Shown piece by piece: positions 1-64,000 of a stretch of 64,000 nucleotides of DNA. The translations under genes and the position numbers were made by a program. The notes under the pieces are model-generated. The model was not told the origin of the DNA. It was given only the letters and a program-made list of their open reading frames with translations, and searched no databases. Source of the DNA: an uncultured Actinomycetes bacterium. Lineage in GTDB: Bacteria > Actinomycetota > Thermoleophilia > Gaiellales > JAICJC01. Position 1 is the first letter of the stretch; the number at the start of each line of letters is the position of its first letter. The stretch is taken from positions 9,843 through 73,842 of the forward strand of contig CAWJLQ010000006.1 of the NCBI GenBank assembly GCA_963843705.1, in the 5' to 3' direction.

Positions 1-2
1 GC

Positions 3-254
3 AGGCTGGCGGCGCTCCTTCGGCCCGACGGGTGGGTTGTCATCGAGGCGACGAACATCCGCGCGGGCGGCGGGGTCACGACGCTCGCCTGGGACATCGC
101 CCGGGCCGTCGGCGAGATCCTGCCCTTCGCCGGCGAGGTCGTCGTCGAGTGTGCGCCGACCTCCCCGTACGGCTACGACCACAGCTACTGCCTGCTGTTC
201 GGCGCCGAGGGGACGCCGCCCGCGGAGGCGCCGCTGTCCACCGTCAGCATGTGA
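3..254 (+). CDS. C-terminal fragment of a protein entering from upstream of the window (possibly methyltransferase-like)
   Basis: The frame is open from the window edge to TGA 252-254. The translation RLAALLRPDGWVVIEATNIRAGGGVTTLAWDIARAVGEILPFAGEVVVECAPTSPYGYDHSYCLLFG... has normal composition, unlike the Arg/Pro-rich alternative frames. The family call is weak. Confidence 0.4.
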   Translation, partial: RLAALLRPDGWVVIEATNIRAGGGVTTLAWDIARAVGEILPFAGEVVVECAPTSPYGYDHSYCLLFGAEGTPPAEAPLSTVSM

Positions 255-307
255 CACTTGGCGCCGCAGGCACGCGCCGCCCGCCGCCGCGCCGGCCCGA
301 TCGCCGC

Positions 308-1330
308 CTACGCCACGCGCGTCGCGCCGTCGTAATGCTCGGCGTACCAGCCGCCCGCGAGGCTGGAGATGCGGACGTGGTCGCCGGTGTGGGGCGCGTG
401 GATGAAGCGGCCGCCGCCGACGTAGATGCCGACGTGGTCGAGGCCGTCGAAGAACACGAGGTCGCCGCGGCGCAGGTCGTGGAGGGCGACGTGGCGGCCG
501 TCGCGGTACTGGGCGGCGGCGAAGTGCGGCAGCTCGACGCCGAGCTGCGCGTAGACGTACATGACGAGCCCCGAGCAATCGAAGCCGCTCGGGCCGGCGC
601 CGCCCCACACATAGGGCACGCCCAGGTAGCGCTCGGCGATCGCGACGGCGCGGGCGCCGATGGGCGCGCGCCGGGGCGCCGCGGCGGTGTGCCGGTGATG
701 CTCCACCGGGCCGCGCCGGCGCAGGGCGGCGAGGGTGTGGTCGCCGACCTGGCCGTCGACGACGAGCCCGTGGTGGGCCTGGAACGCGCGCACGGCGGCG
801 AGCGTAATCGGGCCGAAGTCGCCGTCGGCGGTGACGCCGAGCAGGCGCTGGACGGCGGCGACCGCGGGCCCGGTCGAGCCCTCGCGCACGACCGCCTCGC
901 CGGTGAACCCACGCCACTCCGCCTCGAGCGCCGCCCAGGTGTGGGTGCCGACCTGGCCGTCGACGAGCAGCCCGTGCTCGGCCTGGAACTGCCGCACCGC
1001 CCGCAGCGTCGCCTTGCCGAAGTGGCCGTCGGCGCGCACGCCGAGCAGCCGCTGCAGGTGTGTGACGTCGTGCCCGGTCGCGCCGAGGCGCAGGATGCGT
1101 CCGTCGCGCGCCCGCTTGCCGGACTTCGCCGCCGCCGTGGCCGCGGCCGGCGCGGCGAGCGACGTCGCGTTGGCGCCGACGGCGGTCGCGGCCACGGCCA
1201 GGGGAACGGTGATCCGCTTGACCGTGCGCCGGTGCCGGGCCGCCGCCCGGCGCCGCAGCGCCCGGTCCTGGGAGTAGCGCCACAGGTCCTCGGAGGCGAG
1301 GTCGCGTGAAGGAGTGCTCGTGCTCGTCAT
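308..1330 (-). CDS. NlpC/P60 (C40) cell-wall endopeptidase with two PG_binding_1 repeats
   Basis: The C-terminus has YLGVPYVWGGAGPSGFDCSGLVMYVY ... GDLVFF ... HVGIYVGGGRFIHAPHTG, the Cys/His NlpC-P60 signature. There are two LQRLLGV.ADG.FG..TL.AVR.FQ..HGL.VDGQVG repeats and an N-terminal hydrophobic anchor. ATG 1330 is preferred; in-frame GTG 1351 is an alternative. Confidence 0.9.
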   Translation of the reverse strand: MTSTSTPSRDLASEDLWRYSQDRALRRRAAARHRRTVKRITVPLAVAATAVGANATSLAAPAAATAAAKSGKRARDGRILRLGATGHDVTHLQRLLGVRADGHFGKATLRAVRQFQAEHGLLVDGQVGTHTWAALEAEWRGFTGEAVVREGSTGPAVAAVQRLLGVTADGDFGPITLAAVRAFQAHHGLVVDGQVGDHTLAALRRRGPVEHHRHTAAAPRRAPIGARAVAIAERYLGVPYVWGGAGPSGFDCSGLVMYVYAQLGVELPHFAAAQYRDGRHVALHDLRRGDLVFFDGLDHVGIYVGGGRFIHAPHTGDHVRISSLAGGWYAEHYDGATRVA

Positions 1331-1627
1331 CGTCCCCCCGGCGTGACTCACCTGGCAGACGCTACCGATTCCGCGGCGGATGGGTGTTAGCGAAGTGTTC
1401 GGAGCGACGTCCGGCGGCCTCGATAGGGTGGCCGGGTGGGCCGAGTCGACCCTTCAGCCGAGCCGCGCCGGGCGGTCGTGGCGTGTCCGGCCGCCGTCCC
1501 GGGAGCCGGGGGCGAGCCGTGCCCGCGCTGCTCGGCGACGATGATCTGGACGAAGGCCTCGTGGCACTGCCTGGCCTGCCGCTACAAGGAGGGGTGCTGC
1601 TGAGCGGTCCACGTCCGCCCTGCCGCC

Positions 1628-3028
1628 TCAGGCCTCCTGGAAGCCGGTGCGGCGCATCGCGCCCCAGCCCCGCTTGCGCCGCGCGATGTCGTACACCCCG
1701 GCGAGCCGGTAGAAGTCGATCAGCTGCCGGAACCACATGTTCTCGAACACCGCCAGGACCATCATCCGGCCCAGGTCGCGGGCCCGGCGGTAGTTGCGGT
1801 AGCCCTGCTCCTCGAGGCCGCACGCCACCAGCGTGACGAGCGAGCCGAGCACCCACGAGCACAGGATGAACGCCGCCACGAGGTGCCAGCTGACGATGCC
1901 GAGGGCGAGGCCGATCGGGAACGCGACCCAGGCGGCGAGTTCCATCAGCGGGCCGCAGAACTCGAACACGAGGAAGTAGGGCAGGGCGACCATGCCCGGC
2001 GCGCCGTAGCGGCGGCGCAGGAGCATGCCCCTGTGCCGCCACAGGCACTCCCACAGGCCGCGGTGCCAGCGGCGGCGCTGGCGGCCGAGGCTGCCCATGT
2101 CCGACGGCACCTCCGTCCAGCACACGGGGTCGGGGGAGTAGGTGATGCGGTAGGGGCGGCGCTGCTCGCGCATGTGCTTGTGCAGGCGGACGGTCAGCTC
2201 GAGATCCTCGCCGACGGTGTCGGTCCAGTAGCCCCCGACCTCGTCGATGACGTCGCGGCGGAAGAGGCCGAAGGCCCCCGACACGATCACGAGCGCACCG
2301 ATCGCGTCCCACGCGACCCGGCCGAAGAGGAAGGCGCGCAGGTACTCGATCACCTGGTACGCCGCCAGCCGGCCCGCCGGCAGGCGCGCCTCCATCACCC
2401 GGCCGGACTCGACCCGGCAGGAGTTGCCGACGCGGATCGTGCCGCCCACGGCGATCACGCGCTCGGGATCCTCGAGCACCGGACGCACCATGACGGAGAG
2501 CCCCTGGGGGTCGATGATCGAGTCGGCGTCGGTGATGATCACGTACGGGTGCCGGGCGACGTCGAGGCCGGCGTTCAGAGCGTCGGCGCGGCCGCCGTTC
2601 TGCTTGCGGATCAGGGTGACGTCGTGGGGGACGGCGCCGCGGTACATCTCGCTCACCGGCGCGTACTCGAGCTTCCCGCGCGGCGCGGGCGTCACCCGGC
2701 GCAGGTCGTAGGCGTCGATCAGCGTCTGCGCCGTCGCGTCGGTCGACCCGTCGTCCACGACGACGACCTCGAACAGCGAGTAGTGCTGGGCGAGCAGCGA
2801 CGCCACCGACTCGAGGATCACCGTCTCCTCGTTGAACGCCGGCACGATGATCGAGATGCCGGGGGTGAGCGGCGACGCGAACGCCTCCTCGTGCCAGGCC
2901 CAGTTGCGGCGCCGGATGGTGCGCGTCATCCCGCGCCGCGCCAGCGGCCACAGGAGCAGGTACGAGAGGTTGAGCGCGAGCGCGTAGACGGTCGACGCGA
3001 GCCCGACGACCTCGACCGCCGTCCTCAC
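1628..3028 (-). CDS. Processive family-2 glycosyltransferase (PgaC/cellulose-synthase-like exopolysaccharide synthase)
   Basis: GT2 core motifs are IIVPAFNEE, VVVVDDGSTD, ITDADS and VGEDLELT. The Q-x-x-R-W processivity motif is present (GRQRRRWHRGL), followed by C-terminal TM helices. GTG 3028 forms a GTGA overlap with the stop of the upstream HEAT gene. The 213-codon upstream extension of the ORF is Arg/Pro junk. Confidence 0.9.
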   Translation of the reverse strand: MRTAVEVVGLASTVYALALNLSYLLLWPLARRGMTRTIRRRNWAWHEEAFASPLTPGISIIVPAFNEETVILESVASLLAQHYSLFEVVVVDDGSTDATAQTLIDAYDLRRVTPAPRGKLEYAPVSEMYRGAVPHDVTLIRKQNGGRADALNAGLDVARHPYVIITDADSIIDPQGLSVMVRPVLEDPERVIAVGGTIRVGNSCRVESGRVMEARLPAGRLAAYQVIEYLRAFLFGRVAWDAIGALVIVSGAFGLFRRDVIDEVGGYWTDTVGEDLELTVRLHKHMREQRRPYRITYSPDPVCWTEVPSDMGSLGRQRRRWHRGLWECLWRHRGMLLRRRYGAPGMVALPYFLVFEFCGPLMELAAWVAFPIGLALGIVSWHLVAAFILCSWVLGSLVTLVACGLEEQGYRNYRRARDLGRMMVLAVFENMWFRQLIDFYRLAGVYDIARRKRGWGAMRRTGFQEA

Positions 3029-4032
3029 GCGACGCCGGCCTCGAGCAGGCTGGCGGCGTGGCGCAGCTGCGGATGTGCCTCCGGGTCGCCGCCGAGCTCG
3101 CGGACGAGTGCCGGCGCGACGGCGGAGAGGGCGCGGGCGGCCACCTCGGCCACCTCGACGGCGTCGTGGTGGACGAGGCCGAGGAGGGTGGGCGCGCTGC
3201 GGTCGTCGCCGACCGCGCCGATGGCGGCGGCGGCCGAGATGCGCACGTCGGCGATGTCGTCGGACAGGAGCTCTTCGAGCGCGTCGCCGGCGTCGTCGGC
3301 GCCCAGCCGTGCGAGCGCCTCGCAGGCGCGGCGGCGCACGAGCGGGGCGTCGTCGCCCAGGCGGTCGCGCAGCGCCAGGCTGTCGCGCGGGTTGCCGAGC
3401 CGGCCGAGCAGCTCGACGGCGTTCGCGCGGGCGGCGGGGTCGTCCTCGGAGAGCAGGTTGCGGATGCCCGGCAGCGCGGCCGCCCCGATCGCGAGCAACG
3501 CGTTCGCCGCGACCGCGCGGGGCACGAGCCCCTGCACGAGCGCGTAGAGGAGCGGGCCGGCGGCGGTGCGTGGGCGCAGGCGGCCGAGGCTGCGCGCGGC
3601 GGCCAGCCGGACGTCGGGGTCGCGGTCGTTCAGGGCCTGCATCAGCGGCACCTCGGCGAGCGGGCTGCACATGTCGCCGAGCAGGGCGGCGTGCTCGGCG
3701 CGGCGATGCGCGCGCGGGTCGGCCAGCCTGCGGCTGACGCGCGTGACGGCGCCGCTCGCCTCGAAGTGGTCGGCGATCGCCTCGCGGGCCTCGCCGGTCA
3801 GTGCCGGGGCCAGGTCGGCGAGGATCTCGGTGAGGGCGTGCTCGTCGCGGCGGGCGGCCGTCCCGGCCGGCTCGCCGTCCAGGAGCGCGTGCGCGAGCGG
3901 CTCGAGGCGGGCGCGGGCCTGGGCGCGCGCCTCCTGTGCGCGGACGGCGTGGGCTCGCCGCGCCCAGAGCAGGAGGGAGTACATCACCCCGAGTGCGATC
4001 ACGGAGAGGGCGAATTCGATGGGGGCCGCCAT
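3025..4032 (-). CDS. Membrane-anchored HEAT-repeat protein
   Basis: An N-terminal TM helix (FALSVIALGVMYSLLLW) is followed by repeated HEAT/PBS-lyase-type units: DRDPDVRLAAARSLGRL, EDDPAARANAVELLGRLG, DDAPLVRRRACEALARLG, DDIADVRISAAAAIGAVG. Confidence 0.85.
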   Translation of the reverse strand: MAAPIEFALSVIALGVMYSLLLWARRAHAVRAQEARAQARARLEPLAHALLDGEPAGTAARRDEHALTEILADLAPALTGEAREAIADHFEASGAVTRVSRRLADPRAHRRAEHAALLGDMCSPLAEVPLMQALNDRDPDVRLAAARSLGRLRPRTAAGPLLYALVQGLVPRAVAANALLAIGAAALPGIRNLLSEDDPAARANAVELLGRLGNPRDSLALRDRLGDDAPLVRRRACEALARLGADDAGDALEELLSDDIADVRISAAAAIGAVGDDRSAPTLLGLVHHDAVEVAEVAARALSAVAPALVRELGGDPEAHPQLRHAASLLEAGVA

Positions 4033-4122
4033 GCTTGGGCCTCTATCGACCCTCCCGCCGGGGATCCGCCCACGATTCGGGGGATTCGCCCTCCCCCAAT
4101 TCGGGGAGTCTTGCGCCGATCA

Positions 4123-4150
4123 ACTAATCATGTTAGTGTAAAGACTAATC
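4123..4150. promoter_or_regulatory. Candidate TetR operator in the divergent promoter region
   Basis: This is an AT-rich patch in an otherwise GC-rich intergenic region. It holds the palindrome ACTAA-TCATG-TTAGT (4123-4137) and a second ACTAATC copy (4144-4150), 28-55 nt upstream of the MBL-TetR operon start. Confidence 0.4.
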
Positions 4151-4177
4151 TCACAAGCAACGCAAGGAGCGGCCCCG

Positions 4178-4876
4178 ATGCGCGAACACACCGAATCCAC
4201 CACCCTCAGCCGGCTGACACGCCTTGGCTTCGTGAACGCCTACCTCGTGCGCGAGGAGGATGGTCTCACCCTCGTCGACACGATGTTCGCGGGCAGCGCG
4301 GACGGCATCCTGGCGGCGGCCGGGCGCGTCGGCGCGCCGATCGCCCGCATCGTCCTCACCCACGGCCACAGTGACCACGCCGGCTCCCTCGACGCGCTGG
4401 CGGAGCGCCTGCCGGGCGTCGAGATCGCCGTCTCCACGCGCGAGGCGCGGCTCATGGCCGGCGACCGGTCCCTGGGCGCAGACGAGCCCGCGGCGAAGCT
4501 GCGCGGCGGCTGGCCCAAGGTGGCCGCCCGTCCGACCCGTCTGCTGGACGACGGGGATCGGGTCGGCTCGCTGCGGGTCGTCGCGGCGCCCGGGCACACG
4601 CCGGGGCACATCGCCCTCCTCGACGAGCGCGACCGCACGCTGATCGCGGGGGATGCGTTCTCGACGCTCGGCGGCACCTCGACGACGGGCCGCGTGAATC
4701 CGCGCTTCCCGCTCGCGGGCATGTCGACCTGGGATCGCGGCACCGCGAACCGCACGGCGGCGACGCTGGGCGGGCTCGACCCGGCCGTCCTGGCCGTCGG
4801 CCACGGCCGCGTGGTGCGGAATCCGGCGGCGGCGATCGACCGCGCGCTCGCGGCGGTCGGGGCCGGGGGCCGCTGA
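4178..4876 (+). CDS. MBL-fold metallo-hydrolase
   Basis: Contains the HxHxDH motif (LTHGHSDHAG) and a downstream APGHTPGH. Length is 232 aa. Confidence 0.9.
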   Translation: MREHTESTTLSRLTRLGFVNAYLVREEDGLTLVDTMFAGSADGILAAAGRVGAPIARIVLTHGHSDHAGSLDALAERLPGVEIAVSTREARLMAGDRSLGADEPAAKLRGGWPKVAARPTRLLDDGDRVGSLRVVAAPGHTPGHIALLDERDRTLIAGDAFSTLGGTSTTGRVNPRFPLAGMSTWDRGTANRTAATLGGLDPAVLAVGHGRVVRNPAAAIDRALAAVGAGGR

Positions 4877-5430
4877 TGCGGCGCGGGCTGACGCCGGCCG
4901 CGGTCGCCGAGACCGCGGGCCGGCTCGCCGACCGCGACGGCTTCGACGCCCTCACCCTGGGTGCGGTGGCTGCGGAGCTCGGCGTGCGCACCCCTTCGCT
5001 CTACAACCACGTCGACGGGCTCGGGGGGCTGCGCCGCGCGCTCGCCCTGCGCGGCCTCGGCGAGCTCGGCGACGCGATTCGCGACGCCGCCGTGGGGCGG
5101 TCGGGGGACGACGCCGTGGTCGCCCTCGCCGACGCCTACCGGGCCTTCGCCCGCCGCCGGCCCGGCCTCTATGCCGCCGTGCAGCGGGCGGCCGACCCGG
5201 GCGATGCGGAGGTTGAGTCCGAGGCGGCCCGCCTGCTTGGCCCCGTCCTCGCCGTTCTGCGCGGCTTCGGGCTCCAGGGCGACGAGACGATCCATGCCGC
5301 CCGTGCGCTGCGCAGCACGATGCACGGGTTCGTCGACCTCGAGTCGAGGGGGGGATTCGGGATCGACCTTGACCTTGACGAGAGCTACCGCCGGTCCGTG
5401 CTGGCCGTCGCCGCCGGGCTGCGCAGCTGA
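4876..5430 (+). CDS. TetR/AcrR family transcriptional regulator
   Basis: N-terminal HTH is LTLGAVAAELGVRTPSLYNHV, followed by a helical C-terminal ligand domain. The ATG shares one base with the MBL TGA (TGATG), indicating translational coupling. Confidence 0.9.
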   Translation: MRRGLTPAAVAETAGRLADRDGFDALTLGAVAAELGVRTPSLYNHVDGLGGLRRALALRGLGELGDAIRDAAVGRSGDDAVVALADAYRAFARRRPGLYAAVQRAADPGDAEVESEAARLLGPVLAVLRGFGLQGDETIHAARALRSTMHGFVDLESRGGFGIDLDLDESYRRSVLAVAAGLRS

Positions 5431-5500
5431 TTCCAGAGATTTCCAGCAGCCGGCGTCCCGGGGGGTTGAGCGCCGGCCGTCCCGCCCGTACCGTGGAGCT

Positions 5501-5863
5501 GTGAACGCCGACCTCCAGCTGTCCGTGGCGCCGACCGCCCACACCGCCGATGCCGTCCGGCTCCTGCGGGCCGCGCGCAGGCAGGTGCCCTGCGCGGGCT
5601 CGCTGTGCGCGGCGGTCGACCTGGCCGATCGCGACGGCGCCCTCGCCGGAGAGGTGTATGCCGAGTGCATCGCCGCGCTCGATGTCGGCGCACGTGTGTT
5701 CGGCTACGACCACGCCACGGAGATCGGCGCCCACACGGACGACGCGGCGCTCGTCGTCGATGTCGCCGTCTACAACCTCACCGGCTCCGCGGGCGACATC
5801 CCTGCGGCGCTGATCGCCTTCCGTCGCGCGGCCGGGCCGCTGCTCGAGCCGACGCGCCACTGA
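5501..5863 (+). CDS. Hypothetical protein (120 aa)
   Basis: GTG 5501 is preceded by GGAG. The translation VNADLQLSVAPTAHTADAVRLL...VYNLTGSAGDIPAALIAFRRAAGPLLEPTRH has ordinary composition. I recognise no family. Confidence 0.35.
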   Translation: MNADLQLSVAPTAHTADAVRLLRAARRQVPCAGSLCAAVDLADRDGALAGEVYAECIAALDVGARVFGYDHATEIGAHTDDAALVVDVAVYNLTGSAGDIPAALIAFRRAAGPLLEPTRH

Positions 5864-5872
5864 CCGTCCCGG

Positions 5873-5932
5873 CCGGATGCTCGAGGGGAGGGCCGCCCGC
5901 GCCGTTCGCGCGGTGCGGCCCTCCCCATCCGG
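5873..5932. terminator. Bidirectional hairpin terminator between convergent genes
   Basis: Perfect 12-bp arms GGGGAGGGCCGC (5885-5896) and GCGGCCCTCCCC (5915-5926) are extended by CCGGATG / CATCCGG. Confidence 0.6.
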
Positions 5933-5942
5933 CTGCCTGGAT

Positions 5943-7010
5943 CTAGCGCACGTGGCGCAGCTCGCCCAGCAGGCCGTGCGATTCGTCGTCCGGCCCGGCG
6001 CTGAAGAGCAGCGCGTTGCGCGCGCCGGTGACGCCGTTTCCGAAGCGCAGGCCCCACAGGCCGTCGATCACGACCGGGCCGCCGTGCGGGCGCCGCAGCG
6101 TTCCCAGCATGCGCCCCGTGTGGATGTCGTACGCGTGGATGCGCCCGTCGCCGAAGTTGCCGACGAGGAGCGCGCCGCTGAACCGGCCGAAGTGGCGCGG
6201 CGCCTGGGCCAGCCCCCAGGGCGCGTTCAGCGCCCCGCGTGTGACGAGCCGGCGGATCAGGCGGCCGTTCGGCCAGTACACGTCGACGTAGCCCAGGTGC
6301 GGCGCGTCGACCTCGTCCGGCGCCGTCCCCTGCTTCGCGTAGCTGACGTAGATCCGGCCGCGGATCGCCTGGATGCCGAACGGCGCGAATCCGTGCGGCA
6401 GGCGCGGGTCGGTGAAGCCGCCGTGCGTGTCCACCGGGTGGAAGCGGTTGTCGAAGACATCCACGGCGCCGTTGCCGAAATCGGACGCGAACAGCCGCGG
6501 GCCGTGCCCGTGGACGCGCGCGAGCGCGAGTCCCTTGAAGATGGCATTCGGCACCGTCCACTCGGTCACGGCCGTTGTCGTGCCGGGCGCCCACGCGGCG
6601 ATCGACCCCGTCTCGGTGTCGAAGATGAAGAGCGACGGGGTCGGTGTTCCGGCGACATCCTGGGCGAAGCCCGGCGTGGGATTGAACACCTGGCCGGTCG
6701 GGTCCTCGGCCGGGACCGAGACGACGAGCGGCGCGATCGAGATCGGCGTCCCGCTCGTCGCGCCGGCGTACAGCGTGGCGACGCTCGTGCCGTTGTCCGC
6801 CACCCAGAGCGGCTTCCCCGGGCCGGCGGCGAGGCCCCAGGCGTTCACCAGGTTCGGGTCCGTCACCTGCGCCGTGCCAGGCTGGTCGGACACCAGGTTC
6901 GTCTGCCGGTATCCGTGCCCGAACGCGGTGGCCGGCACCGCCAGCACGGCGATCGCCGCGAGCGGCGCGATCGCGAGCCGGCGGCGGTGCGCGCGTCTCA
7001 TTCGCTGCAT
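5943..7010 (-). CDS. TIGR03118-family secreted beta-propeller protein
   Basis: A signal peptide (RRRLAIAPLAAIAVLAVPATAFG) is followed by YRQTNLVSDQPGTAQVTDPNLVNAWGLAAGPGKPLWVADNGTSVATLY, typical of TIGR03118/NHL-like proteins. ATG 7010 has GAGGAGGGG upstream. Confidence 0.85.
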   Translation of the reverse strand: MQRMRRAHRRRLAIAPLAAIAVLAVPATAFGHGYRQTNLVSDQPGTAQVTDPNLVNAWGLAAGPGKPLWVADNGTSVATLYAGATSGTPISIAPLVVSVPAEDPTGQVFNPTPGFAQDVAGTPTPSLFIFDTETGSIAAWAPGTTTAVTEWTVPNAIFKGLALARVHGHGPRLFASDFGNGAVDVFDNRFHPVDTHGGFTDPRLPHGFAPFGIQAIRGRIYVSYAKQGTAPDEVDAPHLGYVDVYWPNGRLIRRLVTRGALNAPWGLAQAPRHFGRFSGALLVGNFGDGRIHAYDIHTGRMLGTLRRPHGGPVVIDGLWGLRFGNGVTGARNALLFSAGPDDESHGLLGELRHVR

Positions 7011-7134
7011 CACGATTCCCCTCCTCGAGTGGTCCGGCGCCGGCGGCACCGGGGGACGGGGGCGAGTACCATCGCGGCCGGGCCTGCGGATTGTGGGCTG
7101 CGTTACGTCGGCGGATGTGGGGAGAGGAGCTGCG

Positions 7135-7755
7135 ATGAGCGAGCCGCGTGAGATCGCCGAGCGCTGTGAGCCCGTCTCCGCCCACCTGTGGCACTGGCGG
7201 ATCGCGAACTCCGCCATCGGCGGTGCGACCTCCAGCTCGCAGGCGGTGGCGGCGGGAGGCGAGGTGGTCATGATCGACCCCGTGCGGCTCGCGCCGCGGG
7301 CGCTCGCGGAGCTGCCGGCGCCGACCGCCGTCTGCCTGACGGCGAAGTGCCACCAGCGGGCGGCGTGGCGCTACCAGGAGGAGCTGCACGTGCCCGTCTG
7401 GGCGCCCGCGGGCACCGCGCCGATGGACGGCGAGCCGGAGCACCGCTACCGCGCCGGCGATCGCCTCCCGGGCGGGCTGCTGGCGGTGCACACCCCGGGG
7501 CCCGAGGACGTGCACTTCTGCTTCCTGCTCGAGGAGGGCGCCCGGGTGCTGTTCTGCTCCGACCTGCTCTCGCAGCGGCCGGGGGCGGAGCTCGACTTCG
7601 TCCCACTCGAGTACCACGACGATCCCGCCGCCACCCGGCGCAGCGTCGAGGGCCTGCTCGACCTGCGCTTCGGGATCCTCTGCCTGGACCACGGGCCGCC
7701 GGTCGTGGACGACCCGAAGGCCGCGATCCGCGCGCTGCTCGAGCGCACCGCCTAG
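7135..7755 (+). CDS. MBL-fold-like protein (degenerate metal motif)
   Basis: ATG 7135 follows GGAGAGGAG. AVHTPGPEDVHFCF...LFCSDLL...LDHGPP resembles the distal half of the MBL fold, but no canonical HxHxDH motif is seen. Confidence 0.65.
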   Translation: MSEPREIAERCEPVSAHLWHWRIANSAIGGATSSSQAVAAGGEVVMIDPVRLAPRALAELPAPTAVCLTAKCHQRAAWRYQEELHVPVWAPAGTAPMDGEPEHRYRAGDRLPGGLLAVHTPGPEDVHFCFLLEEGARVLFCSDLLSQRPGAELDFVPLEYHDDPAATRRSVEGLLDLRFGILCLDHGPPVVDDPKAAIRALLERTA

Positions 7756-8456
7756 TTCACGCGGCCCCGCAGCAGGATCTTCGTGTCGAGCCAGACGCCG
7801 GCCTCGTCCGGGGCCATGCGGTCGGCCAGCAGCTCGCGCACACGGGCGGCCGGATCGCCGGTGCAGCCCACCCGCGCCAGCCAGGCCTCGAGCGGATGTC
7901 GCTTGGGTTGGCGCGCGACCCGGTCGACGTCCAGCCCGGCGGAGGTGAGGTAGCCGCGCCACTCCGTCTCGGTGTAGGAGCGCACGTGCGTCGGGTCGCG
8001 CAGGCGCTCGGCCTCCTCGACCCGCTCGCTGGCGTAGAGCGTGTCCTCGATCACGACCAGGCGCCGGGCGACGCGGGCCATCTCGCGCACCGCCTGGGCG
8101 ACGTCGGTGAAGTGATGGGCGGCGATCCGGCAGGCGACCACGTCGAAGCTCCCATCCGCGAACGCGAGCGCCTCGGCTGCGCAGACGACGTCGGGGCGCA
8201 TGCCCGGCGCCGGGTCGCAGGTGGTGACGGCGCAGTCCGCCGCGGCCAGCCGCCGGCCGACGTGCCCGCCGCCCGTCGCGACATCGAGCGCGGTCACGCC
8301 CGCGCCGGGCTCGCACCACTCGACGAGGGCGTCGAGGTCGTCGCCCTCGCGATGTGTGGCGCTCGTGCGATACGCCTCCGCGCGCTCGTCCCAGGCGTCG
8401 CTCACACCGGCATCATTGCCGGTCACGACCGGTCGAGCCGCCGGATCGGTCCACAA
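7752..8456 (-). CDS. Class I SAM-dependent methyltransferase (Methyltransf_11-like)
   Basis: Motif I is ALDVATGGGHVG, followed by FDVVACRIAAHHF. The start is uncertain; an in-frame GTG about 30 nt downstream is possible. Confidence 0.85.
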   Translation of the reverse strand: MWTDPAARPVVTGNDAGVSDAWDERAEAYRTSATHREGDDLDALVEWCEPGAGVTALDVATGGGHVGRRLAAADCAVTTCDPAPGMRPDVVCAAEALAFADGSFDVVACRIAAHHFTDVAQAVREMARVARRLVVIEDTLYASERVEEAERLRDPTHVRSYTETEWRGYLTSAGLDVDRVARQPKRHPLEAWLARVGCTGDPAARVRELLADRMAPDEAGVWLDTKILLRGRVN

Positions 8457-8475
8457 GCACGCGCTGGTTCACACC

Positions 8476-8539
8476 GGGGTCTGACCCCGAACGCCGCCCG
8501 TTGCAGTTCTGTTGCAGATCCGTTCGGGGTCTGACCCCG
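8476..8539. repeat. Two copies of the palindromic 14-mer GGGGTCTGACCCCG embedded in a larger inverted repeat
   Basis: Copies lie at 8476-8489 and 8526-8539. The flanks GACCCCGAACG and CGTTCGGGGTC are perfectly complementary over 11 bp. The loop contains GTTGCAG twice. Confidence 0.75.
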
Positions 8540-8556
8540 GCGACGTCCGACCCCGG

Positions 8557-8817
8557 CTACGTCCGGGCGACGTCGGGCACGAAGCGGTCGACCTCGACGA
8601 TCTCGTCGACGGGGACGTTCGCCCGCCTGGCGGCGGCGACGATCTCGTCCGGCGAGGGCGCCTCGTACAGGCAGTACGAGCGGCGGCGGTCGGCGGACAG
8701 GAAGGAGAACAGCCAGCGCACGCCCTCGTCGGCGTTCACGTCCTCGATCAGGCGCACGTCGTCGTCGGTCAGCTCGAGCTGGTCCGCGAAGCTGCGTTCG
8801 ATCAGGTACAGGGGCAT
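8557..8817 (-). CDS. DUF4242 domain protein
   Basis: 86 aa: MPLYLIERSFAD...GVRWLFSFLSADRRRSYCLYEAPSPDEIVAAARRANVPVDEIVEV matches the DUF4242 pattern. Confidence 0.85.
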   Translation of the reverse strand: MPLYLIERSFADQLELTDDDVRLIEDVNADEGVRWLFSFLSADRRRSYCLYEAPSPDEIVAAARRANVPVDEIVEVDRFVPDVART

Positions 8818-8826
8818 GGGTGGATG

Positions 8827-11823
8827 CTACTCGCGGCCCGGGGCGTGTGCGAGCCCGCGCCGGAAGGCGTAGGCCGCCGCCTCCGTGCGGTTCGCGCTGC
8901 CGGTCTTGCGCAGGATGCTGCGCACGTGGTTCGCCGCCGTGTGCTCGCTGACGACGAGCTCGGTGCCGATCTCGCGGTTCGAGAGACCGCGGGCGATCAG
9001 GCGCAGGATCTGCAGCTCGCGCGGCGAGAGCCCGTCGGGCGCCTGCGGCCGGATCGCCTGGCCGGTCTGTGACCTGATCCGGCCGAGCAGCACCGGCATG
9101 CCGATCCGGGTGGCCAGGACGCCGGCCTCCTCGAGCAGCTGCGATCCCCGCCGCCGATCCTCGGCCGGGCCCGCGGCGAGCAGCCGTCCGAGGTGGTACT
9201 GCGTATGGGCGAGCCACGTCCAGGCGCCCATGCGGTGGTCGCTTGCGAGCGCCGTCTCGAGGTGGCGCGCGGCCAGCTCACGCTCGCCGGACACCGCCGC
9301 GACGATGCCGAGGTACCGGTCGGCGGAGCCGTAGCACGCCACGCCGTGGCCGATGGTCACGATGCTGCCCGCGTGGGGGGCGAGGCGCGGGTAGAGCTCC
9401 GCCGCGAGCGCCTCGTCGCCGACGATCCCGCACGCGTCCGCCAGGTAGGTGAGCGCCCCGAGCCAGAGCCCCGCGCGCAGCTCGTCGATCCCGCGGCTGC
9501 GCACGCGCTCGAGCTCGCGCCGCGCCTCCTCCACCATGCCCAGCTCGGCCAGCATCGCCGCCAGGCCGGGGCCCCAGGAGCCGCCCTGATCGCCCTTCGC
9601 CGCCAGCACGCGCAGCACCGGCGCGAGCTCGACCAGGCGGCCCTGCTCGCGCCGGATCCCGAACATCTGCACGCCGTACGTGCCGGTCGGGTCGCGGCCC
9701 GTCATGACGTTCGCCCAGCCGGCGGATCGCTCGGCGGCCGCGTCGGCCTCGGCCAGGCGTCCGTCGCAGAGCGCGATCGCCGAGAGGTAGTGCTCGGCCA
9801 CGTGGATGATGAACGGCTGACCGACGCGACTGGCCATCTCGTGGACGTCCGCCAGCTCCGTCCGCGCTGCCTCCAGGTTCCCGAGCGCGACCAGCGCCGA
9901 GATCCGCCACTCCGTCGCCTCCGCCTGGAGCTCGACGTCGCCGAGCTCGGCGGCCAGGTCGCGTGCCTCCGTCAGCATGTCCACGATGTCCTCGAGCGGC
10001 GTCCGGCCCTTCGCCCAGTACGCCCGCATGAGCACCGTGGCCAGCGCCCGCCGGTCGTCCAGGCGGCGGGCCATGTCGACCGCCGCGAGCCGCATGGCGG
10101 CGCTGCGGTCGTGGTGGCCGGCGAACGCGCACGCCCGTGCCAGCCCGCTCAGCACGCTGACGCGGAGGTCGCTGTCGCGCGGGTCGAGGACCTCATCGGC
10201 CTCGTCCAGCAGGGTGAGTGCGCCGGCGTCGACCGCGGACATGCGCCAGCACGCGTTCTCGTATCCGACGCCCGCGCGGGCGAAGAGCTCCGCGTCGCCG
10301 AGGTCGCGGGCGATGTCCGCCGCCGCCCGGAACGCCGTGAGCGCCTCGGAGCCGCGGCCCGCGCGGTAGCAGGCCATCCCCAGCTCGACCTCGATCTCGG
10401 CCCGGCGGGCGGGATCCGTCACGCCCAGGCCGAGGGCGGCGCGCAGCGATGCCGCGGCCTCGTCGAACGCGAGCGCCCGCGTCGCCGCGTGCGCGGCGCG
10501 CAGGTTGTACTCGATCGCCCGGTCGCCGACGCCGAGCGGGGCGGCCGCGGTGAAGTGGTGGGCGAGGTCGGCGAGCGTCCGCGCCGACGGCCGCGGCGAG
10601 ACGGCCTCGATCGCCTCGCCCGCGCACAGGTGCAGCTCGGCGCGGCGGGCCGCCGACAGGTGGTCATAGAGCGCGCGGCGGACGAGCTCGTGGGCGAAGC
10701 GGAACTCGAGCGGGCGCTCGGGAACGGCCACCACCATCCCGCCGCGCACAGCGCGGTCGATGCTCGCGAGCAGCTCCGGCTCGTCGATCTGCAGCCCGCG
10801 CGCGAGCACCGCGAGGTCGAACTCCGAGCCGAGCACCGCCGCCAGCTCGAGCACGCTCGTCGTCGCGGCGCCGAGTCGCGCCAGGCGCTGGGTGACAACC
10901 TCGCGGACGGCTTCCGGGCTGCCCAGCTCCGCCGGCGCGCGCAGGAGGCGGGCATGGCCGCCGGCCACCACGAGCGCGCCGCATTCGACCAGCTCGCGCC
11001 ACAGCTCGATGACGAGGAACGCGTTGCCCTCCGTGAGGTCGTGGATCGCCCTGGCCACGCCCGGCAGGTCGGGGCCGAGGTCGCCGCCGGCGGCCCGCTC
11101 GACGAGCTCGGCGATCTCCGCGCTCGACAGGCCTGTCAACCGCAGCGGCACGACCCCCTCGCTGCGGCGCAGGTCGACGAGGGCGGCCGAGAGCTCGGCC
11201 GGCATGTCGGGCTCGAGGTCGCGGAACGTGGCGACGAGCAGCATGCGTGCATCCGCGGCCGCGCGGGAGAGGTGGCGCAGGAGGAGCAGGGTCGGCGTGT
11301 CGGCCCAGTGGACGTCCTCGAGGATCACGAGCAGCGGCCGCCGCCGCGAGACGTTGACGAAGAGCGCGGCCACGGCCTGGTGGAGGCGATGCCGCTCCGT
11401 GTCCTGGTCGGCGGACACCGGATCGGGAAGTGGGCCGGCGCGCGCGGCCAGGTCGGGGATCAGGCGCTGGAGCTCGCCCCCGCCCGCGCCCAGATCCTGC
11501 CGCAGCGCGTCCGGGTCGCTGAGCCGCGTGAGGTGGTCGAGCGCTTCGGAGATGGGCTGGTAGGGGATGCGCACGACGGAGTCGCACGCGCCGTAGAGCA
11601 CGACTCCGTCCTCGGCCGCCACCTGGTGGGCCAGCTCCCGGACGAGCCGGCTCTTGCCCGAGCCGGCCTCGCCGCCGACGAGCGCCATGCGCCGCCCCTC
11701 GCCGCCCGCTCTGGGCATCAGCGATCCGAGCAGCGCGAGCTCGCGCGGCCGGCCGACGAAGGGGAATGACGGCGTCAGGCGGAGCGGGCCGGGAAGCGTG
11801 GTGGCGGAGCCGAGCATCGCCAT
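8827..11823 (-). CDS. Large ATP-binding LuxR-family regulator (LAL/MalT-like)
   Basis: Walker A is GGEAGSGKSRL, followed by a long helical repeat region. The C-terminal LuxR HTH is LSPRELQILRLIARGLSNREIGTELVVSEHTAANHVRSILRK. Confidence 0.92.
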   Translation of the reverse strand: MAMLGSATTLPGPLRLTPSFPFVGRPRELALLGSLMPRAGGEGRRMALVGGEAGSGKSRLVRELAHQVAAEDGVVLYGACDSVVRIPYQPISEALDHLTRLSDPDALRQDLGAGGGELQRLIPDLAARAGPLPDPVSADQDTERHRLHQAVAALFVNVSRRRPLLVILEDVHWADTPTLLLLRHLSRAAADARMLLVATFRDLEPDMPAELSAALVDLRRSEGVVPLRLTGLSSAEIAELVERAAGGDLGPDLPGVARAIHDLTEGNAFLVIELWRELVECGALVVAGGHARLLRAPAELGSPEAVREVVTQRLARLGAATTSVLELAAVLGSEFDLAVLARGLQIDEPELLASIDRAVRGGMVVAVPERPLEFRFAHELVRRALYDHLSAARRAELHLCAGEAIEAVSPRPSARTLADLAHHFTAAAPLGVGDRAIEYNLRAAHAATRALAFDEAAASLRAALGLGVTDPARRAEIEVELGMACYRAGRGSEALTAFRAAADIARDLGDAELFARAGVGYENACWRMSAVDAGALTLLDEADEVLDPRDSDLRVSVLSGLARACAFAGHHDRSAAMRLAAVDMARRLDDRRALATVLMRAYWAKGRTPLEDIVDMLTEARDLAAELGDVELQAEATEWRISALVALGNLEAARTELADVHEMASRVGQPFIIHVAEHYLSAIALCDGRLAEADAAAERSAGWANVMTGRDPTGTYGVQMFGIRREQGRLVELAPVLRVLAAKGDQGGSWGPGLAAMLAELGMVEEARRELERVRSRGIDELRAGLWLGALTYLADACGIVGDEALAAELYPRLAPHAGSIVTIGHGVACYGSADRYLGIVAAVSGERELAARHLETALASDHRMGAWTWLAHTQYHLGRLLAAGPAEDRRRGSQLLEEAGVLATRIGMPVLLGRIRSQTGQAIRPQAPDGLSPRELQILRLIARGLSNREIGTELVVSEHTAANHVRSILRKTGSANRTEAAAYAFRRGLAHAPGRE

Positions 11824-11948
11824 AGTCAGAATTGATCATGCCACCATGCGCGGCCCCGCGCGAAGTTTGGGTCAATCCCGGTCATGCGCGCCGTGCCGGC
11901 CGGCCGTAGCGTGCCGTTCCGAGGGGACACCCACCCAAAGGAGCATCT

Positions 11949-13340
11949 GTGGCAACCACAGCATCACTTGCAGATCTGGCGGAGCGCGAGCTGGCGGGAT
12001 TCGCCGGCGAGCTGATCGGCCCGGGCGACGGCGGATTCGACGCCGCCCGTGCCGTGCACAACGCGATGATCGACCGGCGCCCGGCGCTGATCGCGCGGTG
12101 CGCCACTCCGGACGACGTGGCCGCCGCGGTCGGCTTCGCCGTCCGCCACGACGCACTGCTGGCCGTCCGCGGCGGCGGCCACAACGGCGGCGGCCTCGGC
12201 GTCGCCGACGACGCGGTCGTCGTCGACCTCGGGCTCATGCGCGAGGTGACGGTCGACGCCGACGCCCGCAGCGTCCGGGTCGAGGGCGGAGCGACCTGGC
12301 GCGAGGTCGACGCCGCCACCCACCAGGTGGGGATGGCGACGCCCAGCGGCATCATCGGCACCACCGGCGTCGGCGGCCTCACGCTCGGCGGCGGCATCGG
12401 CTACCTGGCCCGCAAGCACGGACTCTCCATCGACAACCTGATCGGCGCGGAGATGGTGCTCGCCGACGGCTCGCGCGCCCGCGCGAGCGCCAACGAGAAC
12501 CCCGACCTGTTCTGGGCGATCCGCGGGGGCGGCGGCAACTTCGGCGTCGTCACGGCGTTCACGTTCCGGCTGCACCCGGTCGGCATCGTGAATGCGGGGC
12601 CGACGTTCTGGCCGATCGAGCAGTCCGGCGAGGTGCTGCGGGCATACCGCGAGTTCCTGCCCGCGGCCGATCGCGACACGAACGGGTTCTTCCTGTTCGG
12701 GTTCGTCCCGCCGGCCCCGCCCTTCCCGGAGGCGCTGCACGGGCGCCAGGTGTGCGGCATCGTGTGGTGCCACCTGGGGTCGGAGGAGGCGGCGGAGCAG
12801 GCGATGGCGCCGATGGTCGGCGTCGGGACGCCGCTCATGCACGGCGTGCACCAGGCGCCGTTCCCGGGCCTGCAGGGCGCGTTCGACGGCCTCTACCCGG
12901 CGGGGCTGCAGTGGTACTGGCGGGCCGACTTCGTCCGCGAGCTCACCGACGCGGCGGTCGACACGCACGTCGAGTGGGGCGCGAAGACGCCCACCGGCCA
13001 CTCGACCATGCACATGTACCCGATCGACGGGGCGGTGCGGGACGTCGCGCAGGACGCGACGCCGTTCAGCTACCGCGACGCGACGTGGGCCGAGGTCATC
13101 GTCGGCGTCGATCCCGACCCCGCCAACGCGGGCGTCATCACCGACTGGACGAAGGCGTACTGGGACGCCACGCACCCGTACTCGGCCGGCGGCGCCTACG
13201 TCAACTTCATGATGGACGAGGGCCAGGAGCGCGTCCGCGCCACCTACCAGGGCAACTACGACCGGCTGGCCGGGATCAAGGCTGCCTACGACCCGAAGAA
13301 CACCTTCCGGGTGAACCAGAACATCCGGCCGGCGTCGTAG
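11949..13340 (+). CDS. FAD-linked oxidase, berberine-bridge-enzyme-like (FAD_binding_4 + BBE)
   Basis: Motifs are AVRGGGHNGGG, GGGGNFGVVTAFTF and a C-terminal YVNFM...YQGNYDRLAGIKAAYDPKNTFRVNQNI. Confidence 0.92.
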   Translation: MATTASLADLAERELAGFAGELIGPGDGGFDAARAVHNAMIDRRPALIARCATPDDVAAAVGFAVRHDALLAVRGGGHNGGGLGVADDAVVVDLGLMREVTVDADARSVRVEGGATWREVDAATHQVGMATPSGIIGTTGVGGLTLGGGIGYLARKHGLSIDNLIGAEMVLADGSRARASANENPDLFWAIRGGGGNFGVVTAFTFRLHPVGIVNAGPTFWPIEQSGEVLRAYREFLPAADRDTNGFFLFGFVPPAPPFPEALHGRQVCGIVWCHLGSEEAAEQAMAPMVGVGTPLMHGVHQAPFPGLQGAFDGLYPAGLQWYWRADFVRELTDAAVDTHVEWGAKTPTGHSTMHMYPIDGAVRDVAQDATPFSYRDATWAEVIVGVDPDPANAGVITDWTKAYWDATHPYSAGGAYVNFMMDEGQERVRATYQGNYDRLAGIKAAYDPKNTFRVNQNIRPAS

Positions 13341-13356
13341 CGCTTCCGGGCTCGAC

Positions 13357-13392
13357 GGTGCCTGGCATCGGCCTTCGCCGGTGCCAGGCACC
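13357..13392. terminator. Strong hairpin terminator between convergent genes
   Basis: GGTGCCTGGCA (13357-13367) pairs with TGCCAGGCACC (13382-13392). The stem continues inward to a CTTC tetraloop, giving about 16 bp. Confidence 0.65.
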
Positions 13393-13402
13393 TCCTGCTT
13401 GG

Positions 13403-13894
13403 CTAAGGCGGACGGGTCAGCCAGCGGCGCTGTGAGTGCCAGCGTTGGATGGTGCGTCGGCTGGGAGGGGTGGCGGGCGCGTCGGCGTAGCGGGCGTGGA
13501 CCTCGGGGGCGATGGCGGAGGGTATGGCGCCGGCTGCGTATCGCTCCTCGAGGCGGCGGCGCAGGGCGGGCCAGGAGTAGCTGCCGGGGCGGGGTCGCGT
13601 CGGCGGCGGGCCGGTGAGGCGCTCGAGGTGGGCGTCGAGGGCCCGGCTTCTGGCCAGGGTGAGGCAGTCGTTGGCTTGCCAGACGCCCATCAGGGTGCGG
13701 ACGAAGTCACGACCGCTGCGACGTGTCTGGAACTCGGCGCTCGCGTGTGCTTCGCAGAGGTGGACCGACACGCGGTGGGTGAGGCGGAGCCTCTGCGTCT
13801 TTCCGCGGGTGCGGTCGACGCAGATCGCGCAGACGGGTTGTTTGGTGGGCACGCCGCGGGCTTTGTAGAGGGTGGGGAGCGGCGTCCAGGCCAT
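13403..13894 (-). CDS. Hypothetical protein with Cys/His cluster
   Basis: Starts at ATG 13894: MAWTPLPTLYKARGVPTKQPVCAICVDRTRGKTQRLRLTHRVSVHLCEAH... (CxxC...CxxH). I recognise no family. The upstream part of the ORF is junk. Confidence 0.45.
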   Translation of the reverse strand: MAWTPLPTLYKARGVPTKQPVCAICVDRTRGKTQRLRLTHRVSVHLCEAHASAEFQTRRSGRDFVRTLMGVWQANDCLTLARSRALDAHLERLTGPPPTRPRPGSYSWPALRRRLEERYAAGAIPSAIAPEVHARYADAPATPPSRRTIQRWHSQRRWLTRPP

Positions 13895-13973
13895 GAGTCC
13901 GAGTCTGCGCCATGTCCCTGTCGCGTGTCTGTCGCTAGTGGTGACATGAGCGCGCCGAAACTGCAAATGCCGC

Positions 13974-14261
13974 GTGGACGACGTGACAAATGGCGTGTCC
14001 CCCGGGGCGGGGGCCCCATCCCGGTTCGTGCTCGTCCCCGCGCCGCCGGGCCATCTCGTCGGCGAGGCTCCGGTGCGCGAGAGCATCGCCGCCATGGGCG
14101 CGGAGCTCGACGATCCCGAGTCATTCCTCGACCAGGCCGGGGCCGTCGCCGAAACGCTTCGCGGCCGGGAGAAGGTCCTGCCGATCAACCACCGGCTGGC
14201 GCGGCGCCTGATCGCAGCCCACCGGGAGTGGATCGCCGAGCTCGTGCGCAAGGTGCAGTAG
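13974..14261 (+). CDS. Hypothetical protein (95 aa)
   Basis: Composition is ordinary (…ESIAAMGAELDDPESFLDQAGAVAETLRGREKVLPINHRLARRLIAAHREWIAELVRKVQ). It ends 23 nt before the next gene. Confidence 0.4.
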   Translation: MDDVTNGVSPGAGAPSRFVLVPAPPGHLVGEAPVRESIAAMGAELDDPESFLDQAGAVAETLRGREKVLPINHRLARRLIAAHREWIAELVRKVQ

Positions 14262-14284
14262 GCGGCCGACGCCAGAATCCGCGC

Positions 14285-14850
14285 ATGCGGGTCGGCATCG
14301 CGGATCATCTCGGGTGGGCCGTCATCGTCGCGGCATCTGAGGAGCAGCACCAGGTGGTCGACCGGCGTCGGATCGCGCTGGTAGAGCCCGGGCTCTCGCC
14401 GGCACCGATCCACCACGAGTCGCGGCGGCTCGACCTCGCCGCCACCGAGGCGCTGGTTGCGAGCGTGCGTACCTCGATCGCTCGCACCGCGGCCGCCGCG
14501 CTTGACGATCTCGCGGCCGTGCTGCCCGCCCCGATCCGCTTGATCTCGCTGCGGGCGTGGCCGCTCGACCTGCCGGCCGACATCGCCGTCCAGCGGCGTC
14601 CGCCGTATGAGGCCAGGGCCGACGCCGTCATGTACCGCCAGGAGTCGGCCGAGCTCGCCGACGCGCGCAGCTGGGACGTCCAGTCTACGACGCGAAGACG
14701 GTGGTGGGCCAGGCGGCCGGTCTGCTGGGAGCTCGGGCGGACCAGATCCCCCACGGGCCTCGCGCGTGGCTAGGGGCGCCGCGGACGCTAGGGGCGCCGC
14801 GGACGCGGGATCACCGGCAGGCGCTCGCCGTGGCGATCCTGGCCGGTTAG
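14285..14850 (+). pseudogene. Conserved-hypothetical gene interrupted by a -1 frameshift near 14684 and carrying an 18-bp tandem duplication
   Basis: The frame from ATG 14285 (MRVGIADHLGWAVIVAASEE...ADAVMYRQESAELADARSWDVQ) degenerates into Arg/Trp junk. The +1 frame from 14686 reads [54 protein letters not shown] and stops at TAG 14848-14850. Confidence 0.55.
14771..14806. repeat. Perfect 18-bp tandem duplication (TAGGGGCGCCGCGGACGC x2)
   Basis: Read directly: 14771-14788 is identical to 14789-14806. In the restored frame this duplicates LGAPRT. Confidence 0.95.
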
Positions 14851-14884
14851 GCTCCGCCCCTCACCGGGAAAGGACGCGGGAGCG

Positions 14885-15859
<975 letters not shown>

Positions 15860-15877
15860 GACGCTGCGGCCACGCCG

Positions 15878-15901
15878 CCGGCCGGGCGGGTGCCCGGCCG
15901 G
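15878..15901. terminator. Hairpin terminator between convergent genes
   Basis: CCGGCCGGGC (15878-15887) and GCCCGGCCGG (15892-15901) form a perfect 10-bp stem with loop GGGT. Confidence 0.55.
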
Positions 15902-15913
15902 GGCGGACCGCCG

Positions 15914-16423
15914 TTACGACGGTGGCGCTGCGGCGCAGGTCGCGACCGCGGTGATCGATTCGAGATGGTTGTCGTGGGCGCGGACGATCGTCCAGCTGCG
16001 GTTGCCGGACGGATACGAGCCCGCCACCTCGCCGCCGATGTTGCCGCCGCCGAGGACGATGTCGCCCTTCGGGCAGGTCACGGTGACCATGTGTCCGGTG
16101 CCCGTCTTCTTGACCTGGGCGTAGCCGGCGACGGCGCCGGCCACGCCGCCGGCCCCGCCGTTGATGCGCCGCGTCAGACACGTGAGCTTCGTGTCATGGC
16201 GCGCGTCCTCCCACACAAACGCCGTGCGCAGGTTCTTCCACGTCGGCGCGATCGGCTGGTCGATCTCGTGGTGGAGGAACTTGCATGTCCTCGGGTTGAT
16301 CGACAGGTACCCCTCCGGGAATTGCCCCCGGGTGCTGTGCTCGACCGCGGCCCATGCGGCCGCCGGAATGATCAGTCCGGCCAGGGCCGCAGCGAGCACG
16401 ATGAATCGTGTCCTTCTCGTCAT
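15914..16423 (-). CDS. Secreted hypothetical protein (169 aa)
   Basis: ATG 16423 is preceded by GGAGGGGAG. It has a signal peptide (MTRRTRFIVLAAALAGLIIPAAAWA) and a Cys-containing mature domain. I recognise no family. Confidence 0.7.
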   Translation of the reverse strand: MTRRTRFIVLAAALAGLIIPAAAWAAVEHSTRGQFPEGYLSINPRTCKFLHHEIDQPIAPTWKNLRTAFVWEDARHDTKLTCLTRRINGGAGGVAGAVAGYAQVKKTGTGHMVTVTCPKGDIVLGGGNIGGEVAGSYPSGNRSWTIVRAHDNHLESITAVATCAAAPPS

Positions 16424-16515
16424 CTCCCCTCCTTGGGTTGCGCCACAGGCCTCCGTCCCCGGGCCCGCAAGGCGGTATGGGTGACCCAACGCCCCTGCCG
16501 AGACCGTACCAGTTA

Positions 16516-17331
16516 TCAGCCGCCGGCGACGTCCCGGCGCAGGAAGATCAGGTAGGCGCCGACCCCCATCGGGACGGCGTAGGCCGCGCACACCCACGCC
16601 GCCCGGCCGATCGGGAGCCAGTCGGTCGGCACCTGAAAGAAGCCCTGCCACGCCTGGAACTGGGTCGTCAGCAGGTACGGCTCGGCGCCGCCGAGGCCGG
16701 GCAGGATCCCGATCAGCTGCATCAGCAGCGCCGCCATGAGCGTCCCGACGACCGCCGCCGCGCTGTTTCGGGTCACGGCGGAGAGGAAGAGGCCGATGCA
16801 CACGATCGCCAGCGTCGGCATCAGGTAGACGGCGAAGCTCGCCAGCACGAGCAGCAGCCCGTGGCTCGCCGAGACCCGGGTGCCGGACAGGCTGACGATG
16901 CCGTTGAAGCCGGACTTGGCCGTCCCCGCCGCGAGCGCGACGGCCCCCATCATCACGAGCGCGAGCAGCGCGTAGGTCGCGGCCGCGAGCAGCTTGCCGG
17001 CGAAGATCTGGCCACGGTCGAGCGACCGGGTGAAGATCGTCTTGAGCGTGCCGTTGTGGTGCTCGGAGGCGATGATGTCGCCGGCGACGAGCGCGGTGAC
17101 GAGTGGGAAGAGCCACACCGACCCGAACAGGAGCAGCACGAGCGGGATCGCCAGCCCCGACTCGCGCACGTACTTCCCGAAGGCGACGTCGTTGGGCGAG
17201 CCGCTCTGGAGGGAGAGCGCCGTGACGAAGATGATCGGCACGGCCACCGCCGCGCCCAGGCCGAGATAGGTGCGCTTCTGCGAGACGAGCTTGCGCAGCT
17301 CCCACCGGTACGCCGTCAGGAAGGTCGGCAT
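16516..17331 (-). CDS. ABC-2 type transporter permease
   Basis: Six hydrophobic segments. The N-terminus is MPTFLTAYRWELRKLVSQKRTYLGLGAAV. There is an ATGA overlap with the upstream ATPase stop. Confidence 0.85.
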   Translation of the reverse strand: MPTFLTAYRWELRKLVSQKRTYLGLGAAVAVPIIFVTALSLQSGSPNDVAFGKYVRESGLAIPLVLLLFGSVWLFPLVTALVAGDIIASEHHNGTLKTIFTRSLDRGQIFAGKLLAAATYALLALVMMGAVALAAGTAKSGFNGIVSLSGTRVSASHGLLLVLASFAVYLMPTLAIVCIGLFLSAVTRNSAAAVVGTLMAALLMQLIGILPGLGGAEPYLLTTQFQAWQGFFQVPTDWLPIGRAAWVCAAYAVPMGVGAYLIFLRRDVAGG

Positions 17332-18299
17332 CAGCCCACCGCCTCCAGCGCCGGCTCTGGTGCCGGCGCGGCCGCCCCGTCGGACTCGGTCAGCTCGAAG
17401 AAGACCTCCTCGAGCGTCGCCTGCTGCGGCACGAGCGCGCGCACGCCGACGCCGGCCCGTCCGAGCGCGATCGTGAAGGCCTCGACGACCCGCTCGTCGG
17501 CGCTGAAGCGGAGCGCGCCGTCCTCGACGCGGACGTCGGTCAGGGCGAACCCTGCGGCGACCCGCCTGGCCTCCTCCACGTCCGACGCGCGCAGCCGGTA
17601 CCACGTCCCGAGCGAGTGCTTCAGGTCGGCCACGGCGCCCTCGTACAGGATCCGGCCGCGGTTGATGATGGCGACGCGGTTGCACAGCTCCTCGACGTCG
17701 GTCATCTGGTGGCTCGAGAGCATCACCGTGATCCCCTCCGCCGAGAGCCGGCGCACGAGCGTCTTCATGTCGCGCATGCCCGCGGGGTCGAGCCCCGTCG
17801 TCGGCTCGTCGAGCAGGAGCAGCTGCGGCCGCCGCAGGAGCGCGGCCGCGATCCCCAGCCGCTGCTTCATGCCGTGCGAGTAGGTACCGACGCGGTCGCC
17901 GCCGCGGTCGGCCAGGTCGACCGTCGCCAGCATCTCGCCGATCAGCGATCGCGCGTCGCCGCCGTCGTAGGCCGCGCACAGCTCGAGGTTCTTGCGGCCG
18001 GACAGGTATGGGTAGAACTGCGGCGCCTCCACGAAGCCGGCGACGCCCTCGAGCGCGCGGCGGCCGTGCAGCACGGGATCGCGCCCGAACAGGTGCGCCG
18101 TGCCCTCACCCGGCCGGATCAGGCCGAGCAGCATGCGCAGGGACGTCGTCTTGCCGGCGCCGTTCGGACCCAGGTAGCCGTACACGTCCCCGTGCTCCAC
18201 CGTCAGGTCGACGCGGTCGACGGCAACCAGGTCGCCGTAGCGTTTGACGAGCCCGCGCGCCTCCACCGGGCGCGCGGGGGAAGAATGCTCGCCGCTCAC
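17331..18299 (-). CDS. ABC transporter ATP-binding protein
   Basis: Walker A GPNGAGKTT, signature YSHGMKQRL, Walker B LLLLDEPTTGLD. Confidence 0.95.
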   Translation of the reverse strand: MSGEHSSPARPVEARGLVKRYGDLVAVDRVDLTVEHGDVYGYLGPNGAGKTTSLRMLLGLIRPGEGTAHLFGRDPVLHGRRALEGVAGFVEAPQFYPYLSGRKNLELCAAYDGGDARSLIGEMLATVDLADRGGDRVGTYSHGMKQRLGIAAALLRRPQLLLLDEPTTGLDPAGMRDMKTLVRRLSAEGITVMLSSHQMTDVEELCNRVAIINRGRILYEGAVADLKHSLGTWYRLRASDVEEARRVAAGFALTDVRVEDGALRFSADERVVEAFTIALGRAGVGVRALVPQQATLEEVFFELTESDGAAAPAPEPALEAVG

Positions 18300-18300
18300 C

Positions 18301-19476
18301 TCAGCCGATCGCGCGCGCCGCCGCTTCGGCCGCCGCCTGCGGCAGCGATCCCACGATCGTGTAGCGCACCCCGCCGCGGTCGAACTGGATCAGCGTCCCG
18401 AGCGCGGTGTCGAGCTCGTGCGCCCTGGCGCCGTCGATCGAGACGGTCGGGAGCGCGGTCAGCGGCGAGTGCGCCTTGGCCGCGTTCCCGGGAACCGGCT
18501 GCTCGAGCACGACGAGCGCGCCGAGGCCCTGGCCGTACACGGCCATCGCCGTCTTCGAGCCGCCGAGCTCGACCAGCCGTACGGAGTGGCGCGGCAGGCC
18601 GACGACGCTCGCCGGCGCCCGCAGCCGGAACGGCACGGCCTTCGCGACGGCGGCGGTGCCCGTGACGGCCGGCCCGTGCGTCCGCGCGGCAGCCGCCCCC
18701 GACGGGTGGGTGGGCATGTGCACCGGAACGACCTTCGTCCCGGCCGCCAGCGGCACCGCCAGGTCGGACGCCGCGACCTTGCCGAAGCTGATGTCGGTGA
18801 CGGTCAGCGAGAGCACCGGCGCGGAGTCCGTGCGGCTGTAGACGGCGAAGCGGAGCGGGACGCCGTGCGTCGCGTCCCAGGCGAGCTGCACCGAGCCGAG
18901 CAGGCCGCCGCTGTGCCGGGGCGAGACGCGCACCGTGTAGCTGGGCTGCCCGGCGATGTCGCCGGGGATCGCACCGGAGAGGTCGACGTGCTGCGAGAGC
19001 TTCGCGAGCGCCTTCCTGATGTCCGCGATGCTCGGCGCGGCATGGTGCTGGGTCGTCGCGTCGGCGGCATGGCGGTGGTGCGGCACGTTCATGGTGTACG
19101 CGGTGCCGGAGGCGACGTCGTAGAGGGTGACCTTCGACCCGTCGAACGCGATCTCGGTGTCGCCGGCCGACGACTGCAGCTCGACGCGCACCTTGCCGTC
19201 CCCGGCCCAGATGCGGCCGGTCGCGCCGGTGATCAGCGGTGAGGCCGATCCCAGCGAGCCGGACGGGATCAGGTGGTCGGAGAACTGCACCCGAGCGGTC
19301 ACGCCGTGCACGGGCTTGGCGACGGCGGCGCGTTGGAGCGCGTCGGCGAGCGAGCGGCGCGGCGGCTTGGGGCCGCTGCCGCCGGCGAAGGCGACGGCGC
19401 TTCCGGCCGCCAGGGCGATGACGGCGACAATGGCGATGAGCAGCTGCCGGGTGGAGGCTCGGCGCAGGATGTTCAT
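18301..19476 (-). CDS. LolA/RseB-like (DUF2092/DUF4367-type) membrane-anchored protein
   Basis: An N-terminal anchor (LLIAIVAVIALAAGSAVAFA) is followed by a LolA-like beta region (RIWAGDGKVRVELQSSAGDTEIAFDGSKVTLYD). The family call is moderate. Confidence 0.7.
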   Translation of the reverse strand: MNILRRASTRQLLIAIVAVIALAAGSAVAFAGGSGPKPPRRSLADALQRAAVAKPVHGVTARVQFSDHLIPSGSLGSASPLITGATGRIWAGDGKVRVELQSSAGDTEIAFDGSKVTLYDVASGTAYTMNVPHHRHAADATTQHHAAPSIADIRKALAKLSQHVDLSGAIPGDIAGQPSYTVRVSPRHSGGLLGSVQLAWDATHGVPLRFAVYSRTDSAPVLSLTVTDISFGKVAASDLAVPLAAGTKVVPVHMPTHPSGAAAARTHGPAVTGTAAVAKAVPFRLRAPASVVGLPRHSVRLVELGGSKTAMAVYGQGLGALVVLEQPVPGNAAKAHSPLTALPTVSIDGARAHELDTALGTLIQFDRGGVRYTIVGSLPQAAAEAAARAIG

Positions 19477-20867
19477 GGTGCGGCCCCTTCTGGTTCGTCT
19501 GCGGGAGTTGTATCCGCATCCCCTGAAAGGCGCGTGAGAGCGGGCAGGACGATGGCGAACCGGGGCCCGTCGATCTCGAGCCTGCCGCCGTGCCGCTCGG
19601 CCGTCGCCCGGACGAGCGCGAGGCCGAGGCCGGAGCCCGGCCGGGCGCGCGCCTCCTCGCCGCGCCAGAACCGGGTCGTCGCCGTCTCCACCTGGTCGGG
19701 CGCGATGCCGGCGCCCGTGTCTGCGACCTCCAGCCGCACCTCCCCGTCCGCGCGCGACACCGCCACCGTCACCGGCCCATCGGGTGGCCCGTGCCGGAGC
19801 CCGTTCTCGATCAGGTTGCGCACGGCCCGGGTGAGCGCCGCGGCGTCGCCGCGGACGAGGCCGGGATCCTCCACCCGGGCGGAGACCCGGCCGCCTGCGG
19901 CCGCTCCGGCGACGTCGCCCAGGCGCACCGGCTCGTCGGGCAGCCCGCCGGCATCCTCCCGCGCCAGCTGCAGCAGCTCGTCCACCAGCCGGCTCAGACG
20001 CTCGGCGTCCTCGCGCAGGTCGGCGAGCGCCTCGGCGTCGGCGCCGTGGCGGGCCAGGTACTCGGCGTTGCCCTGCAGGGCCGCGAGGGGGTTGCGCAGC
20101 TCGTGGGACGCGTCGGCGACGAAGCGGCGCTCGCGCTCCCGTGAGCGTTCGAGTGCCGCCAGCATGCGGTTCAGCGTGTCGGCCAGGCGGGCGATCTCGT
20201 CCGGCGTGCGCCGCCCGGGCAGGGCGCCGGGGAGGCGCAGCGACGGGTCGCCGCGGCGCTCGATCACCTCGGCGCCCGCGGCCAGCGCCTGCAACGGGCG
20301 CAGCGCCCGCCCGGTGAGCGCGTAGGCGATGGGGACGACGAGGAGCGCGGCGGCGAGGGCGGAGGCGATGATGAGTGTGCGCGACTCCCGCAGGGTGGCG
20401 TCGATCTCGGCCGTGCTCGAGGCCACGACGACCGCGCCGCCGGCGGCCGGGCCGCCGAGCCGGGCCAGGGGAGCGGCGTAGAGCCTCGTGTCCTGGCCGG
20501 CGATCGTGGCCTGCCCGTAGCCGCTGTGGCCGTCGTGGATCGCCCGGTGGACGAGCGGTCCGAGCGGGAGCGTCGCGCCGGCCAGGCGGCGGCCGTGTGC
20601 GTCGACCACCTCGACGTCCAGCCGCCGTGCCTCGACCGACGACTCGAGGACGGTCGGTGAGGTCAGGAGGGCGGGCGCCGTCGCCGCGAGCTGGGACACC
20701 TGGGCCGCACGGTCGCGCAGCGTGCGGTCGAGCGACTGGTGCAGGTGGCGGGAGAGCAGCACCTGCACGGCCGCGCCCAGGACGACCACGGCGATCACGA
20801 CGGCGATCGCGGCCGCGGCGACCACGCGCGTCCGCAGGCGGGGGGCGCGGCCCGGCACGGCGCTCAC
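19473..20867 (-). CDS. Sensor histidine kinase
   Basis: Two TM segments and a HAMP region. H-box is FVADASHELRNPL and the HATPase_c motifs are NLIENGLRHG, DTGAGI and GSGLGLALV. GTG 20867 forms a GTGA overlap with the response-regulator stop. Confidence 0.9.
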   Translation of the reverse strand: MSAVPGRAPRLRTRVVAAAAIAVVIAVVVLGAAVQVLLSRHLHQSLDRTLRDRAAQVSQLAATAPALLTSPTVLESSVEARRLDVEVVDAHGRRLAGATLPLGPLVHRAIHDGHSGYGQATIAGQDTRLYAAPLARLGGPAAGGAVVVASSTAEIDATLRESRTLIIASALAAALLVVPIAYALTGRALRPLQALAAGAEVIERRGDPSLRLPGALPGRRTPDEIARLADTLNRMLAALERSRERERRFVADASHELRNPLAALQGNAEYLARHGADAEALADLREDAERLSRLVDELLQLAREDAGGLPDEPVRLGDVAGAAAGGRVSARVEDPGLVRGDAAALTRAVRNLIENGLRHGPPDGPVTVAVSRADGEVRLEVADTGAGIAPDQVETATTRFWRGEEARARPGSGLGLALVRATAERHGGRLEIDGPRFAIVLPALTRLSGDADTTPADEPEGAAP

Positions 20868-21520
20868 CGGCGCAGCACGAAGCCGGCGCCGCGCACCGTG
20901 TGGATCAGCGGCGGCGGGCCGAGCTTGCGGCGCAGGTAGGCGACGTAGCGGTCGACGACGTTCTCGGTCGAGGCCGCCCCGTCGCTCCAGACGCTGGTCA
21001 TCGCCGTCCGCCGCGAGACGACCCGGCCGGGGTGGCGCATCAGCAGCTCGAGCAGCGCGCACTCGCGCTGCGTCAGCTCGATCGTGCGCCCGGCGCGGAC
21101 GGCCACGCGCGCATCGACATCGAGCGTCACGTCCGCGAACGCCAGCGCGGGCGGCCCCAGCCCGCGCCGCAGGAGCGCACGGATGCGGGCGAGCAGCTCC
21201 TCCGTCGCGAAGGGCTTCACGAGGTAGTCGTCGGCGCCGGCGTCGAGCCCGGTGACGCGGTCGGAGACGCCGTCGCGGGCCGTCAGCATCAGGATCGGCA
21301 CGGCAACGCCCTTGGCCCGCAGCCGGCGGGCGACGGCAGGGCCGTCCATGCCCGGCATGATCGCGTCGAGCAGGATCGCGTCCGGCGGGTCGCGCTCCAC
21401 CGCCGCCAGCGCGCCGCCGCCGTCGGGCGCGAGCTCGGTCTCGTACCCCTCGGCGCCGAGCGTCCGCGCCAGCGTCCGCCGCACGGGTCCGTCGTCGTCA
21501 ACGATCAGCACCTTGGCCAT
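20864..21520 (-). CDS. OmpR-family response regulator
   Basis: Receiver domain MAKVLIVDDD...DAILLDAIMPGMDG...LMLTA...KPF, then a winged-helix output domain (LTQRECALLELLMRHPGRVVSR...VRGAGFVL). Confidence 0.95.
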   Translation of the reverse strand: MAKVLIVDDDGPVRRTLARTLGAEGYETELAPDGGGALAAVERDPPDAILLDAIMPGMDGPAVARRLRAKGVAVPILMLTARDGVSDRVTGLDAGADDYLVKPFATEELLARIRALLRRGLGPPALAFADVTLDVDARVAVRAGRTIELTQRECALLELLMRHPGRVVSRRTAMTSVWSDGAASTENVVDRYVAYLRRKLGPPPLIHTVRGAGFVLRR

Positions 21521-21574
21521 CGATCCTCGCCCGCAGAGTACGACCTGCGCGGTCCGGTCGCATACCATCGTCCA

Positions 21575-22750
21575 ATGGACGACCGGCTGCCGTTCACCGT
21601 CGAGGAGTACCGCGACCGCGCCGCGCGGGTGCGCCGGCGCATGGCCGAGCGCGGCGTGGACGTGCTCGTGGTGACCAGCCCGCCGAACCTCTACTACCTG
21701 ACCGGGTTCGAGTCGATCTGGTACCCGCCCCGTGCGCCGGTCGCCGTGGCCGTCTCCGCGGCCGACGACCGGCTCGTCTTCCTCGACTACGAGCGCCACG
21801 AGACGCTCGTCCGCGAGACCGCGCACTACGACGATGCCGTCTTCTACCGCTACGAGGACGTGCTGGACGCGATCGCCGCGGCCTTCCGCGAGCGCGGCTG
21901 GCTGGGCGGCTCGATCGGCCTGGAGCGCTGGTCGCAGGCGCCGGGCGCGCCGCTCGTGGAGGCGCTCGCGCGGCGGCTGCGCGACGGCGGCGGGGAGGTC
22001 GTCGACGGCGACTGGATCGTCGACCGGGTGCGGCTGGTGAAGTCGCCCGCCGAGCTCGCGTGCGTGCGCCGTGCCGCCGCGATCGTCGACGCCGGCTTCG
22101 CCGATCTGGTCGAGCACGTGCGACCGGGGCAGACGGAGCTCCAGATCGGCGCACGGCTCGACTCGGTGATGGCCGACCACGGCGGCGAGGCGGCGGCGAT
22201 CCGCACGATGGTGTCGGCCGGCCCCGGCGTGTGGTGCCGGACGCACGCCCCGCCGTCGCGGCGGCCGGTCGAGGCCGGAGACGTCATGTACGTCGACGCA
22301 TGCGGCGTCTACAACCGCTACCACGTGGACGTCTGCCGCACGTTCGCGATCGGCCGCGACCATCGCGAGGCGCGCGCGATCCTCGACGTCACCGCCGGCA
22401 GCGTCGACGCCGTCCGGGCGGCGGTGCGGGTCGGCGACCCGCTCGACGTCGCCCAGCGCGCCGCCGAGGAGCACGTCTTCGCCCGCTTCCCACGCGAGCA
22501 GGTGTGGTGGGTGGGCGGCTACGCGCTCGGGATCGCCATGCCGCCGAACTGGGTCGGGCACACCTACCTCGCCAACGACGCCTTCGAGCAGTTCACCTGG
22601 GAGCCCGGATACGTGACGAACTACGAGAACGTGCTCTTCGACCGTGAGGCCGGCTACACCGCCAGCTACATGGAGACGCTGCTCATGACCGAGAGCGGGA
22701 TCGAGGTGCTGTCCAAGCGGCCGCGCACGCTGACCGTGGTCGCGGGCTGA
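21575..22750 (+). CDS. M24 family metallopeptidase (Xaa-Pro peptidase/creatinase-like)
   Basis: A creatinase-like N-domain (VDVLVVTSPPNLYYLTGF) is followed by a pita-bread domain (VKSPAELACVRRAAAI..., GDVMYVDACGVYNRYHVDVCRTFAIG). Confidence 0.9.
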   Translation: MDDRLPFTVEEYRDRAARVRRRMAERGVDVLVVTSPPNLYYLTGFESIWYPPRAPVAVAVSAADDRLVFLDYERHETLVRETAHYDDAVFYRYEDVLDAIAAAFRERGWLGGSIGLERWSQAPGAPLVEALARRLRDGGGEVVDGDWIVDRVRLVKSPAELACVRRAAAIVDAGFADLVEHVRPGQTELQIGARLDSVMADHGGEAAAIRTMVSAGPGVWCRTHAPPSRRPVEAGDVMYVDACGVYNRYHVDVCRTFAIGRDHREARAILDVTAGSVDAVRAAVRVGDPLDVAQRAAEEHVFARFPREQVWWVGGYALGIAMPPNWVGHTYLANDAFEQFTWEPGYVTNYENVLFDREAGYTASYMETLLMTESGIEVLSKRPRTLTVVAG

Positions 22751-22773
22751 CCGCCGGGATAGACTCGGGGGCG

Positions 22774-23670
22774 TTGGATCGACCCTCCGAGGGAGCGCCT
22801 GCGGTGATCGGAAACGACGAGATCGCGCTTCCAAACACACAGGTTCACTATCTGCCGTCGGCGCATGTCGGGGACGAGTTTCGGATCGTCGTCGGCGGCT
22901 GCGAAGGTGCTCCCGCCGGGGTCGGCGTCCTGGTAGTGACGGATGCGTTCTTCAACTTCGGGACGGCACTTGAGACGGTGCGGCTGCTGGCGATGGCCGA
23001 GCACATCAAGCCGCTGCTGGTGGTCGGAGTCGGTTATCGGCCGGCGACGGTCGCGGATACGACGCGGCTGCGGGGGCGGGATTTCAGCCCGGTGGCCGAC
23101 CCGCGTGGGGCGGAGGGCAATCCGGCGATGATGCATGGCGCGGACCAGTTCGCGAGGTTCCTCGAGGAGGAGTTGAAGCCGTGGATCCTTGGCCGCTTCG
23201 ACGTGGCCCGAGACGAATTCGGCGTGTACGGCTACTCGCTGGGCGGCTTGTTCGCGACCCACCTCTTGCTGACCCGGCCGTCCGCATTCCAGCGCTACGC
23301 GATCGGCAGCCCCTCGTACTGGTACGGACCGAAGGTGATCTTCGAGACCGAGGCGAGCTATGCGAGCACCCACGCCGACCTGCCGGCCAAGGTGTACGTG
23401 TCGATCGGAGAGTACGAGAACCCGGCTGGAGACGATCGCCACCGCGAGCAGATGACTCCGGAGGCGCGAGAAGCGTCGCTTCGCGCTGAGGCCGAGTTCC
23501 CCATGGAAGACGAGGTCGCCTACGCCCGCGACCTGGTGGACCGGCTGCGGAGCCGCGGCTACCCGAGTGTCGACATCGCGTTCGAGGTGCTTCGGGGCGA
23601 GTACCACCCGACCGCGCCGCCCGTCACCATCTCGCGCGCGGTGCGCCACCTCTACGACGCGCCAAACTAG
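22774..23670 (+). CDS. Alpha/beta hydrolase, putative esterase family (enterochelin-esterase/IroE-like)
   Basis: Nucleophile elbow VYGYSLGG; the layout is typical of the PF00756-type esterase family. Confidence 0.8.
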   Translation: MDRPSEGAPAVIGNDEIALPNTQVHYLPSAHVGDEFRIVVGGCEGAPAGVGVLVVTDAFFNFGTALETVRLLAMAEHIKPLLVVGVGYRPATVADTTRLRGRDFSPVADPRGAEGNPAMMHGADQFARFLEEELKPWILGRFDVARDEFGVYGYSLGGLFATHLLLTRPSAFQRYAIGSPSYWYGPKVIFETEASYASTHADLPAKVYVSIGEYENPAGDDRHREQMTPEAREASLRAEAEFPMEDEVAYARDLVDRLRSRGYPSVDIAFEVLRGEYHPTAPPVTISRAVRHLYDAPN

Positions 23671-23911
23671 CGCGCGAATTCGTTCGAGCCGCGACGGCTC
23701 GGCAAGTCCGTCGCCCACCGGCCGTGGGCGAACCGGTCGAGCATGCCGCCGGTCATCATGCACGTATCGACGACGCTGCCGGTGCTCGTGCGGTAGCGGC
23801 AGTCGAACATCGTCAGGCGTCTGTACGGCGCACCGATGACTTCTCGGCGAGCGCGGCGTCCAATCCACGAGCGCACGCCATCCCCGACGCCCCGAGACCA
23901 AGGAGTCCCAT

Positions 23912-24484
23912 ATGCGGAAGCTGATCGCGCTGGTGTTCCACTACTCGCTCAACGGCCTGCTCGCCGACGAGGGCACCGAGTACTTCCGGTTCTGCTTCGA
24001 ACTCCTGGACCAGGGTGGCGGCGCGAGCCAGGACGACGAGTCGCTCGACTTCCTCAGCGGCGCCCACGCGCACGTCATGGGCCGCACCGCGTACGAGGGC
24101 ATGGCGAAGGGCCTGCCGGCGAACCCCGACCATCCCTGGTCGGACATCATGAACGCCGGGCGCAAGGTCGTCTTCTCCCGCACGATGCAGACGGCCGACT
24201 GGGCCAACACCACCATCGCCTCCGGGGACACCGTGGAGGAGGTCGACAGGCTCAGGCAGGGCGGAGACGGCCACATCGTGGTCTGGGGCGGCGTCGGCCT
24301 CTGGCGGTCGCTCATGCACCTCGACCTGATCGACGAGTGGCACCTCGGCCTGCACCCCTGGATCGCGGACGAGGGCACCCGGCTGTTCGAGGATGTCCCT
24401 CCGTCGTACCGGCTCGACCTCATCTCCAGCACCCCCTTCGCGCAGACCGGAATCCTCGAGCTGCAGTACCGGCGGCACCGCTGA
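23912..24484 (+). CDS. Dihydrofolate-reductase-like RibD C-terminal family protein
   Basis: Motifs HVMGRTAYEGM..., VVFSRT, IVVWGGVGLWRSLMHLDLIDEWHLGLHPWIADEGTRLF. ATG is preceded by AAGGAG. Confidence 0.85.
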   Translation: MRKLIALVFHYSLNGLLADEGTEYFRFCFELLDQGGGASQDDESLDFLSGAHAHVMGRTAYEGMAKGLPANPDHPWSDIMNAGRKVVFSRTMQTADWANTTIASGDTVEEVDRLRQGGDGHIVVWGGVGLWRSLMHLDLIDEWHLGLHPWIADEGTRLFEDVPPSYRLDLISSTPFAQTGILELQYRRHR

Positions 24485-24508
24485 CCCCGCCGCCGAGCCC
24501 CGGGTCGC

Positions 24509-24871
24509 TCAGATGAAGGGGCCCTTCATCGTGCGCGCGTTGCCCGCTTCCAGGTGTGCCCGGTCGCGGAGCACGGCCTCGAACGCGTCCGGCTCGTCGG
24601 GGGTGACGATGGGGCTGACCGTGCCTCCGAGGTCGACGACGAACCCGGCCGTCTTCCTCGGTCGCGCCGGGTCGAGGTTGGCCCAGTAGCGGGGGTTGCC
24701 CGTTCCCCAGATGCGCCATCTGCCGGACAGGACGCCCGTGATCTCGAAGCGCTGGAGGCCCTTGATCCGGGCGTAGGGGACGCTCTTCGTCCCGAACGGG
24801 AAGTAGTAGCGGTGGATCTCCAGCCGGTCGGGGGTGCACACGATCGTGCCGTCGTCGTAGGCGTCAGCCAT
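24509..24871 (-). CDS. Hypothetical protein (possible bacterial PH-like domain)
   Basis: 120 aa with ordinary composition (MADAYDDGTIVCTPDRLEIHRYYFPFGTKSVPYARIKGLQRFEITG...). The family is not certain. Confidence 0.6.
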   Translation of the reverse strand: MADAYDDGTIVCTPDRLEIHRYYFPFGTKSVPYARIKGLQRFEITGVLSGRWRIWGTGNPRYWANLDPARPRKTAGFVVDLGGTVSPIVTPDEPDAFEAVLRDRAHLEAGNARTMKGPFI

Positions 24872-24929
24872 GTTCCGAATGGTACGTCCGAGTGGCGGTC
24901 GTCGGAGCGCGATCCTCTAGGCTGCGGCC

Positions 24930-25349
24930 GTGCCTGCGCCCAGCATCCCCAGGGCGATCCGGGAGTTCCTCGCCCGGCCGAACATCGCCGTCGTCTCGAC
25001 CGTGATGCCGAGCGGGTCGCCGCACACCGCCGCCACCTGGTACGACTGGGACGACGGCCGCGTGCTCCTGAACATGGACGAGTCGCGCCGCCGGCTCGAG
25101 TACATGCGCCTGAACCCGCGCGTCGCCCTGACCGCGATGGAGGAGGGCAACTGGAGCAAGCAGGTGAGCGTGATGGGGCGCGTCGTCTCGATCGAGCCCG
25201 ACGGCGACCTGCGCGACATCGACCGGCTGGCGTTGCGCTACACCGGCGAGCCGTTCCACAGCCGCACGCAGCGGCGCTGGAGCGCCTGGGTCGAGGTCGA
25301 CCGCTGGTACGGGTGGGACGGGGCGAGCGCCTGGCCCGAGGGGCGGTAG
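24930..25349 (+). CDS. PPOX-class (pyridoxamine 5-phosphate oxidase-like) FMN/F420-binding protein
   Basis: NIAVVSTVMPSGSPHTAATWYDWDDGRVLLNM...RLEYMRLNPRVALT shows the split-barrel pattern. Confidence 0.85.
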   Translation: MPAPSIPRAIREFLARPNIAVVSTVMPSGSPHTAATWYDWDDGRVLLNMDESRRRLEYMRLNPRVALTAMEEGNWSKQVSVMGRVVSIEPDGDLRDIDRLALRYTGEPFHSRTQRRWSAWVEVDRWYGWDGASAWPEGR

Positions 25350-25441
25350 CCGTCGGGCTCTTCGTCGGGGAGCGGCGGCCACCGTTTCTGATCGTACTCC
25401 GATAGAGTTCGCACGACGATGGGCGTGATCGCCGCACTGTC

Positions 25442-26443
25442 GTGACGCGCCGCGGGCCGGTGCCGCCGGAAGGCGCCTTCGCCGTCGTGATGGCGACGTC
25501 GGTCGTCGCGCGTGCCGTCCACGCGTCGCTGCCCGGCGTCGCGCGCGGGCTCGTCTGGGCGAGCGCGGCGACGTTCGCGGCCCTCGCGATGCTCCTCCTC
25601 GCGACCCGGCCGCGGCGCAGCGGCTGGTGGGACGCAGCCACGTTTGCGGCCGCTGCCGCCGCAACCGGTGCCGGCCTCGCAGCCGACGGCTGGAGGACGC
25701 CTGGGCTCGCGCTCGCGGGGGCGGCCATCGCCGGCTGGGCGTGCCTGCTGGCGTTGCCCGCGCCGTGGCGAGGCGGCGGCCGCGCCGACGCCGCGTCGGG
25801 CCGGCGCTTGCTCGCGGTTGTCGCCACCCAGTCGGCCGTGCTCGCCGCCGTCGCGCTGGCCCGTTCATGGCACACGTCCGCGCTCGCCGGTGTCGCGGTG
25901 GCGATCTGGATCGCCGGCATCGCCGTGTACGCCGCCATGATCGCGCCGGTCGCCCGAGGGCTCGCCGCCCGCGCCCGGATCGCCGAGTTCCGCGCGGACG
26001 ACTGGATCGCGATGGGCGCGCTGGCGATCTCGGCGCTCGCGGCCGCCGAGCTCCTGCGCATGCCCGGCGTGCCGCTGCACGCGGCGGTCAGGGCCGCCGG
26101 GATCGTGCTCTGGTGCGGCGCGTGGCTGTGGGTGCCGACCCTCGTGCGCCTCGACGTGCGTGCGGCCGCGGCGGCACGCCGCCGGTGGCCCGGCGCGGAT
26201 CGCTGGAGCATGGTGTTCCCGCTCGGCATGCTGTGCGCGGCGTCGCAGGCGCTCGGGTCGGCGGGGTCACTGCCGGGCTTCACCCGTCTCGGCCGCGACG
26301 CGGCCTGGATCGCGCTCGCGGCCTGGGCGGTCGCCGCCGCCGGCGTCCTCGCCGGACAGGGGGCGCGGCGGCATGCGCCACCAGGACGCACCCCGGAGCC
26401 GGCGGCAGGCATCGCGGCCCCGCCACCGTCTCGGCGGGGCTGA
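25442..26443 (+). CDS. TehA/TDT (SLAC1-like) family membrane transporter
   Basis: About 10 hydrophobic helices. The overall pattern resembles tellurite-resistance/dicarboxylate transporter family proteins. Confidence in the family is moderate. Confidence 0.65.
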   Translation: MTRRGPVPPEGAFAVVMATSVVARAVHASLPGVARGLVWASAATFAALAMLLLATRPRRSGWWDAATFAAAAAATGAGLAADGWRTPGLALAGAAIAGWACLLALPAPWRGGGRADAASGRRLLAVVATQSAVLAAVALARSWHTSALAGVAVAIWIAGIAVYAAMIAPVARGLAARARIAEFRADDWIAMGALAISALAAAELLRMPGVPLHAAVRAAGIVLWCGAWLWVPTLVRLDVRAAAAARRRWPGADRWSMVFPLGMLCAASQALGSAGSLPGFTRLGRDAAWIALAAWAVAAAGVLAGQGARRHAPPGRTPEPAAGIAAPPPSRRG

Positions 26444-26467
26444 CGATCCGCCGCTCCGGCGACGACC

Positions 26468-27001
26468 TCAGCCGCCGGAGTAGTACGGGCTGCGCAGCGA
26501 GTCGCGGCGCTCGACGAGGGCGCGCGCCGCGCCGGGCTCGCGCCCGGCGACCGCCATCCCCACGGCCGTGCGTCCCGCCCGCCGCGCCGCCTCGCGCACC
26601 GCCGTCTCGTCGGTCGCACCCGGGTCGATCCACACCGCGAAGAACACGATCGTGTCGTCGGTCGGCTCGAGCAGGCCGTCGGCGACCGCGTCCAGCACGC
26701 CCTGGCCGAGGCCGAGCTGGGTGGCGCCGTAGGTGATCTTCGCGTGGCGGTCGCCGGACAGCGTGGACTTGTTCATCATGAGCGTCGGCGGCCAGATGGG
26801 CTCGTAGCTGTCCTTGTCCTCGCCGACGCAGATCAGGATCGGGCTGTGCCCCTGGCGCGGCGTCGTCATCGCCGTCATGAGCGCGGCGGCCGTCGGGCCG
26901 CCGCGGCGGGCGAGGACGACGTTCACGTGGCAGCCGTCCGGGTCGACGCCCGACCAGCCCTCGCCGATCGCTCCGTCGATCTCGCGCTCGCTCGTGCTCA
27001 T
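26468..27001 (-). CDS. fae: Formaldehyde-activating enzyme (Fae) family protein
   Basis: From ATG 27001: IGEGWSGVDPDGCHVNVVLARRGGPTAAALMTAMTTPRQGHSPILICVGE...TLMMNKSTL...YGATQLGLGQGVLDAVADGLL...FFAVWIDP. This aligns position by position with the Fae pattern ([26 protein letters not shown]...FGPAQ.GVA.AV.DAVAEG...). Confidence 0.8.
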   Translation of the reverse strand: MSTSEREIDGAIGEGWSGVDPDGCHVNVVLARRGGPTAAALMTAMTTPRQGHSPILICVGEDKDSYEPIWPPTLMMNKSTLSGDRHAKITYGATQLGLGQGVLDAVADGLLEPTDDTIVFFAVWIDPGATDETAVREAARRAGRTAVGMAVAGREPGAARALVERRDSLRSPYYSGG

Positions 27002-27116
27002 TCGGTGACTCCTTGGCGGTCGGATTTCGGGCGCGCGCCGGGGTCGTCGGGCGGCGGGCACGCTGGTAGGCTAGATCGAGAACCTGTCAAGAAGGGCCAC
27101 GGGGAGGTTGGTGCAC

Positions 27117-28262
27117 ATGGGCGTGACCCGGCGGATGGCATTCGCGTGCGCGACGGCGCTCGCGGCCGCGCTCGCGGGCGGGGGGTCGGCGGTCGCGGCG
27201 GCGCCCGGCACGATGATGGCCTGGGGTAGCGACGCCGACGGCCAGCTCGGAAACGGCGCCGCCGGCGGGCACCTGCGCCCCGGGCCGGTCAGCGTCCTCA
27301 CGAACGTGACCGAGATGCACGGCGGGCGCGAGCACGTCGTCGTGCTGCGGCGCAGCGGCAAGGTGTGGGCGTGGGGCTTGAACAACGACGGCCAGGTCGG
27401 AGACGGCACACGGACGAACCGTGCCACGCCGGTGCCGGTGCAGGGGCTCGCGGGCGTCACCGACGTCGCCACCGGCCACTACACGAGCATGGCGCTCAGG
27501 AGCAACGGCACCGTGTGGATGTGGGGCCTCAACAACTTCGGCCAGCTCGGCAACGGCACGCACACCTCGAGCGACGTCCCCGTCCAGGTGAAGGGGCTCA
27601 CAGGCGTCGTCGCGATCGCGGGCGCGCGCGACCACTCGCTGGCGGTGAAGGCGAACGGCACGGTGTGGGCCTGGGGCGACAACGAGTTCGGGAATCTCGG
27701 CAACGGGTCGACCACGTCGAGCGCGGTGCCGGTGCAGGTCAAGGGCCTGAGCGACGTCGTGTTCGTGGCCGGCGGGCGCGACCACAGCATCGCGGTCGAG
27801 AAGAACGGCACCGTGTGGACGTGGGGCTGGAACGCCTACGGCCAGCTCGGCGACGGCACCAAGACCAACCGCGCCGTGCCGGTGCGCGTGGCCGGGGTGG
27901 CGCACGTCGTCATGGCGGCCGCCGGGGCGAACCACAGCATCGTCCTCACCCGTGGAGGCGGCGTGTGGGGGTGGGGCCAGAACAGCTTCGGTCAGGTCGG
28001 CGACGGGACCGGCGTCGGCCGGCTGCGCCCGGTGCACGTCGTGGGGCTCGCGAACGTCGTCTCCATCGGCACGGGCCGCCTGCACTCGCTCGCGATCGAG
28101 CAGAACGGCAGCGTGTGGGCGTGGGGCGACAACGACTTCGGCCAGCTCGGCGACGGGAACCAGGCGAACCGGCGCGCACCCGTGCACATCACCGGCATCG
28201 CCGGCGCCGAGGAGGTCGCCGGCGGGCGCGACTACAGCGCGGCCCTCGTGCGGTCGCCCTAG
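27117..28262 (+). CDS. Secreted RCC1-repeat beta-propeller protein
   Basis: A signal peptide is followed by seven W(A/G)WG.N..GQLG(D/N)G repeats. ATG 27117 follows GGGGAGG; in-frame GTG 27108 is an alternative. Confidence 0.92.
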   Translation: MGVTRRMAFACATALAAALAGGGSAVAAAPGTMMAWGSDADGQLGNGAAGGHLRPGPVSVLTNVTEMHGGREHVVVLRRSGKVWAWGLNNDGQVGDGTRTNRATPVPVQGLAGVTDVATGHYTSMALRSNGTVWMWGLNNFGQLGNGTHTSSDVPVQVKGLTGVVAIAGARDHSLAVKANGTVWAWGDNEFGNLGNGSTTSSAVPVQVKGLSDVVFVAGGRDHSIAVEKNGTVWTWGWNAYGQLGDGTKTNRAVPVRVAGVAHVVMAAAGANHSIVLTRGGGVWGWGQNSFGQVGDGTGVGRLRPVHVVGLANVVSIGTGRLHSLAIEQNGSVWAWGDNDFGQLGDGNQANRRAPVHITGIAGAEEVAGGRDYSAALVRSP

Positions 28263-28266
28263 ACGT

Positions 28267-29049
28267 TCAGGCGTCGCGCGTCGCCATGCGCCATCCGCCG
28301 GCGGCGAGCGGGAGGACGATCCAGCCCACGAGCACGGCGATCGCGGCGGCGAGCGAGACGTGGAGCGCCTGCGCCGCGTCGCCGCCGGCTCCGCCGGGGC
28401 CGGTGAAGGGCTGGACGCGCGTGGTCGCCGCCGAGAGCAGGAGCTCGCGCAGGACGCCGAGCTGGGAGATGTTCAGGACGAGCGGGGTCACCGCCAGCTG
28501 CCAGCCGAGCAGGACGCCGATCGCGATCCCGCGCGAGCCGATCAGGGAGGCGATCCCCATCGAGGCGACGGCGGCGATCCCGGTCACCATCAGCACCCAC
28601 AGCCCGTCCTTCACGATCGCCGTCGTTCCCGGCGTGGCCAGGCCGCCGGCGAACGCGAAGTCGAACGCGACCGCCACCGCATAGGCGACGAGCACGAGCG
28701 GCAGCCAGAAGAGCAGGATGCCGGGGATGCGCGCGGCGAAGAGGCCGATCCGCGAGCGTCCCGTGACGATCAGGTCGCGCATCACGCCGGCGGTGAGGTC
28801 GCTCGTGCCGACGGTCGCGCCGAGGATCGCGGCGGCGACGGAGCCGACGAAGCTGACCACCGTGATTCCGTGGCGCAGGTTCTGTGCGCCTCCGGCCGGG
28901 CCGTTGTGCACGGAGTCGTTCAGGTGGAATCCCTGCGCGATCAGGTAGAGCGCGCAGACGGCGCCGGTCGTCATCAGCACCATCCACACCATCAGGGCGC
29001 GATTCTTGCGCAGCCGCAGCACCTCGGCGCTGACCATGCGCGTGTTCAC
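28267..29049 (-). CDS. ABC-2 type transporter permease
   Basis: Six hydrophobic segments. GTG 29049 forms a GTGA overlap with the upstream ATPase stop. Confidence 0.85.
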   Translation of the reverse strand: MNTRMVSAEVLRLRKNRALMVWMVLMTTGAVCALYLIAQGFHLNDSVHNGPAGGAQNLRHGITVVSFVGSVAAAILGATVGTSDLTAGVMRDLIVTGRSRIGLFAARIPGILLFWLPLVLVAYAVAVAFDFAFAGGLATPGTTAIVKDGLWVLMVTGIAAVASMGIASLIGSRGIAIGVLLGWQLAVTPLVLNISQLGVLRELLLSAATTRVQPFTGPGGAGGDAAQALHVSLAAAIAVLVGWIVLPLAAGGWRMATRDA

Positions 29050-29996
29050 GCGGGCGCCCCCAGCCTGGAGGTGACCTCGAGGAAGCGCTCCTCCAGGGAC
29101 ACGCGGGCCGGCTCCAGCCGGTGCACGGCGATGCCGGCTTCGACCAGGCGCCGGTTCACGTCGGCGATCGCCTCGTCCGAGCCGTCGGCGAGCACGACCC
29201 GCAGCCCGTCGTCGGCCTCCGCCGCGTCGGCCACGGCGGGATGGTCGCCCAGCATCAGCCGGGCCGCGGCGGGGTCGTCGCATCCGATCGCGATCGTCGG
29301 CCGGCCTCCGGCGGCCAGCTCGGCCACCGTCCCCTGCATGAGGATGCGGCCGCGGTCGACGATCGCGACCATGTCGCAGATCTTCTCCACCTCGTCCAGC
29401 AGGTGCGAGGAGAGGAACACCGTGCGGCCCTCGTCGATCATGCCGCGGACGAAGCTCCGGAACTCGGTGATGCCCGCCGGGTCGAGCCCGTTGGTCGGCT
29501 CGTCGAGGATCAGGAGCTCCGGATCGGCCAGCAGGCAGCGGGCGATGCCGAGCCGCTGGCGCATGCCCATCGAGTAGGTCTTCACCCGGTCGTCGGCGCG
29601 CTCGGTCATGCCGACACGGTCGAGCGCCGCCGGGATGCGGGCGTCCGCGTCGGGCTCGCGGCATGCGGCGGCGATGCGCAGGTTCTCGCGGCCGGTCAGG
29701 TGGCCGTGGAAGCGCGGCTCCTCGACGATCGCTCCGACCCGGGCGAGCGCCTCGGCGCGCCGCTCGGGCACGGGCAGGCCGAGCAGCCGCATCTCGCCGG
29801 CGGACGCATGCGTCAGTCCGAGCAGCGTCCTGATCAGGGTCGTCTTGCCCGCGCCGTTCGGCCCCAGGAATCCGAACGACACCCCTCGGGGAACGTGCAG
29901 CTCGGCCTCCGCGAGGGCGACCCTGTCGCCGAACCGCTTCGTCAGGCCGGTGGTCTCGATTGCGGGGGCGCCGCCGGTCACATCTGTCTCGCCCAT
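29046..29996 (-). CDS. ABC transporter ATP-binding protein
   Basis: Walker A GPNGAGKTT, signature YSMGMRQRL, Walker B LLILDEPTNGLD. Confidence 0.95.
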   Translation of the reverse strand: MGETDVTGGAPAIETTGLTKRFGDRVALAEAELHVPRGVSFGFLGPNGAGKTTLIRTLLGLTHASAGEMRLLGLPVPERRAEALARVGAIVEEPRFHGHLTGRENLRIAAACREPDADARIPAALDRVGMTERADDRVKTYSMGMRQRLGIARCLLADPELLILDEPTNGLDPAGITEFRSFVRGMIDEGRTVFLSSHLLDEVEKICDMVAIVDRGRILMQGTVAELAAGGRPTIAIGCDDPAAARLMLGDHPAVADAAEADDGLRVVLADGSDEAIADVNRRLVEAGIAVHRLEPARVSLEERFLEVTSRLGAPA

Positions 29997-30114
29997 GCGT
30001 TCCCAGCGTAGCCCCGCCGGAGCGCGGTGCGACGGCCGCCGCGCAATCCGGCTCCAATCTGCCCGCCGGCGAGGGGCGCGCGCCCGGCGCGCCCCTCGTC
30101 CACGCCGGCCGTTG

Positions 30115-31281
30115 CTAGCCCTTCGCGTACCGCGGCACCCAGAGCGTCGCGTGCACCTCGCCGAGCGTCAGCGTGCCGGTGTCGAACAGCACGGCGAGCG
30201 GGGACGCGGCCGGGGTCAGGGTGCCCCGGTAGCGCAGGTTGGTGTACCGGTGCGTGTGACCCTCCCAGACGCAGGAGTGTCCCGGCGAGACGCGCGGCTT
30301 GCCCGTCGCGTGGAAGGCCGCCGCGCCGCCCATGAACGGCACTCCCTGCGTCCGCACCGCCATGTGCATCCCGTCCCCGGTGTGCACCGGGGCGGGCATG
30401 TCGGCGCCGGGGCCGAGCCCGATCGCGAAGTGGCCGGTGCCGGTCGGGCCGAACGGGTTCGACTCGACGTCGCCGACCTGCACCAGCCGGCCGCGGCGGT
30501 AGCCGAGCTGGCTCACCCAGAACGTCGTCAGCGACGTGTGCTGGAGCGTCGGCCCCGTGCACGGGAAGCGGAACACCCGCGCCGCCTGCACGAACGACGA
30601 GCAGCCGGGGTCGTGGACCACGGTCGCCGTCGCCGGCGCGGTGGTGATGTCGCCGAAGAACGGGACGGTGCCGGTGGCGACCTTGAAGGTGGCCGCCGAG
30701 AGCGTGCCGGTGGCGACCTGGAACGTGCCGCGGCCGCCCGTGGCGAGCGTGCACGGCGTCTGCACGACCGAGCCGGTGGCGTGGAAGCGCATGTCGATCG
30801 CGCTCGGGGCGATGCCCGTGCCGGTCTTCAGGTGGGCGTGCGTGAGGGCGGGGTTCGTCGTCAGCGTGAGGCCGCTGAGCGGGGCGTAGTCGTAGGAGTG
30901 GTCCTGCTCGCCGGTGAGCATCCCGCCTCCGGCCGTCGTGCGGTCGAGCTGGACGTCGAGCTGCGGCGCCTGGTCGAACGCGGCCGGCCAGTTGAACGCG
31001 CTCAGATAGAGCGTGTAGGTCACGCCGTTCACCGTGACGTCCTCGGGGTCGGCGTAGAGCTGGGTCGAGTCGAGGCTGAGCGAGCCCGCGGCGTGCGGCA
31101 GGAAGCGCGCCATCCGCCGGGCCAGCACGCTCGGGAGCGAGACGGCCGGCAGCAGCCGTGGCGTGAACGCGTGCATCCGCGCCGCATGCGTCGCGGCCGT
31201 GGCCGGCGCGCCCGTCGCGGCCAGCGTCGCAGCGGCGACCGCCATCGCCGCCGCCATCCTCGTGAACCTGATCCGTCGCAC
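30115..31281 (-). CDS. Secreted hypothetical protein (388 aa)
   Basis: GTG 31281 is preceded by GGAGGCGGAGGGAG. It has a Tat/Sec-like leader (VRRIRFTRMAAAMAVAAATLAATGAPATA) and a Thr/Gly-rich beta-type body. I recognise no family. Confidence 0.7.
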   Translation of the reverse strand: MRRIRFTRMAAAMAVAAATLAATGAPATAATHAARMHAFTPRLLPAVSLPSVLARRMARFLPHAAGSLSLDSTQLYADPEDVTVNGVTYTLYLSAFNWPAAFDQAPQLDVQLDRTTAGGGMLTGEQDHSYDYAPLSGLTLTTNPALTHAHLKTGTGIAPSAIDMRFHATGSVVQTPCTLATGGRGTFQVATGTLSAATFKVATGTVPFFGDITTAPATATVVHDPGCSSFVQAARVFRFPCTGPTLQHTSLTTFWVSQLGYRRGRLVQVGDVESNPFGPTGTGHFAIGLGPGADMPAPVHTGDGMHMAVRTQGVPFMGGAAAFHATGKPRVSPGHSCVWEGHTHRYTNLRYRGTLTPAASPLAVLFDTGTLTLGEVHATLWVPRYAKG

Positions 31282-31358
31282 GTTCGCTCCCTCCGCCTCC
31301 GTTGCCTCGAATGTACAGGCACCTGACAAACGTGCAAATCTTCCACATCAAGCTGTCT

Positions 31359-32591
31359 TCAATCCAGCAGAACCGGCTCGGGGGCGAGGTCGTCGAACCG
31401 GTCGATCGTGCGCAGCTCCGGGAACCGCCAGGCCCAGACGGCCGCGACGGCGATCGACGCCGCGCCGCCCAGGACGACCGCCGGCACCGCGCCCAGCACG
31501 GCCGCCGCCGCGCCGGACTCGAAGGCGCCGAGCTCGTTCGACGCGCCGATGAAGACGCGCTCGACGGCGCTCACCCGGCCGCGCAGCGCCGGCGGCGTGA
31601 GCAGCGGCGAGAGGGTGCTGCGCACGACCATGCTGACCATGTCGGCGCCGGCCAGGGCCGCCAGCGCGAGCAGCGACAGCACGAAGCTGCGCGACAGCCC
31701 GAAGACGACGGTGAACGCGCCGAAGAGCGCCACGACGGTGAAGAGCGTGCCGCCGACGCGGCGGCGCAGGGGTCGGGCCGAGATGCACGCCCCGACCACG
31801 ACGGCGCCCACCCCCGGGGCGGCGCGCAGGAGCCCGTTCCCGGTCGCGCCGACGTGGAGGATGTCGCGCGCGAACACGGGCAGGAGCGCGGTCGCGCCCC
31901 CGAACAGCACCGCCATCAGGTCGAGCGAGATCGCGCCGAGCAGCGGACGGCTGCGGAAGATCAGCCGCACGCCGTCGAGCACGTCCTGCAGCTCGGGCTC
32001 GTGCTCGCCGACGTGCGCGATCCCGGCGGCGCGCGGGACCAGCGGCATCAGCGCCGCCGCGGCGGCGGCGAACGCCGCCCCGAACAGGTACGGCGCGGGC
32101 GCGCCGAGCGACTGCGTGATGCCGCCGAGCGCCGGTCCCGCGACCATCGCCGCCTGCCCGGCGGAGGTGACCATGGCGAACGTGCGCGAGAGGTCGGCGC
32201 TCTCGATCCCGCCTGCGAGCAGCGGCCCCAGGGTCGGCCCCACGAAGGCGTTGCCCACCCCCCAGCCGAAGGCGAGCACGTAGAGCGGCCAGACGGCGGT
32301 GTCGCCCGCGCCCGCGTCGAGCGCGAGCGCGGCGGCGATCGCGGTGGAGAAGACCAATCCGGCGCCTGCAACCGTGCGCCGGTCGTGGCGGTCGATGACG
32401 TGTCCGGCGGGCAGGGCGAGCAGGACGGCGGGGACGAACTCGGCCAGGCCGAGCAGCCCCAGCACGAGCGGATCGTGCCGGCGGGCGTAGGCCTGCCATC
32501 CGAGTGCGGTTGCCACGGCGCCGAGCGCAAGGCTCGAGAGCAGCTCGACCGCCACCATCACGGTGACCATGCGGTTCTCCGCCCGGAGCAT
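31359..32591 (-). CDS. MFS transporter
   Basis: About 12 TM helices, starting MLRAENRMVTVMVAVELLSSLALGAV.... The long upstream ORF extension is junk antisense to the adjacent synthetase. Confidence 0.85.
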   Translation of the reverse strand: MLRAENRMVTVMVAVELLSSLALGAVATALGWQAYARRHDPLVLGLLGLAEFVPAVLLALPAGHVIDRHDRRTVAGAGLVFSTAIAAALALDAGAGDTAVWPLYVLAFGWGVGNAFVGPTLGPLLAGGIESADLSRTFAMVTSAGQAAMVAGPALGGITQSLGAPAPYLFGAAFAAAAAALMPLVPRAAGIAHVGEHEPELQDVLDGVRLIFRSRPLLGAISLDLMAVLFGGATALLPVFARDILHVGATGNGLLRAAPGVGAVVVGACISARPLRRRVGGTLFTVVALFGAFTVVFGLSRSFVLSLLALAALAGADMVSMVVRSTLSPLLTPPALRGRVSAVERVFIGASNELGAFESGAAAAVLGAVPAVVLGGAASIAVAAVWAWRFPELRTIDRFDDLAPEPVLLD

Positions 32592-32635
32592 CAGCGGCAC
32601 TCTACGGTGCCGGCGGGACCGCCAGCGGCGCGGCG

Positions 32636-34534
32636 TCAGGCCGGCCGGCGGCGGGGTGTGAGCACCGCCGCGATCTCGTCCAGCACGGCTGGATCCTCGA
32701 TCGTCGACGGCGGCGTCACGTCGCGCCCCTCGGCCATGGCCCGCATCGTCGCCCGCAGGATCTTCCCCGACCGCGTCTTCGGCAGCCGCTGCACGATGCG
32801 CGAGTCGCGGAAGTAGGCGACGGCGCCGATCCGGTCGCGCACCATCGCCACCAGCTCGGCGCGCAGCTCGTCGGGGTCGCGCTCCGAGCCCGCCTTGAGC
32901 ACGACGAGCCCGAGCGGGACGTGGCCGCGCAGCTCGTCGGGGATCGCGAACACCGCGCACTCGGCCACGTCCTCGTGGGAGGCGACCACCTCCTCGATCG
33001 CCCCCGTCGACAGGCGGTGGCCGGCGACGTTGATGACGTCGTCGATGCGGCCCATCACGAACAGGTAGCCGTCGGCGTCGAGCATCCCGCCGTCGCCCGT
33101 CGTGTAGTGGCCCGGAAAGGCCGTCAGGTAGCCGGTGCGGAAGCGCTCGTCGTCGCCCCACAGGGTCGGCAGCGTGCCCGGCGGGAGCGGCAGGCGGATG
33201 GCGATCGCCCCCTCCTCGCCCGGGTCGGCGGCGGTGCCGTCGGCGCGCAGGATGCGCACGTCGTAGCCGGGCACCGCGCGGGTCGGCGAGCCCGCCTTCA
33301 CGGGCAGGCGCTCCACGCCCAGGCAGCTGGCCGCGATCGGCCAGCCGGTCTCGGTCTGCCACCAGTGGTCGATCACCGGGCGCCCGCCGAGGACGCGCGT
33401 CGCCCAGTGATAGGTGTCCGGATCGAGCCGCTCGCCGGCCAGGAACAGCGACTCGAAGCGCGACAGGTCGTACCGGCCGACGTGCTCGCCGTCCGGATCC
33501 TCCTTGCGGATCGCCCGGATCGCGGTCGGGGCGGTGAAGAGCGTGCGCACGCCGTGGTCGGCGGCGACGCGCCAGAACGCGCCCGGGTCGGGCGTGCCCA
33601 CGGGCTTGCCCTCGTACATGACGCTCGTGCACCCGACCAGCAGCGGTGCGTACACGATGTAGGAGTGGCCGACGACCCAGCCGACGTCGGAAGCGGTGAA
33701 GAAGACGTCGCCCGCGTGCAGGTCGTAGACGTTGGCCATGCTCCAGGCGAGGGCGACGGCATGGCCGCCGTTGTCGCGCACGACGCCCTTGGGCCGGCCG
33801 GTCGTCCCCGAGGTGTAGAGGATGTAGAGCGGGTCGGTGGCCGCGACCGGCACCGGGGCGGCCGGAGCGGCCGCGGCGACGGTCTCGCGCCAGTCCAGGT
33901 CGCGGCCGGGCGTCATCGCCGCCTCCGCCTGCGGCCGGGCGAGCACGACGACGTGCTCGGGGCGGTGGACGGCCAGCTCGAGGGCGCGGTCGAGCAACGG
34001 CTTGTAGGCGATCACCCGGCTGACCTCGATCCCGCACGACGCCGACAGGACGACCTTCGGCCGGGCGTCGTCGATGCGCACGGCCAGCTCGTTCGCGGCA
34101 AACCCGCCGAACACGACGGAGTGGATGGCGCCGATGCGGGCGCAGGCGAGCATCGCGATCGCCGCCTCGGGCACCATCGGCATGTAGATCACGACCCGGT
34201 CGCCCCGGCCGACGCCCAGCCCGGCGAGCATACCCGCCGTCCACGCCACCTCGTCGCGCAGCTCACGGTAGGTGAAGCGGCGCACGCTGCCCGTGACCGG
34301 GCTGTCGTGGATCAGCGCCGGGCGATCGCCGTGGCCGGCGTCGACGTGCCGGTCGAGCGCGTTCTCGCAGGTGTTCATCACGCCGCCGGTGAACCAGCGG
34401 TAGAACGGCGCCGCCGAGTCGTCGAGCACGCGCTCCGGGCGCGTGCGCCACGTGATGGCCTCCGCCGCCTCGCCCCAGAATCCGTCGGGATCGGCAAGGC
34501 TTCTGGCGTGCAGGGCTGCCGTGCGATCGGTCAC
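32636..34534 (-). CDS. prpE: Propionyl-CoA/acyl-CoA synthetase (AMP-forming, PrpE-like)
   Basis: Motifs SLADPDGFWGEAAEAI, YTSGTTGRPKG, IHSVVFGGFAANELAVRIDDARPKVVLSAS, YTTGD and LPKTRSGKILR; about 632 aa. The GTG 34534 start has no clear SD sequence. Confidence 0.85.
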   Translation of the reverse strand: MTDRTAALHARSLADPDGFWGEAAEAITWRTRPERVLDDSAAPFYRWFTGGVMNTCENALDRHVDAGHGDRPALIHDSPVTGSVRRFTYRELRDEVAWTAGMLAGLGVGRGDRVVIYMPMVPEAAIAMLACARIGAIHSVVFGGFAANELAVRIDDARPKVVLSASCGIEVSRVIAYKPLLDRALELAVHRPEHVVVLARPQAEAAMTPGRDLDWRETVAAAAPAAPVPVAATDPLYILYTSGTTGRPKGVVRDNGGHAVALAWSMANVYDLHAGDVFFTASDVGWVVGHSYIVYAPLLVGCTSVMYEGKPVGTPDPGAFWRVAADHGVRTLFTAPTAIRAIRKEDPDGEHVGRYDLSRFESLFLAGERLDPDTYHWATRVLGGRPVIDHWWQTETGWPIAASCLGVERLPVKAGSPTRAVPGYDVRILRADGTAADPGEEGAIAIRLPLPPGTLPTLWGDDERFRTGYLTAFPGHYTTGDGGMLDADGYLFVMGRIDDVINVAGHRLSTGAIEEVVASHEDVAECAVFAIPDELRGHVPLGLVVLKAGSERDPDELRAELVAMVRDRIGAVAYFRDSRIVQRLPKTRSGKILRATMRAMAEGRDVTPPSTIEDPAVLDEIAAVLTPRRRPA

Positions 34535-34669
34535 GCGGAGGCGAGTGTACCAGCGGCAACGAGGTCGCCTGAGCCGGAAAAACCTGGAAAAACCCCTCAT
34601 CCGGCGGAGGCAGCGTACGTCGATCCGGGGAGGGGCCGCGTCCGCGGACGGATCTAGCATCCTTTCACG

Positions 34670-35896
34670 GTGCACGGACAGACGACGACCCACGGTGGCG
34701 CCTCACCGGCGCGCATGTCTGCGCCGGTGGTCGCCGCGCGGCCCCGGCGGATCCGGCTGCTCGTGATCGAGCCGGACGAGGTCGCGGTGCGCCAGCTCCA
34801 GCACGAGATCGAGGCCGCCGCGAGCATCTTCGACGTGACGGCGGCCGGCACGCTGGACGACGGCCTCTCCCAGCTGGAGGCCGCGGGAGCCGATGCCGTG
34901 CTCGTCGACCTCGCCCTTCCCGACAGCGGCTTGCGCACGCTCGAGGCGCTGCGCGACGCCGCGGCCGATCTGCCGATCGTCGTGCTCGCCGGGCGAGACG
35001 ACGAGGAGCTGGCGCTGCGTGCGCTCGGTGCGGGCGCGAGCGACTACCTGCCGAAGGGGCGGGCGAGCGGCGAGCTGGTCGCGCGTTCCGTGCAGTACGC
35101 GATCGAGCGTGAGCGCCTGCTCGCCGCCGAGCGCGAGTCGCGCCGCGACGCGGAGGCCGCACGCGACACGGCGCTGCGCGCCCAGCATGCGCTGGAGACG
35201 AGCGAGCACCGCCGCCGGACGCTGCTCGGCTCGATGCTGCGCGCCGAGGAGGCGGAGCGGCAGCGGATCGCGCTCGAGCTGCACGACGACACCGTCCAGG
35301 TGATGGTCGCCGCGCTCGTGGGCATGGACGCCTGCCAGGCGACCATCGACCGTGAGGACATGGGCGGCGCGGCGGAGAGCATGGCGCGTACGCGGGCGAC
35401 GCTGTCGGAGGCGGTCGACCGCGTGCGGCGGATGAGCTTTGACCTGCGGCCGCCGCTGCTCGACGCGCAGGGCCTCGGCCCCGCGGTCACCCACCTGATC
35501 GCCGAGGCCGGCGCCGACTGCGGCCTCGAGACGACGGTGGACGTGACCGTGCGCCGGTACGCGCCCGAGATCGAGATCCTGGCGTACCGCACCCTGCGCG
35601 AGCTGGTCGCGAACGTGCGCAGGCATGCGCACGCGCGCAGCCTCGAGCTGCGCCTGCACGAGCGGGCCGCGGCGCTCGTCTGCGTGCTCGCCGACGACGG
35701 CGTCGGGTTCGACCCGTCCCGGTTCGAGCGCGCCGCCGGCCGGCGCGGGCCGGGGCCGCATCTCGGCCTCGACGCCACCATCGAGCGCGTACGGATCGCC
35801 GGCGGGACCTTCGCCATCGAGTCTGCCGCGGGCGGCGGGACGACGGTGCGGTTCAGCCTGCCGATCCACCGCCAGGGGGACGTCCGCGCCGAGTAG
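34670..35896 (+). CDS. Hybrid receiver-histidine kinase (REC + HisKA_3 + HATPase_c)
   Basis: Receiver RLLVIEPDE...AVLVDLALPD...PIVVLAG. HisKA_3 H-box is IALELHDDTVQ and the ATPase motifs are LADDGVGF and GGTFAIES. The start could be the internal ATG at 34715. Confidence 0.88.
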   Translation: MHGQTTTHGGASPARMSAPVVAARPRRIRLLVIEPDEVAVRQLQHEIEAAASIFDVTAAGTLDDGLSQLEAAGADAVLVDLALPDSGLRTLEALRDAAADLPIVVLAGRDDEELALRALGAGASDYLPKGRASGELVARSVQYAIERERLLAAERESRRDAEAARDTALRAQHALETSEHRRRTLLGSMLRAEEAERQRIALELHDDTVQVMVAALVGMDACQATIDREDMGGAAESMARTRATLSEAVDRVRRMSFDLRPPLLDAQGLGPAVTHLIAEAGADCGLETTVDVTVRRYAPEIEILAYRTLRELVANVRRHAHARSLELRLHERAAALVCVLADDGVGFDPSRFERAAGRRGPGPHLGLDATIERVRIAGGTFAIESAAGGGTTVRFSLPIHRQGDVRAE

Positions 35897-36027
35897 CCGC
35901 GGTCCGGCCTCCGGCGGCGCTTTGTTGGACCATGCTTGACACGACGCTTGCGCGGTTCCCGCGTCGCTCTACGCTGGAGGAAGCCCGAGGCAGGGCGTCC
36001 AGGCTTTCCAACCACCGGGGAGGGGTC

Positions 36028-37197
36028 ATGCGGAGAGCGTCAGCGTGGGTGTGGGTGACGGCGGCTGCGGCAGCAGCGATGCTGGCGGGGCCGGCGGCGG
36101 CACAGGCGGCGCCCACCACGACCCTCGGCAGCGCTCCCGTCGCCACCTGGCAGGCGGAGGGGCGCGTGAGCGTGATCGCGATCGCGAACGGCATCGCCTA
36201 TCTGGGCGGCTCGTTCACGACCCTCACCTCGCACGGCACACGGCAGACCGTGACGCGCGAGCATCTTGCGGCCGTCAACGAGTCGACGGGCCGGCCGACC
36301 GCATGGAATCCGAATGTGAACGGTGCGGTGCACGCCCTTCGGGTGGTCGGAAACCGGGTCTACGTCGGCGGGAAGTTCACGTCGGTCGGAGGCCACGCCG
36401 TCCGCAACCTGGCGGTCGTCAGCCGCTCGACCGGCAAGCTGGTGACGTCGTTCCGCGGCGCCGCCAACGGCGAGGTCGACGCGATGGCGGCCTCGGCGAC
36501 GCGGCTCTACCTGGGCGGCAGCTTCTCCCGCGTCGACGGCGTCGCGCGCCGCAACCTGGCGTCGGTCGGGCTCGCCCGCGGCGGTCTGGCGTCGGCGTGG
36601 CGCGCGGCCGCGAACGGCCCGGTGCACGTGCTGCTCGGCGATCCGGCGGCGGGCCGGATCTTCGTCGGCGGCCACTTCAGCGCGGTGGACGGCGCCTCGC
36701 GACCGTTCCTCGCCGCCGTCGGCGGGAAGAAGGGCGGAGTATTCGCGTGGAGCACAGCCCCGCTCGGCCAGGTGTGGTCGCTCGCCCTCGGCTCGACCTC
36801 GCTCTACGCGGCGGTCGGCGGCCACGAGGGCGGCCAGCTCGACGCGTACGACCCGGCCACCGGCCGCCGGCGCTGGAGCCGGTTCGCAGACGGCGACGTG
36901 CAGGCGGTCGCGCTGGCCGGCAGCGAGGTGCTCGCGGGCGGCCACTTCCTGAACGCCTGCGGCGACACGGCCGGCGCGCCCGGCGGCGGCAGCCCGTGGG
37001 TGTGCACGGCGCCCGTCCAGCGCGAGCGCTTCTTCGCCACCGACGCCGGCGGGGCGATCCAGCCGTGGAATCCCGGCGGGAACAGCCTCTACGGCGTCTG
37101 GGCGCTGCGCGCCGATGCGACGCACGTCGACGCCGGCGGCGACTTCACGCTGGTGGACGGCGCGCACCAGGCGCGCTACGCCGAGTTCCTGCGCTAG
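36028..37197 (+). CDS. Secreted beta-propeller repeat protein
   Basis: ATG 36028 follows GGGGAGGGG. A signal peptide (…MLAGPAAAQA) is followed by repeated V.AL...G..VYVGG.F..V.G..R..LA units of about 45 aa. Confidence 0.8.
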   Translation: MRRASAWVWVTAAAAAAMLAGPAAAQAAPTTTLGSAPVATWQAEGRVSVIAIANGIAYLGGSFTTLTSHGTRQTVTREHLAAVNESTGRPTAWNPNVNGAVHALRVVGNRVYVGGKFTSVGGHAVRNLAVVSRSTGKLVTSFRGAANGEVDAMAASATRLYLGGSFSRVDGVARRNLASVGLARGGLASAWRAAANGPVHVLLGDPAAGRIFVGGHFSAVDGASRPFLAAVGGKKGGVFAWSTAPLGQVWSLALGSTSLYAAVGGHEGGQLDAYDPATGRRRWSRFADGDVQAVALAGSEVLAGGHFLNACGDTAGAPGGGSPWVCTAPVQRERFFATDAGGAIQPWNPGGNSLYGVWALRADATHVDAGGDFTLVDGAHQARYAEFLR

Positions 37198-37401
37198 ATG
37201 ATTGATTCCACGCCGCTGTGCGGTCTGGGCGGCTGCGAACCGAGCAGCGCAAGGACGCAGGGAGTGTTCATACCGGGTCGTATGGGCGCGACCGAGGACG
37301 CAGCGATGCGACGGTTCGCAGCCGCAGCCCCACCAGCGACCCAAACCCCCGCCACCACCTGACGTCCAGGCGCGCGGGGGTGTGGAATCAATCATCTAGC
37401 G
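37192..37401. repeat. Nested inverted-repeat (MITE-like) element
   Basis: Outer 20-bp perfect inverted repeat: CGCTAGATGATTGATTCCAC (37192-37211) against 37382-37401. Inner 14-bp perfect inverted repeat: GCGGCTGCGAACCG (37229-37242) against CGGTTCGCAGCCGC (37312-37325). The termini are unusually AT-rich for this genome. Confidence 0.8.
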
Positions 37402-37489
37402 GCGGGAAGCGGGGACAGTCCCCCGAGCGCCATCGCCTGCGCCGTCCGGGGCACCCGCTGCTCGACCTCGAGGGGGCGCGCCGGCGCTC

Positions 37490-37675
37490 TCAGTCCTCGA
37501 TGGTGAGGGCGCCGACCGGGCACGTGTCGCACAGCGCCTGCGCGCGCTCCTCCTCCATAGGGTCGATCAGGACCCGGGCGCAGCCGTCGTGGATCTCGAC
37601 CGCCTCAGGGTCGAGCCCGACGCACTCGCCGGAGCCGATGCAGATGCCGGTGTCAACGACGACGTGAACGGACAT
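37490..37675 (-). CDS. Small ferredoxin (actinobacterial 3Fe-4S/4Fe-4S type)
   Basis: 61 aa: MSVHVVVDTGICIGSGECVGLDPEAVEI...AQALCDTCPVGALTIED (CxxxxxC...CP pattern). Confidence 0.88.
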   Translation of the reverse strand: MSVHVVVDTGICIGSGECVGLDPEAVEIHDGCARVLIDPMEEERAQALCDTCPVGALTIED

Positions 37676-37700
37676 CGTGTTCTCCTCTCCTCGTGGATGT

Positions 37701-38825
37701 TCAGGCGGCGGCCACCAGCTTGCGTGCGTCGCCGAGGCGCGCCGGCGCGTCCAGCAGCAGCACACAGGACGGGCGCCCGTGCTCGTCGCGCCCGACCCAG
37801 AGTCCGTCCTCCTCGGCCCATTCGACTGCGGCGGCCGCGAGGCCGACCTGCTGGATCCGCAGCGGGCCGATGTCGCTGAAGAAGTACGGATCGCGCACAT
37901 ACGGCTCGCGCGATCCGGTGATCGCCCCGGCGACGTGGCGGCCGCTCCAGAGCGCATGATCCCAGTGCGGGATCGCCAGCCGGCCGAAGCGCGGGTGGGG
38001 GAACGACACGCAGTCGCCGCATGCCCAAACGCCTTCGTGGCCGGCCACGCGGAGCGTCTCGTCGGCCTCCAGCGCCAGCGGCCGGGGCGTGGCGGGGGCG
38101 AGCTCCGGCGGCAGGCTGGACCGGAAGCCGGCTGCCGAGACGACGACGTCGGCGCGCATATCCCCGTGGGTCTGCGTACGCACGACCCAGCCGCGCGCGT
38201 CGTGTTCGGCCGACTCGATCCGGCACTCGCCGGCGAAATCGACGCCGAGCGCCGCGAGCGTGGCCGTCGCAGCATCCGACACGACCGGGAGGAACCTGGC
38301 GAGCGGCCGCGCCACCATGTCGAGCAGGGTCACCCGATGGGTCGCGGCAAGGGTCGCGGCGGTCTCGGTGCCGATCAGGCCCGCGCCGATCACGATCACG
38401 CGCTGCCCGGGTCGCTCCAGCCGCTTGACCAGGGCCATCGCGCCGGCGCCGGTCGCGTTCTCGTCGCAGTCGTCCAGGCCCGGCACCGGCGGGCGCGGAT
38501 AGCGCAGCCCGGTCGCCCACACCAGCCGTGGCGCCTCGACCTCGACGGGTCCTCCGCCGCCGCGCGGGGCGACGGTCACGCGCCGCCCGCCGAGATCGAC
38601 GGCCGTGACGACGCCGTCGATGTGAGCGATCCCGCGCTCGGCCAGGGTGTCTGCCGCGGCGAGCAAGGGAAGGCGGCCGGTCACGAGCGCGCGCTTGGAG
38701 AGCGGTGGGCGATCGTGCGGCAGGCCGGGGCCGATCATCGTCACGGGCTCGCCGGCGAGAGCGAGCTTCGCGGCACACGCATAGCCGGAAACGCCGTTTC
38801 CGACGATGACGATCGGATCGGTCAT
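37701..38825 (-). CDS. FAD-dependent ferredoxin-NAD(P)+ reductase (pyridine nucleotide-disulfide oxidoreductase family)
   Basis: Dinucleotide folds IVIVGNGVSGYACA and VIVIGAGLIGTETA, plus VWACGDCV. ATG is at 38825. Confidence 0.88.
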   Translation of the reverse strand: MTDPIVIVGNGVSGYACAAKLALAGEPVTMIGPGLPHDRPPLSKRALVTGRLPLLAAADTLAERGIAHIDGVVTAVDLGGRRVTVAPRGGGGPVEVEAPRLVWATGLRYPRPPVPGLDDCDENATGAGAMALVKRLERPGQRVIVIGAGLIGTETAATLAATHRVTLLDMVARPLARFLPVVSDAATATLAALGVDFAGECRIESAEHDARGWVVRTQTHGDMRADVVVSAAGFRSSLPPELAPATPRPLALEADETLRVAGHEGVWACGDCVSFPHPRFGRLAIPHWDHALWSGRHVAGAITGSREPYVRDPYFFSDIGPLRIQQVGLAAAAVEWAEEDGLWVGRDEHGRPSCVLLLDAPARLGDARKLVAAA

Positions 38826-39019
38826 GGCGCGGCTCGGGCAGACGGCGAAGCCATGCGTCCATTGGAGCGCCTCCGGCCGCCGCGCGCATCGGTGGCTTCG
38901 CCGAACTCGTACCGACGCGAGTGCGTACAACTCCGTACGGAGGATGCGGGCTCTCGCCGATGCGGCGCCGTGCTCGCCGCGGGATGATCGAAGCGCGGCA
39001 GGAGCGAAAGGAGTCCGCG

Positions 39020-39241
39020 ATGGCGGTAGCCCCGGGAGGCGCGACTCGCCCGGCCGAGCCGAGCCGGCGGCAGTTGATTGCGCTCGCGCTCGCTCTCACC
39101 GCGACCGTGCTCACCGGCGGCGTTGCGATCGCCGGTCTCACCCGGGCGCCGTCGCCCGCGCCGGCGGGGCCGTCGGTGCAGCAGGTGCAACCCGCGACCA
39201 CCGCGCCCGCGAGGACGCAGCAGGTGGAGCCAGGAGGCTGA
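39020..39241 (+). CDS. Small single-pass membrane protein (73 aa)
   Basis: ATG 39020 follows GAAAGGAG. It has one TM helix (LIALALALTATVLTGGVAIAGL) and a Pro/Ala/Gln-rich tail. It ends 1 nt before the next start. Confidence 0.5.
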   Translation: MAVAPGGATRPAEPSRRQLIALALALTATVLTGGVAIAGLTRAPSPAPAGPSVQQVQPATTAPARTQQVEPGG

Positions 39242-39242
39242 G

Positions 39243-39449
39243 ATGCGAACCGTGTGGGTCACCGTCCTTTCGGTGTGGGCGCTCTTCGCGGTGGTGGCCG
39301 TGCTGGCCTGGACGCGTCAGCAGCCCGCCTCCGGGTCGGTCACCCCGCAGGTCGTCGTGGTCAAGGGGAAGAACGGCACCAGCAACCTCGTCGTCCAGAA
39401 CACGGCCCCCCAGGCAACCACGCGGACATCGCCGGTAGGAGCGGGATGA
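39243..39449 (+). CDS. Small single-pass membrane protein (68 aa)
   Basis: One TM helix (VWVTVLSVWALFAVVAVLAW) and then a short beta-like tail (VVVVKGKNGTSNLVVQN). Its stop overlaps the next ATG (ATGA). Confidence 0.5.
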   Translation: MRTVWVTVLSVWALFAVVAVLAWTRQQPASGSVTPQVVVVKGKNGTSNLVVQNTAPQATTRTSPVGAG

Positions 39450-40066
39450 CCGTCCTCGCCACGGGCGTCCCCGTCGCCTGGCTGATCGCGCGGGCCGCCG
39501 GGCTGGTCGCGTTCGGCCTGCTCGCGGTCGCGGTGACGCTCGGGCTGCTCCTGAGCACGCGCGTGCTCGGTCCGAAGCGCGGCAAGGCCCTGCTCGAGTG
39601 GCATCGCACGATCTTGTGGGCGAGCCTGTGCATGGTGGCGCTGCACGGCGTCGCCCTGCTGTTCGACCCGACGCTGCACTTCGGAGTCCTTGCGGTGCTC
39701 GTCCCCGGAACCGCGCCGTGGCGCCCCGTGTCGGTCGCCGCGGGGGTCGTGACGGCGTGGTTGATGCTCGTGCTCGCGACGTCGTTCCGAGCGCGGCGCC
39801 GCATCGGCCAGCGGCGCTGGCGGCAGCTGCACTACGCGAGCTTCGCGGGCTTCTCGCTCGGGCTCTGGCACGCGCTCACGACCGGCAGCGACCTGGTGGA
39901 CACGCGCGGACTCGTGTTCGCGGCCGTCGCGCTCCTGCCGGTGCTGTGGCTGACGTTCCTGCGCATCCTCGCGCCGCGGCCGGCGCCGAAGGCGCAGCGC
40001 CCACGCCTGCCCGCCCCGGCGCCGCCGAAGGACGAACCGGCCCGCCCGACCCCGGTGGCCGTGTGA
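39446..40066 (+). CDS. Ferric-reductase-like (MsrQ/YedZ-type) transmembrane haem-binding protein
   Basis: Six TM helices carry conserved His residues (EWHRTILW, MVALHGVALL, QLHYASF, GLWHAL). This is the PF01794-type layout. Confidence 0.8.
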   Translation: MTVLATGVPVAWLIARAAGLVAFGLLAVAVTLGLLLSTRVLGPKRGKALLEWHRTILWASLCMVALHGVALLFDPTLHFGVLAVLVPGTAPWRPVSVAAGVVTAWLMLVLATSFRARRRIGQRRWRQLHYASFAGFSLGLWHALTTGSDLVDTRGLVFAAVALLPVLWLTFLRILAPRPAPKAQRPRLPAPAPPKDEPARPTPVAV

Positions 40067-41034
40067 TGGCGTGCAGGCTGGAGACGCTGCCGTTTCGGGC
40101 CATGGGCACCGCCTGCGCGGTGTCGGTCACGGCACGCCGCGACGAGGGGCTGCAGGCACGCCGGGCGATGCAGGCCGGCCGCGCCGAGGTCGTCGCCTGC
40201 GAGCGGGCGCTCTCGCGGTTCGATCCACAGAGCGACCTGTGCCGGATGAACAGCCGCGGCGGCGAGTGGGCACACGTCGACGAACGGCTATCCGACGCGC
40301 TCGAGGCTGCGCTTCGCGCGCGGGCGGCGACGGCGGGTCGGTTCGACCCCACCATCCTGCCTGCGCTGGTTGCGGTGGGCTACGACCGCTCGTTCGAGCA
40401 GATCGCCCCGCATACGCATCGGATCGCGCCGTCGTGGCGTGCGGGTGCCTCGATCGAGATCGACCGCGAGCAGCGGCGCGTGCGCATCGAGGCGGGCGCG
40501 GAGGCCGATCTCGGTGGGATCGGCAAGGGCTTCTCCGCCGCTCGCGCCGTCGAGGCGATGCGTTCCGCGTGGCCCGGACTCGCCGGCGGGCTGGTCGACC
40601 TCGGCGGCGACATCGCCGTGTGGGGCGCGTCGCCCGACGGCGGCCCCTGGCGCATCGGCGTCGCCGACCCGCGTGTGCCGGGCTCGAGCCTCGGCGTCGT
40701 GCGCGTCGTCGCAGGCGGCGTCGCCACCTCCGGCCGCGACCGGCGCCGGTTCGGCCCCGGGAACACGCTCCATCACCTGATCGATCCGAGCACGGGGGCG
40801 CCCGCCAAGGGCGGCCCGCTGGCGGTCACGGTCATCGCCGAAGACGCCGTCGCGGCGGAGGCGCACGCCACCGCCCTCGCGGTGACGACGGCGCGTGCCG
40901 CGCGCGCCTACATCGCCGAGCGGCCCGGTCTCGGGGCGGTGGTCGTGCCCGACGCCGGCCCCCCCATCCTGGCCGGAGAGCTCGAGTTCGCCGCGTACCG
41001 GCCGCCGGTGCGCGTCACGCTTCCGACGATATGA
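40066..41034 (+). CDS. apbE: FAD:protein FMN transferase (ApbE family)
   Basis: Motifs FRAMGTACAV, RFDPTI, DLGGIGKGFSA, GVATSG and HHLIDPSTGAP. No signal peptide or lipobox is present. TGATG overlap with the upstream gene. Confidence 0.9.
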   Translation: MACRLETLPFRAMGTACAVSVTARRDEGLQARRAMQAGRAEVVACERALSRFDPQSDLCRMNSRGGEWAHVDERLSDALEAALRARAATAGRFDPTILPALVAVGYDRSFEQIAPHTHRIAPSWRAGASIEIDREQRRVRIEAGAEADLGGIGKGFSAARAVEAMRSAWPGLAGGLVDLGGDIAVWGASPDGGPWRIGVADPRVPGSSLGVVRVVAGGVATSGRDRRRFGPGNTLHHLIDPSTGAPAKGGPLAVTVIAEDAVAAEAHATALAVTTARAARAYIAERPGLGAVVVPDAGPPILAGELEFAAYRPPVRVTLPTI

Positions 41035-41042
41035 GGAGGGAC

Positions 41043-41543
41043 ATGATGGGCGCGAACACCGAACATGGGCGAGGCGGAGGACGTCGGCGTCGCGGCGCCG
41101 TTTGGGCCCTGATCGGCGCGACCGCTGTGCTGGCGGTGGCCTCGGCGGCCGGGTGCGGCGGCTCGGCGGGCGGCGGGTCCGGCGGCAAGGAGTCGGCCCC
41201 GGCGTTCGTCCAGCGGATCACCACCGAGTTCGCGCGCGGGCAGTCCGGGCGCCTGTGGGATGAGCTCGCGCCGGCCGATCAGGCGGTCGTGAGCCGGGCG
41301 CGCTACACCGCCTGCCTCGGCAACGAGGGGTTCACGCTCAGGTCGGTGAAGGTGCTGGACTCCTACTCCGAGCCCGTCGAGGTGGACGGGGCGTCGGAGC
41401 GCTCCGACGCCGTCACCCTGCAGGTGACGTCGGACACCGGCGTGACGACCGCGACCATCCATGCCCTGCCGATCGGGGGCACGTGGCACTGGATCCTGTC
41501 GTCGGCCGACCGGGCTGCGTTCACCGCCGGCAAGTGCCCGTGA
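41043..41543 (+). CDS. Lipoprotein of unknown function
   Basis: Lipobox LAVASAAGC followed by a Gly/Ser linker. It is tightly coupled to apbE; an in-frame ATG at 41031 overlaps the apbE stop. Confidence 0.7.
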   Translation: MMGANTEHGRGGGRRRRGAVWALIGATAVLAVASAAGCGGSAGGGSGGKESAPAFVQRITTEFARGQSGRLWDELAPADQAVVSRARYTACLGNEGFTLRSVKVLDSYSEPVEVDGASERSDAVTLQVTSDTGVTTATIHALPIGGTWHWILSSADRAAFTAGKCP

Positions 41544-41599
41544 ATCAGCCGTAACGCGGCCACCATGGTCCACGACCCCGGGCACGAGCCGGTGCGCGG

Positions 41600-41995
41600 C
41601 TACGCGGTCGCCGGCTCGCGGGCAGGCGCGCGCGACTCCCGCACGATCAGCACCGTCACCGCGACGATCACGAGCGCGTTCACGACGTGCAGGCCCCCCA
41701 GCAGCGGCGCGTCGCTGGCGCCCCAGCCGCCCAGCAGCGCCTGCACGATCATGAGGCCGAACAGCAGCCCGCTCATCTGCGTCGCCCGCGGCGACCAGCG
41801 CCCGATCGCGGCGACGACCACGAGGATCAGCGCGAGCAGGATCAGCCCGGTGCCGAGGGCGGCGTGGGCGTCGAAGTTCGAGTCCTTGTAGTGCTTGTCG
41901 TGGATCGTGGTGAACGCGCCCAGGCCGGCCAGGAAGAACTGGACGACCAGGAGGCCCGCGAACAGGTGTGCGAGCCCGGCGTGGAATCTGCGCAT
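41600..41995 (-). CDS. Small 4-TM membrane protein (DUF6220-like)
   Basis: ATG 41995 follows GCAGGAGGAG. The protein starts MRRFHAGLAHLFAGLLVVQFFLAGLGAF... and has four hydrophobic helices. Confidence 0.7.
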   Translation of the reverse strand: MRRFHAGLAHLFAGLLVVQFFLAGLGAFTTIHDKHYKDSNFDAHAALGTGLILLALILVVVAAIGRWSPRATQMSGLLFGLMIVQALLGGWGASDAPLLGGLHVVNALVIVAVTVLIVRESRAPAREPATA

Positions 41996-42070
41996 TGAGG
42001 TCTCCTCCTGCGGGGTGACTGCCGCGTCAGTCTCGCGCATCTGCGTCCAGGAACCGTTACGGTCCCCGGC

Positions 42071-43540
42071 ATGCCGGCCGGCCCCGTCATCCTCGCCGTC
42101 GACCAGGGCAGCTCGAGCACCCGCTGCATCGCCTACGACCCGCGGCTGGAGGCGGTCGCCTCGGCGGTGCGCCGGGTGGAGACGTCGCGGCCGGGGCCGG
42201 GCATGGTCGAGCACGACCCGGACGCGCTCCTCGACGGCGCGCTCGCCGCGATCGGTGAGGCCCGCGCGGCGGCGGACGGGGACGTGGCCGGGATCGGGAT
42301 CGCCAACCAGACCGAGACCTTCGTGCTGTGGGAGCGCGGCTCCGGGCGGGCGGTGACGCCGATGGTGAGCTGGCAGGACCAGCGCGCCGAGGAGCTGTGC
42401 GCGTCGCTGGCCGGACGGCCGGGGGCCGAACGCGTCGCCGCGGTGACCGGGCTTGCGCTCGACCCGACGTTCTCGGCGCCCAAGCTGGCGTGGCTCTTCG
42501 GGCGCGACCCCGCGCTGCTCGCCCGGGCGCAGGCCGGCGAGCTCGCCTTCGGCGACGTCGCCTGCTGGCTGGCCTGGCACCTCTCCGGCGGGGCGGGGCA
42601 CATCAGCGAGCCGTCGAACGCCTGCCGCAGCCTCGTCCTCGACGTCGAGACGATGTCATGGGACGCGGGCCTGCTCGACCTGTTCGGCGTCCCCGCGGCG
42701 GTGCTGCCCGAGGTGCGCGACTCGGACGCGTCCGGCCTGCGCACGTCCGCGGACACCGTCGGATTCGAGGCACCGGTCGCCGCCATGCTGGGCGACCAGC
42801 AGGCCGCGCTCTACGGCCAGGGCTGCACCCGGCCGCGGATGGCCGCGCTCACGCTCGGCACCGGCGCGTTCGTGTGGATGAACGCCGGCCCGGCGCGGCC
42901 CGATCCGCCTGAGGGCGTGCTCGCGACGGTCGCCTGGCAGACCGCGCGCGAGGGCCGCACCTATGCGCTCGAGGCCTTCGGCGCGAACGCCGGAAATGCG
43001 CTCGGCGTGCTGCGCGCGAGCGGGATCGTCGCCGCCGACTGGGCGTCGCGTGCGCCGGCCTGGGACGCGCCGCATCCGGTCGTCGTGCCGGCGCCCGCCG
43101 GGCTCGGCACCCCCCACTGGCACGGCGCCGACCGCGTCACCATCGTGGGTGCGAGCAGCGGGACGACGGCCGACGACCTGGCGGCGGCCTGGCTGGCCGG
43201 CGTCGCCCACCAGATCGCCGACGCGCTCGAGGCCCAGGCGGCCTCCGGCGGCATCGACGTGCTCCGCGTCGGCGGCGGCCTGGCCGCCGATCGCGTGCTG
43301 CTGCAGGCGGTGGCCGACCTCTCCGGACTGGTGCTCGAGGTCGCGCGCGACCTGGAGGCCACGGCGCGCGGGATCGCGACGATGGCGGCGGCGGCCGCCG
43401 GCGTGCTCGACCCGGCCGCGTCCGGTCACGCCGTCGCCCACCGGGTCGAGCCCGTGCTCGACGCGGCCGGGCGTGCGCGCGAGCGGGCCCGCTGGCGCGA
43501 CGCGCTCGAGGTGCACGTGCGCCCCGCGGCCGGCGGGTGA
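42071..43540 (+). CDS. glpK: Glycerol kinase (FGGY family)
   Basis: Motifs ILAVDQGSSSTRCIAYD, MVEHDPDALL and GIANQTETFVLWERGSGRAVTPMVSWQDQR. Coupled to glpD. Confidence 0.85.
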   Translation: MPAGPVILAVDQGSSSTRCIAYDPRLEAVASAVRRVETSRPGPGMVEHDPDALLDGALAAIGEARAAADGDVAGIGIANQTETFVLWERGSGRAVTPMVSWQDQRAEELCASLAGRPGAERVAAVTGLALDPTFSAPKLAWLFGRDPALLARAQAGELAFGDVACWLAWHLSGGAGHISEPSNACRSLVLDVETMSWDAGLLDLFGVPAAVLPEVRDSDASGLRTSADTVGFEAPVAAMLGDQQAALYGQGCTRPRMAALTLGTGAFVWMNAGPARPDPPEGVLATVAWQTAREGRTYALEAFGANAGNALGVLRASGIVAADWASRAPAWDAPHPVVVPAPAGLGTPHWHGADRVTIVGASSGTTADDLAAAWLAGVAHQIADALEAQAASGGIDVLRVGGGLAADRVLLQAVADLSGLVLEVARDLEATARGIATMAAAAAGVLDPAASGHAVAHRVEPVLDAAGRARERARWRDALEVHVRPAAGG

Positions 43541-45123
43541 GCGGCGGCGTCCTCGGCCCGGGCGAGCGCGTGCGGGCGCTCGACCGGCTGCGCGGCGAGA
43601 CCTTCGACCTGCTCGTGGTCGGCGGCGGCGTCACCGGCGCCGGGATCGCGCTCGACGCGGCCACGCGCGGGCTGTCCGTGGCGCTGGTCGAGGCGCGCGA
43701 CATCGCCGCGGGTACGTCGAGCCGCTCGAGCAAGCTGATCCACGGCGGTCTGCGCTATCTGGAGATGCTCGACTTCGGCCTCGTGCGCGAGGCGCTGCGC
43801 GAGCGGCGGCTGCTGCTGACGCGGCTCGCGCCCCACCTCGTGCGGCCGGTGCCGTTCCTGTTCCCGCTGCGGCGGCGCGTGTGGGAGCGGCCCTACATGG
43901 GCGCCGGGCTGCTGCTCTACGACTCCATGGGCGGCGCCCGCCACCTGCCCCGGGCGCGGCACCTGTCGCGGCGGGCGGCGCTCGCGCAGGCGCCGGCGCT
44001 GCGCCCCGACACGCTCGTCGGCGCGGTCACGTTCCACGACGCGCAGGAGGACGACGCCCTCTTCGCCGTCTGCGTGGCGCGGACGGCGGCCGCCCATGGC
44101 GCCGCGATCGTCACCCGGGCGGCCGTGACCGGATTCCTGCGCGACGAGGGCGGCCGGGTGGCGGGGGCGGAGGTGAGGACGGACGGCGAGCCGTTCCCCG
44201 TCCGCGCCCGGCACACGATCGCCGCCGTGGGCGTCTCGACCGACCGCGTGCTCGAGCTCGCCACCGGCCGTCCGCATCACGCGCTGCGGCCGTCGAAGGG
44301 GATCCACGTGCTGGTGCCGCGGCGGGCGATCGACATGCGCGACGGGCTCTTCATGCGCACCGAGAAGAGCATCTTCCACGCCATCCCCTGGGGCGGCGGG
44401 CACTGGCTGCTCGGCGACACCGACACGGAGTGGGACGGGGAGCCGGACGAGCCGGTCGCAAACCGCAGCGACGTCGAGTACGTGCTCGCCAAGGTGAACA
44501 GCGTGCTGCGGACGCCTGTCCGGGCCGCCGACATCTGCGGCGTCTACGCCGGGCTGCGGCCGCTCGTGGCGGCTGCCGGGACGGCGGCGACGACGCGCCT
44601 CTCGCGCGAGCACCGCCTGTTCGCGCCCGTCCCGGGGCTGACGGCGATCGCCGGCGGCAAGTACACGACCTACCGGGTGATGGCCCGCGACGCCGTGGAC
44701 GCGGCCGGCCGCGACCTGGGCGGCGTCCCGCCGTCGCGCACCCAGACGGTGCCGATCGCGGACGTCCGGGACGAGGTGCGTGCGCTCGCCGCATCCGATC
44801 CCGAGCTGGCCGCGCCGGTGCCGGGGTCGGGGCACCACACGCTCGCCGAGGCGGTGCACGCCTGCTCACACCAGGGCGCGCTCGACCTCGACGACGTGCT
44901 CTCGCGCCGGACGCGGGTCGCGATCGAGGTGCCCGACCGCGGCCGGGCGGCCGCCGCGGCGGTCGCGCCGCTCGTCGCGCCCGTGCTCGGCTGGTCGGAC
45001 GCGCGCGCCGCGGACGAGGTCGCCCGCTACGTGCGCCTGCGCGACGCGGAGGCGGCCGCCGAGGCGGCGCCCGACGACGCGGCCGCGCGGGCGGCCTACC
45101 GGGCGGTGCTCGAGCGAGGCTGA
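43537..45123 (+). CDS. glpD: FAD-dependent glycerol-3-phosphate dehydrogenase
   Basis: Motifs DLLVVGGGVTGAGIALDAATRGLSVALVE and GTSSRSSKLIHGGLRYL. GTGA overlap with the glpK stop. Confidence 0.9.
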   Translation: MSGGVLGPGERVRALDRLRGETFDLLVVGGGVTGAGIALDAATRGLSVALVEARDIAAGTSSRSSKLIHGGLRYLEMLDFGLVREALRERRLLLTRLAPHLVRPVPFLFPLRRRVWERPYMGAGLLLYDSMGGARHLPRARHLSRRAALAQAPALRPDTLVGAVTFHDAQEDDALFAVCVARTAAAHGAAIVTRAAVTGFLRDEGGRVAGAEVRTDGEPFPVRARHTIAAVGVSTDRVLELATGRPHHALRPSKGIHVLVPRRAIDMRDGLFMRTEKSIFHAIPWGGGHWLLGDTDTEWDGEPDEPVANRSDVEYVLAKVNSVLRTPVRAADICGVYAGLRPLVAAAGTAATTRLSREHRLFAPVPGLTAIAGGKYTTYRVMARDAVDAAGRDLGGVPPSRTQTVPIADVRDEVRALAASDPELAAPVPGSGHHTLAEAVHACSHQGALDLDDVLSRRTRVAIEVPDRGRAAAAAVAPLVAPVLGWSDARAADEVARYVRLRDAEAAAEAAPDDAAARAAYRAVLERG

Positions 45124-45157
45124 CCGGATCCGCCCCGCCGGGGGTACGCTGGTTCGT

Positions 45158-45502
45158 ATGAGCGCGACGAGCGCCCCCAGCCGGCGCATCACCGACGAGG
45201 TCACCTCCTGGAGCGGGGTCACGGCCGGCCCCGGTCGCCGGGGCGAGTGGAGCTTCCAGCTCGGCCGGCGTGAGATCGGCCACCTGCACGGCGACCGTTC
45301 CGCCCACTTCATGTTCCCGAAGTCCGTCTGGCGCGAGCTCCGGGCGGAGGGGCGGATCGAGCCGCATCCGGTGTTCCCGGGCGCCGAGGGCCCGGGCGCC
45401 CGTCCCATCCGCACCGACGCCGACGTGGACGAGGTGATCGCGCTGATGCGCCTGAACTACGACCGCGTCGTGCGGCTTCACGATTCCGACGCCGGCCCGT
45501 GA
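45158..45502 (+). CDS. Small luciferase-domain-like family protein (114 aa)
   Basis: ITDEVTSWSGVTAGPGRRGEWSFQLGRREIGHLHGDRSAHFMFPKSVWRELRAEGRIEPHPVF resembles the small proteins that I recall being annotated as luciferase family. Confidence 0.6.
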   Translation: MSATSAPSRRITDEVTSWSGVTAGPGRRGEWSFQLGRREIGHLHGDRSAHFMFPKSVWRELRAEGRIEPHPVFPGAEGPGARPIRTDADVDEVIALMRLNYDRVVRLHDSDAGP

Positions 45503-45564
45503 CACGATCGTGACGACGCGCTCGTATGCTGGGCGCTGAACGGTAACTCCACCAGGAGGCGGTC

Positions 45565-46104
45565 ATGCGCGGGATCCGGGATCGGCGGACGGTGAGGCTG
45601 GCGGTGGTGCTCGCGGCGGCTGCCGGGATCGGCGCCGCCGGGGCGGCGGCGACTCACGCGTCGGCGGCGGCGGCGAGCACGCCGCGCTGCCGGCTGCACC
45701 AGCTCGCGCTGGCGCACCCGAAGTCGAACGGCGCGGCCGGCACCATCCGCCTGCGCTTCGTCTTCACGAACACGAGCGGCTCGACGTGCAAGCTGTTCGG
45801 CTTCCCCGGCATGCAGATGCTGAACGCGAAGCACAAGGCGATCCCGACGCACGTGCACCGGGGCACGGGCAACGGCGTCCCATCCGAGCCCGAGACCGAC
45901 GTCGTCATGACGCCCGGCCAGCACGGGTCGTTCTACGCCGGCTACTCGGACGTCCCCACCGGCAGCCAGAAGTGCCGCGTCTCGACCTACGTCGAGGTGA
46001 CGCCGCCGAACGACTTCAACCACTTCACGCAGAAGCTCAAGATCCAGCCGTGCGGCGGCAACATCACGGTCTCGCCGGTCGTGCACGGGCGGCTGCCGGT
46101 GTGA
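45565..46104 (+). CDS. Secreted DUF4232 domain protein
   Basis: A signal peptide is followed by STPRCRLHQLALAH...GTIRLRFVFTNTSGSTCKLFGFPGMQML and paired Cys residues typical of DUF4232. Confidence 0.8.
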   Translation: MRGIRDRRTVRLAVVLAAAAGIGAAGAAATHASAAAASTPRCRLHQLALAHPKSNGAAGTIRLRFVFTNTSGSTCKLFGFPGMQMLNAKHKAIPTHVHRGTGNGVPSEPETDVVMTPGQHGSFYAGYSDVPTGSQKCRVSTYVEVTPPNDFNHFTQKLKIQPCGGNITVSPVVHGRLPV

Positions 46105-46114
46105 CGGCCGGCAT

Positions 46115-47287
46115 CTAGGCCCGCGCGCCCGGCCCGTAGGCGAGGCGCAGCAGGCGGCCCTCGGCGAAGCGCCCGGGGCGCAGCTCGGAGACGTCGACGG
46201 GGGGTGTGCGGCCGGTGATCTCGGCCGCCACCACCTCGCCGACGGCGGGAGAGAGCTTGAAGCCGTGGCCGCTCCAGCCGACGGCCAGGTAGAGGCCCTC
46301 GATACCGGGGCACGGGCCGAGGATCGGATTCCAGTCGGGCGTGATGTCGTACGGCCCGGCGAACGCGCGCTCGACCCGGAACTCGGCCAGGCCCGGATAG
46401 CGCTCGGCGAGGCCGCGGCGCACGACCTCGTCGTAGCCCGGCGAGGCGGCGTGGTCGCAGTCGTCGGCGCGGGCGAGGGCGTCCTCGCCGGCATAGGCGA
46501 CGGCGCAGAAGCGGCGGCCGCGGTCGGGCCGCACGACGACGTTCGACACGGCGTCCGAGCAGACGGCCGACGGCAGCGTCTGGCCCGGCTCGCGGCAGGC
46601 CACGAGCACCTGCAGGCGGCGCAGCTCGATCGGCTGCTCCGCGCCGACGGGCCGCAGCAGGTCGTTCGCCCACGCGCCGGTGGCGAGGACGACGGTGCCC
46701 GCCGCGGTGAACCCGGCGTCGGTCTCGACGCCCGTCACCCGGCCGGCCTCGACGCGCAGGGCGCGCACGCCGCAGCCGAGCCGGTGGTGCAGGCCGCGCG
46801 AGCACGCGGCCGTGAACCATCCCAGGCACATCTTCTGGGCGTCGGCGAAGCCGCCGTCCGGCTCGTAGGCGGCGCCGGCGACGCCGTCGAGCGACAGCGC
46901 CGGCTCCACGTCGCCGATCTCGTCCGGTTGGAGGAACCGCGTCTCCAGGCCCAGCCGGCGGAGGCGATCGACGTTGTCGCGGCAGGCCGCCTCCAGCCGC
47001 TCGGGCACGGTCAGCAGGTAGCCGCAGCGCACGTAGCCGGAGTCGGCGACGCCGACCTCGTTCTCCCAGTCGGCGATGGTGCGTGTCCCGGCGATCGCGA
47101 GGCGGGCGGTGACCGCGTTCGAGTAGTGGCGGCGCACCATCGAGAAGGAGCGGCCGGAGTCGCCCGAGCCGGGCCAGGCGCTGTCGAACAGGGCGATGCC
47201 CCGGTGGCCGTCGCGCGTGAGCGCGTGGGCCGTCGCGAGGCCGTTGATCCCCGCGCCGACGATGACGATCTCGGCGGAGTCGATCAC
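46115..47287 (-). CDS. FAD-dependent oxidoreductase (DAO family; sarcosine/glycine/D-amino-acid oxidase-like)
   Basis: Dinucleotide fold EIVIVGAGINGLATAHAL and a DAO-type body. GTG 47287 is chosen. The 43-codon upstream extension would collide with the divergent BMC operon start. There is no clear SD sequence. Confidence 0.85.
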   Translation of the reverse strand: MIDSAEIVIVGAGINGLATAHALTRDGHRGIALFDSAWPGSGDSGRSFSMVRRHYSNAVTARLAIAGTRTIADWENEVGVADSGYVRCGYLLTVPERLEAACRDNVDRLRRLGLETRFLQPDEIGDVEPALSLDGVAGAAYEPDGGFADAQKMCLGWFTAACSRGLHHRLGCGVRALRVEAGRVTGVETDAGFTAAGTVVLATGAWANDLLRPVGAEQPIELRRLQVLVACREPGQTLPSAVCSDAVSNVVVRPDRGRRFCAVAYAGEDALARADDCDHAASPGYDEVVRRGLAERYPGLAEFRVERAFAGPYDITPDWNPILGPCPGIEGLYLAVGWSGHGFKLSPAVGEVVAAEITGRTPPVDVSELRPGRFAEGRLLRLAYGPGARA

Positions 47288-47308
47288 GGACGCAACGCTA
47301 CACGGAGA

Positions 47309-47338
47309 GGGCCTGGCCTCGCACGCGGGGCCAGGCCC
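47309..47338. other. GC-rich hairpin in the divergent control region
   Basis: GGGCCTGGCC (47309-47318) and GGCCAGGCCC (47329-47338) form a perfect 10-bp stem with a 10-nt loop. The arm sequence recurs in the 33-nt palindrome at 50947-50979. Confidence 0.7.
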
Positions 47339-47351
47339 CGCTGCTCGGGTC

Positions 47352-47395
47352 GGACCAATAGCTGGTATTTGCTTTTTGGTCTGGTATTCGGTACG
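47352..47395. promoter_or_regulatory. AT-rich candidate promoter/operator of the BMC operon
   Basis: CTGGTATT occurs twice (47362-47369 and 47381-47388), and ACCA-N5-TGGT lies at 47354-47366. This is the only AT-rich patch in the 127-bp divergent region and sits 20-60 nt upstream of ATG 47415. Confidence 0.4.
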
Positions 47396-47414
47396 TTCCG
47401 CGGCGATCGCGCGC

Positions 47415-48710
47415 ATGTACGACTACGGCTTCTTCTCCTACGAGTCCAAGGACGACTTCCTCGACCGGTCGCGGGAGTTCTGGAATCCCGACAAGACCGA
47501 CTTCTGGCAGGAGGCCGGCGTCGACCTCGTCATCGACCGGCGCGAGGGCTACTTCTTCTGGGACATGGCCGGCCGTCGGCTGGTCGACCTGCACCTGAAC
47601 GGCGGCACGTACAACCTCGGCCACCGCAATCCGGAGCTGATCGCCACGCTCGAGCAGGCGATGCAGCGCTTCGACATCGGCAACCACCACTTCCCGGCGC
47701 TCGCCCGCACCGCGCTGGCCGAGGCGCTGGTGAAGACCTGTCCGCCGAACATGCGCCGCGTCGTCTACGGCGCCGGCGGCGGCGAGGCGACCGACATCGC
47801 CATCAAGACCGCCCGCCACACCCGCAAGCGGCGCAAGATCGTCTCGATCCTGAAGGGCTACCACGGCCACACCGGCCTCGCCGTCGCGAGCGGCGACGAC
47901 CGCTTCTCGAAGCTCTTCCTGTCCGACCGCCCGGACGAGTTCGTGCAGGTGCCGTTCAACGACGTGGACGCGATGGAGGGCGCACTGCGCGAGGGCGACG
48001 TGGCCGCCGTCCTGCTCGAGACGATCCCCGCCACCTACGGCTTCCCGCTGCCGGAGCCCGGCTACCTGCAGGCGGTGAAGCGCCTGTGCGAGCGATTCGG
48101 CGCGCTCTACATCGCCGACGAGGTGCAGACCGGCCTCATGCGCACGGGGGAGATGTGGGGGATCGCGAAGGCGGGCATCGAGCCGGACATCATGGTGATC
48201 GGCAAGGGCATCACCGGCGGCATGTACCCGATCTCGTGCGTGGTCGTCTCCGAGGAGTGCTCGGCGTGGCTGAAGGAGGACGGCTTCGGCCACATCTCGA
48301 CGGGCGGCGGCGCCGAGCTCGGCTGCATCGTCGCGCTCAAGGTGCTCGAGATCTGCGGCCGGCCGGAGGTGCGCTCGATGGTGCACTACATCGCCGACCG
48401 GTTCGGCCGCGGGCTGCGCGCGATCCAGGAGCTCTACCCGGACTGGTTCGTCGGCATCCGCCAGGACGGCGTCGTCATGGGGCTCGAGTTCGACCACCCG
48501 CAGGGCGCAAAGATCGTCATGAAGCACCTGTACGAGAACGGCGTCTGGGCGATCTTCTCGACGCTCGACCCGCGCGTGCTCCAGTTCAAGCCCGGCATCC
48601 TGCTCGGCCCCGAGCTGGTCGACGAGGTGCTCGACCGCACCGAGGTCTCGATCGGCCAGGCGCTGCAGGAGCTGCGCGGCGGGCGCGCGGCGGTGGGGGC
48701 GGCGCGGTGA
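47415..48710 (+). CDS. Class-III PLP aminotransferase-fold enzyme (candidate amino-alcohol O-phosphate phospho-lyase of the BMC pathway)
   Basis: Aminotransferase class III pattern: LNGGTYNLGHRNPE, YGAGGGEATDIAIK, LYIADEVQTGLMRTG, and the PLP lysine in MVIGKGITGG. It is the first gene of the BMC operon. Confidence 0.88.
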   Translation: MYDYGFFSYESKDDFLDRSREFWNPDKTDFWQEAGVDLVIDRREGYFFWDMAGRRLVDLHLNGGTYNLGHRNPELIATLEQAMQRFDIGNHHFPALARTALAEALVKTCPPNMRRVVYGAGGGEATDIAIKTARHTRKRRKIVSILKGYHGHTGLAVASGDDRFSKLFLSDRPDEFVQVPFNDVDAMEGALREGDVAAVLLETIPATYGFPLPEPGYLQAVKRLCERFGALYIADEVQTGLMRTGEMWGIAKAGIEPDIMVIGKGITGGMYPISCVVVSEECSAWLKEDGFGHISTGGGAELGCIVALKVLEICGRPEVRSMVHYIADRFGRGLRAIQELYPDWFVGIRQDGVVMGLEFDHPQGAKIVMKHLYENGVWAIFSTLDPRVLQFKPGILLGPELVDEVLDRTEVSIGQALQELRGGRAAVGAAR

Positions 48711-50212
48711 GCGCGGTCGCCGCCGAGCCGGCCGGCGTCCCCCGCGCCCGCATGATGCTCCAGCGCGCCCACTGGGCGGCGACGGCCTTTGCCGCGTACG
48801 ACCGCGAGCGCACGCACCGGATCGTCGAGGCGGTGGCCGAGGAGGCGCACCGCAACGCCCTGCGCTACGCCGAATGGGCGGTCAAGGAGACGGGCATGGG
48901 CGTCGTCGAGCACAAGCGGCGCAAGAACGAGGCGTGCTCGAAGGGCCTGCTCGAATGGTACGGCGGCCGCGACTACGTGAGCGCCCGGATCGACCCCGAC
49001 GCGAAGATCGTCGAGCTGCCCCGGCCCGCCGGCGTCGTGCTGGCGCTGACGCCGTCGACGAACCCGATCGCCACCGTGTACTTCAAGGTGCTGCTGGCGC
49101 TCATGACCCGAAACGCCGTCGTCGTCAGCCCGCACCCGCTGGCCCGCGAGGTGTCGGCCGATGCCGCCCACCATCTCGCCCGGGCCGCGGTCGAGGCCGG
49201 CGCGCCCGACGGCTGCGTGCAGGTCGTCGAGGAGCCGACGATCCCGCTGATCGAGGCGCTCATGGGCGACCCGACCACCGACGTGATCCTGGCGACGGGC
49301 GGCGTCGCCGTCGTCCGCGCCGCGTACCGCTCCGGGAACCCGGCCATCGGCGTCGGCCCCGGCAACGTGCCGTGCCTGGTCGACCACACCGCCGACCTGG
49401 GCGCGGCCGCCGAGCGGCTGATGGACTCGAAGAGCTTCGACAACTCCATCCTGTGCACGAACGAGTCGTGCGCGATCGTCGAGGAGCGCTGCGCGGCCGC
49501 GTTCGAGCGCGAGCTCGGCCGCCACGGCGGCCATGTGCTCTCGGAGGACGAGGTGGCGATCGTGCGCGAGAAGCTCTTCCCGGAGGGCCGGATGCGGCTC
49601 GACATGATCGGCAAGGACGGCCCGGCGCTGGCCGCCGAGGCCGGGCTCCGCGTCCCGCCGAAGACGCGCGTGCTGGTCGCGCCGTTCGCGCTGGTCGTGC
49701 CGGAGGAGCCGCTGGCGCGCGAGAAGATGTTCCCGCTGCTCGGCCTCGTGCGGGTGCCGGACGCGCGCCGCGGCATCGACGCCGCCTGCGCCATGCTGCG
49801 CATCGGCGGCGCCGGCCACTCGGCCGTGATCCACTCGCGCGACCCGCGCACGATCATGGCCTATGGGGCCGCGGTCAAGGTGCTGCGGGTGGCGGTGAAC
49901 GTCGGCGGCAGCACCGGCTCGGCGGGGCTCGACACGAATCTCGCCCCGACGATGACCATCGGCACCGGCTTCTACGGCCGCTCGTCGCTGGGCGAGAACC
50001 TGGAGCCGCGCCACCTGATCAACCTGACCCGGGTCGCCTATACCTCCGACCCGTCCGAGCCGTTCGGCGACTTCACCGGCCTGGAGCCGTGGACGGCGTC
50101 GCCCGAGCCCGTGCCGGTCGCCGCACCGGCGCTGTCGGCCGAGGCGAGCGACGCCCGCGAGGAGATCCGCCGGATCGTCCTCGAGGAGCTCCGTGAGCTG
50201 GTGAGGAGGTAG
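48707..50212 (+). CDS. CoA-acylating aldehyde dehydrogenase (PduP/EutE-like) with C-terminal encapsulation-peptide-like helix
   Basis: Motifs LTPSTNPIATV, GVGPGNVP and the catalytic Cys in FDNSILCTNESC. A Pro-rich linker precedes the amphipathic tail REEIRRIVLEELRELVRR (about 50156-50209). GTGA overlap with the upstream stop. Confidence 0.9.
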   Translation: MSAVAAEPAGVPRARMMLQRAHWAATAFAAYDRERTHRIVEAVAEEAHRNALRYAEWAVKETGMGVVEHKRRKNEACSKGLLEWYGGRDYVSARIDPDAKIVELPRPAGVVLALTPSTNPIATVYFKVLLALMTRNAVVVSPHPLAREVSADAAHHLARAAVEAGAPDGCVQVVEEPTIPLIEALMGDPTTDVILATGGVAVVRAAYRSGNPAIGVGPGNVPCLVDHTADLGAAAERLMDSKSFDNSILCTNESCAIVEERCAAAFERELGRHGGHVLSEDEVAIVREKLFPEGRMRLDMIGKDGPALAAEAGLRVPPKTRVLVAPFALVVPEEPLAREKMFPLLGLVRVPDARRGIDAACAMLRIGGAGHSAVIHSRDPRTIMAYGAAVKVLRVAVNVGGSTGSAGLDTNLAPTMTIGTGFYGRSSLGENLEPRHLINLTRVAYTSDPSEPFGDFTGLEPWTASPEPVPVAAPALSAEASDAREEIRRIVLEELRELVRR

Positions 50213-50215
50213 GCC

Positions 50216-50821
50216 GTGGCCGAGCTGCGCTCCTTCATCTTCCTCGACCAGCTGCAGCCCCAGACCATGTGCTACCTGGGCACGTGGATCCGCGGCCGGC
50301 TTCCGCGCACGAACATGGCCGCGCAGATCATCGAGATCGCGCCCGGCCTCGACATCGAGCCGCTGACCGACGTCGCCCTCAAGTCGACCGAGGTGCAGGC
50401 CGGGATCCTGGTGGTCGAGCGCCAGTTCGGCTACCTCGAGATCCACTCCCGCTCGACGGCGGAGGTGCACGCCGCCTCGAGCGCCGTGCTCGAGGCGCTC
50501 GGCGCGACCGCCGCGGATGCGATGCAGCCGCAGATCCTGGCGTCCGAGATGATCACGAACCTCGACCACCAGCACGCGTTCCTGATCAACCGCAACAAGC
50601 TGGGCTCGATGGCGCTGCCCGGCGAGTCGCTGTTCGTGCTCGAGATGCAGCCCGCGTCGTACGCGATCCTGGCCACGAACGAGGCGGAGAAGGCGGCCCG
50701 GATCAAGGTGGTCGACTACCGCATGATCGGCGCCACCGGCCGCGTCTACCTGGCCGGCATGGAGGCCGACGTGCGCACGGCCGGCGACGCCGCCGTGGCG
50801 GCGCTCGGAGGTGCGGTGTGA
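50216..50821 (+). CDS. BMC-T shell protein (tandem BMC domains), copy 1
   Basis: Two PF00936-like halves: IIEIAPGLDIEPLTDVALKSTEVQAGILVVERQFGYLEIHS and LFVLEMQPASYAILATNEAEKAARIKVVDYRMIGATGRVYLAG. GTG follows GAGGAGG. Confidence 0.85.
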   Translation: MAELRSFIFLDQLQPQTMCYLGTWIRGRLPRTNMAAQIIEIAPGLDIEPLTDVALKSTEVQAGILVVERQFGYLEIHSRSTAEVHAASSAVLEALGATAADAMQPQILASEMITNLDHQHAFLINRNKLGSMALPGESLFVLEMQPASYAILATNEAEKAARIKVVDYRMIGATGRVYLAGMEADVRTAGDAAVAALGGAV

Positions 50822-51462
50822 GCACGCCCGACGACGCCGACCAGCTGCGCAGCGTCACCCGCGAGGTGCTGGCGGAGCTCCTGCCGGGCCTGCTCGAGGA
50901 GGCGCTCACCGCGCAGCCGGCGACCAACGGCAACGGCAACGGCGGTGGGGCCAGGCCCCAACCGTTGGGGCCTGGCCCCGCTTCTGCGCCGCCAGAGGCC
51001 GTCGCCCGCGTGCCGGCGCCGCCGGTGGCGGCAGTCCACCGCCCGCCCGGCTGGCGGCCTCCGCCCGAGTCCGACACGACGCCCGCGCCAATTGGCGCTG
51101 CCGGGGTGCGCCAATTGGCGGCCGCGGCCGACGTCGAGGTGGTCGACCTGCGCAGCGACGCCGACCTGGACGCGTTCGTGCGCACGCTCGTGCGCCGGTT
51201 CGAGAACCCGCGCGACCGCATGGCGATCCGCTCGGGCAAGGTGCGCTTCCGGCTCGGCGCAACGGCTTCAGGCTCCGCCGCCGCCCCTGCGCCGGCCGTC
51301 GTCATGCGGATCGAGAAGGGCGCGGTGACCGAGCGCACCGTGCGCGACGCGGCCGCGGCCGGCGCCCGGCTCGTGCTCGCGCCGAAGGCGGTGCTGACGC
51401 CGATGGCGCGCGACCGCGCCCGCAGCCTGGGAGTCGAGATCGAGAAGGAGCGGCCATGCTGA
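50818..51462 (+). CDS. BMC-locus protein of unknown function (N-terminal amphipathic helix, low-complexity linker, small C-terminal domain)
   Basis: It has a GTGA start overlap and an ATGCTGA end overlap with the flanking shell genes. The N-terminus is DQLRSVTREVLAELLPGLLEEAL, followed by an NGNGNG/Pro-rich linker. The C-terminal domain ends AVLTPMARDRARSLGVEIEKE. Confidence 0.75.
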   Translation: MSTPDDADQLRSVTREVLAELLPGLLEEALTAQPATNGNGNGGGARPQPLGPGPASAPPEAVARVPAPPVAAVHRPPGWRPPPESDTTPAPIGAAGVRQLAAAADVEVVDLRSDADLDAFVRTLVRRFENPRDRMAIRSGKVRFRLGATASGSAAAPAPAVVMRIEKGAVTERTVRDAAAAGARLVLAPKAVLTPMARDRARSLGVEIEKERPC

Positions 51463-51698
51463 GAGCGACCGTGACCGGCGCAGTCTGGGCGACCAAGCGG
51501 ATCGAGCACATCCCGAGCGGCGCCTTCCTCGAGGTCGAGGCGGAGGGCGGCGGCCGGCTGGTGGCCTTCGACGTGCTCGGAAGCGGCGTGGGCGAGCGCG
51601 TCCTGATCGCCACCGGCTCCGTCGCCTCGGGGTGGTTCGGCGACGAGCATCCGCCGATCGACGCACTCATCATCGGATCCATCGACGAACGCGAATAA
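51456..51698 (+). CDS. BMC-P pentameric vertex protein (EutN/CcmL family)
   Basis: 80 aa: MLRATVTGAVWATKRIEHIPSGAFLEVE...VAFDVLGSGVGERVLIATGSVAS...IDALIIGSID. Confidence 0.9.
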   Translation: MLRATVTGAVWATKRIEHIPSGAFLEVEAEGGGRLVAFDVLGSGVGERVLIATGSVASGWFGDEHPPIDALIIGSIDERE

Positions 51699-51707
51699 GG
51701 AGGAGTC

Positions 51708-51992
51708 ATGGCGCAGAACGCAATCGGGATGATCGAGACCAAGGGCTACGTGGCGGCGCTGGCGGCCGCGGACGCGATGGTCAAGGCGGCGAACGTCACC
51801 ATCCTCGCCCGCGAGGAGGTCGGCGACGGGCTGGTGTCGGTCGTCATCCAGGGCGACGTCGGCGCGGTCAAGGCCGCGACGGAGGCGGGCGCAGAGACGG
51901 CCTCGAGCGTCGGCGAGCTGGTCTCCGTGCACGTGATCCCGCGGCCGCACGCGGAGCTCGACAAGCACTTCGTCCACGCCGTCACGGCGTAG
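51708..51992 (+). CDS. BMC-H hexameric shell protein (PduA/EutM/CcmK-like)
   Basis: 94 aa: [61 protein letters not shown] is a canonical PF00936 domain. Confidence 0.95.
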
Positions 51993-51995
51993 CGC

Positions 51996-52643
51996 GTGGC
52001 CGGGCCCGACACCGCGGTGCAGCTGCGGGTCTACCTGCCGATCGCCAACCTGGGCCGGCAGTTCGCCGCCTACCTGGGCACGCCCACGCGCGCCCGCGGC
52101 TACCCGGCGGTTCAGGGCGACCATGCGCTGATCGTCGAGGTGGCGCCGGCGCTCGCGATCGAGCGCGTCACCGATCTCGCGCTGCGGTCGGTGCCCGAGA
52201 TCGAGCCCGGCATCCTCTACGTCGAGCGCCAGTTCGGCGTGCTCGAGGTGCACCACCGCGACCAGGCGCTGGTCGACCGGGCCGGCCAGGCCATCCTCGC
52301 CGGCATCGGGGCGACGCCCGCGGACGCCCTGCGTCCGCGTATCCTCTACGCCGACGTGATCGAGGACATCACCGACCAGCACGCGGTGATCATCAACCGC
52401 AACCGCGAGGCGTCGATGGTGCTGCCGGGCGAGACGCTGCTCGTCTACGAGGTGGTGCCGGCGCTGCACGCCGCCGTCGCGGCGAACGCGGCCGAGCGGG
52501 CGGCGCCCGAGGCGACCCTGGTCACGGTGTCGATGATCGGCGCGGCCGGGCGCATCTACCTCGCCGGCGCGACCGAGAGCGTCGTGCGGGCACGGGACGA
52601 GATCACGCGGGTGCTCGAGGCGGTGGAGGGCCGTGAGCACTGA
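51996..52643 (+). CDS. BMC-T shell protein (tandem BMC domains), copy 2
   Basis: Paralogous to copy 1: LIVEVAPALAIERVTDLALRSVPEIEPGILYVERQFGVLEVHH and LLVYEVVPALHAAVAANAAERAAPEATLVTVSMIGAAGRIYLAG. Confidence 0.85.
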   Translation: MAGPDTAVQLRVYLPIANLGRQFAAYLGTPTRARGYPAVQGDHALIVEVAPALAIERVTDLALRSVPEIEPGILYVERQFGVLEVHHRDQALVDRAGQAILAGIGATPADALRPRILYADVIEDITDQHAVIINRNREASMVLPGETLLVYEVVPALHAAVAANAAERAAPEATLVTVSMIGAAGRIYLAGATESVVRARDEITRVLEAVEGREH

Positions 52644-53619
52644 TCAGGCGGCGATCGACCGCCTGGCCGCCGCCGCCATCGGAAGCTACGACCTCGACCC
52701 GTCGTCCTCCGTGGGCTTGATCAACGTCTCCGAGAACTGGACCTACCGGGTGCAGGAGCCCGACGGGCGTGCCTTCGCCCTGCGCGTGCACCGGCCGACG
52801 TACCACACCGCGGAGGAGATCGCCTCGGAGCTCGACTGGATCGACGCGCTGCGCGACGACCGCGTCGTCGAGACCGCCCACGCCGTCGCCGGGCGCGCCG
52901 GCGGCCGCGTCTGCCAGGTGCGCACCGACGACCTGGGCGAGCGCAACGTCGTCCTCTTCGAGTGGCTCGACGGCGAGATGCCCGACGCCGACGCCCACGA
53001 CCTGCTGCCCGGGTTCCGCACGCTGGGCGCGGTCTCGGCGCGGATGCACGGCCATGCCCGCGCCTGGACACCGCCGGCGGGGTTCGCGCGGTTCCGGTGG
53101 GACTACGACACCACCCTGGGCGCACACGGCCACTGGGGCCGCTGGCAGGACGGGCTCGGCATGGGCCCGTCCCAGCTCGACCTGCTCGGACGGCTCGACG
53201 CGACGTTGCGGCAGCGGCTCGAGGCGTATGGCCAGGGACACGAGCGCTTCGGCCTCATCCACGCCGACATCCGGCTCGCGAACCTGCTCGTCGCCGGCGA
53301 GCACGTGCGCGTGATCGACTTCGACGACTGCGGCTGGTCGTGGTTCATGTACGACTTCGCGACCACCGTGTCGTTCATCGAGGACCACCCGGACGTCCCC
53401 CGGCTGAAGCAGGCCTGGATCGAGGGCTACCGCTCGGTCGCCGGCCTTGACCCGGCCGACGAGGCCGAGCTGGACACGTTCGTGATGCTGCGGCGGCTGC
53501 TGCTCGTGGCCTGGATCGGCTCGCACCACCTGTTCGCGACCGAGGCGGCCGAGCTCGGCGCCGGCTTCACCGAGGGCACGTGCGCGCTGGCCGAGACGTA
53601 CCTGGCCACGCACGCCTGA
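52633..53619 (+). CDS. APH-fold (aminoglycoside phosphotransferase family) kinase, candidate amino-alcohol kinase
   Basis: Catalytic loop LIHADIRLANLLV and metal-binding VIDFDDCG. GTG overlaps the BMC-T2 end by 11 nt. Confidence 0.88.
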   Translation: MSTDQAAIDRLAAAAIGSYDLDPSSSVGLINVSENWTYRVQEPDGRAFALRVHRPTYHTAEEIASELDWIDALRDDRVVETAHAVAGRAGGRVCQVRTDDLGERNVVLFEWLDGEMPDADAHDLLPGFRTLGAVSARMHGHARAWTPPAGFARFRWDYDTTLGAHGHWGRWQDGLGMGPSQLDLLGRLDATLRQRLEAYGQGHERFGLIHADIRLANLLVAGEHVRVIDFDDCGWSWFMYDFATTVSFIEDHPDVPRLKQAWIEGYRSVAGLDPADEAELDTFVMLRRLLLVAWIGSHHLFATEAAELGAGFTEGTCALAETYLATHA

Positions 53620-53624
53620 ACGGG

Positions 53625-53990
53625 CTACTTGATGTTGACGACGAGCCGCAGCCGGCCCGAGCGCGGCACGTGGATCGTCCGCGGAACGGGTTGGATCGGC
53701 CGCCCGTCCGCCTGCGGGCCGCCCGAGGTGATCGTCACCCGGTACGTGCCGGGCGCCAGCTCGATCGCAAAGCGCCCGGCCGTGCCGGTGCGCACGGCGG
53801 CCGAGCCGTCCGTGCCGGTGAACCGCAGGTGGACGCCCCCGAGCAGGACTGGCCCCGCCGGGCGCGGGGCCGCCGACGCGCACGAGCTGGCCATGCGTCC
53901 GGACGAGGTGGTGAGCCGACCCGCCGCCGCATCCGGACACGAGGAGCGCAGACCATCACGGCCGCTGCGCGGAACCAATTCATGTCGCAT
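53625..53990 (-). CDS. Small carboxypeptidase-regulatory-like beta-sandwich domain protein
   Basis: The C-terminal 75 aa (VHLRFTGTDGSAAVRTGTAGRFAIELAPGTYRVTITSGG...IHVPRSGRLRLVVNIK) fit the CarboxypepD_reg/Big-like pattern. The N-terminus and start (ATG 53990 or the internal ATG) are uncertain, and no clear signal peptide is seen. Confidence 0.5.
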   Translation of the reverse strand: MRHELVPRSGRDGLRSSCPDAAAGRLTTSSGRMASSCASAAPRPAGPVLLGGVHLRFTGTDGSAAVRTGTAGRFAIELAPGTYRVTITSGGPQADGRPIQPVPRTIHVPRSGRLRLVVNIK

Positions 53991-54050
53991 TGGACCGTAG
54001 AATGGGCCGCCCAGTTCCACCATCGCCATCGATCGCACGAGGAGGAGCAG

Positions 54051-54833
54051 ATGTTCACCCCACTCACCGGCCGGACCGTTCTCGTCACCGGCGGCACCAA
54101 GGGCATCGGCAAGGGCATCGCGGGCGAGTTCGCGGCGGCGGGGTGCAACGTCGCCCTGAGCGGCCGCGGTGAGCAGGCGGGCGAGACGGCGGTGCGCGAC
54201 CTGTCCGCCCGCGGCGGTCACGTCTCCTACTACCAGGGCGACGTCGGCAATGCGGACGACTGCGAGCGGGTGGCGGCCGAGGTGGCCTCCCGCTACGGCG
54301 GCATCGACATCGTCTGCGCCAACGCCGGCGTGTTTCCGGACGTGAAGCTGGCGGACATGACCGAGGCCGACATCGACGCCATCTTCGCCACGAACGTGAA
54401 GGGCACGATGCTGACCGTGAAGGCGTGCATCCCCTACCTGGAGGCGTCCGGCCACGGCCGCGTGATCCTGACGAGCTCGATCACCGGACCGATCACGGGC
54501 TTCCCGGGCTGGTCGCACTACGGCGCCACCAAGGCCGCCCAGCTGGGCTTCCTGCGCACGGCGTGCATCGAGCTCGCGCCGAAGCGGATCACCGTGAACG
54601 CGGTGCTGCCCGGCAACGTCGAGTCCGAGGGCATGGACGAGCTCGGGGCCGAGTACCGCGCGTCGATGGAGGCGTCCATCCCGCTGGGGCGGCTCGGCTA
54701 CCCGTCCGAGATCGGTGCGGCCGCGGTCTTCCTCGCCACCGACGAGGCGGGCTACATCACCGGCCAGACGATCGTGGTCGACGGCGGCCAGGTGCAGCCC
54801 GAGTCGCTGGCGGCGCTCCAGGCGGCGCAGTAG
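54051..54833 (+). CDS. Short-chain dehydrogenase/reductase (candidate aminopropanol/aminoacetone dehydrogenase)
   Basis: Motifs TGGTKGIGKG, NAG and YGATKAA (YxxxK). ATG follows GGAGGAG. Confidence 0.9.
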   Translation: MFTPLTGRTVLVTGGTKGIGKGIAGEFAAAGCNVALSGRGEQAGETAVRDLSARGGHVSYYQGDVGNADDCERVAAEVASRYGGIDIVCANAGVFPDVKLADMTEADIDAIFATNVKGTMLTVKACIPYLEASGHGRVILTSSITGPITGFPGWSHYGATKAAQLGFLRTACIELAPKRITVNAVLPGNVESEGMDELGAEYRASMEASIPLGRLGYPSEIGAAAVFLATDEAGYITGQTIVVDGGQVQPESLAALQAAQ

Positions 54834-54849
54834 GGACCGGCGCCGCGCC

Positions 54850-55644
54850 GTGACCGAGCCCGTCCCCGGACTGCCGGCCGCCTTCGCGCCCCTGGGCCCG
54901 TCGGCATCGGCCCTGCGCGACCGGCTGATGGCCGAGATCGAGGCCGGCTCGCCGCCGCCCGGCGCCCGTCTGGGCGCCGAACGCGAGCTGGCGGCGCGGC
55001 TGGGCGTCAGCCGCTCGACGCTGCGGGCCGCTCTGGACTCGCTCGAGACGGCCGGGGCGGTGCACCGCGTACGCGGCCGAAGCGGCGGCATCTTCGTCTC
55101 CGAGCGCCGGGTGGAGCGCGACCTGACGAGCCTCACCAGCCTGCCCGCGTACCTGCGCCGGCAGGGCTTCCAGTCCGGCGCGCGGGTGCTTTCGACGGCC
55201 ACCGTGGGCGCCGACGCCGAGACGGCCGAGGCGCTCGACCTGCCCCAGGGCGCGCTCGTGCTCGAGGTCGTGCGGGTGCGTCTGGCCGACGAGCAGCCGA
55301 TCTCGCTCGAGCGGGCGCGCTTCCCGGCCGAGCGCTTCCCCGGGCTGCTCGACCGGTCGCTGGCGGGATCGCTGTACGAGCTGCTCGAGTCGGGCTACGG
55401 CCTGCGTCCCAGCGAGGCCGAGGAGCGGGTCGAGGTGGTGGGGGCGACCGCTGCCGAGGCGCGCGTGCTCGAGGTGAGGCCGGGCGCGCCGCTGGTCGCG
55501 ATCGTGCGCACGGCGTGGGCCGCCGACGGCCGGCCGTTCGAGCGCTCCCACGACCTGTTCCGCGCGGATCGCGTCCGCATCGTCACCCGCGTGCGCACCG
55601 CCGATCCGGCGGCGCTCGGCAGCTCGGTCGAGGTGGTCGGGTGA
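54850..55644 (+). CDS. GntR-family transcriptional regulator, HutC subfamily (wHTH + UTRA)
   Basis: wHTH is GAERELAARLGVSRSTLRAALDSLETAGAVHRVRGRSGGIFV, followed by a C-terminal UTRA-like effector domain. Starts at GTG 54850. Confidence 0.85.
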   Translation: MTEPVPGLPAAFAPLGPSASALRDRLMAEIEAGSPPPGARLGAERELAARLGVSRSTLRAALDSLETAGAVHRVRGRSGGIFVSERRVERDLTSLTSLPAYLRRQGFQSGARVLSTATVGADAETAEALDLPQGALVLEVVRVRLADEQPISLERARFPAERFPGLLDRSLAGSLYELLESGYGLRPSEAEERVEVVGATAAEARVLEVRPGAPLVAIVRTAWAADGRPFERSHDLFRADRVRIVTRVRTADPAALGSSVEVVG

Positions 55645-56735
55645 GTGTGGACGGCGAGCGCATCGCGCGCTACGCCGACGTGCTCCTCGACACCTGCCTC
55701 GGCGTGCAGCCGGGCTGGCAGGTGCTCGTCTGGGGGACGCCGCTGGCGAGGCCCCTGCTCGAGGTGGTGATGGCGAAGCTCGCGCGGGGCGGCGCGTATC
55801 CGCTCCTTCGGCTGACCTTCGGCGGCGGGCTCGTGTACCACCACGCCTGGCTGCGGCATGCGCCGCTGGACGTGATCGCACGCCCGGCCGAGATCGAGGC
55901 CGACGTGCTGCGCCGGTGCGACGCCGTGCTCGCGATCGGCGCGCCCGAGGACACCCGAGCGGGCGCCGACATCCCCGCCGAGCGCGCGAGCGCCGTCGCC
56001 GCGGCCTACCGGCCGGCCACGGCGCGGCTCGAGGAGAACGAGGTGCCCTGGCTCATGTGCTGGTATCCCACGCCGGCGCTCGCGGCCGACGCCGGCATGA
56101 CGCTGGCCGAGTTCGAAGACTTCCTCTACGGGGCCTGCCTGGTCGACTGGGAGGCCGAGCACGCGCGCATCTCCCGATACGCCCGGAGCTTCGATGCCGC
56201 CTCCGAGGTGCGCATCGCCGGCCCCGGCACCGACCTCGTGCTCTCGATCGCCGGCCGCAGCGCCGACGTCGACGCCGGGTTCGGCAACATGCCCGGCGGC
56301 GAGCTCTTCCTGTGCCCCGTCGAGACCTCGGCGGAGGGCACGATCGCCTTCACCGAGTTCGCGGCGGTGCGCGCCGGCCGCCGGGTGCGTCGCGTGCGCC
56401 TGCGGTTCGCCGAGGGCGTGGTGGTCGACGCGGGGGCAGAGACCGAGGAGGCGTTTCTGCTGGACACGCTCGACACCGATCGGGGCGCACGCCGGATCGG
56501 CGAGCTCGGGATCGGCTGCAACCCGGGGATCGACCGGCACGTCGGCAACGTCCACTTCGACGAGAAGATCGACGGCACCGTGCACCTCGCGCTCGGGTCG
56601 GGCTTCGCCTACCTCGGCGGCACGAACGAGTCGGCCGTGCACTGGGACATCGTGAAGGACCTGCGCCGGGGCGGCCGCATCGAGCTGGACGGCCTGGTCG
56701 TGCAGGCGAACGGCGTCTGGCTGCCGGCTGAATAA
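55641..56735 (+). CDS. M29 family aminopeptidase (AmpS/PepS-like)
   Basis: Motifs RYADVLLDTCLGVQPG, NMPGGELF, IGELGIGCNPGI and FDEKIDGTVHLALGSG. GTGA overlap with the GntR stop. Confidence 0.85.
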   Translation: MSVDGERIARYADVLLDTCLGVQPGWQVLVWGTPLARPLLEVVMAKLARGGAYPLLRLTFGGGLVYHHAWLRHAPLDVIARPAEIEADVLRRCDAVLAIGAPEDTRAGADIPAERASAVAAAYRPATARLEENEVPWLMCWYPTPALAADAGMTLAEFEDFLYGACLVDWEAEHARISRYARSFDAASEVRIAGPGTDLVLSIAGRSADVDAGFGNMPGGELFLCPVETSAEGTIAFTEFAAVRAGRRVRRVRLRFAEGVVVDAGAETEEAFLLDTLDTDRGARRIGELGIGCNPGIDRHVGNVHFDEKIDGTVHLALGSGFAYLGGTNESAVHWDIVKDLRRGGRIELDGLVVQANGVWLPAE

Positions 56736-56758
56736 CGGGTGCCTGGCACCGGTTATTC
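56730..56758. terminator. Palindrome/hairpin spanning the aminopeptidase stop codon
   Basis: GAATAACGGGTGCC-T-GGCACCGGTTATTC has 13 of 14 arm positions complementary. No T-tract follows. Confidence 0.45.
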
Positions 56759-56895
56759 GCGCCATGCGCGCTGCGAGCGGGCGACGCAGCACGAGCGCCC
56801 CACCATGCAGAGGGCGCGGTCGGCGGCGCGCAGGACGCGGATGACGATCGTCACGGACGTGACCCTATCGGAGATGCCATACTCTGGCGACCGGG

Positions 56896-57849
56896 ATGGC
56901 CGATCATCTGATCACCCGCGACATGCCCACCCACAGCAGCTGGGACGTGGGCACCGAGCCGGTGGTGCGGATCCGCTCGGGCGACATCGTCACCGCTGAC
57001 ACCGACGACTTCGCCGGCGGCCAGATCACCCGCGGCTCGATCTCTGCCGACCTGCCCAAGCTCGACTTCGGCCAGATCTACCCCCTGGCGGGGCCGATCC
57101 ACGTCGAGGGCGCAGAGCCGGGCGACGCCGTCGCGATCGAGTTCGTCGAGTTCGAGCCGCCGGAGTGGGGCTGGGCCTGCATCATCCCCGGGTTCGGCGT
57201 CCTGCCGCCGGACGAGTTCACCGAGCCCTACATCAAGTTCTTCGACATGACGAACGGCTCGACGATGGCCTTCTGCGAGGGCGTGACGCTCCCGATCGAG
57301 CCCTTCTGCGGCACCACGGGCGTGCCCGGCGCCGGGATGCACGGCGTGCCGATCCCGCCGCCGCACTCGCACGGAGGCAACATCGACATGCGCCACCTCA
57401 CCAGGGGCTCGACGCTCTACCTGCCGGTGGGCGCCCCGGGCGGGCTCATCTCGCTCGGCGACGCGCATGCCGCCCAGGGCGACGGCGAGGTGGCCATCTC
57501 CGGGGTCGAGTGTGCGATGCGCACGACGATGCGGATCTCGGTCGTGAAGGACATGCGTCTGCGGACGCCGGCGCTGCGCAAGCCGCCGGGCTCGCTGACT
57601 CCCCGCGTCGACTCGGGCGGGTGGTTCGCCACCACCGGCGTCGAGCCGGATCTGATGGAGGCGTCCCGCTCGGCCGTGCGCGCGATGATCGACCACCTCG
57701 GCTCCGAGCGCGGGCTGTCGCGCCAGGACGCGTACATGCTGTGCTCGCTGGCGGCCGACCTCAAGATCATGGAGGTGGTCGACGCGCCGAACTGGATCGT
57801 GGGCTGCTTCATGCCCGACGCGGTGTTCACGAACGGGGAGGTTGGCTGA
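56896..57849 (+). CDS. Acetamidase/formamidase family amidohydrolase
   Basis: Motifs PLAGPIHVEGAEPGDAV, HGGNIDMRHL, GDAHAAQGDGEV and APNWIV; FmdA/AmdA pattern. Confidence 0.88.
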   Translation: MADHLITRDMPTHSSWDVGTEPVVRIRSGDIVTADTDDFAGGQITRGSISADLPKLDFGQIYPLAGPIHVEGAEPGDAVAIEFVEFEPPEWGWACIIPGFGVLPPDEFTEPYIKFFDMTNGSTMAFCEGVTLPIEPFCGTTGVPGAGMHGVPIPPPHSHGGNIDMRHLTRGSTLYLPVGAPGGLISLGDAHAAQGDGEVAISGVECAMRTTMRISVVKDMRLRTPALRKPPGSLTPRVDSGGWFATTGVEPDLMEASRSAVRAMIDHLGSERGLSRQDAYMLCSLAADLKIMEVVDAPNWIVGCFMPDAVFTNGEVG

Positions 57850-58301
57850 TGAGCGAGCACGAGGTGCAGTTGCGGGAGGCGCTGGAGCGGCTGGCGGAGC
57901 ACGACGGCGGACGGCGGCTGCTGCAGCTCGCCCTGCGCAGCATCGAGTCGGGCGACCGGGAGCTGGTCTCCGGGTGCTGGACGAACCGGGGCGACGCGGG
58001 CTGCCTCTTCCAGCACGCGTACTGGCAGGGCGTCGCCGACGGCGCGTTCGCCGACGACGGCAAGGTGCGCGCCTGGGTGAGCGGCGTCGCCGGCCGGCGC
58101 GCCTACCACCGGGTGATCGACGTGATCGCGGCCTTCGACCGCCTTGCGCGGGCGGAGTACGCCGTCGAGCTGCGCCGGTTCCGGCCGCCAGTGCTCCACA
58201 CCGAAGCCTGGAGAGCGCGCGTCGCCGGCCTGCTCGTCGAGGTGCTCGGGACGGACGGCGATCGCGCCGAGGCCGTCCGCCGTCCGCTGCAGACGGCGTA
58301 G
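57849..58301 (+). CDS. Hypothetical protein coupled to the formamidase (150 aa)
   Basis: TGATG overlap with the formamidase stop. Composition is ordinary (MSEHEVQLREALERLAEHDGG...CWTNRGDAGCLFQHAYWQG...). I recognise no family. Confidence 0.55.
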   Translation: MSEHEVQLREALERLAEHDGGRRLLQLALRSIESGDRELVSGCWTNRGDAGCLFQHAYWQGVADGAFADDGKVRAWVSGVAGRRAYHRVIDVIAAFDRLARAEYAVELRRFRPPVLHTEAWRARVAGLLVEVLGTDGDRAEAVRRPLQTA

Positions 58302-58431
58302 ATGCATCGCATGACGACAGAGATCCCTCGCAGGGCTTGACCTGCGCGCGCCGTAAATGGTACAAACGGCCTCGCAAGCTGTCTGACAACTTCGGGCCGA
58401 GTCTGTCCGAAACCCCGAGGGAGGTGGTCGA

Positions 58432-60039
58432 ATGAGCAGTGAAGGCGGAGGCATGCATGAGCATCACGAGGGCATGCTTCCCGTGGTCGACAGCGTCGAC
58501 GTCTCGACCCGTGAGGACGTGCACAAGCTGCACGGCGGCGCGGTCGGCCTGCTGGGAGTGCTCTTCCTGACCGTGACCGGCTCGGCGCCGATCTCGGCCA
58601 TGCTCTTCAACACGCCGCTCTCGGCCGGCTACGGCAACGGGATCGGCACGCCGGCCGGCTTCATGGTGGCCACGATCGTGCTGACCATCTTCTCGGTCGG
58701 CTACGTGGCCATGTCCCGCAAGGTCACCGCGGCGGGCGGCTTCTACAGCTTCATCAGCCACGGCCTCGGCCGCGAGCTGGGGATGGCGTCCGGCCTGGCG
58801 ATGGTGGCCGCGTACTCCGTCTTCGAGGTGTCGCTCGTCGGCGGCTTCTCCTACTTCGCCACCGCCAAGCTCGCCCAGTACGGCTATCACGTGTCGTGGT
58901 ACTGGCCGGGCCTGTTCATGATCGCCCTGATCTCGGTGCTGGCCTACTTCGACGTGCACATCTCGGCCCGCGCCCTCGGCATCGCGCTGATCGGGGAGAT
59001 CATCCTGCTCGTGATCTTCGACCTGGTCGTGTTCGGCCACGGCGGCAACAACGTGCAGGCGGGGGCGATCAACCCGCTGAACGCGTTCAAGAGCCTGCCG
59101 GCGGGACACGACGGCGGGACGGCGATCGCGGCGGGCGCCGCCGGGATCGGCATCTTCTTCGCCTTCTGGTCGTGGGTCGGGTTCGAGATGGCCCCGAACT
59201 ACGCCGAGGAGTCGAAGAACCCGAAGAAGATCGTACCGCGGGCGATGTACATCTCGGTCATCGGCCTCGGCGTCTTCTACACCATCACGTCGTGGGCGGC
59301 GATCTCCGGCTACTCGAGCACCGAGGCGGCCGCGAACGTCGCGCAGAACAACGCCGCGGAGTTCTTCTTCATCCCGGCCAAGCAGTACGGGAACGAGCTC
59401 CTGAAGGACCTGCTGAGCTACTTCATCATCACCGGCTCGTTCGCCTGCGGCATGGCGTTCCACAACACCACCGCCCGTTACATGTACTCGCTGGGCCGTG
59501 AGGGCGTGCTGCCGCGGCCGCTGGGCCGCACCCATGCGCGCCACCGCAGCCCGCACATCGCCTCGATCACCCAGTCGGTGATCGCGGTGCTGATCGTGAT
59601 CGCGTTCGTCGCGTTCGCCCATGTGACGAAGGGCTCGACCGCCGCCAACGACGTCGCCTACATCCAGGTCTACGGCCTGATGGCGGTGATGGGCGTGGTG
59701 TCGATCCTGGCCATCCAGGCGCTGGTCTCGATCGCGATCCTGAACTACTTCCGCACGCACCACGCGGACGAGCATCACTGGTGGACGACCACCCTCGCGC
59801 CGATCATCGGCGCGATCGCCCAGGTGTACGTGCTCTACCTGGCGATCCACAACCTCGACTTCCTCGGTGCCGGGTCATATCCGTACGCGAGGTGGCTGGT
59901 GTGGGGTGATGTGGTGATCTTCGCCGGCGGCCTCGCCTTCGCCTTCTACCTGAAGTCGAACGACCGGGCCAAGTACGAGACCATCGGACGCATGATCAAC
60001 GAGGGGCTCGACCACGAGCTCTCGCCGTCCGGCGACTGA
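58432..60039 (+). CDS. APC-family amino acid/amine permease
   Basis: About 12 TM helices. The N-terminal region is LLGVLFLTVTGSAPISAMLF...GGFYSFISHGLG. ATG follows GAGGGAGG. Confidence 0.9.
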   Translation: MSSEGGGMHEHHEGMLPVVDSVDVSTREDVHKLHGGAVGLLGVLFLTVTGSAPISAMLFNTPLSAGYGNGIGTPAGFMVATIVLTIFSVGYVAMSRKVTAAGGFYSFISHGLGRELGMASGLAMVAAYSVFEVSLVGGFSYFATAKLAQYGYHVSWYWPGLFMIALISVLAYFDVHISARALGIALIGEIILLVIFDLVVFGHGGNNVQAGAINPLNAFKSLPAGHDGGTAIAAGAAGIGIFFAFWSWVGFEMAPNYAEESKNPKKIVPRAMYISVIGLGVFYTITSWAAISGYSSTEAAANVAQNNAAEFFFIPAKQYGNELLKDLLSYFIITGSFACGMAFHNTTARYMYSLGREGVLPRPLGRTHARHRSPHIASITQSVIAVLIVIAFVAFAHVTKGSTAANDVAYIQVYGLMAVMGVVSILAIQALVSIAILNYFRTHHADEHHWWTTTLAPIIGAIAQVYVLYLAIHNLDFLGAGSYPYARWLVWGDVVIFAGGLAFAFYLKSNDRAKYETIGRMINEGLDHELSPSGD

Positions 60040-60047
60040 CCGCCAGC

Positions 60048-60087
60048 GGCGGTGGTGTACGGCCCCTCGGGGCCCTACACCACCGCC
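60048..60087. terminator. Strong bidirectional hairpin between convergent genes
   Basis: GGCGGTGGTGTACGGCCCC (60048-60066) pairs with GGGGCCCTACACCACCGCC (60069-60087), with 18 of 19 positions complementary and loop TC. Confidence 0.65.
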
Positions 60088-60746
60088 GTCGCGGCGTCCA
60101 GGGCGCAGCGCAGCTGCTCGTCGAGCGAGCCGCCCTCGACCAGCTTGCCGTCGAGTGCGGCCGTCCCGATCGTGAACGCCCACACGCCCCGCTCGGCCAG
60201 CGCCTGGATGCGGGCCGGCGAGTCGACCGAGCCCGCCGCGATGACCGGCAGCGACGTCGCGCCGACGACCGCCTCGACGAGCGCGTCGACGTCGCCGTCG
60301 TAGCGGTAGGCGAGCAGGTTGATGCCGTCCACGCCGGCCGCCTCGGCCCGGCGGGCGTCCTCGGCGATCCCGGCGATCGAGCCGCGCAGCAGGCAGGGGT
60401 GATCGACGATCTGGCCGACGTAGGGGAAGAACTTGATGCCGGTGCCGGCGATGATCTCCTGCACGGGCTCGATCAGCGTGCCGCCGATCAGGTAGTCCGG
60501 CCGGATCTCCGCGGCCGCGCGGGCCGACTCGAGGGTCGCCTCCGGCGTCTCGGACACGACCTCGAGGTGGCTCGTGTGGCCGTTCCCGCGGATGTCCGCC
60601 ATGAGCGCCTGGAGCTCTGCACGCGGCAGGCCGATGTCCTTGCAGCCGACATGTCGCACGCCGCTTTCGGCGATCGAGGCGTACACCTCGCGCGCGTCGG
60701 AGAGCGTCTTGTCGTCCCGCGTCAGCATGAAGATGAACTCGATCAC
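60075..60746 (-). CDS. TIM-barrel protein (ribulose-phosphate-binding-barrel-like; NanE/aldolase-like)
   Basis: VIEFIFMLTRDDKTL...GVRHVGCKD...GVDGINLLAYR...PVIAAGSVDSPARIQALAERGVWAFTIGTAAL. The product call is weak. The start is either GTG 60746 or ATG 60727. Confidence 0.6.
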   Translation of the reverse strand: MIEFIFMLTRDDKTLSDAREVYASIAESGVRHVGCKDIGLPRAELQALMADIRGNGHTSHLEVVSETPEATLESARAAAEIRPDYLIGGTLIEPVQEIIAGTGIKFFPYVGQIVDHPCLLRGSIAGIAEDARRAEAAGVDGINLLAYRYDGDVDALVEAVVGATSLPVIAAGSVDSPARIQALAERGVWAFTIGTAALDGKLVEGGSLDEQLRCALDAATAVV

Positions 60747-60757
60747 CGGGCCCCCCA

Positions 60758-60783
60758 AGTTGTAGGACAACTCGGTATGATAC
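60758..60783. promoter_or_regulatory. Candidate GntR operators in a divergent region
   Basis: The perfect palindrome AGTTGT-AGG-ACAACT (60758-60772) is followed by GTAT-G-ATAC (60775-60783). Confidence 0.4.
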
Positions 60784-60819
60784 TGGCTCGAACGGTTCTG
60801 TGCGACGAGGGAGGCGGCG

Positions 60820-61878
60820 GTGCGAGCAGCGATCTGGGACGGCCCGGGCGCGATGTCTGTGGGGTCGGTGCCCGATGCCGTCTGCCCCGAGGACGGCGCG
60901 CTCGTGCGCGTGACGGCGTGCGGGATCTGCGGGACGGACGTGCGCACGTTCTACAACGGTGACCGGCGTATCTCGCCTCCGTGGGTGCTCGGCCACGAGA
61001 TCAGCGGCGAGCTGATCGACGCCGGCCCGCGGGCGGCCGACGAGGTGGCGGCGCTCGGGATCGAGACGGGCGACCTCGTCCACTGCATCTCGACGCTCTG
61101 GTGCGGGCGCTGCCGCCTGTGCCGCAGCGGCAACGAGCACCTGTGCGGGAACGGCGGGCTGATGGGGTTCGACTACCAGGGCGCCTACGCCGAGCTGGTC
61201 GCGATCCCCCAGGTCGCGCTGAAGAACCTGTTCGCGATCCCCGACGGCCTCTCCGACATCCACGCCACCTTCGCCGACCCGCTCTCCGACGCGATCTGCG
61301 GGCACAAGGACATCGCCGTCGGCCTCGACGACACCGTGGTCGTGATCGGCGCCGGGCCGGTGGGGACGGCGCATGCGGCCATCGCCCGCCTGGAGGGCGC
61401 AGGCCGGGTGATGCTGATCGAGACGGCCGCAGCGCGGCTCGACCTCGCCCGGGCGATCCTGGGCGACGATCGCATGACCTACGTCGACACCTCGGACGCC
61501 GACGGCATCGCCGCGGTGCGCGGGGCGACAGACGACGTCGGCGCCGACGTCGTCATCGTCGCGTGCTCGAACGACACGGCCCAGGAGCAGGCGATGGAGA
61601 TGGCCGCGCCGCGCGGGCGGGTGCTCTTCTTCGGCGGCCTGCCGAAGGGCACGACCCACATCAACTTCCCGTCGAACGTCCTGCACTACCGCGAGGTGCA
61701 GGTGCACGGCTCCTACGCCTCCCGGCACCGCGACCAGGTGCACGCCCTGGACATGCTGGCGTCCGACATCGGCGGGCTGCGCGGCGTCGTCTCGGACGTG
61801 GTCGACCTGGACGCCGCGCCGGCGGCGTTCGGCCGCATCCGGGCCGGCGAGGTGCTGAAGGTCGTCGTGACCCCGTAG
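60820..61878 (+). CDS. Zinc-dependent medium-chain alcohol/polyol dehydrogenase
   Basis: Motifs CGICGTDV, GHEISGE, structural zinc CGRCRLCRSGNEHLC and GAGPVG. Confidence 0.9.
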   Translation: MRAAIWDGPGAMSVGSVPDAVCPEDGALVRVTACGICGTDVRTFYNGDRRISPPWVLGHEISGELIDAGPRAADEVAALGIETGDLVHCISTLWCGRCRLCRSGNEHLCGNGGLMGFDYQGAYAELVAIPQVALKNLFAIPDGLSDIHATFADPLSDAICGHKDIAVGLDDTVVVIGAGPVGTAHAAIARLEGAGRVMLIETAAARLDLARAILGDDRMTYVDTSDADGIAAVRGATDDVGADVVIVACSNDTAQEQAMEMAAPRGRVLFFGGLPKGTTHINFPSNVLHYREVQVHGSYASRHRDQVHALDMLASDIGGLRGVVSDVVDLDAAPAAFGRIRAGEVLKVVVTP

Positions 61879-61890
61879 GATGGGCGGCCC

Positions 61891-62637
61891 ATGACCACGG
61901 TCGCCCGCCGCTCGCTGCGCCACTCGATCGCCGACGCCCTGCGCGAGCGGGTGGTGGCGGGCGAGTTCGGGCCGGGCGACCGCCTGCCCGGCGAGCCGGA
62001 GCTGGCCCGCAGCCTGGGAGTCTCGCGCAGCTCCCTGCGCGCGGCGATCGCGCTGCTCGAGGAGGACGGGCTCGTCCGGCGGCTGCACGGATCGGGCACC
62101 TACGTCACCGACCGGCCGCTGCTGCGCAACGACCTCAGCCGCAACTTCGGCGTCTCGTCGCTGATCGCCTCGATGGGCCTCGAGGCGGGCACGGTCGACG
62201 AGATCTGCACCGGCGAGGCGGCGACGACCGAGGTGGCCGAGGCGCTGGGCGTCCCGCCGGGCACACCGACGAGCGTCCTGCGGCGCGTACGCACGGCCGG
62301 CGGCCGGCGCGTGGTCGACCAGACCGACTGGTGCCGCTCCGATCTCCTCTCCCCCGCAGAGATGGCCGCGGCGGCCGAGGGCTCCGTGTACACGGCGCTG
62401 CACGAGCGCGGTGTGACCGTGCACCACGGCGTGGCCACGATCTCGCCCGACGTCGCCGTCGGCGAGGTCGCCCGCCGCCTGGCCGTACCCCGCGGCACGC
62501 TGCTCATGACGATGTGGCAGGTCGATTCGACGGCGGACGGCGCCGTCGCGCTCGCCTCGCGCGAGCACCACCTGGCCGACGCGTTCGAGATCACCGTCTA
62601 CCGGCGCGGCCCCGGCGACGCCGAGGAGGAGCGATGA
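61891..62637 (+). CDS. GntR-family transcriptional regulator (HutC subfamily)
   Basis: wHTH is GEPELARSLGVSRSSLRAAIALLEEDGLVRRLHGSGTYV, followed by a UTRA-like C-terminal domain. Confidence 0.85.
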   Translation: MTTVARRSLRHSIADALRERVVAGEFGPGDRLPGEPELARSLGVSRSSLRAAIALLEEDGLVRRLHGSGTYVTDRPLLRNDLSRNFGVSSLIASMGLEAGTVDEICTGEAATTEVAEALGVPPGTPTSVLRRVRTAGGRRVVDQTDWCRSDLLSPAEMAAAAEGSVYTALHERGVTVHHGVATISPDVAVGEVARRLAVPRGTLLMTMWQVDSTADGAVALASREHHLADAFEITVYRRGPGDAEEER

Positions 62638-64000
62638 GCGACGAGCTGGTCTGCGGCGTCGACGTCGGATCGCAGGGCACGTGCGCCCAGGCGATCGCCG
62701 CCGACGGCACCCACGTCGCCACGGCGTACGTCCCCCACACGCTCTCGTATCCCGAGCCGGGGTGGGCCGAGCAGGACGCGACGGAGTGGCTGGGCGCGGT
62801 CGCACAGGCCCTGGCCGAGCTGCGCCGCGAGGTCGGCGGCCGGCCGCTGCGCGCGATCTCGTTCGGCTCCCAGCTGGACGGGCTGGTGCCCGCCGGGGCC
62901 GACGGCGAGCCGCTCGGCCCGGCGCTGATCTGGATGGATCGCCGCGCCGGCGACGAGTGCGACGCCGCCGCCGGACGGCTCGACCCCGCGCGCCTGCGCG
63001 AGCTGACCGGCTGCAACCTCGACCCCGGGCACGTGGCGGCGAAGATCGCCTGGCTGGCCGTCCACCGCCCCGACCAGCACGCCGCCGCGCGCTGGTTCAT
63101 GCTCCCCGGCTCCTACGTCGCCTGGCGAGCCTCGGGCGAGGCGGCCGTCGATCCGTCGAACGCCTCGTCCTCGATGCTGCTCGGCATCGAGTCCGGCGAC
63201 TGGTCGGCCGAGGCGTGCGCCGCCTTCGGCATCGACCCCGGCCGGCTGCCTCCCGTCCGTCCCGCGGACTCCGTGCTCGGCCCGGTCGCGCCGTGGCTGC
63301 GCGACGCGGCTGGGCTCGACCCACAGACCCTGGTGGTGCTCGGCTGCGGCGACGAGATGGCGGCGACGTTGGGCGCCGGCGTCGTCGAGCCGGGGGCGGT
63401 CTGCGACGTGATGGGGACGGCCGAGCCGGTGTGCGCGGTGGCGCCCGCCCCGGCCCTCGACCCGGACGCGGTGACCGAGCTGCACCCGCACGCCGACCCC
63501 GGCGGATGGCTGCTCGAGAACCCCGGCTGGCTCTCCGGCGGCGCCTACCGGTGGTTCCGGGACGAGCTCGGATCGGTGGAGGCGGCACGGGCCGCGGCCA
63601 CCGGCGCCGACGTCTACGAGCTCCTGAACGACCTCGCCGAGGGCGTCCCGGCGGGCGCCGAAGGCGTCCTCTGGGTGCCCGCCCTGGCGGGCGCGATGGC
63701 GCCCGAGTGGAACGCCGACGCCCGCGCCGGATGGTTCGGCCTCACGGCCGCGCACGGCCGCGCGCACATGGCCCGGGCGCTGCTCGAGGGCAACGCCTAC
63801 GCCCTGCGCGACGTGCTCGAGGCGATGACGGCCGCGGGCCTTCGGGCGACCGAGCTCGTGTGCGTCGCCGGCGGCGCGAAGGGCGACCTCCTGCGCCAGA
63901 TCCGCGCCGACGTCACCGGCCTGCCGGTGACCCGGCCCGAGGACGTCGAGACGACGGCCCGCGGTGCGGCGATGCTGGCCGCCGCCGGCGCCGGCCTGCA
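62634..64000 (+). CDS. FGGY-family carbohydrate kinase (xylulokinase-like), 3-prime partial at the window edge
   Basis: My own translation from ATG 62634 (ATGA overlap with the GntR stop) reads MSDELVCGVDVGSQGTCAQAIAADG...GWAEQDATEW...ALIWMDRRA.... The frame is open to the window end. This gene is absent from the ORF track because no stop lies in the window. Confidence 0.8.
   Translation, partial: MSDELVCGVDVGSQGTCAQAIAADGTHVATAYVPHTLSYPEPGWAEQDATEWLGAVAQALAELRREVGGRPLRAISFGSQLDGLVPAGADGEPLGPALIWMDRRAGDECDAAAGRLDPARLRELTGCNLDPGHVAAKIAWLAVHRPDQHAAARWFMLPGSYVAWRASGEAAVDPSNASSSMLLGIESGDWSAEACAAFGIDPGRLPPVRPADSVLGPVAPWLRDAAGLDPQTLVVLGCGDEMAATLGAGVVEPGAVCDVMGTAEPVCAVAPAPALDPDAVTELHPHADPGGWLLENPGWLSGGAYRWFRDELGSVEAARAAATGADVYELLNDLAEGVPAGAEGVLWVPALAGAMAPEWNADARAGWFGLTAAHGRAHMARALLEGNAYALRDVLEAMTAAGLRATELVCVAGGAKGDLLRQIRADVTGLPVTRPEDVETTARGAAMLAAAGAGL

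Follow-up and report, generated by a model that had tools for sequence, protein, structure and literature searches.

Gene content and integrity of the locus

Within the window (the whole 64,000-nucleotide stretch of DNA that was analysed), positions 47415-55644 carry ten genes on the same strand. These encode a class-III PLP enzyme (AT3), a CoA-acylating aldehyde dehydrogenase (ALDH), a BMC-Tdp protein, a 214-aa unknown protein (Unk214), BMC-P, BMC-H, a second BMC-Tdp protein, an APH kinase, an SDR and a HutC-type GntR regulator. An amidase and an APC permease are encoded downstream of this block. The features were as follows:

46115-47293, minus strand: FAD-dependent oxidoreductase of the DAO family, divergent neighbour (PF01266, 2.7e-61)
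47376-47394, plus strand: operator/promoter-like element TTGGTCTGGTATTCGGTAC, 21 nt upstream of the AT3 start
47415-48710, plus strand: AT3, class-III PLP-fold signature enzyme, positional counterpart of msmeg_0277 (PF00202, 1e-66)
48707-50212, plus strand: CoA-acylating ALDH with a P/A-rich linker and a C-terminal EP-like helix (~50153-50209)
50216-50821, plus strand: BMC-T(dp) 'a', MSM0275 orthologue (PDB 5L39, 2.5e-90; NCBIfam CcmP, 1e-65)
50818-51462, plus strand: Unk214, conserved RMM-specific protein at the msmeg_0274 position (ORF between Ta and P in 78/80 loci)
51456-51698, plus strand: BMC-P pentamer (vertex), MSM0273 orthologue (PF03319, 7e-18; PDB 5L37, 1e-33)
51708-51992, plus strand: BMC-H hexamer (facet), 94 aa, MSM0272 orthologue (PF00936, 3e-27; PDB 5L38, 3e-41)
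51996-52643, plus strand: BMC-T(dp) 'b', MSM0271 orthologue (PDB 5SUH, 3.7e-88; NCBIfam CcmP, 5e-53)
52633-53619, plus strand: APH-fold kinase, orthologue of the M. smegmatis (S)-1-amino-2-propanol kinase (PF01636, 6e-27; PDB 6EF6, 9e-87)
53625-53985, minus strand: antisense small lipoprotein gene with two frameshifts, three pieces in three frames
54051-54833, plus strand: SDR, orthologue of the M. smegmatis (S)-1-amino-2-propanol dehydrogenase/aminoacetone reductase (adh_short_C2, 2e-59)
54850-55644, plus strand: HutC-subfamily GntR, winged helix-turn-helix and UTRA effector domain (PF07702, 4e-42; PF00392, 1e-14)
55641-56735, plus strand: M29 aminopeptidase (PF02073, 7e-48; GTGA overlap with the GntR stop)
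56896-57849, plus strand: acetamidase/formamidase-family amidase (PF03069, 1.5e-49)
57849-58301, plus strand: 150-aa protein without family (TGATG overlap with the amidase; conserved in 15/80 loci)
58432-60039, plus strand: APC-superfamily amino-acid/amino-alcohol permease, msmeg_0279 counterpart (PF13520, 5e-29)
60853-61878: Zn-dependent MDR, threonine-dehydrogenase-like (below the curated cut-off)

The original prediction had listed eight ORFs followed by the SDR, GntR and APC genes, and all were found in place on the plus strand. The start/stop overlaps read from the sequence were exactly those claimed. The junctions comprise GTGA at 48707-48710 (AT3 stop/ALDH start), TAG, 3 nt and GTG at 50210-50218 (ALDH/BMC-T(a)), GTGA at 50818-50821 (BMC-T(a)/Unk214), ATGCTGA at 51456-51462 (Unk214/BMC-P), TAG, 3 nt and GTG at 51990-51998 (BMC-H/BMC-T(b)), and an 11-nt overlap at 52633-52643 (BMC-T(b)/kinase). 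A ribosome-binding site, AGGAGGAG, lies ahead of the BMC-H ATG at 51708. The RMM ORFs are full-length against their solved orthologues, and all are supported as real genes by codon-position GC (native GC3, ~0.95).

A 432-bp gap (53620-54050) interrupts the operon between the kinase and SDR genes and contains the frameshifted antisense lipoprotein gene. Homologues of this gene are intact in three related loci (L003, L005 and L008; ~110 aa, with a lipobox), and in most lineages the APH-SDR spacing is only 12-50 nt. The antisense gene splits the ancestral operon, so that the SDR and GntR genes may be expressed separately; in the sub-clade that carries it, a new promoter-like block upstream of the SDR is conserved. 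Behind the regulator, the M29 aminopeptidase is without a homologue among the 80 related loci, and flanking homology to L002 and L007 breaks off at 55644 and returns at ~56727. By this comparison, the gene is a window-specific 1.08-kb insertion. The pseudogene within the operon and the foreign M29 gene could be read as signs of decay or silencing, the locus being a relic from which no compartment is made in this genome. We consider this extremely improbable, as the ten RMM ORFs are intact, full-length and of native GC3, translational coupling is retained, and the promoter-like block ahead of the SDR is conserved in the sub-clade.

Shell proteins

The expectation that the shell proteins would match BMC profiles held for the 94-aa protein (PF00936) and for BMC-P (PF03319). 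For the two ~200-aa proteins it held only in part: PF00936 matched the second domain alone of BMC-T(a) (31 bits), and the Pfam search gave no PF00936 match for BMC-T(b) at E ≤ 0.01, while both matched CcmP and solved structures. BMC-T(a) scored 2.5e-90 against 5L39 (MSM0275) versus 1.9e-45 against MSM0271, and BMC-T(b) scored 3.7e-88 against 5SUH (MSM0271) versus 5.5e-40 against MSM0275, the cross-match being ~45 orders of magnitude weaker in each case. Despite the partial or absent PF00936 matches, both are unambiguous tandem-domain BMC-T(dp) proteins. The BMC-H interface motifs KAAN and PRPH are present in translation, as VKAANV and IPRPH.

Aldehyde dehydrogenase and Unk214

The ALDH matched PF00171 (5e-24) and the acetylating-ALDH models of NCBIfam at 1e-105 to 1e-120 (AdhE-ALDH domain, 7e-120; acetylating ACDH, 7e-105). 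In the PDB it matched AdhE and acetylating ALDHs (1e-82 to 4e-84). These matches place it in the acetylating family. The quoted tail, REEIRRIVLEELRELVRR, is its true C-terminus. Loss of the terminal helix from orthologues, together with clustering of the ALDH among non-BMC enzymes, had been named as grounds for rejecting the prediction; the helix, REE(I/L)RR-h-h-h-EELR, occurs across every sampled lineage and in 64/69 orthologues, which range from Gaiellales to proteobacteria-labelled MAGs.

Unk214 had no Pfam, NCBIfam or PDB sequence match. Near its N-terminus is an encapsulation-peptide-like (EP-like) helix (residues 4-31), from which a disordered P/A/G/N linker leads to a small folded domain in the middle of the chain (105-147); the C-terminal module (~161-210) resembles the shell-binding N-terminus of EutQ. 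The hydrophobic moment of the two putative targeting helices was not significant against shuffles. The C-terminal half was modelled with an AF2 pLDDT of 75-94, and no Foldseek match below E 0.01 was obtained with the model. Comparison with E. coli EutQ residues 3-45 gave an hhalign Prob of 86% (E 5.5e-6), the only non-self match above Prob 16 among 92 controls. The family has 610 cluster representatives, with the same architecture in all of the 150 listed, and a homologue is present in R. jostii RHA1 (E 2e-16). Unk214 is a universal RMM component, and we hypothesise that it is probably a shell-to-cargo tether; it looks like the missing one.

Class-III PLP enzyme

AT3 is 70-96% identical in 69/80 related loci and keeps the PLP residues (the Schiff-base Lys, Asp, Gln, Glu206 and Thr297). 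Compared with E. coli GabT, three positions differ invariantly across 13 lineages (R398 to Q, E211 to T and R141 to H); R398 is the universally conserved transaminase Arg, present in PatA too. In the RMM-type locus of R. jostii, the EP-tagged class-III enzyme likewise has no Arg at this position but Lys. As the carboxylate-binding Arg is invariantly lost to Gln and the PLP residues are kept, the analysis favours AT3 as the proposed 1-amino-2-propanol O-phosphate phospho-lyase, a role that had been predicted originally. The residue changes support this role without proving it, and it stands as a proposal both here and apparently in the literature. The nearest solved relatives are genuine transaminases (PigE, PatA, and ornithine and acetylornithine aminotransferases), with no phospho-lyase among the best 60 PDB matches, and the step thus rests on elimination. 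AT3 has no recognisable encapsulation peptide, so its location inside the shell is assumed.

Axen et al. (2014) proposed a real aminotransferase, which would convert aminoacetone to shell-confined methylglyoxal for the ALDH to turn into a pyruvyl/lactoyl thioester. The closest solved homologues, all transaminases, fit this proposal, as do the matches to PF00202 and to many NCBIfam aminotransferase models (1e-45 to 1e-61); however, no NCBIfam equivalog cut-off was reached. Moreover, every lineage examined has Gln in place of the Arg (GabT R398) to which the alpha-carboxylate of the keto-acid co-substrate binds, and Thr in place of the partner Glu211. The kinase, which is strictly co-conserved and has an M. 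smegmatis orthologue named (S)-1-amino-2-propanol kinase, would also be left without a role. We therefore regard this proposal as very unlikely.

Regulation and flanking genes

The GntR gene lies directly behind the SDR gene in 62/80 related loci. With up to 3 mismatches allowed, the element TTGGTCTGGTATTCGGTAC has a single occurrence in the window (0 expected), and it is almost invariant ahead of AT3 in Gaiellales loci; other lineages have TGGTC(A/T)GACCA-type palindromes at the same place. We infer that it is a candidate binding site of the locus regulator, which probably represses the operon at this TGGTCT-type operator until amino alcohol is present. Axen et al. (2014) cite work in Rhodococcus in which amino-2-propanol induced the SDR through a GntR regulator.

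The FAD oxidoreductase resembles sarcosine-oxidase-beta, N-methyl-Trp oxidase and D-amino-acid dehydrogenase (NCBIfam soxB family 4e-37, below cut-off). It adjoins AT3 in only 17/80 related loci, all Gaiellales-type, and is a neighbour outside the RMM core. In 26/80 loci an amidase homologue stands beside the permease, with 31-34% identity in Nocardioides and Planosporangium, which makes the amidase a recurrent accessory gene of RMM1 loci. The 150-aa protein had no Pfam or NCBIfam match. The permease is present in 46/80 loci.

Proposed pathway

In the most likely mechanism, the substrate taken up by the permease would be aminoacetone (an amino ketone) or 1-amino-2-propanol (an amino alcohol), which the neighbouring amidase may release from an amide. 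Aminoacetone would be reduced by the SDR in the cytosol to (S)-1-amino-2-propanol, which the kinase would then phosphorylate; both activities are attributed through orthology to M. smegmatis enzymes for which they have been shown. The kinase alignment to 6EF6 spans residues 11-326 of 328 with no terminal extension, and the SDR matched 6CI8/6CI9 at 8e-97 over residues 1-256 of 260. The phospho-ester would enter a shell of one BMC-H, one BMC-P and two BMC-T(dp), where AT3, acting as a phospho-lyase and not a transaminase, would release propionaldehyde, phosphate and ammonia. The ALDH, probably targeted to the compartment by its C-terminal helix, would trap the aldehyde as propionyl-CoA, with Unk214 probably holding cargo to the shell. 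The aminoacetone-to-propionyl-CoA route is a published proposal.

The same machinery might instead serve ethanolamine, or amino alcohols in general, with aminoacetone/aminopropanol as only one input; the B12-independent route would run from ethanolamine through phosphoethanolamine and acetaldehyde to acetyl-CoA. The permease is weakly similar to the ethanolamine permease (TIGR00908, 7e-14, below cut-off), and the related R. jostii pRHL2 locus includes a gene annotated as an ethanolamine permease and lacks an SDR within 22 kb. Classical amino-alcohol kinase/phospho-lyase pairs (Erwinia, Pseudomonas; EC 4.2.3.2) use both ethanolamine phosphate and 1-aminopropan-2-ol phosphate, which also fits. 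However, the SDR, needed only for aminoacetone entry, lies directly behind the kinase in 66/80 loci, the solved orthologues are named for 1-amino-2-propanol, and the R. jostii class-III enzyme is different (only 27% identical) and may represent a different functional subtype. Ethanolamine as the physiological substrate is thus considered unlikely.

For the aminoacetone route, cofactor recycling had been flagged originally because no phosphotransacylase (PTAC) or alcohol dehydrogenase (AlcDH) was seen nearby. Neither is encoded in the locus, but the claim that no alcohol dehydrogenase lies anywhere nearby is not strictly true, given the Zn-dependent MDR at 60853-61878, which has no encapsulation peptide and is part of a separate, syntenic polyol-like unit. 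Either NAD+ and CoA therefore pass through the shell or another route recycles them, and the two gated BMC-T(dp) trimers would be obvious candidates for their passage. The absence of both enzymes was stated as a still-open feature of RMM in 2014 and again in 2024, and is shared among RMM loci, not peculiar to the window.

Comparison with known systems

The nearest genomes are Gaiellales/Thermoleophilia MAGs, which bears out the suggestion from the flanking genes of another actinobacterial lineage. An RMM/aminoacetone-type (AAUM) operon outside Mycobacterium, as originally predicted, is corroborated by these genomes, by reciprocal best matches and by gene order; such a host, here a soil actinobacterium of the Gaiellales group, is not new, as the 2021 catalogue already lists 140 RMM1/AAUM1 loci in 'various Actinobacteria and Proteobacteria'. 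Almost without exception, the actinobacterial relatives retrieved share the ten-gene order (Gaiellales, Solirubrobacterales, Nocardioides, Planosporangium, Kineosporia and Acidimicrobiia).

One-to-one reciprocal best matches link all the shell proteins, as well as the kinase and SDR, to solved Mycobacterium smegmatis RMM proteins. The predicted mirroring was also recovered: judged from locus-tag numbers and PDB names (msmeg_0269-0277/0279), the order AT3-ALDH-Ta-unknown-P-H-Tb-APH-SDR is the exact mirror of msmeg_0277 to msmeg_0269. On these matches and this order, the locus is assigned to RMM1/AAUM1, and we estimate a probability of roughly 80% that a Gaiellales-related member of the Thermoleophilia carries, at 47415-55644, an RMM1/AAUM1 metabolosome operon that is complete and apparently functional. 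Its composition is that of the published RMM1 definition (one BMC-H, one BMC-P and two different BMC-Tdp), and its enzymes and regulation fit as well (aminotransferase-III, ALDH, APH, SDR, GntR and permease, without PTAC or AlcDH). In kind the locus is thus ordinary: it represents, in intact form, the RMM/AAUM microcompartment, a protein-shelled organelle for small-amino-alcohol breakdown that has already been catalogued.

Organization of the operon

Ten co-directional open reading frames (ORFs) with a GC3 of ~0.95 are present at positions 47415-55644 of the window, which has a G+C content of 74%. The overlapping start and stop codons described in the original prediction were read in the sequence (GTGA at 48707 and 50818, ATGCTGA at 51456, and an 11-nt overlap at 52633), together with 3-nt intergenic gaps at 50213-50215 and 51993-51995. 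The ATG of the BMC-H gene is preceded by the ribosome-binding site AGGAGGAG. A pseudogenised locus was rejected, as every ORF is intact. No RNA family or riboswitch was identified between 40 and 64 kb by Rfam analysis, and scans for a consensus sigma-70 promoter and for an intrinsic terminator identified neither.

Genes of the operon and the permease of the locus, with family matches (E-values)
47415-48710, +, class-III PLP enzyme (AT3): Aminotran_3, PF00202, 1e-66 (Pfam)
after AT3, +, CoA-acylating aldehyde dehydrogenase (ALDH), acetylating type: Aldedh, PF00171, 5e-24; AdhE-ALDH domain, 7e-120; acetylating ACDH, 7e-105 (Pfam, NCBIfam)
50216-50821, +, BMC-T(a)
50818-51462, +, unnamed protein of 214 aa (Unk214)
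51456-51698, +, BMC-P: EutN_CcmL, PF03319, 7e-18
51708-51992, +, BMC-H, 94 aa, single-domain: BMC, PF00936, 3e-27
51996-52643, +, BMC-T(b)
after BMC-T(b), +, APH kinase: APH, 6e-27 (Pfam)
after the kinase, +, SDR: 2e-59 (Pfam/NCBIfam family search)
54850-55644, +, GntR + UTRA regulator
58432-60039, permease: AA_permease_2

The original prediction had made the microcompartment claim depend on shell-model matches that included both ~200-aa proteins. With PF00936, the first gave one domain at 31 bits and the second gave no match. Since both match the NCBIfam CcmP model (1e-65 and 5e-53) and solved BMC-T(dp) structures, that demand was too strict, and the microcompartment claim stands.

Identity as an RMM1/AAUM1 microcompartment

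A search of the PDB returned, for each shell protein, the kinase and the SDR, the Mycobacterium smegmatis RMM counterpart as the best match or the best match to a natural protein. BMC-T(a) matched MSM0275 (5L39, 2.5e-90; only 1.9e-45 against MSM0271), and BMC-T(b) matched MSM0271 (5SUH, 3.7e-88; 5.5e-40 against MSM0275). BMC-H, which contains the facet motifs KAAN and PRPH, matched MSM0272 (5L38, 3e-41), with an engineered tandem BMC-H fusion scoring higher (6NER, 1.9e-50), and BMC-P matched MSM0273 (5L37, 1e-33). Reciprocal best matches to MSM0271-0275 served as a proxy for clade placement. The APH kinase matched 6EF6 (9e-87) and the SDR matched 6CI8/6CI9 (8e-97); these proteins are named as the M. 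smegmatis 1-amino-2-propanol kinase and dehydrogenase, respectively.

The gene table of the 2021 catalogue lists msmeg_0271 and 0275 as BMC-Tdp, 0272 as BMC-H, 0273 as BMC-P, 0276 as ALDH, 0277 as the class-III aminotransferase and 0279 as the permease, and gives the tag msmeg_0269 to both the SDR and the APH kinase. Compared by locus-tag numbers, the order AT3-ALDH-BMC-T(a)-Unk214-BMC-P-BMC-H-BMC-T(b)-APH kinase-SDR is the exact mirror of msmeg_0269-0277. [quoted passage not shown] A class-III PF00202 signature enzyme is present, assigned by family and by its leading position in the operon, seen in 69/80 relatives. Orthologous APH kinase and SDR genes, a GntR regulator and an amino-acid permease are also present, and the operon contains neither a phosphotransacylase (PTAC) nor an alcohol dehydrogenase (AlcDH). 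The gene order is that of RMM1 rather than RMM2, and is the same in all of the retrieved actinobacterial loci. The mycobacterial Abhydrolase_3 (PF07859), which is an accessory and not a defining core feature, had no match among the genes at 42-64 kb. The predicted identity of the operon as an aminoacetone-type RMM microcompartment thus agrees with all of the published core compositional criteria. By every published compositional criterion the locus is RMM1/AAUM1.

The signature PLP enzyme and the putative ALDH targeting helix

The nearest solved relatives of AT3 in the PDB are true transaminases, the closest being putrescine/ornithine aminotransferases, and AT3 reaches no NCBIfam equivalog. 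In an alignment of AT3 with E. coli GabT, E. coli PatA and twelve orthologues drawn from different lineages, all of the PLP-binding residues are retained (Lys268, Asp239, Gln242, Glu206 and Thr297 in GabT numbering). Gln takes the place of GabT Arg398, the residue responsible for binding the alpha-carboxylate of the keto-acid/amino-acid partner, and GabT Glu211 and Arg141 are replaced by Thr and His, respectively; all three substitutions are invariant across the aligned orthologues. The class-III fold includes lyases (ETNPPL, its paralogue and PbfA), and the class-III enzyme of Rhodococcus jostii RHA1, which carries an encapsulation peptide, likewise has no Arg at the position of Arg398, with Lys instead. 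Taken with the strictly co-conserved kinase, the residue changes and the presence of lyases in this fold favour AT3 as a phospho-lyase over the transaminase of the 2014 methylglyoxal idea. The cross-lineage comparison is sequence-level support for that reading of the signature enzyme.

The ALDH matched the acetylating-ALDH NCBIfam models at 1e-105 to 1e-120. Its C-terminus comprises a P/A-rich linker followed by a helix, REE(I/L)RRxxxEELR. This arrangement was found in 64/69 orthologues. The hydrophobic moment was not above that of composition-matched shuffles for either this helix (0.45 vs 0.32±0.16) or the N-terminal helix of Unk214 (0.30 vs 0.25±0.12). We therefore discounted amphipathicity as evidence, and used position, linker, conservation and the mutual alignment of the two helices instead. 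No terminal extensions were found in AT3, the kinase or the SDR.

Cofactor recycling

The original prediction described the absence of a PTAC and an AlcDH as a feature of this locus. Neither is encoded in the operon; the gap is, however, already published for RMM and is not peculiar to the window. Axen et al. (2014) noted RMM without PTAC and AlcDH, with the same speculation of a permeable shell, and RMM cofactor recycling was again listed as unresolved in 2024. No PTAC (PF06130/PF01515, PTA, PduL) or Fe-ADH was found among the genes at 42-64 kb, and there was no PTAC or AlcDH among the 25 Pfam families that scored highest in the remaining 38 gene segments.

The claim that no alcohol dehydrogenase is encoded anywhere nearby does not strictly hold, as a Zn-MDR is present at 60853-61878, outside the operon and without a targeting peptide. 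Its best model is L-threonine 3-dehydrogenase, at 161 bits against a cut-off of 380 bits. A role as the internal NAD+ recycler was considered for this enzyme and rejected: it has no terminal extension, an opposite-strand gene lies between it and the operon, and a GntR of its own and an FGGY kinase come after it, which makes it look like part of a polyol unit. Aminoacetone would be supplied by the Zn-MDR if this enzyme were a threonine dehydrogenase; with a score so far below the cut-off, this is only a lead. The SDR, which likewise carries no targeting peptide, was also rejected as the internal NAD+ recycler; the VALSGRG motif that follows its second beta-strand hints at the use of NADP(H).

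The region at 60075-63950 comprises a NanE-like TIM-barrel gene on the minus strand, the Tdh-like Zn-MDR, a second HutC-type GntR and an FGGY sugar kinase. This unit is found beside RMM across Gaiellales and Solirubrobacterales, in 31-48/80 loci.

A candidate shell-cargo tether

The slot of Unk214, between BMC-T(a) and BMC-P, is filled in 78/80 loci. The family comprises 610 cluster representatives at 50% identity; among the 150 listed, lengths range from 82 to 286 aa and the conserved part is C-terminal throughout. Unk214 had no significant match in Pfam, NCBIfam, the PDB sequence search or Foldseek. Foldseek ranked the IF2 C1 subdomain first (E 0.015), and the weak Pfam matches were CoA_binding_2 (0.07) and PDU_like/PduM (0.17). 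Four parts can be distinguished in the protein: a helix at the N-terminus (LRxVxREVLxELLP), a P/A/G/N linker of variable sequence, a middle domain that is folded, and a highly conserved C-terminal module (GAVTE...VLTPLARDxARxLGVxIE). The AF2 pLDDT of the folded half is 75-94.

Profile comparison with hhalign aligned the N-terminal helix with the C-terminal helix of the ALDH (Prob 68%, E 5e-5), and the C-terminal module with residues 3-45 of E. coli EutQ (Prob 85.7%, E 5.5e-6, 34% identity over 41 columns, the match being short and A/R-rich). Among 92 controls, comprising 27 E. coli proteins and 65 gene segments of the window, EutQ was the only non-self match above Prob 16; the next was the N-terminus of EutT (Prob 15%). 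Foldseek gave nothing for this module likeness, and there is no solved EutQ N-terminus for comparison. The EutQ cupin domain (PF06249) is absent from Unk214 by Pfam analysis; Unk214 is outside the Pfam-defined EutQ family, and any likeness between the two proteins is confined to the short module. The same slot in R. jostii RHA1 encodes a 145-aa 'hypothetical protein' (WP_011600239.1) that is homologous to Unk214 (E 2e-16) and shares its N-terminal helix.

In a 2025 study in Salmonella, EutQ H1/H2 (residues 9-41) was shown to bind the Eut shell and a region downstream of it to bind the targeting peptides of cargo, EutQ being essential for encapsulation. On the basis of the EutQ-like module, the ALDH-like N-terminal helix and the R. 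jostii homologue, we propose that the family comprising Unk214, the ORF at the msmeg_0274 position and WP_011600239.1 may be a dedicated RMM/AAUM shell-cargo tether. We place the probability at only about 0.4; the match is short, compositionally biased and without structural support. In the proposed mechanism, the C-terminal module resembling EutQ H1/H2 would dock on the shell, while the N-terminal helix, patterned like the ALDH targeting helix, and the middle domain would gather cargo. That cargo would include the PLP lyase, which is itself without a targeting peptide.

If the tether proposal is correct, the EutQ-type linker module would be a portable assembly device shared across unrelated metabolosome types, and RMM shell assembly would follow the 'shell-initiated, linker-mediated' logic recently shown for Eut. 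Unk214 is a concrete candidate for cargo recruitment that can be tested in M. smegmatis, for which genetics exist. The EutQ-like reading of this conserved protein is the most useful by-product of the window analysis.

Regulatory elements and neighbouring genes

The 19-nt element TTGGTCTGGTATTCGGTAC (47376-47394) occurs only once in the window and, in Gaiellales, shows almost no variation in front of the first operon gene. In other lineages TGGTC(A/T)GACCA-like palindromes are found, typical of HutC-type operators, and TTGGTCTGGTATTCGGTAC looks like a candidate operator of this type.

Genes interrupting or flanking the operon
42071-45123, upstream of RMM, FGGY carbohydrate (glycerol-type) kinase and GlpD-like glycerol-3-phosphate dehydrogenase
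46115-47293, -, DAO-family FAD oxidoreductase (sarcosine-oxidase-beta/D-amino-acid-dehydrogenase-like)
53625-53985, -, small antisense lipoprotein gene: lipobox LVSGC, beta-sandwich-like C-terminus
55641-56735, +, M29 aminopeptidase, translationally coupled to the GntR stop
56896-58301, FmdA/AmdA-family amidase and a 150-aa protein of no family, with TGATG coupling

The kinase and SDR genes are separated by 12-50 nt in most lineages. In the sub-clade of the window, the antisense lipoprotein gene is inserted between them. The sequence ATTGGACCGTAGAATGGGCC (54000-54020) is conserved upstream of the SDR in the loci that carry this insertion and in the related locus L007, where 87 nt separate the kinase and SDR genes; it resembles a newly recruited promoter. 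In the window, the lipoprotein gene is spread over three reading frames by two frameshifts, and is intact in three related loci (L003, L005 and L008). The broken copy represents either a pseudogene or assembly indels.

The M29 gene lies on a clean insertion of 1.08 kb, with homology to the closest relatives ending at 55644 and restarting at ~56727; the gene was present in 0/80 related loci. Homologues of the amidase lie by the permease in 26/80 loci, including those of the distant genera Nocardioides and Planosporangium, and this recurrence raises the possibility that an amide precursor of the amino alcohol is the form in which the natural substrate arrives. The DAO oxidoreductase gene, which is divergent from the RMM promoter region and restricted to Gaiellales-type loci (17/80), may be co-regulated with RMM. 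The FGGY kinase and GlpD-like genes are syntenic with RMM in Gaiellales relatives, in up to 35/80 and 19/80 loci, respectively.

Host and distribution

The original impression of a non-mycobacterial host was correct: the host belongs to a deep-branching Thermoleophilia lineage, order Gaiellales. The closest homologues of Unk214 are labelled Gaiellales bacterium. Over 41.6-62 kb, the window has ~84-86% DNA identity to several Gaiellales-type metagenome-assembled genomes (MAGs), which indicates vertical conservation of the locus with its flanks in Gaiellales (class Thermoleophilia).

With BMC-T(a) as the query, at least 539 stretches of species-representative genomes gave a match, and the 80 best of these came mainly from Gaiellales, Thermoleophilia and Solirubrobacterales MAGs, together with cultured Nocardioides, Planosporangium and Kineosporia. 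The cultured organisms with the locus include Nocardioides islandensis KCTC 19275, N. agariphilus and Planosporangium flavigriseum. Among these 80, the ten-gene order is kept in all of the actinobacterial loci, and in two loci from proteobacteria-labelled MAGs the kinase and SDR genes lie upstream of the PLP enzyme, as in RMM2.

[quoted passage not shown] As the occurrence of RMM1 outside Mycobacterium is already published, its presence in Thermoleophilia is a range expansion and not a discovery. Nothing here is new in kind, RMM/AAUM being a catalogued metabolosome and the cofactor-recycling gap a known puzzle. The at least 539 stretches in species-representative genomes, against 140 catalogued loci, indicate that the locus is very widespread in Thermoleophilia, which are abundant, poorly cultured soil actinobacteria. 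Amino-alcohol/aminoacetone catabolism via a protein organelle may thus be a common soil trait.

Four MAG loci encode a BMC-T(a) ~80% identical to the actinobacterial protein, under the labels Bifidobacterium breve (L073), Alphaproteobacteria (L044), Pseudomonadota (L058) and Gemmatimonadota (L072). The actinobacterial gene order in L073 and L072 suggests mis-binning or recent transfer. In a Gaiellaceae-type MAG (L021, 8478-10000), the ALDH is apparently frameshifted, with the last 70 residues out of frame and the helix missing, probably due to a long-read assembly indel.

Comparison with known systems

The RMM1 locus of M. smegmatis MC2 155 (Mycolicibacterium; msmeg_0269-0279) has the same ten-gene set in mirrored order, and both loci are without PTAC and AlcDH. 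The shell proteins, kinase and SDR are one-to-one orthologous, and an unnamed ORF is likewise present at the msmeg_0274 position. The window differs in having the FmdA/AmdA amidase, the M29 aminopeptidase and the divergent DAO oxidoreductase instead of the mycobacterial Abhydrolase_3 hydrolases, in the broken antisense gene that splits its operon, and in its 74% GC Thermoleophilia host. RMM2/AAUM2 of Proteobacteria has the gene content of the window, and the RMM2-like loci L058 and L044 hold all of the core genes, including a homologue of Unk214; their kinase and SDR genes are upstream of the PLP enzyme, whereas the window has the actinobacterial RMM1 order.

The RMM-type locus on pRHL2 of R. 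jostii RHA1 (L084; NC_008270.1, 400544-408521) encodes an ALDH (49% identity to the window), BMC-T(a) (74%), BMC-P (57%), BMC-H (80%), BMC-T(b) (65%) and an APH kinase (40%). As in the window, a GntR is present and the Unk214 homologue lies between BMC-T and BMC-P. However, the gene order differs, with a duplicated BMC-T/hypothetical/BMC-P/BMC-H block, and the class-III enzyme belongs to another subfamily (27% identity, 535 aa) and has its own C-terminal targeting helix, REELRRLIVEELRGLI. An ethanolamine permease is annotated, the 22 kb examined contain no SDR, and the locus may represent a distinct ethanolamine-phosphate subtype.

The Eut system is, like that of the window, an aldehyde-trapping metabolosome in which the acylating ALDH carries a terminal targeting helix. 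In contrast to the window, Eut uses a B12-dependent ammonia-lyase, has EutD (PTA) and EutG (ADH) for internal recycling, and has no BMC-T(dp). Unk214 has no cupin/acetate-kinase domain, and the EutQ-like module is C-terminal in Unk214 but N-terminal in EutQ. The soluble amino-alcohol kinase/phospho-lyase pathway (EC 4.2.3.2 type; ETNPPL/AGXT2L1, PbfA) has in common with the window the proposed chemistry of phosphorylation followed by PLP-dependent 1,2-elimination to an aldehyde. The putative lyase of the window differs from it in belonging to a distinct subfamily and in being coupled to a protein shell.

What the first reader, a model, noticed from the sequence alone, without database searches (positions are those of the whole stretch)
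50947..50979. Perfect 33-nt GC-rich palindrome inside the coding sequence of the BMC unknown gene
GGGGCCAGGCCCCAAC-C-GTTGGGGCCTGGCCCC has 16 of 16 arm positions complementary around a single central base; I checked it base by base. It encodes part of the low-complexity linker (GGARPQPLGPGPA), where the protein sequence is probably weakly constrained. As RNA it would form a very stable hairpin in the middle of the operon. Upstream of it lie the PLP enzyme, the ALDH and BMC-T1. Downstream lie BMC-P, BMC-H, BMC-T2 and the kinase. It could therefore act as an intra-operon attenuator, a processing or stability site, or a ribosome pause that sets shell-to-cargo stoichiometry. The same arm sequence (GGCCAGGCCC / GGGCCTGGCC) forms the 10-bp hairpin at 47309-47338 in the control region of the same operon. 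That suggests a reused, REP-like module rather than chance.
Basis: seen in the sequence. Interest (0 to 1): 0.62.

Follow-up and report, generated by a model that had tools for sequence, protein, structure and literature searches.

The report
Mobile palindromic repeat inside a gene
The perfect 33-base palindrome is one in-frame copy of a small palindromic repeat present about 350 times in this soil actinobacterium and tied to a dedicated transposase-like gene; it sits in a floppy protein linker that tolerates it, a known kind of event rather than a purpose-built operon switch.

Summary
Window 50947-50979 is a perfect 16+1+16 palindrome, in frame in a 214-aa protein of the microcompartment operon.

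It is a doublet of a 13-mer, GGGGCCWGGCCCC. That 13-mer occurs 348 times in this 4.2-Mb genome (a reversed control pattern occurs once). About 89% of copies are intergenic, mostly as hairpin doublets at gene 3' ends.

The genome's only Y1/HUH transposase gene (RAYT-like) is flanked by the same 13-mers. That is the signature of a REP/RAYT system.

Relatives in the same uncultured Thermoleophilia genus carry a doublet at the same codon position. The doublet is either the CC form or a second form, GGGGACWGTCCCC, which also flanks the RAYT genes of the genomes where that form dominates. Arms differ by 0-1 bases or by exactly 4, whatever the divergence of the flanks. Five relatives that keep the operon have no doublet.

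Similar in-frame doublets lie in AddA-like helicase, TrpF, PrmA and QueA genes.

The "REP-like module" idea is therefore supported. The operon-specific attenuator or stoichiometry idea is untested and weakened.

The parts
50947..50959 (.). REP unit, A-form (GGGGCCAGGCCCC); left arm of the doublet
   Evidence: one of 191 exact A-form copies in the genome
50960..50966 (.). 7-nt spacer AACCGTT, itself palindromic (it extends the stem to 16 bp); orthologues have a 4-nt spacer (AACC, ACCC, ATCC or ATGC)
50967..50979 (.). REP unit, T-form (GGGGCCTGGCCCC); right arm
   Evidence: one of 157 exact T-form copies
50980..50986 (.). GCTTCTG flank; GCTT is the second commonest flank 4-mer next to REP units elsewhere in the genome (GCTTCTC/GCTTCTG seen in the copy listing)
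   Evidence: 3' 4-mer GCTT in 25 units; conserved next to the doublet in orthologues
50818..51462 (+). Host gene: 214-aa microcompartment-operon protein. It has an N-terminal helix (aa 4-31), a disordered linker (aa 32-105; the REP encodes aa 44-54) and a C-terminal alpha/beta domain (aa 106-210) of unknown family
   Evidence: no Pfam, NCBIfam or PDB-fold match
47308..47339 (.). Second REP doublet (T-form with 2 mismatches, 6-nt spacer, exact A-form) in the 127-bp divergent control region between the FAD oxidoreductase gene and the operon
   Evidence: the orthologous position holds other REP variants in L049 and L050 and nothing in G003, G004 or G019

Best explanation
The palindrome is a REP doublet, two inverted 13-nt units. 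It belongs to a genus-wide family of repetitive palindromes associated with a RAYT-type (HUH/Y1) transposase. A copy became fixed, in frame, in the DNA that encodes the disordered linker between the N-terminal helix and the C-terminal domain of a microcompartment-operon protein.

It is tolerated for three reasons. The unit has no stop codon in any of the six frames. It encodes only Gly/Pro/Ala/Arg-type linker residues (GARP, GPGP, RGLAP). The insert length is a multiple of three.

Its perfect arms are kept by the dynamics of the repeat family, not by the protein. The copy is repeatedly reset to one of the discrete family variants (CC or AC). The mechanism is inferred to be gene conversion with other copies, or re-insertion at the resident REP mediated by RAYT. 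As mRNA it should form a very stable hairpin that ribosomes must unwind. Any effect on operon expression is a side effect, not shown and not needed to explain its presence.

Shown here: family membership, the RAYT link, the in-frame position in a disordered linker, the state of the orthologous site, and variant switching. Inferred: the mobilisation and homogenisation mechanism, and neutrality.
For: - Copy number: 348 exact copies against 1 for the reversed control pattern. 310 are intergenic although about 88% of the genome is coding.
- Location of the 164 clusters: 69 in convergent gaps, 58 tandem, 10 divergent.
- Arrangement: doublets dominate, with 99 T>A pairs and 34 A>T pairs.
- RAYT link: the single PF01797 gene (C3:397475-398035) has an HUH-like NHYHL motif and a candidate catalytic Tyr in IRYIAANP, and is flanked by the same units. 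It matches NF047646 'REP-associated tyrosine transposase' at E = 3.6e-21.
- RAYT flanks in relatives: in 9 relatives the syntenic RAYT is flanked by REP units, AACC-[A-form] 5' and [T-form]-GGTT 3' where both flanks were recovered. The variant (CC or AC) is the one that dominates that genome in 8 of them; G013 has a hybrid unit.
- Orthologous site: a doublet is intact or nearly so (0-1 arm mismatch) in 9 of 15 genus genomes including G000, one more (G001) is half-decayed, and 5 have none. It is always A-form then T-form, CC in 4 genomes and AC in 6.
- Switching: G010 (CC) and G017 (AC) are sister taxa at 100/100 support. Arm differences are 0-1 or exactly 4, independent of 6-15% flank divergence.
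- Linker: distant orthologues lack the whole linker segment. AlphaFold2 gives pLDDT below 50 at residues 33-56.
- Other genes: in-frame doublets occur in AddA/UvrD-PDDEXK, TrpF, PrmA and QueA with Pfam domains on both sides. The QueA copy is shared by 5 species.
Against: - No transposition, cleavage or gene conversion was observed; the mechanism is by analogy with Proteobacterial REP/RAYT systems.
- The units lack the GTAG or CGTC tag of the described REP super-families.
- The RAYT scores 75.6 bits, just under the NCBIfam equivalog cut-off of 80.
- Relatives have 2-6 RAYT paralogues rather than one.
- Long retention of perfect arms at one coding site in many species could equally reflect selection for the hairpin.
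- No expression data are available.
- G009 and G001 carry the variant that is the minority in their genomes.
Confidence: 0.8

Rival explanations
1. The hairpin is a selected RNA element of this operon. It could be a translation-coupled attenuator, an exonuclease barrier or processing site, or a ribosome pause. It would uncouple the upstream cargo genes (PLP enzyme, ALDH, BMC-T1) from the downstream shell genes and kinase. A REP copy was co-opted for the job.
For: The predicted hairpin is very stable. The hairpin is kept at the same site in about 10 species while the encoded peptide changes completely. Arms evolve more slowly than the flanking coding DNA within a variant: 0 differences where 2.5-3.7 are expected at the flank rate. 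REP clusters of this family concentrate downstream of genes, about 10% of convergent gaps against 2% of tandem gaps. That fits a terminator or mRNA-stabiliser capacity, as described for E. coli REPs (literature: PMC3733652).
Against: The same kind of doublet lies in frame in unrelated single genes where no stoichiometry is at stake. It is conserved there in the same way (QueA). Five genus members with an intact operon lack it or have let it decay, and distant orthologues lack the whole segment. There is no U-tract and no Rfam match. Discrete CC/AC switching between sister species is what family homogenisation predicts, not stepwise compensatory evolution. No RNA data are available.
Confidence: 0.13
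2. The 13-mers are double-stranded DNA binding sites for a dimeric protein. That protein could be a regulator of the locus, a nucleoid protein or a topoisomerase target. The promoter-region copy and the intragenic copy would act together on the operon.
For: Each arm is itself a 6+1+6 palindrome, as expected for a dimer site. Centre-to-centre spacing is 19-20 bp at both sites in the window. Positions 5 and 9 co-vary within a single 13-mer (CC to AC, also GGTGCCWGGCACC), which keeps the intra-unit symmetry. E. coli REP/BIME elements bind gyrase and IHF (literature cited in PMC3733652).
Against: There are about 350 sites, mostly at gene 3' ends, so any such protein is global and not a regulator of this operon. 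The promoter copy differs in variant and orientation between species and is absent in G003, G004 and G019. The neighbouring AT-rich element, by contrast, is conserved in all of them, so it is the better operator candidate.
Confidence: 0.05
3. Chance, or a by-product of low-complexity Gly/Pro coding sequence in a 73% G+C genome.
For: Gly, Pro and Ala codons are G+C-rich and can give short palindromes.
Against: The reversed control pattern occurs once against 348 copies. Shuffles give 0.51 hits against 6 observed in the window. Identical units occur mostly outside genes.
Confidence: 0.01

Closest known systems
REP / REPIN-RAYT systems (E. coli, Pseudomonas, Stenotrophomonas; Nunvar 2010 PMC2817692; Bertels & Rainey 2011 PMC3116915)
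   Same: Short G+C-rich palindromic units in hundreds of copies, mainly extragenic and downstream of genes, arranged as inverted doublets and arrays. An HUH/Y1 transposase gene, single in this genome, is flanked by two units in opposite orientation. The variant that flanks the RAYT is the one amplified in the genome. Palindromy is preserved by paired changes.
   Different: The host is an uncultured Thermoleophilia (Actinomycetota) genus. The unit is a 13-mer that is itself a palindrome. There is no GTAG head. The RAYT falls just below the NCBIfam equivalog cut-off, and relatives hold several paralogues. A notable share of copies lies in frame inside genes.
Intragenic REPs (Di Nocera et al. 2013, PMC3733652)
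   Same: That paper reports REPs lying entirely within ORFs of known proteins, many in replication and repair genes, and judges them tolerated rather than functional. Here one in-frame copy lies in an AddA/UvrD-type helicase-nuclease.
   Different: Neither the GTAG nor the CGTC tag is present. Here the orthologous coding site can be followed through about 15 species, with discrete variant replacement.
Rickettsia palindromic elements (RPE; recalled from Ogata et al. 2000, not read here)
   Same: Palindromic mobile repeats inserted in frame into protein-coding genes, adding a peptide segment in a permissive, surface or linker position.
   Different: From memory, RPEs are about 100-150 bp, A+T-rich, and have no known dedicated transposase. 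Here the insert is 30-33 bp and linked to a RAYT.
U-tract-less G+C-rich hairpin terminators of high-G+C actinobacteria
   Same: A stable G+C-rich hairpin without a U tail. The family is enriched between convergent genes.
   Different: This copy is inside a translated ORF in mid-operon. Sequence identity across hundreds of loci shows common descent, not convergent terminator design.

Membership tests
REP (repetitive extragenic palindrome) | Short (about 20-40 nt) palindromic unit able to form a stem-loop | tested here: met
   13-nt units paired as 30-33-nt doublets; folds
REP (repetitive extragenic palindrome) | High copy number of near-identical units in one genome | tested here: met
   348 exact copies plus 24 one-mismatch copies, against 1 for the reversed control
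REP (repetitive extragenic palindrome) | Predominantly extragenic, downstream of genes | tested here: met
   310 of 348 copies lie outside my GC3-based gene calls, which cover 88% of the genome. Clusters: 69 convergent, 58 tandem, 10 divergent. The gene calls are my own crude ones.
REP (repetitive extragenic palindrome) | Clustered in alternating orientation (BIME-like) | tested here: met
   164 clusters; patterns TA, TATATATATA, TTATATATATATA and others
GTAG- or CGTC-tagged REP super-families | Unpaired GTAG or CGTC tetranucleotide at one end of the unit | tested here: not met
   GTAG lies near 14 of 348 units and CGTC near 45 of 348. The conserved flank is only C at -1 and G or A at +1, often AACC...GGTT.
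RAYT (REP-associated tyrosine transposase) | Y1/HUH transposase fold with an HUH motif and a catalytic Tyr | tested here: met
   PF01797 at 48.7 bits, above its cut-off. NHYHL and IRYIAANP motifs are read from the translation. The catalytic role of these residues is inferred.
RAYT (REP-associated tyrosine transposase) | Reaches the curated NCBIfam equivalog score (NF047646) | tested here: not met
   75.6 bits against a cut-off of 80, E = 3.6e-21. No PDB sequence match.
RAYT (REP-associated tyrosine transposase) | [quoted passage not shown] | tested here: met
   G000 and 9 relatives. CC flanks occur in CC-rich genomes and AC flanks in AC-rich genomes (8 of 9 relatives); G013 has a hybrid unit.
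RAYT (REP-associated tyrosine transposase) | Single copy per genome, vertically inherited | tested here: inconclusive
   One copy in G000. The locus is syntenic in relatives: the same downstream gene end appears. Relatives hold 2-6 homologues.
RAYT (REP-associated tyrosine transposase) | Binds and cleaves its cognate REP as single-stranded DNA | not testable with these tools
   Needs biochemistry.
Intrinsic terminator / attenuator | Hairpin followed by a U-tract, or a demonstrated transcript 3' end | tested here: not met
   No terminator-like site in 47000-54000. Transcript ends could not be examined.

The most novel reading that the evidence does not exclude
Resident REP copies in this genus are overwritten in place by whichever REP variant the genome's RAYT currently propagates, even inside coding sequences. 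A protein linker is then recoded wholesale (ARPQPGPGP to DSPHAGTVP) between sister species without moving the site. This would be a homing or gene-conversion activity of a REP/RAYT system that also acts as a generator of linker-peptide diversity. A bolder add-on is that the retained hairpins are exploited as translation-coupled attenuators inside operons.
Probability: 0.3. Interest if true: 0.7.

Novelty: new member of a known kind. Interest (0 to 1): 0.42.

Why it matters
- The finding explains a striking sequence feature without invoking a special regulatory device for the microcompartment operon. It warns against reading operon logic into any one of about 350 identical hairpins.
- It documents a REP/RAYT system in an uncultured soil Thermoleophilia genus. 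In the papers I could search, such systems are described mainly for Proteobacteria and a few other phyla.
- The units are unusual: they are self-palindromic, untagged and stop-free in all six frames, so they can survive inside genes as Gly/Pro-rich linkers.
- The orthologous-site series gives a rare natural experiment on how REP populations are homogenised. It includes CC and AC forms, sister species that differ at all four variant positions, and the RAYT's own flanks switching in the same way.
- For people who study microcompartments, it marks the stretch after the N-terminal helix of this unknown protein as freely replaceable. That supports the reading of helix, flexible tether, then domain.

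Tried and rejected
The relatives are all MAGs, so cultured-strain data are unlikely to exist.
- Rfam search over 47000-52000 at E <= 1: nothing.
- Sigma-70 promoter and U-tract terminator scan over 47000-54000: nothing.
- Identity of the host protein: no Pfam or NCBIfam hit. An AlphaFold2 model was made, but the Foldseek PDB search gave no match at E <= 0.001. The C-terminal domain stays unassigned.
- PDB sequence search with the RAYT: no hit.
- GTAG/CGTC tag test: negative.
- A simple single-insertion, clock-like history of the coding copy is rejected, because arm differences are 0-1 or 4 regardless of flank divergence and G010 and G017 are sisters.
- Several of my 'in CDS' calls are rejected as artefacts of my crude gene caller. 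C3:462867-464741 and C10:229491-232526 have nonsense N-terminal halves.

Full report
**1. The observation**

Window 50947-50979 reads GGGGCCAGGCCCCAAC-C-GTTGGGGCCTGGCCCC, a perfect 16+1+16 palindrome. It lies in the frame of ORF 50818-51462 (+). That ORF starts with a GTGA overlap on the stop of the preceding BMC-domain gene and translates through ...NGNGNGGGARPQPLGPGPASAPP....

Folded as RNA, 50927-50999 gives -52.2 kcal/mol, with z = -4.1 and none of 200 shuffles folding as well.

Pfam confirms the surrounding operon: a class-III aminotransferase-like PLP enzyme, an aldehyde dehydrogenase, a BMC protein, this unknown protein, EutN/CcmL, a BMC-H protein, a 215-aa ORF with no hit, an APH-type kinase and an SDR. 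A divergent DAO-family FAD oxidoreductase lies upstream. From general knowledge this is the RMM/aminoacetone-type microcompartment gene set.

**2. It is a member of a genome-wide repeat family**

- The window's genome is 4.22 Mb in 13 contigs, 72.7% G+C. It contains 348 exact copies of GGGGCCWGGCCCC (191 with central A, 157 with central T). A further 24 copies have one mismatch.
- The same pattern read backwards occurs once.
- I made simple GC3-based gene calls (4050 genes, 88% of the genome). With these, 310 of 348 copies are intergenic.
- The copies form 164 clusters. The commonest arrangement is a T-form followed by an A-form with a 2-15-nt spacer (99 adjacent pairs). A-form followed by T-form is rarer (34 pairs): 11 of these have short spacers like the one in question, and about 12 have a spacer near 39 nt.
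- Clusters sit in 69 convergent, 58 tandem and only 10 divergent gaps. The background is 664, 2710 and 663 gaps respectively, so the family prefers gene 3' ends.
- The oriented unit has only weak extra consensus: C at -1, G or A at +1, and often AACC...GGTT. It has no GTAG or CGTC tag.

**3. It is tied to a RAYT-like gene**

- The genome has one Y1/HUH transposase homologue: PF01797 at 48.7 bits, C3:397475-398035.
- Its translation shows an HUH-type NHYHL motif and a candidate catalytic Tyr in IRYIAANP. It hits NCBIfam NF047646 'REP-associated tyrosine transposase' at E = 3.6e-21, 75.6 bits, just under the equivalog cut-off of 80.
- The gene is preceded by AACC-GGGGCCAGGCCCC-GAACG. It is followed by a T-form/A-form doublet that even supplies its C-terminal residues (...GDGAWPRGSGPGPA*), and then by a third unit.
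- In 9 relatives of the same genus the syntenic homologue is flanked by REP units, A-form 5' and T-form 3' where both flanks were recovered.
- The roughly 39-nt-spacer A>T elements resemble this gene's two ends joined without the gene.
- This is the defining architecture of REP/RAYT systems (PMC2817692, PMC3116915).

**4. A second variant, and what the relatives show**

The search for related loci names the relatives as uncultured Thermoleophilia, Gaiellales or Solirubrobacterales-type MAGs. Within the genus two variants dominate: GGGGCCWGGCCCC (CC) and GGGGACWGTCCCC (AC). The AC form differs at positions 5 and 9, which keeps the internal symmetry.

| Genome | CC copies | AC copies |
|---|---|---|
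| G000 | 348 | 5 |
| G010 | 113 | 31 |
| G006 | 77 | 46 |
| G017 | 46 | 126 |
| G020 | 1 | 110 |
| G021 | 18 | 238 |
| G003 | 61 | 150 |

Other genera of the order have almost none of either.

The RAYT flanks are CC in G000, G014 and G010. They are AC in G017, G021, G003, G004, G019 and G008, and hybrid in G013. So, G013 apart, each genome's RAYT is flanked by its dominant variant.

**5. The orthologous coding site**

Orthologues of the 214-aa protein were found in 14 genus genomes, plus two further MAGs. At the same position, after the NGNG codons, the states are as follows:

- CC doublet: G000, G006, G009 (1 mismatch) and G010 (plus a third unit).
- AC doublet: G017, G021, G013 (plus a CC third unit), G020 (1 mismatch, plus a third unit) and L049.
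- Half-decayed AC doublet: G001.
- One intact AC unit: L050.
- No doublet: G003, G004, G005, G019 and G024.

The order is always A-form then T-form, with a 4-nt spacer. G000 has three extra bases that lengthen the stem to 16 bp and add one Leu codon.

The peptide changes completely (DGARPQPGPGPAS against DGDSPHAGTVPGS) while the arms stay perfect. Distant orthologues at about 47% identity lack the whole segment of roughly 35 residues.

A maximum-likelihood tree of the flanking 1.5 kb (the ALDH 3' end plus BMC-T1) makes G010 (CC) and G017 (AC) sisters at 100/100 support. Arm differences between species are 0-1 or exactly 4, irrespective of 6-15% flank divergence. G010 and G017 have 6.2% flank divergence and 4 arm differences. 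G017 and G021 have 14.1% flank divergence and 0 arm differences.

This is not clock-like change. The copy is reset to discrete family states, by gene conversion, by re-insertion at a resident REP, or by allelic exchange. I cannot tell which.

**6. The promoter-region hairpin**

The segment 47308-47339 is a T>A doublet whose left unit has two mismatches. The orthologous place holds an AC A>T doublet in L050 and a third symmetric variant (GGTGCCTGGCACC...GGTGCCAGGCACC) in L049. It holds nothing in G003, G004 and G019.

An AT-rich element just downstream (...ACCAATA...TTTGCTTTTTGGTCTGGTATTCGGTACGTTCC) is conserved in all of them. That element, not the REP, is the better candidate for operon control.

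**7. The coding location is not special to this operon**

In-frame doublets with Pfam domains on both sides also occur in four other genes:

- an AddA/UvrD-PDDEXK helicase-nuclease (RGLAPEGRGQAP, between the helicase and nuclease domains);
- TrpF (EGPGPAAVSGPGPAEGGARPR);
- PrmA (GAWPRQAGARPH);
- QueA (QGPGPAQAGPGP).

All three reading frames are used: GA(R/W)P, GPGP and RG(L/Q)AP. The unit has no stop codon in any of the six frames, as can be read directly from the sequence.

The QueA copy is present at the same site in G000, G006, G014, G009 and G001. In G006 both central bases are flipped. I did not re-check that locus.

AlphaFold2 on the orthologue alignment gives a helix at residues 4-31, low confidence (pLDDT 40-59 by 10-residue block) over most of 32-105, and a confident alpha/beta domain at 106-210. 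The residues encoded by the REP (44-54) are therefore in a disordered tether.

**8. Interpretation**

The evidence supports a REP doublet that was fixed as an in-frame passenger in a permissive linker and is kept uniform by the dynamics of its family.

A dedicated role in setting shell-to-cargo stoichiometry is not excluded, for two reasons: the hairpin is strong, and the family's 3'-end preference suggests that the units can affect transcripts. However, such a role is not needed to explain the data, and three results weaken it:

- equivalent copies occur in single, unrelated genes;
- five relatives keep the operon without the palindrome;
- there is no terminator-like tail and no Rfam match.

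**9. Comparison with what is known**

Intragenic REPs have been reported before and were judged tolerated rather than functional (PMC3733652). In-frame palindromic elements are classic in Rickettsia (recalled from memory, not read here). The phenomenon is therefore known.

Three things are new here. The host lineage is new: I found no description of REP/RAYT in Actinomycetota in the papers searched, and that is absence of evidence only. The unit is untagged and self-palindromic. The orthologous-site series shows discrete variant replacement, including inside a coding sequence.

Noticed in passing
window 47352-47398: An AT-rich element (ACCAATA...TTTGCTTTTTGGTCTGGTATTCGGTACGTTCC) just upstream of the operon start is conserved almost base for base in G000, L049, L050, G003, G004 and G019. 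The adjacent REP hairpin comes and goes. It is probably the real promoter or operator of the microcompartment operon.
   Followed up: partly
window 51085-51121; also genome C5:731074-731107: Twin GCGCCAATTGGCG(C/G) palindromes lie 23 bp apart in the same linker. GCCAATTGGC occurs only 12 times in the genome, but a second twin with the same 23-bp spacing lies in an intergenic region on contig C5. Single or twin CCAATTGG copies also appear in the orthologous linkers of G009, G020 and G013. This could be a low-copy protein-binding site or a second small repeat.
   Followed up: partly
genome-wide (for example C1:311900-312450 and C1:321900-323000), outside the window: Many T>A doublets are embedded in a longer asymmetric unit...GGTGGAGATGGAGCRGTTT-[doublet]-GGTTGGCGGTGAC..., repeated in tandem arrays with a period of about 78-121 bp. 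The motif GGAGATGGAGC occurs 254 times with up to 1 mismatch. This is a composite, BIME-like or separate element that uses the REP doublet as its core.
   Followed up: partly
relative G010, between the ALDH and BMC-T1 genes (alignment A5, columns about 925-1052): G010 alone has an insert of about 125 bp exactly between the ALDH stop and the BMC-T1 start. It has about 19-bp terminal inverted repeats (GATGGTCGACTCCAGATCC...GGATCTGGAGTCGACCATC) and TAG/TAA at its ends. This is a MITE-like insertion that rebuilds the stop codon, like the MITE family that earlier notes describe in this lineage.
   Followed up: no
genome C3:397997-398035, outside the window: The RAYT-like ORF runs into its own downstream REP doublet, which encodes its last residues (GDGAWPRGSGPGPA) and is followed at once by the stop codon.
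   Followed up: no
relative G020:C6:533050-533544: One RAYT-like copy of G020 is broken into three frame-shifted pieces. That genome holds 110 AC units and only 1 CC unit. This may be a REP population that has outlived its transposase.
   Followed up: no
locus L049 about 1490-1540 (orthologous to window 47308-47339): A third symmetric variant of the unit, GGTGCCWGGCACC, has changes at positions 3 and 11. Earlier notes list GGGGTCAGACCCC as well. The family seems to evolve by paired changes that keep each 13-mer symmetric.
   Followed up: partly
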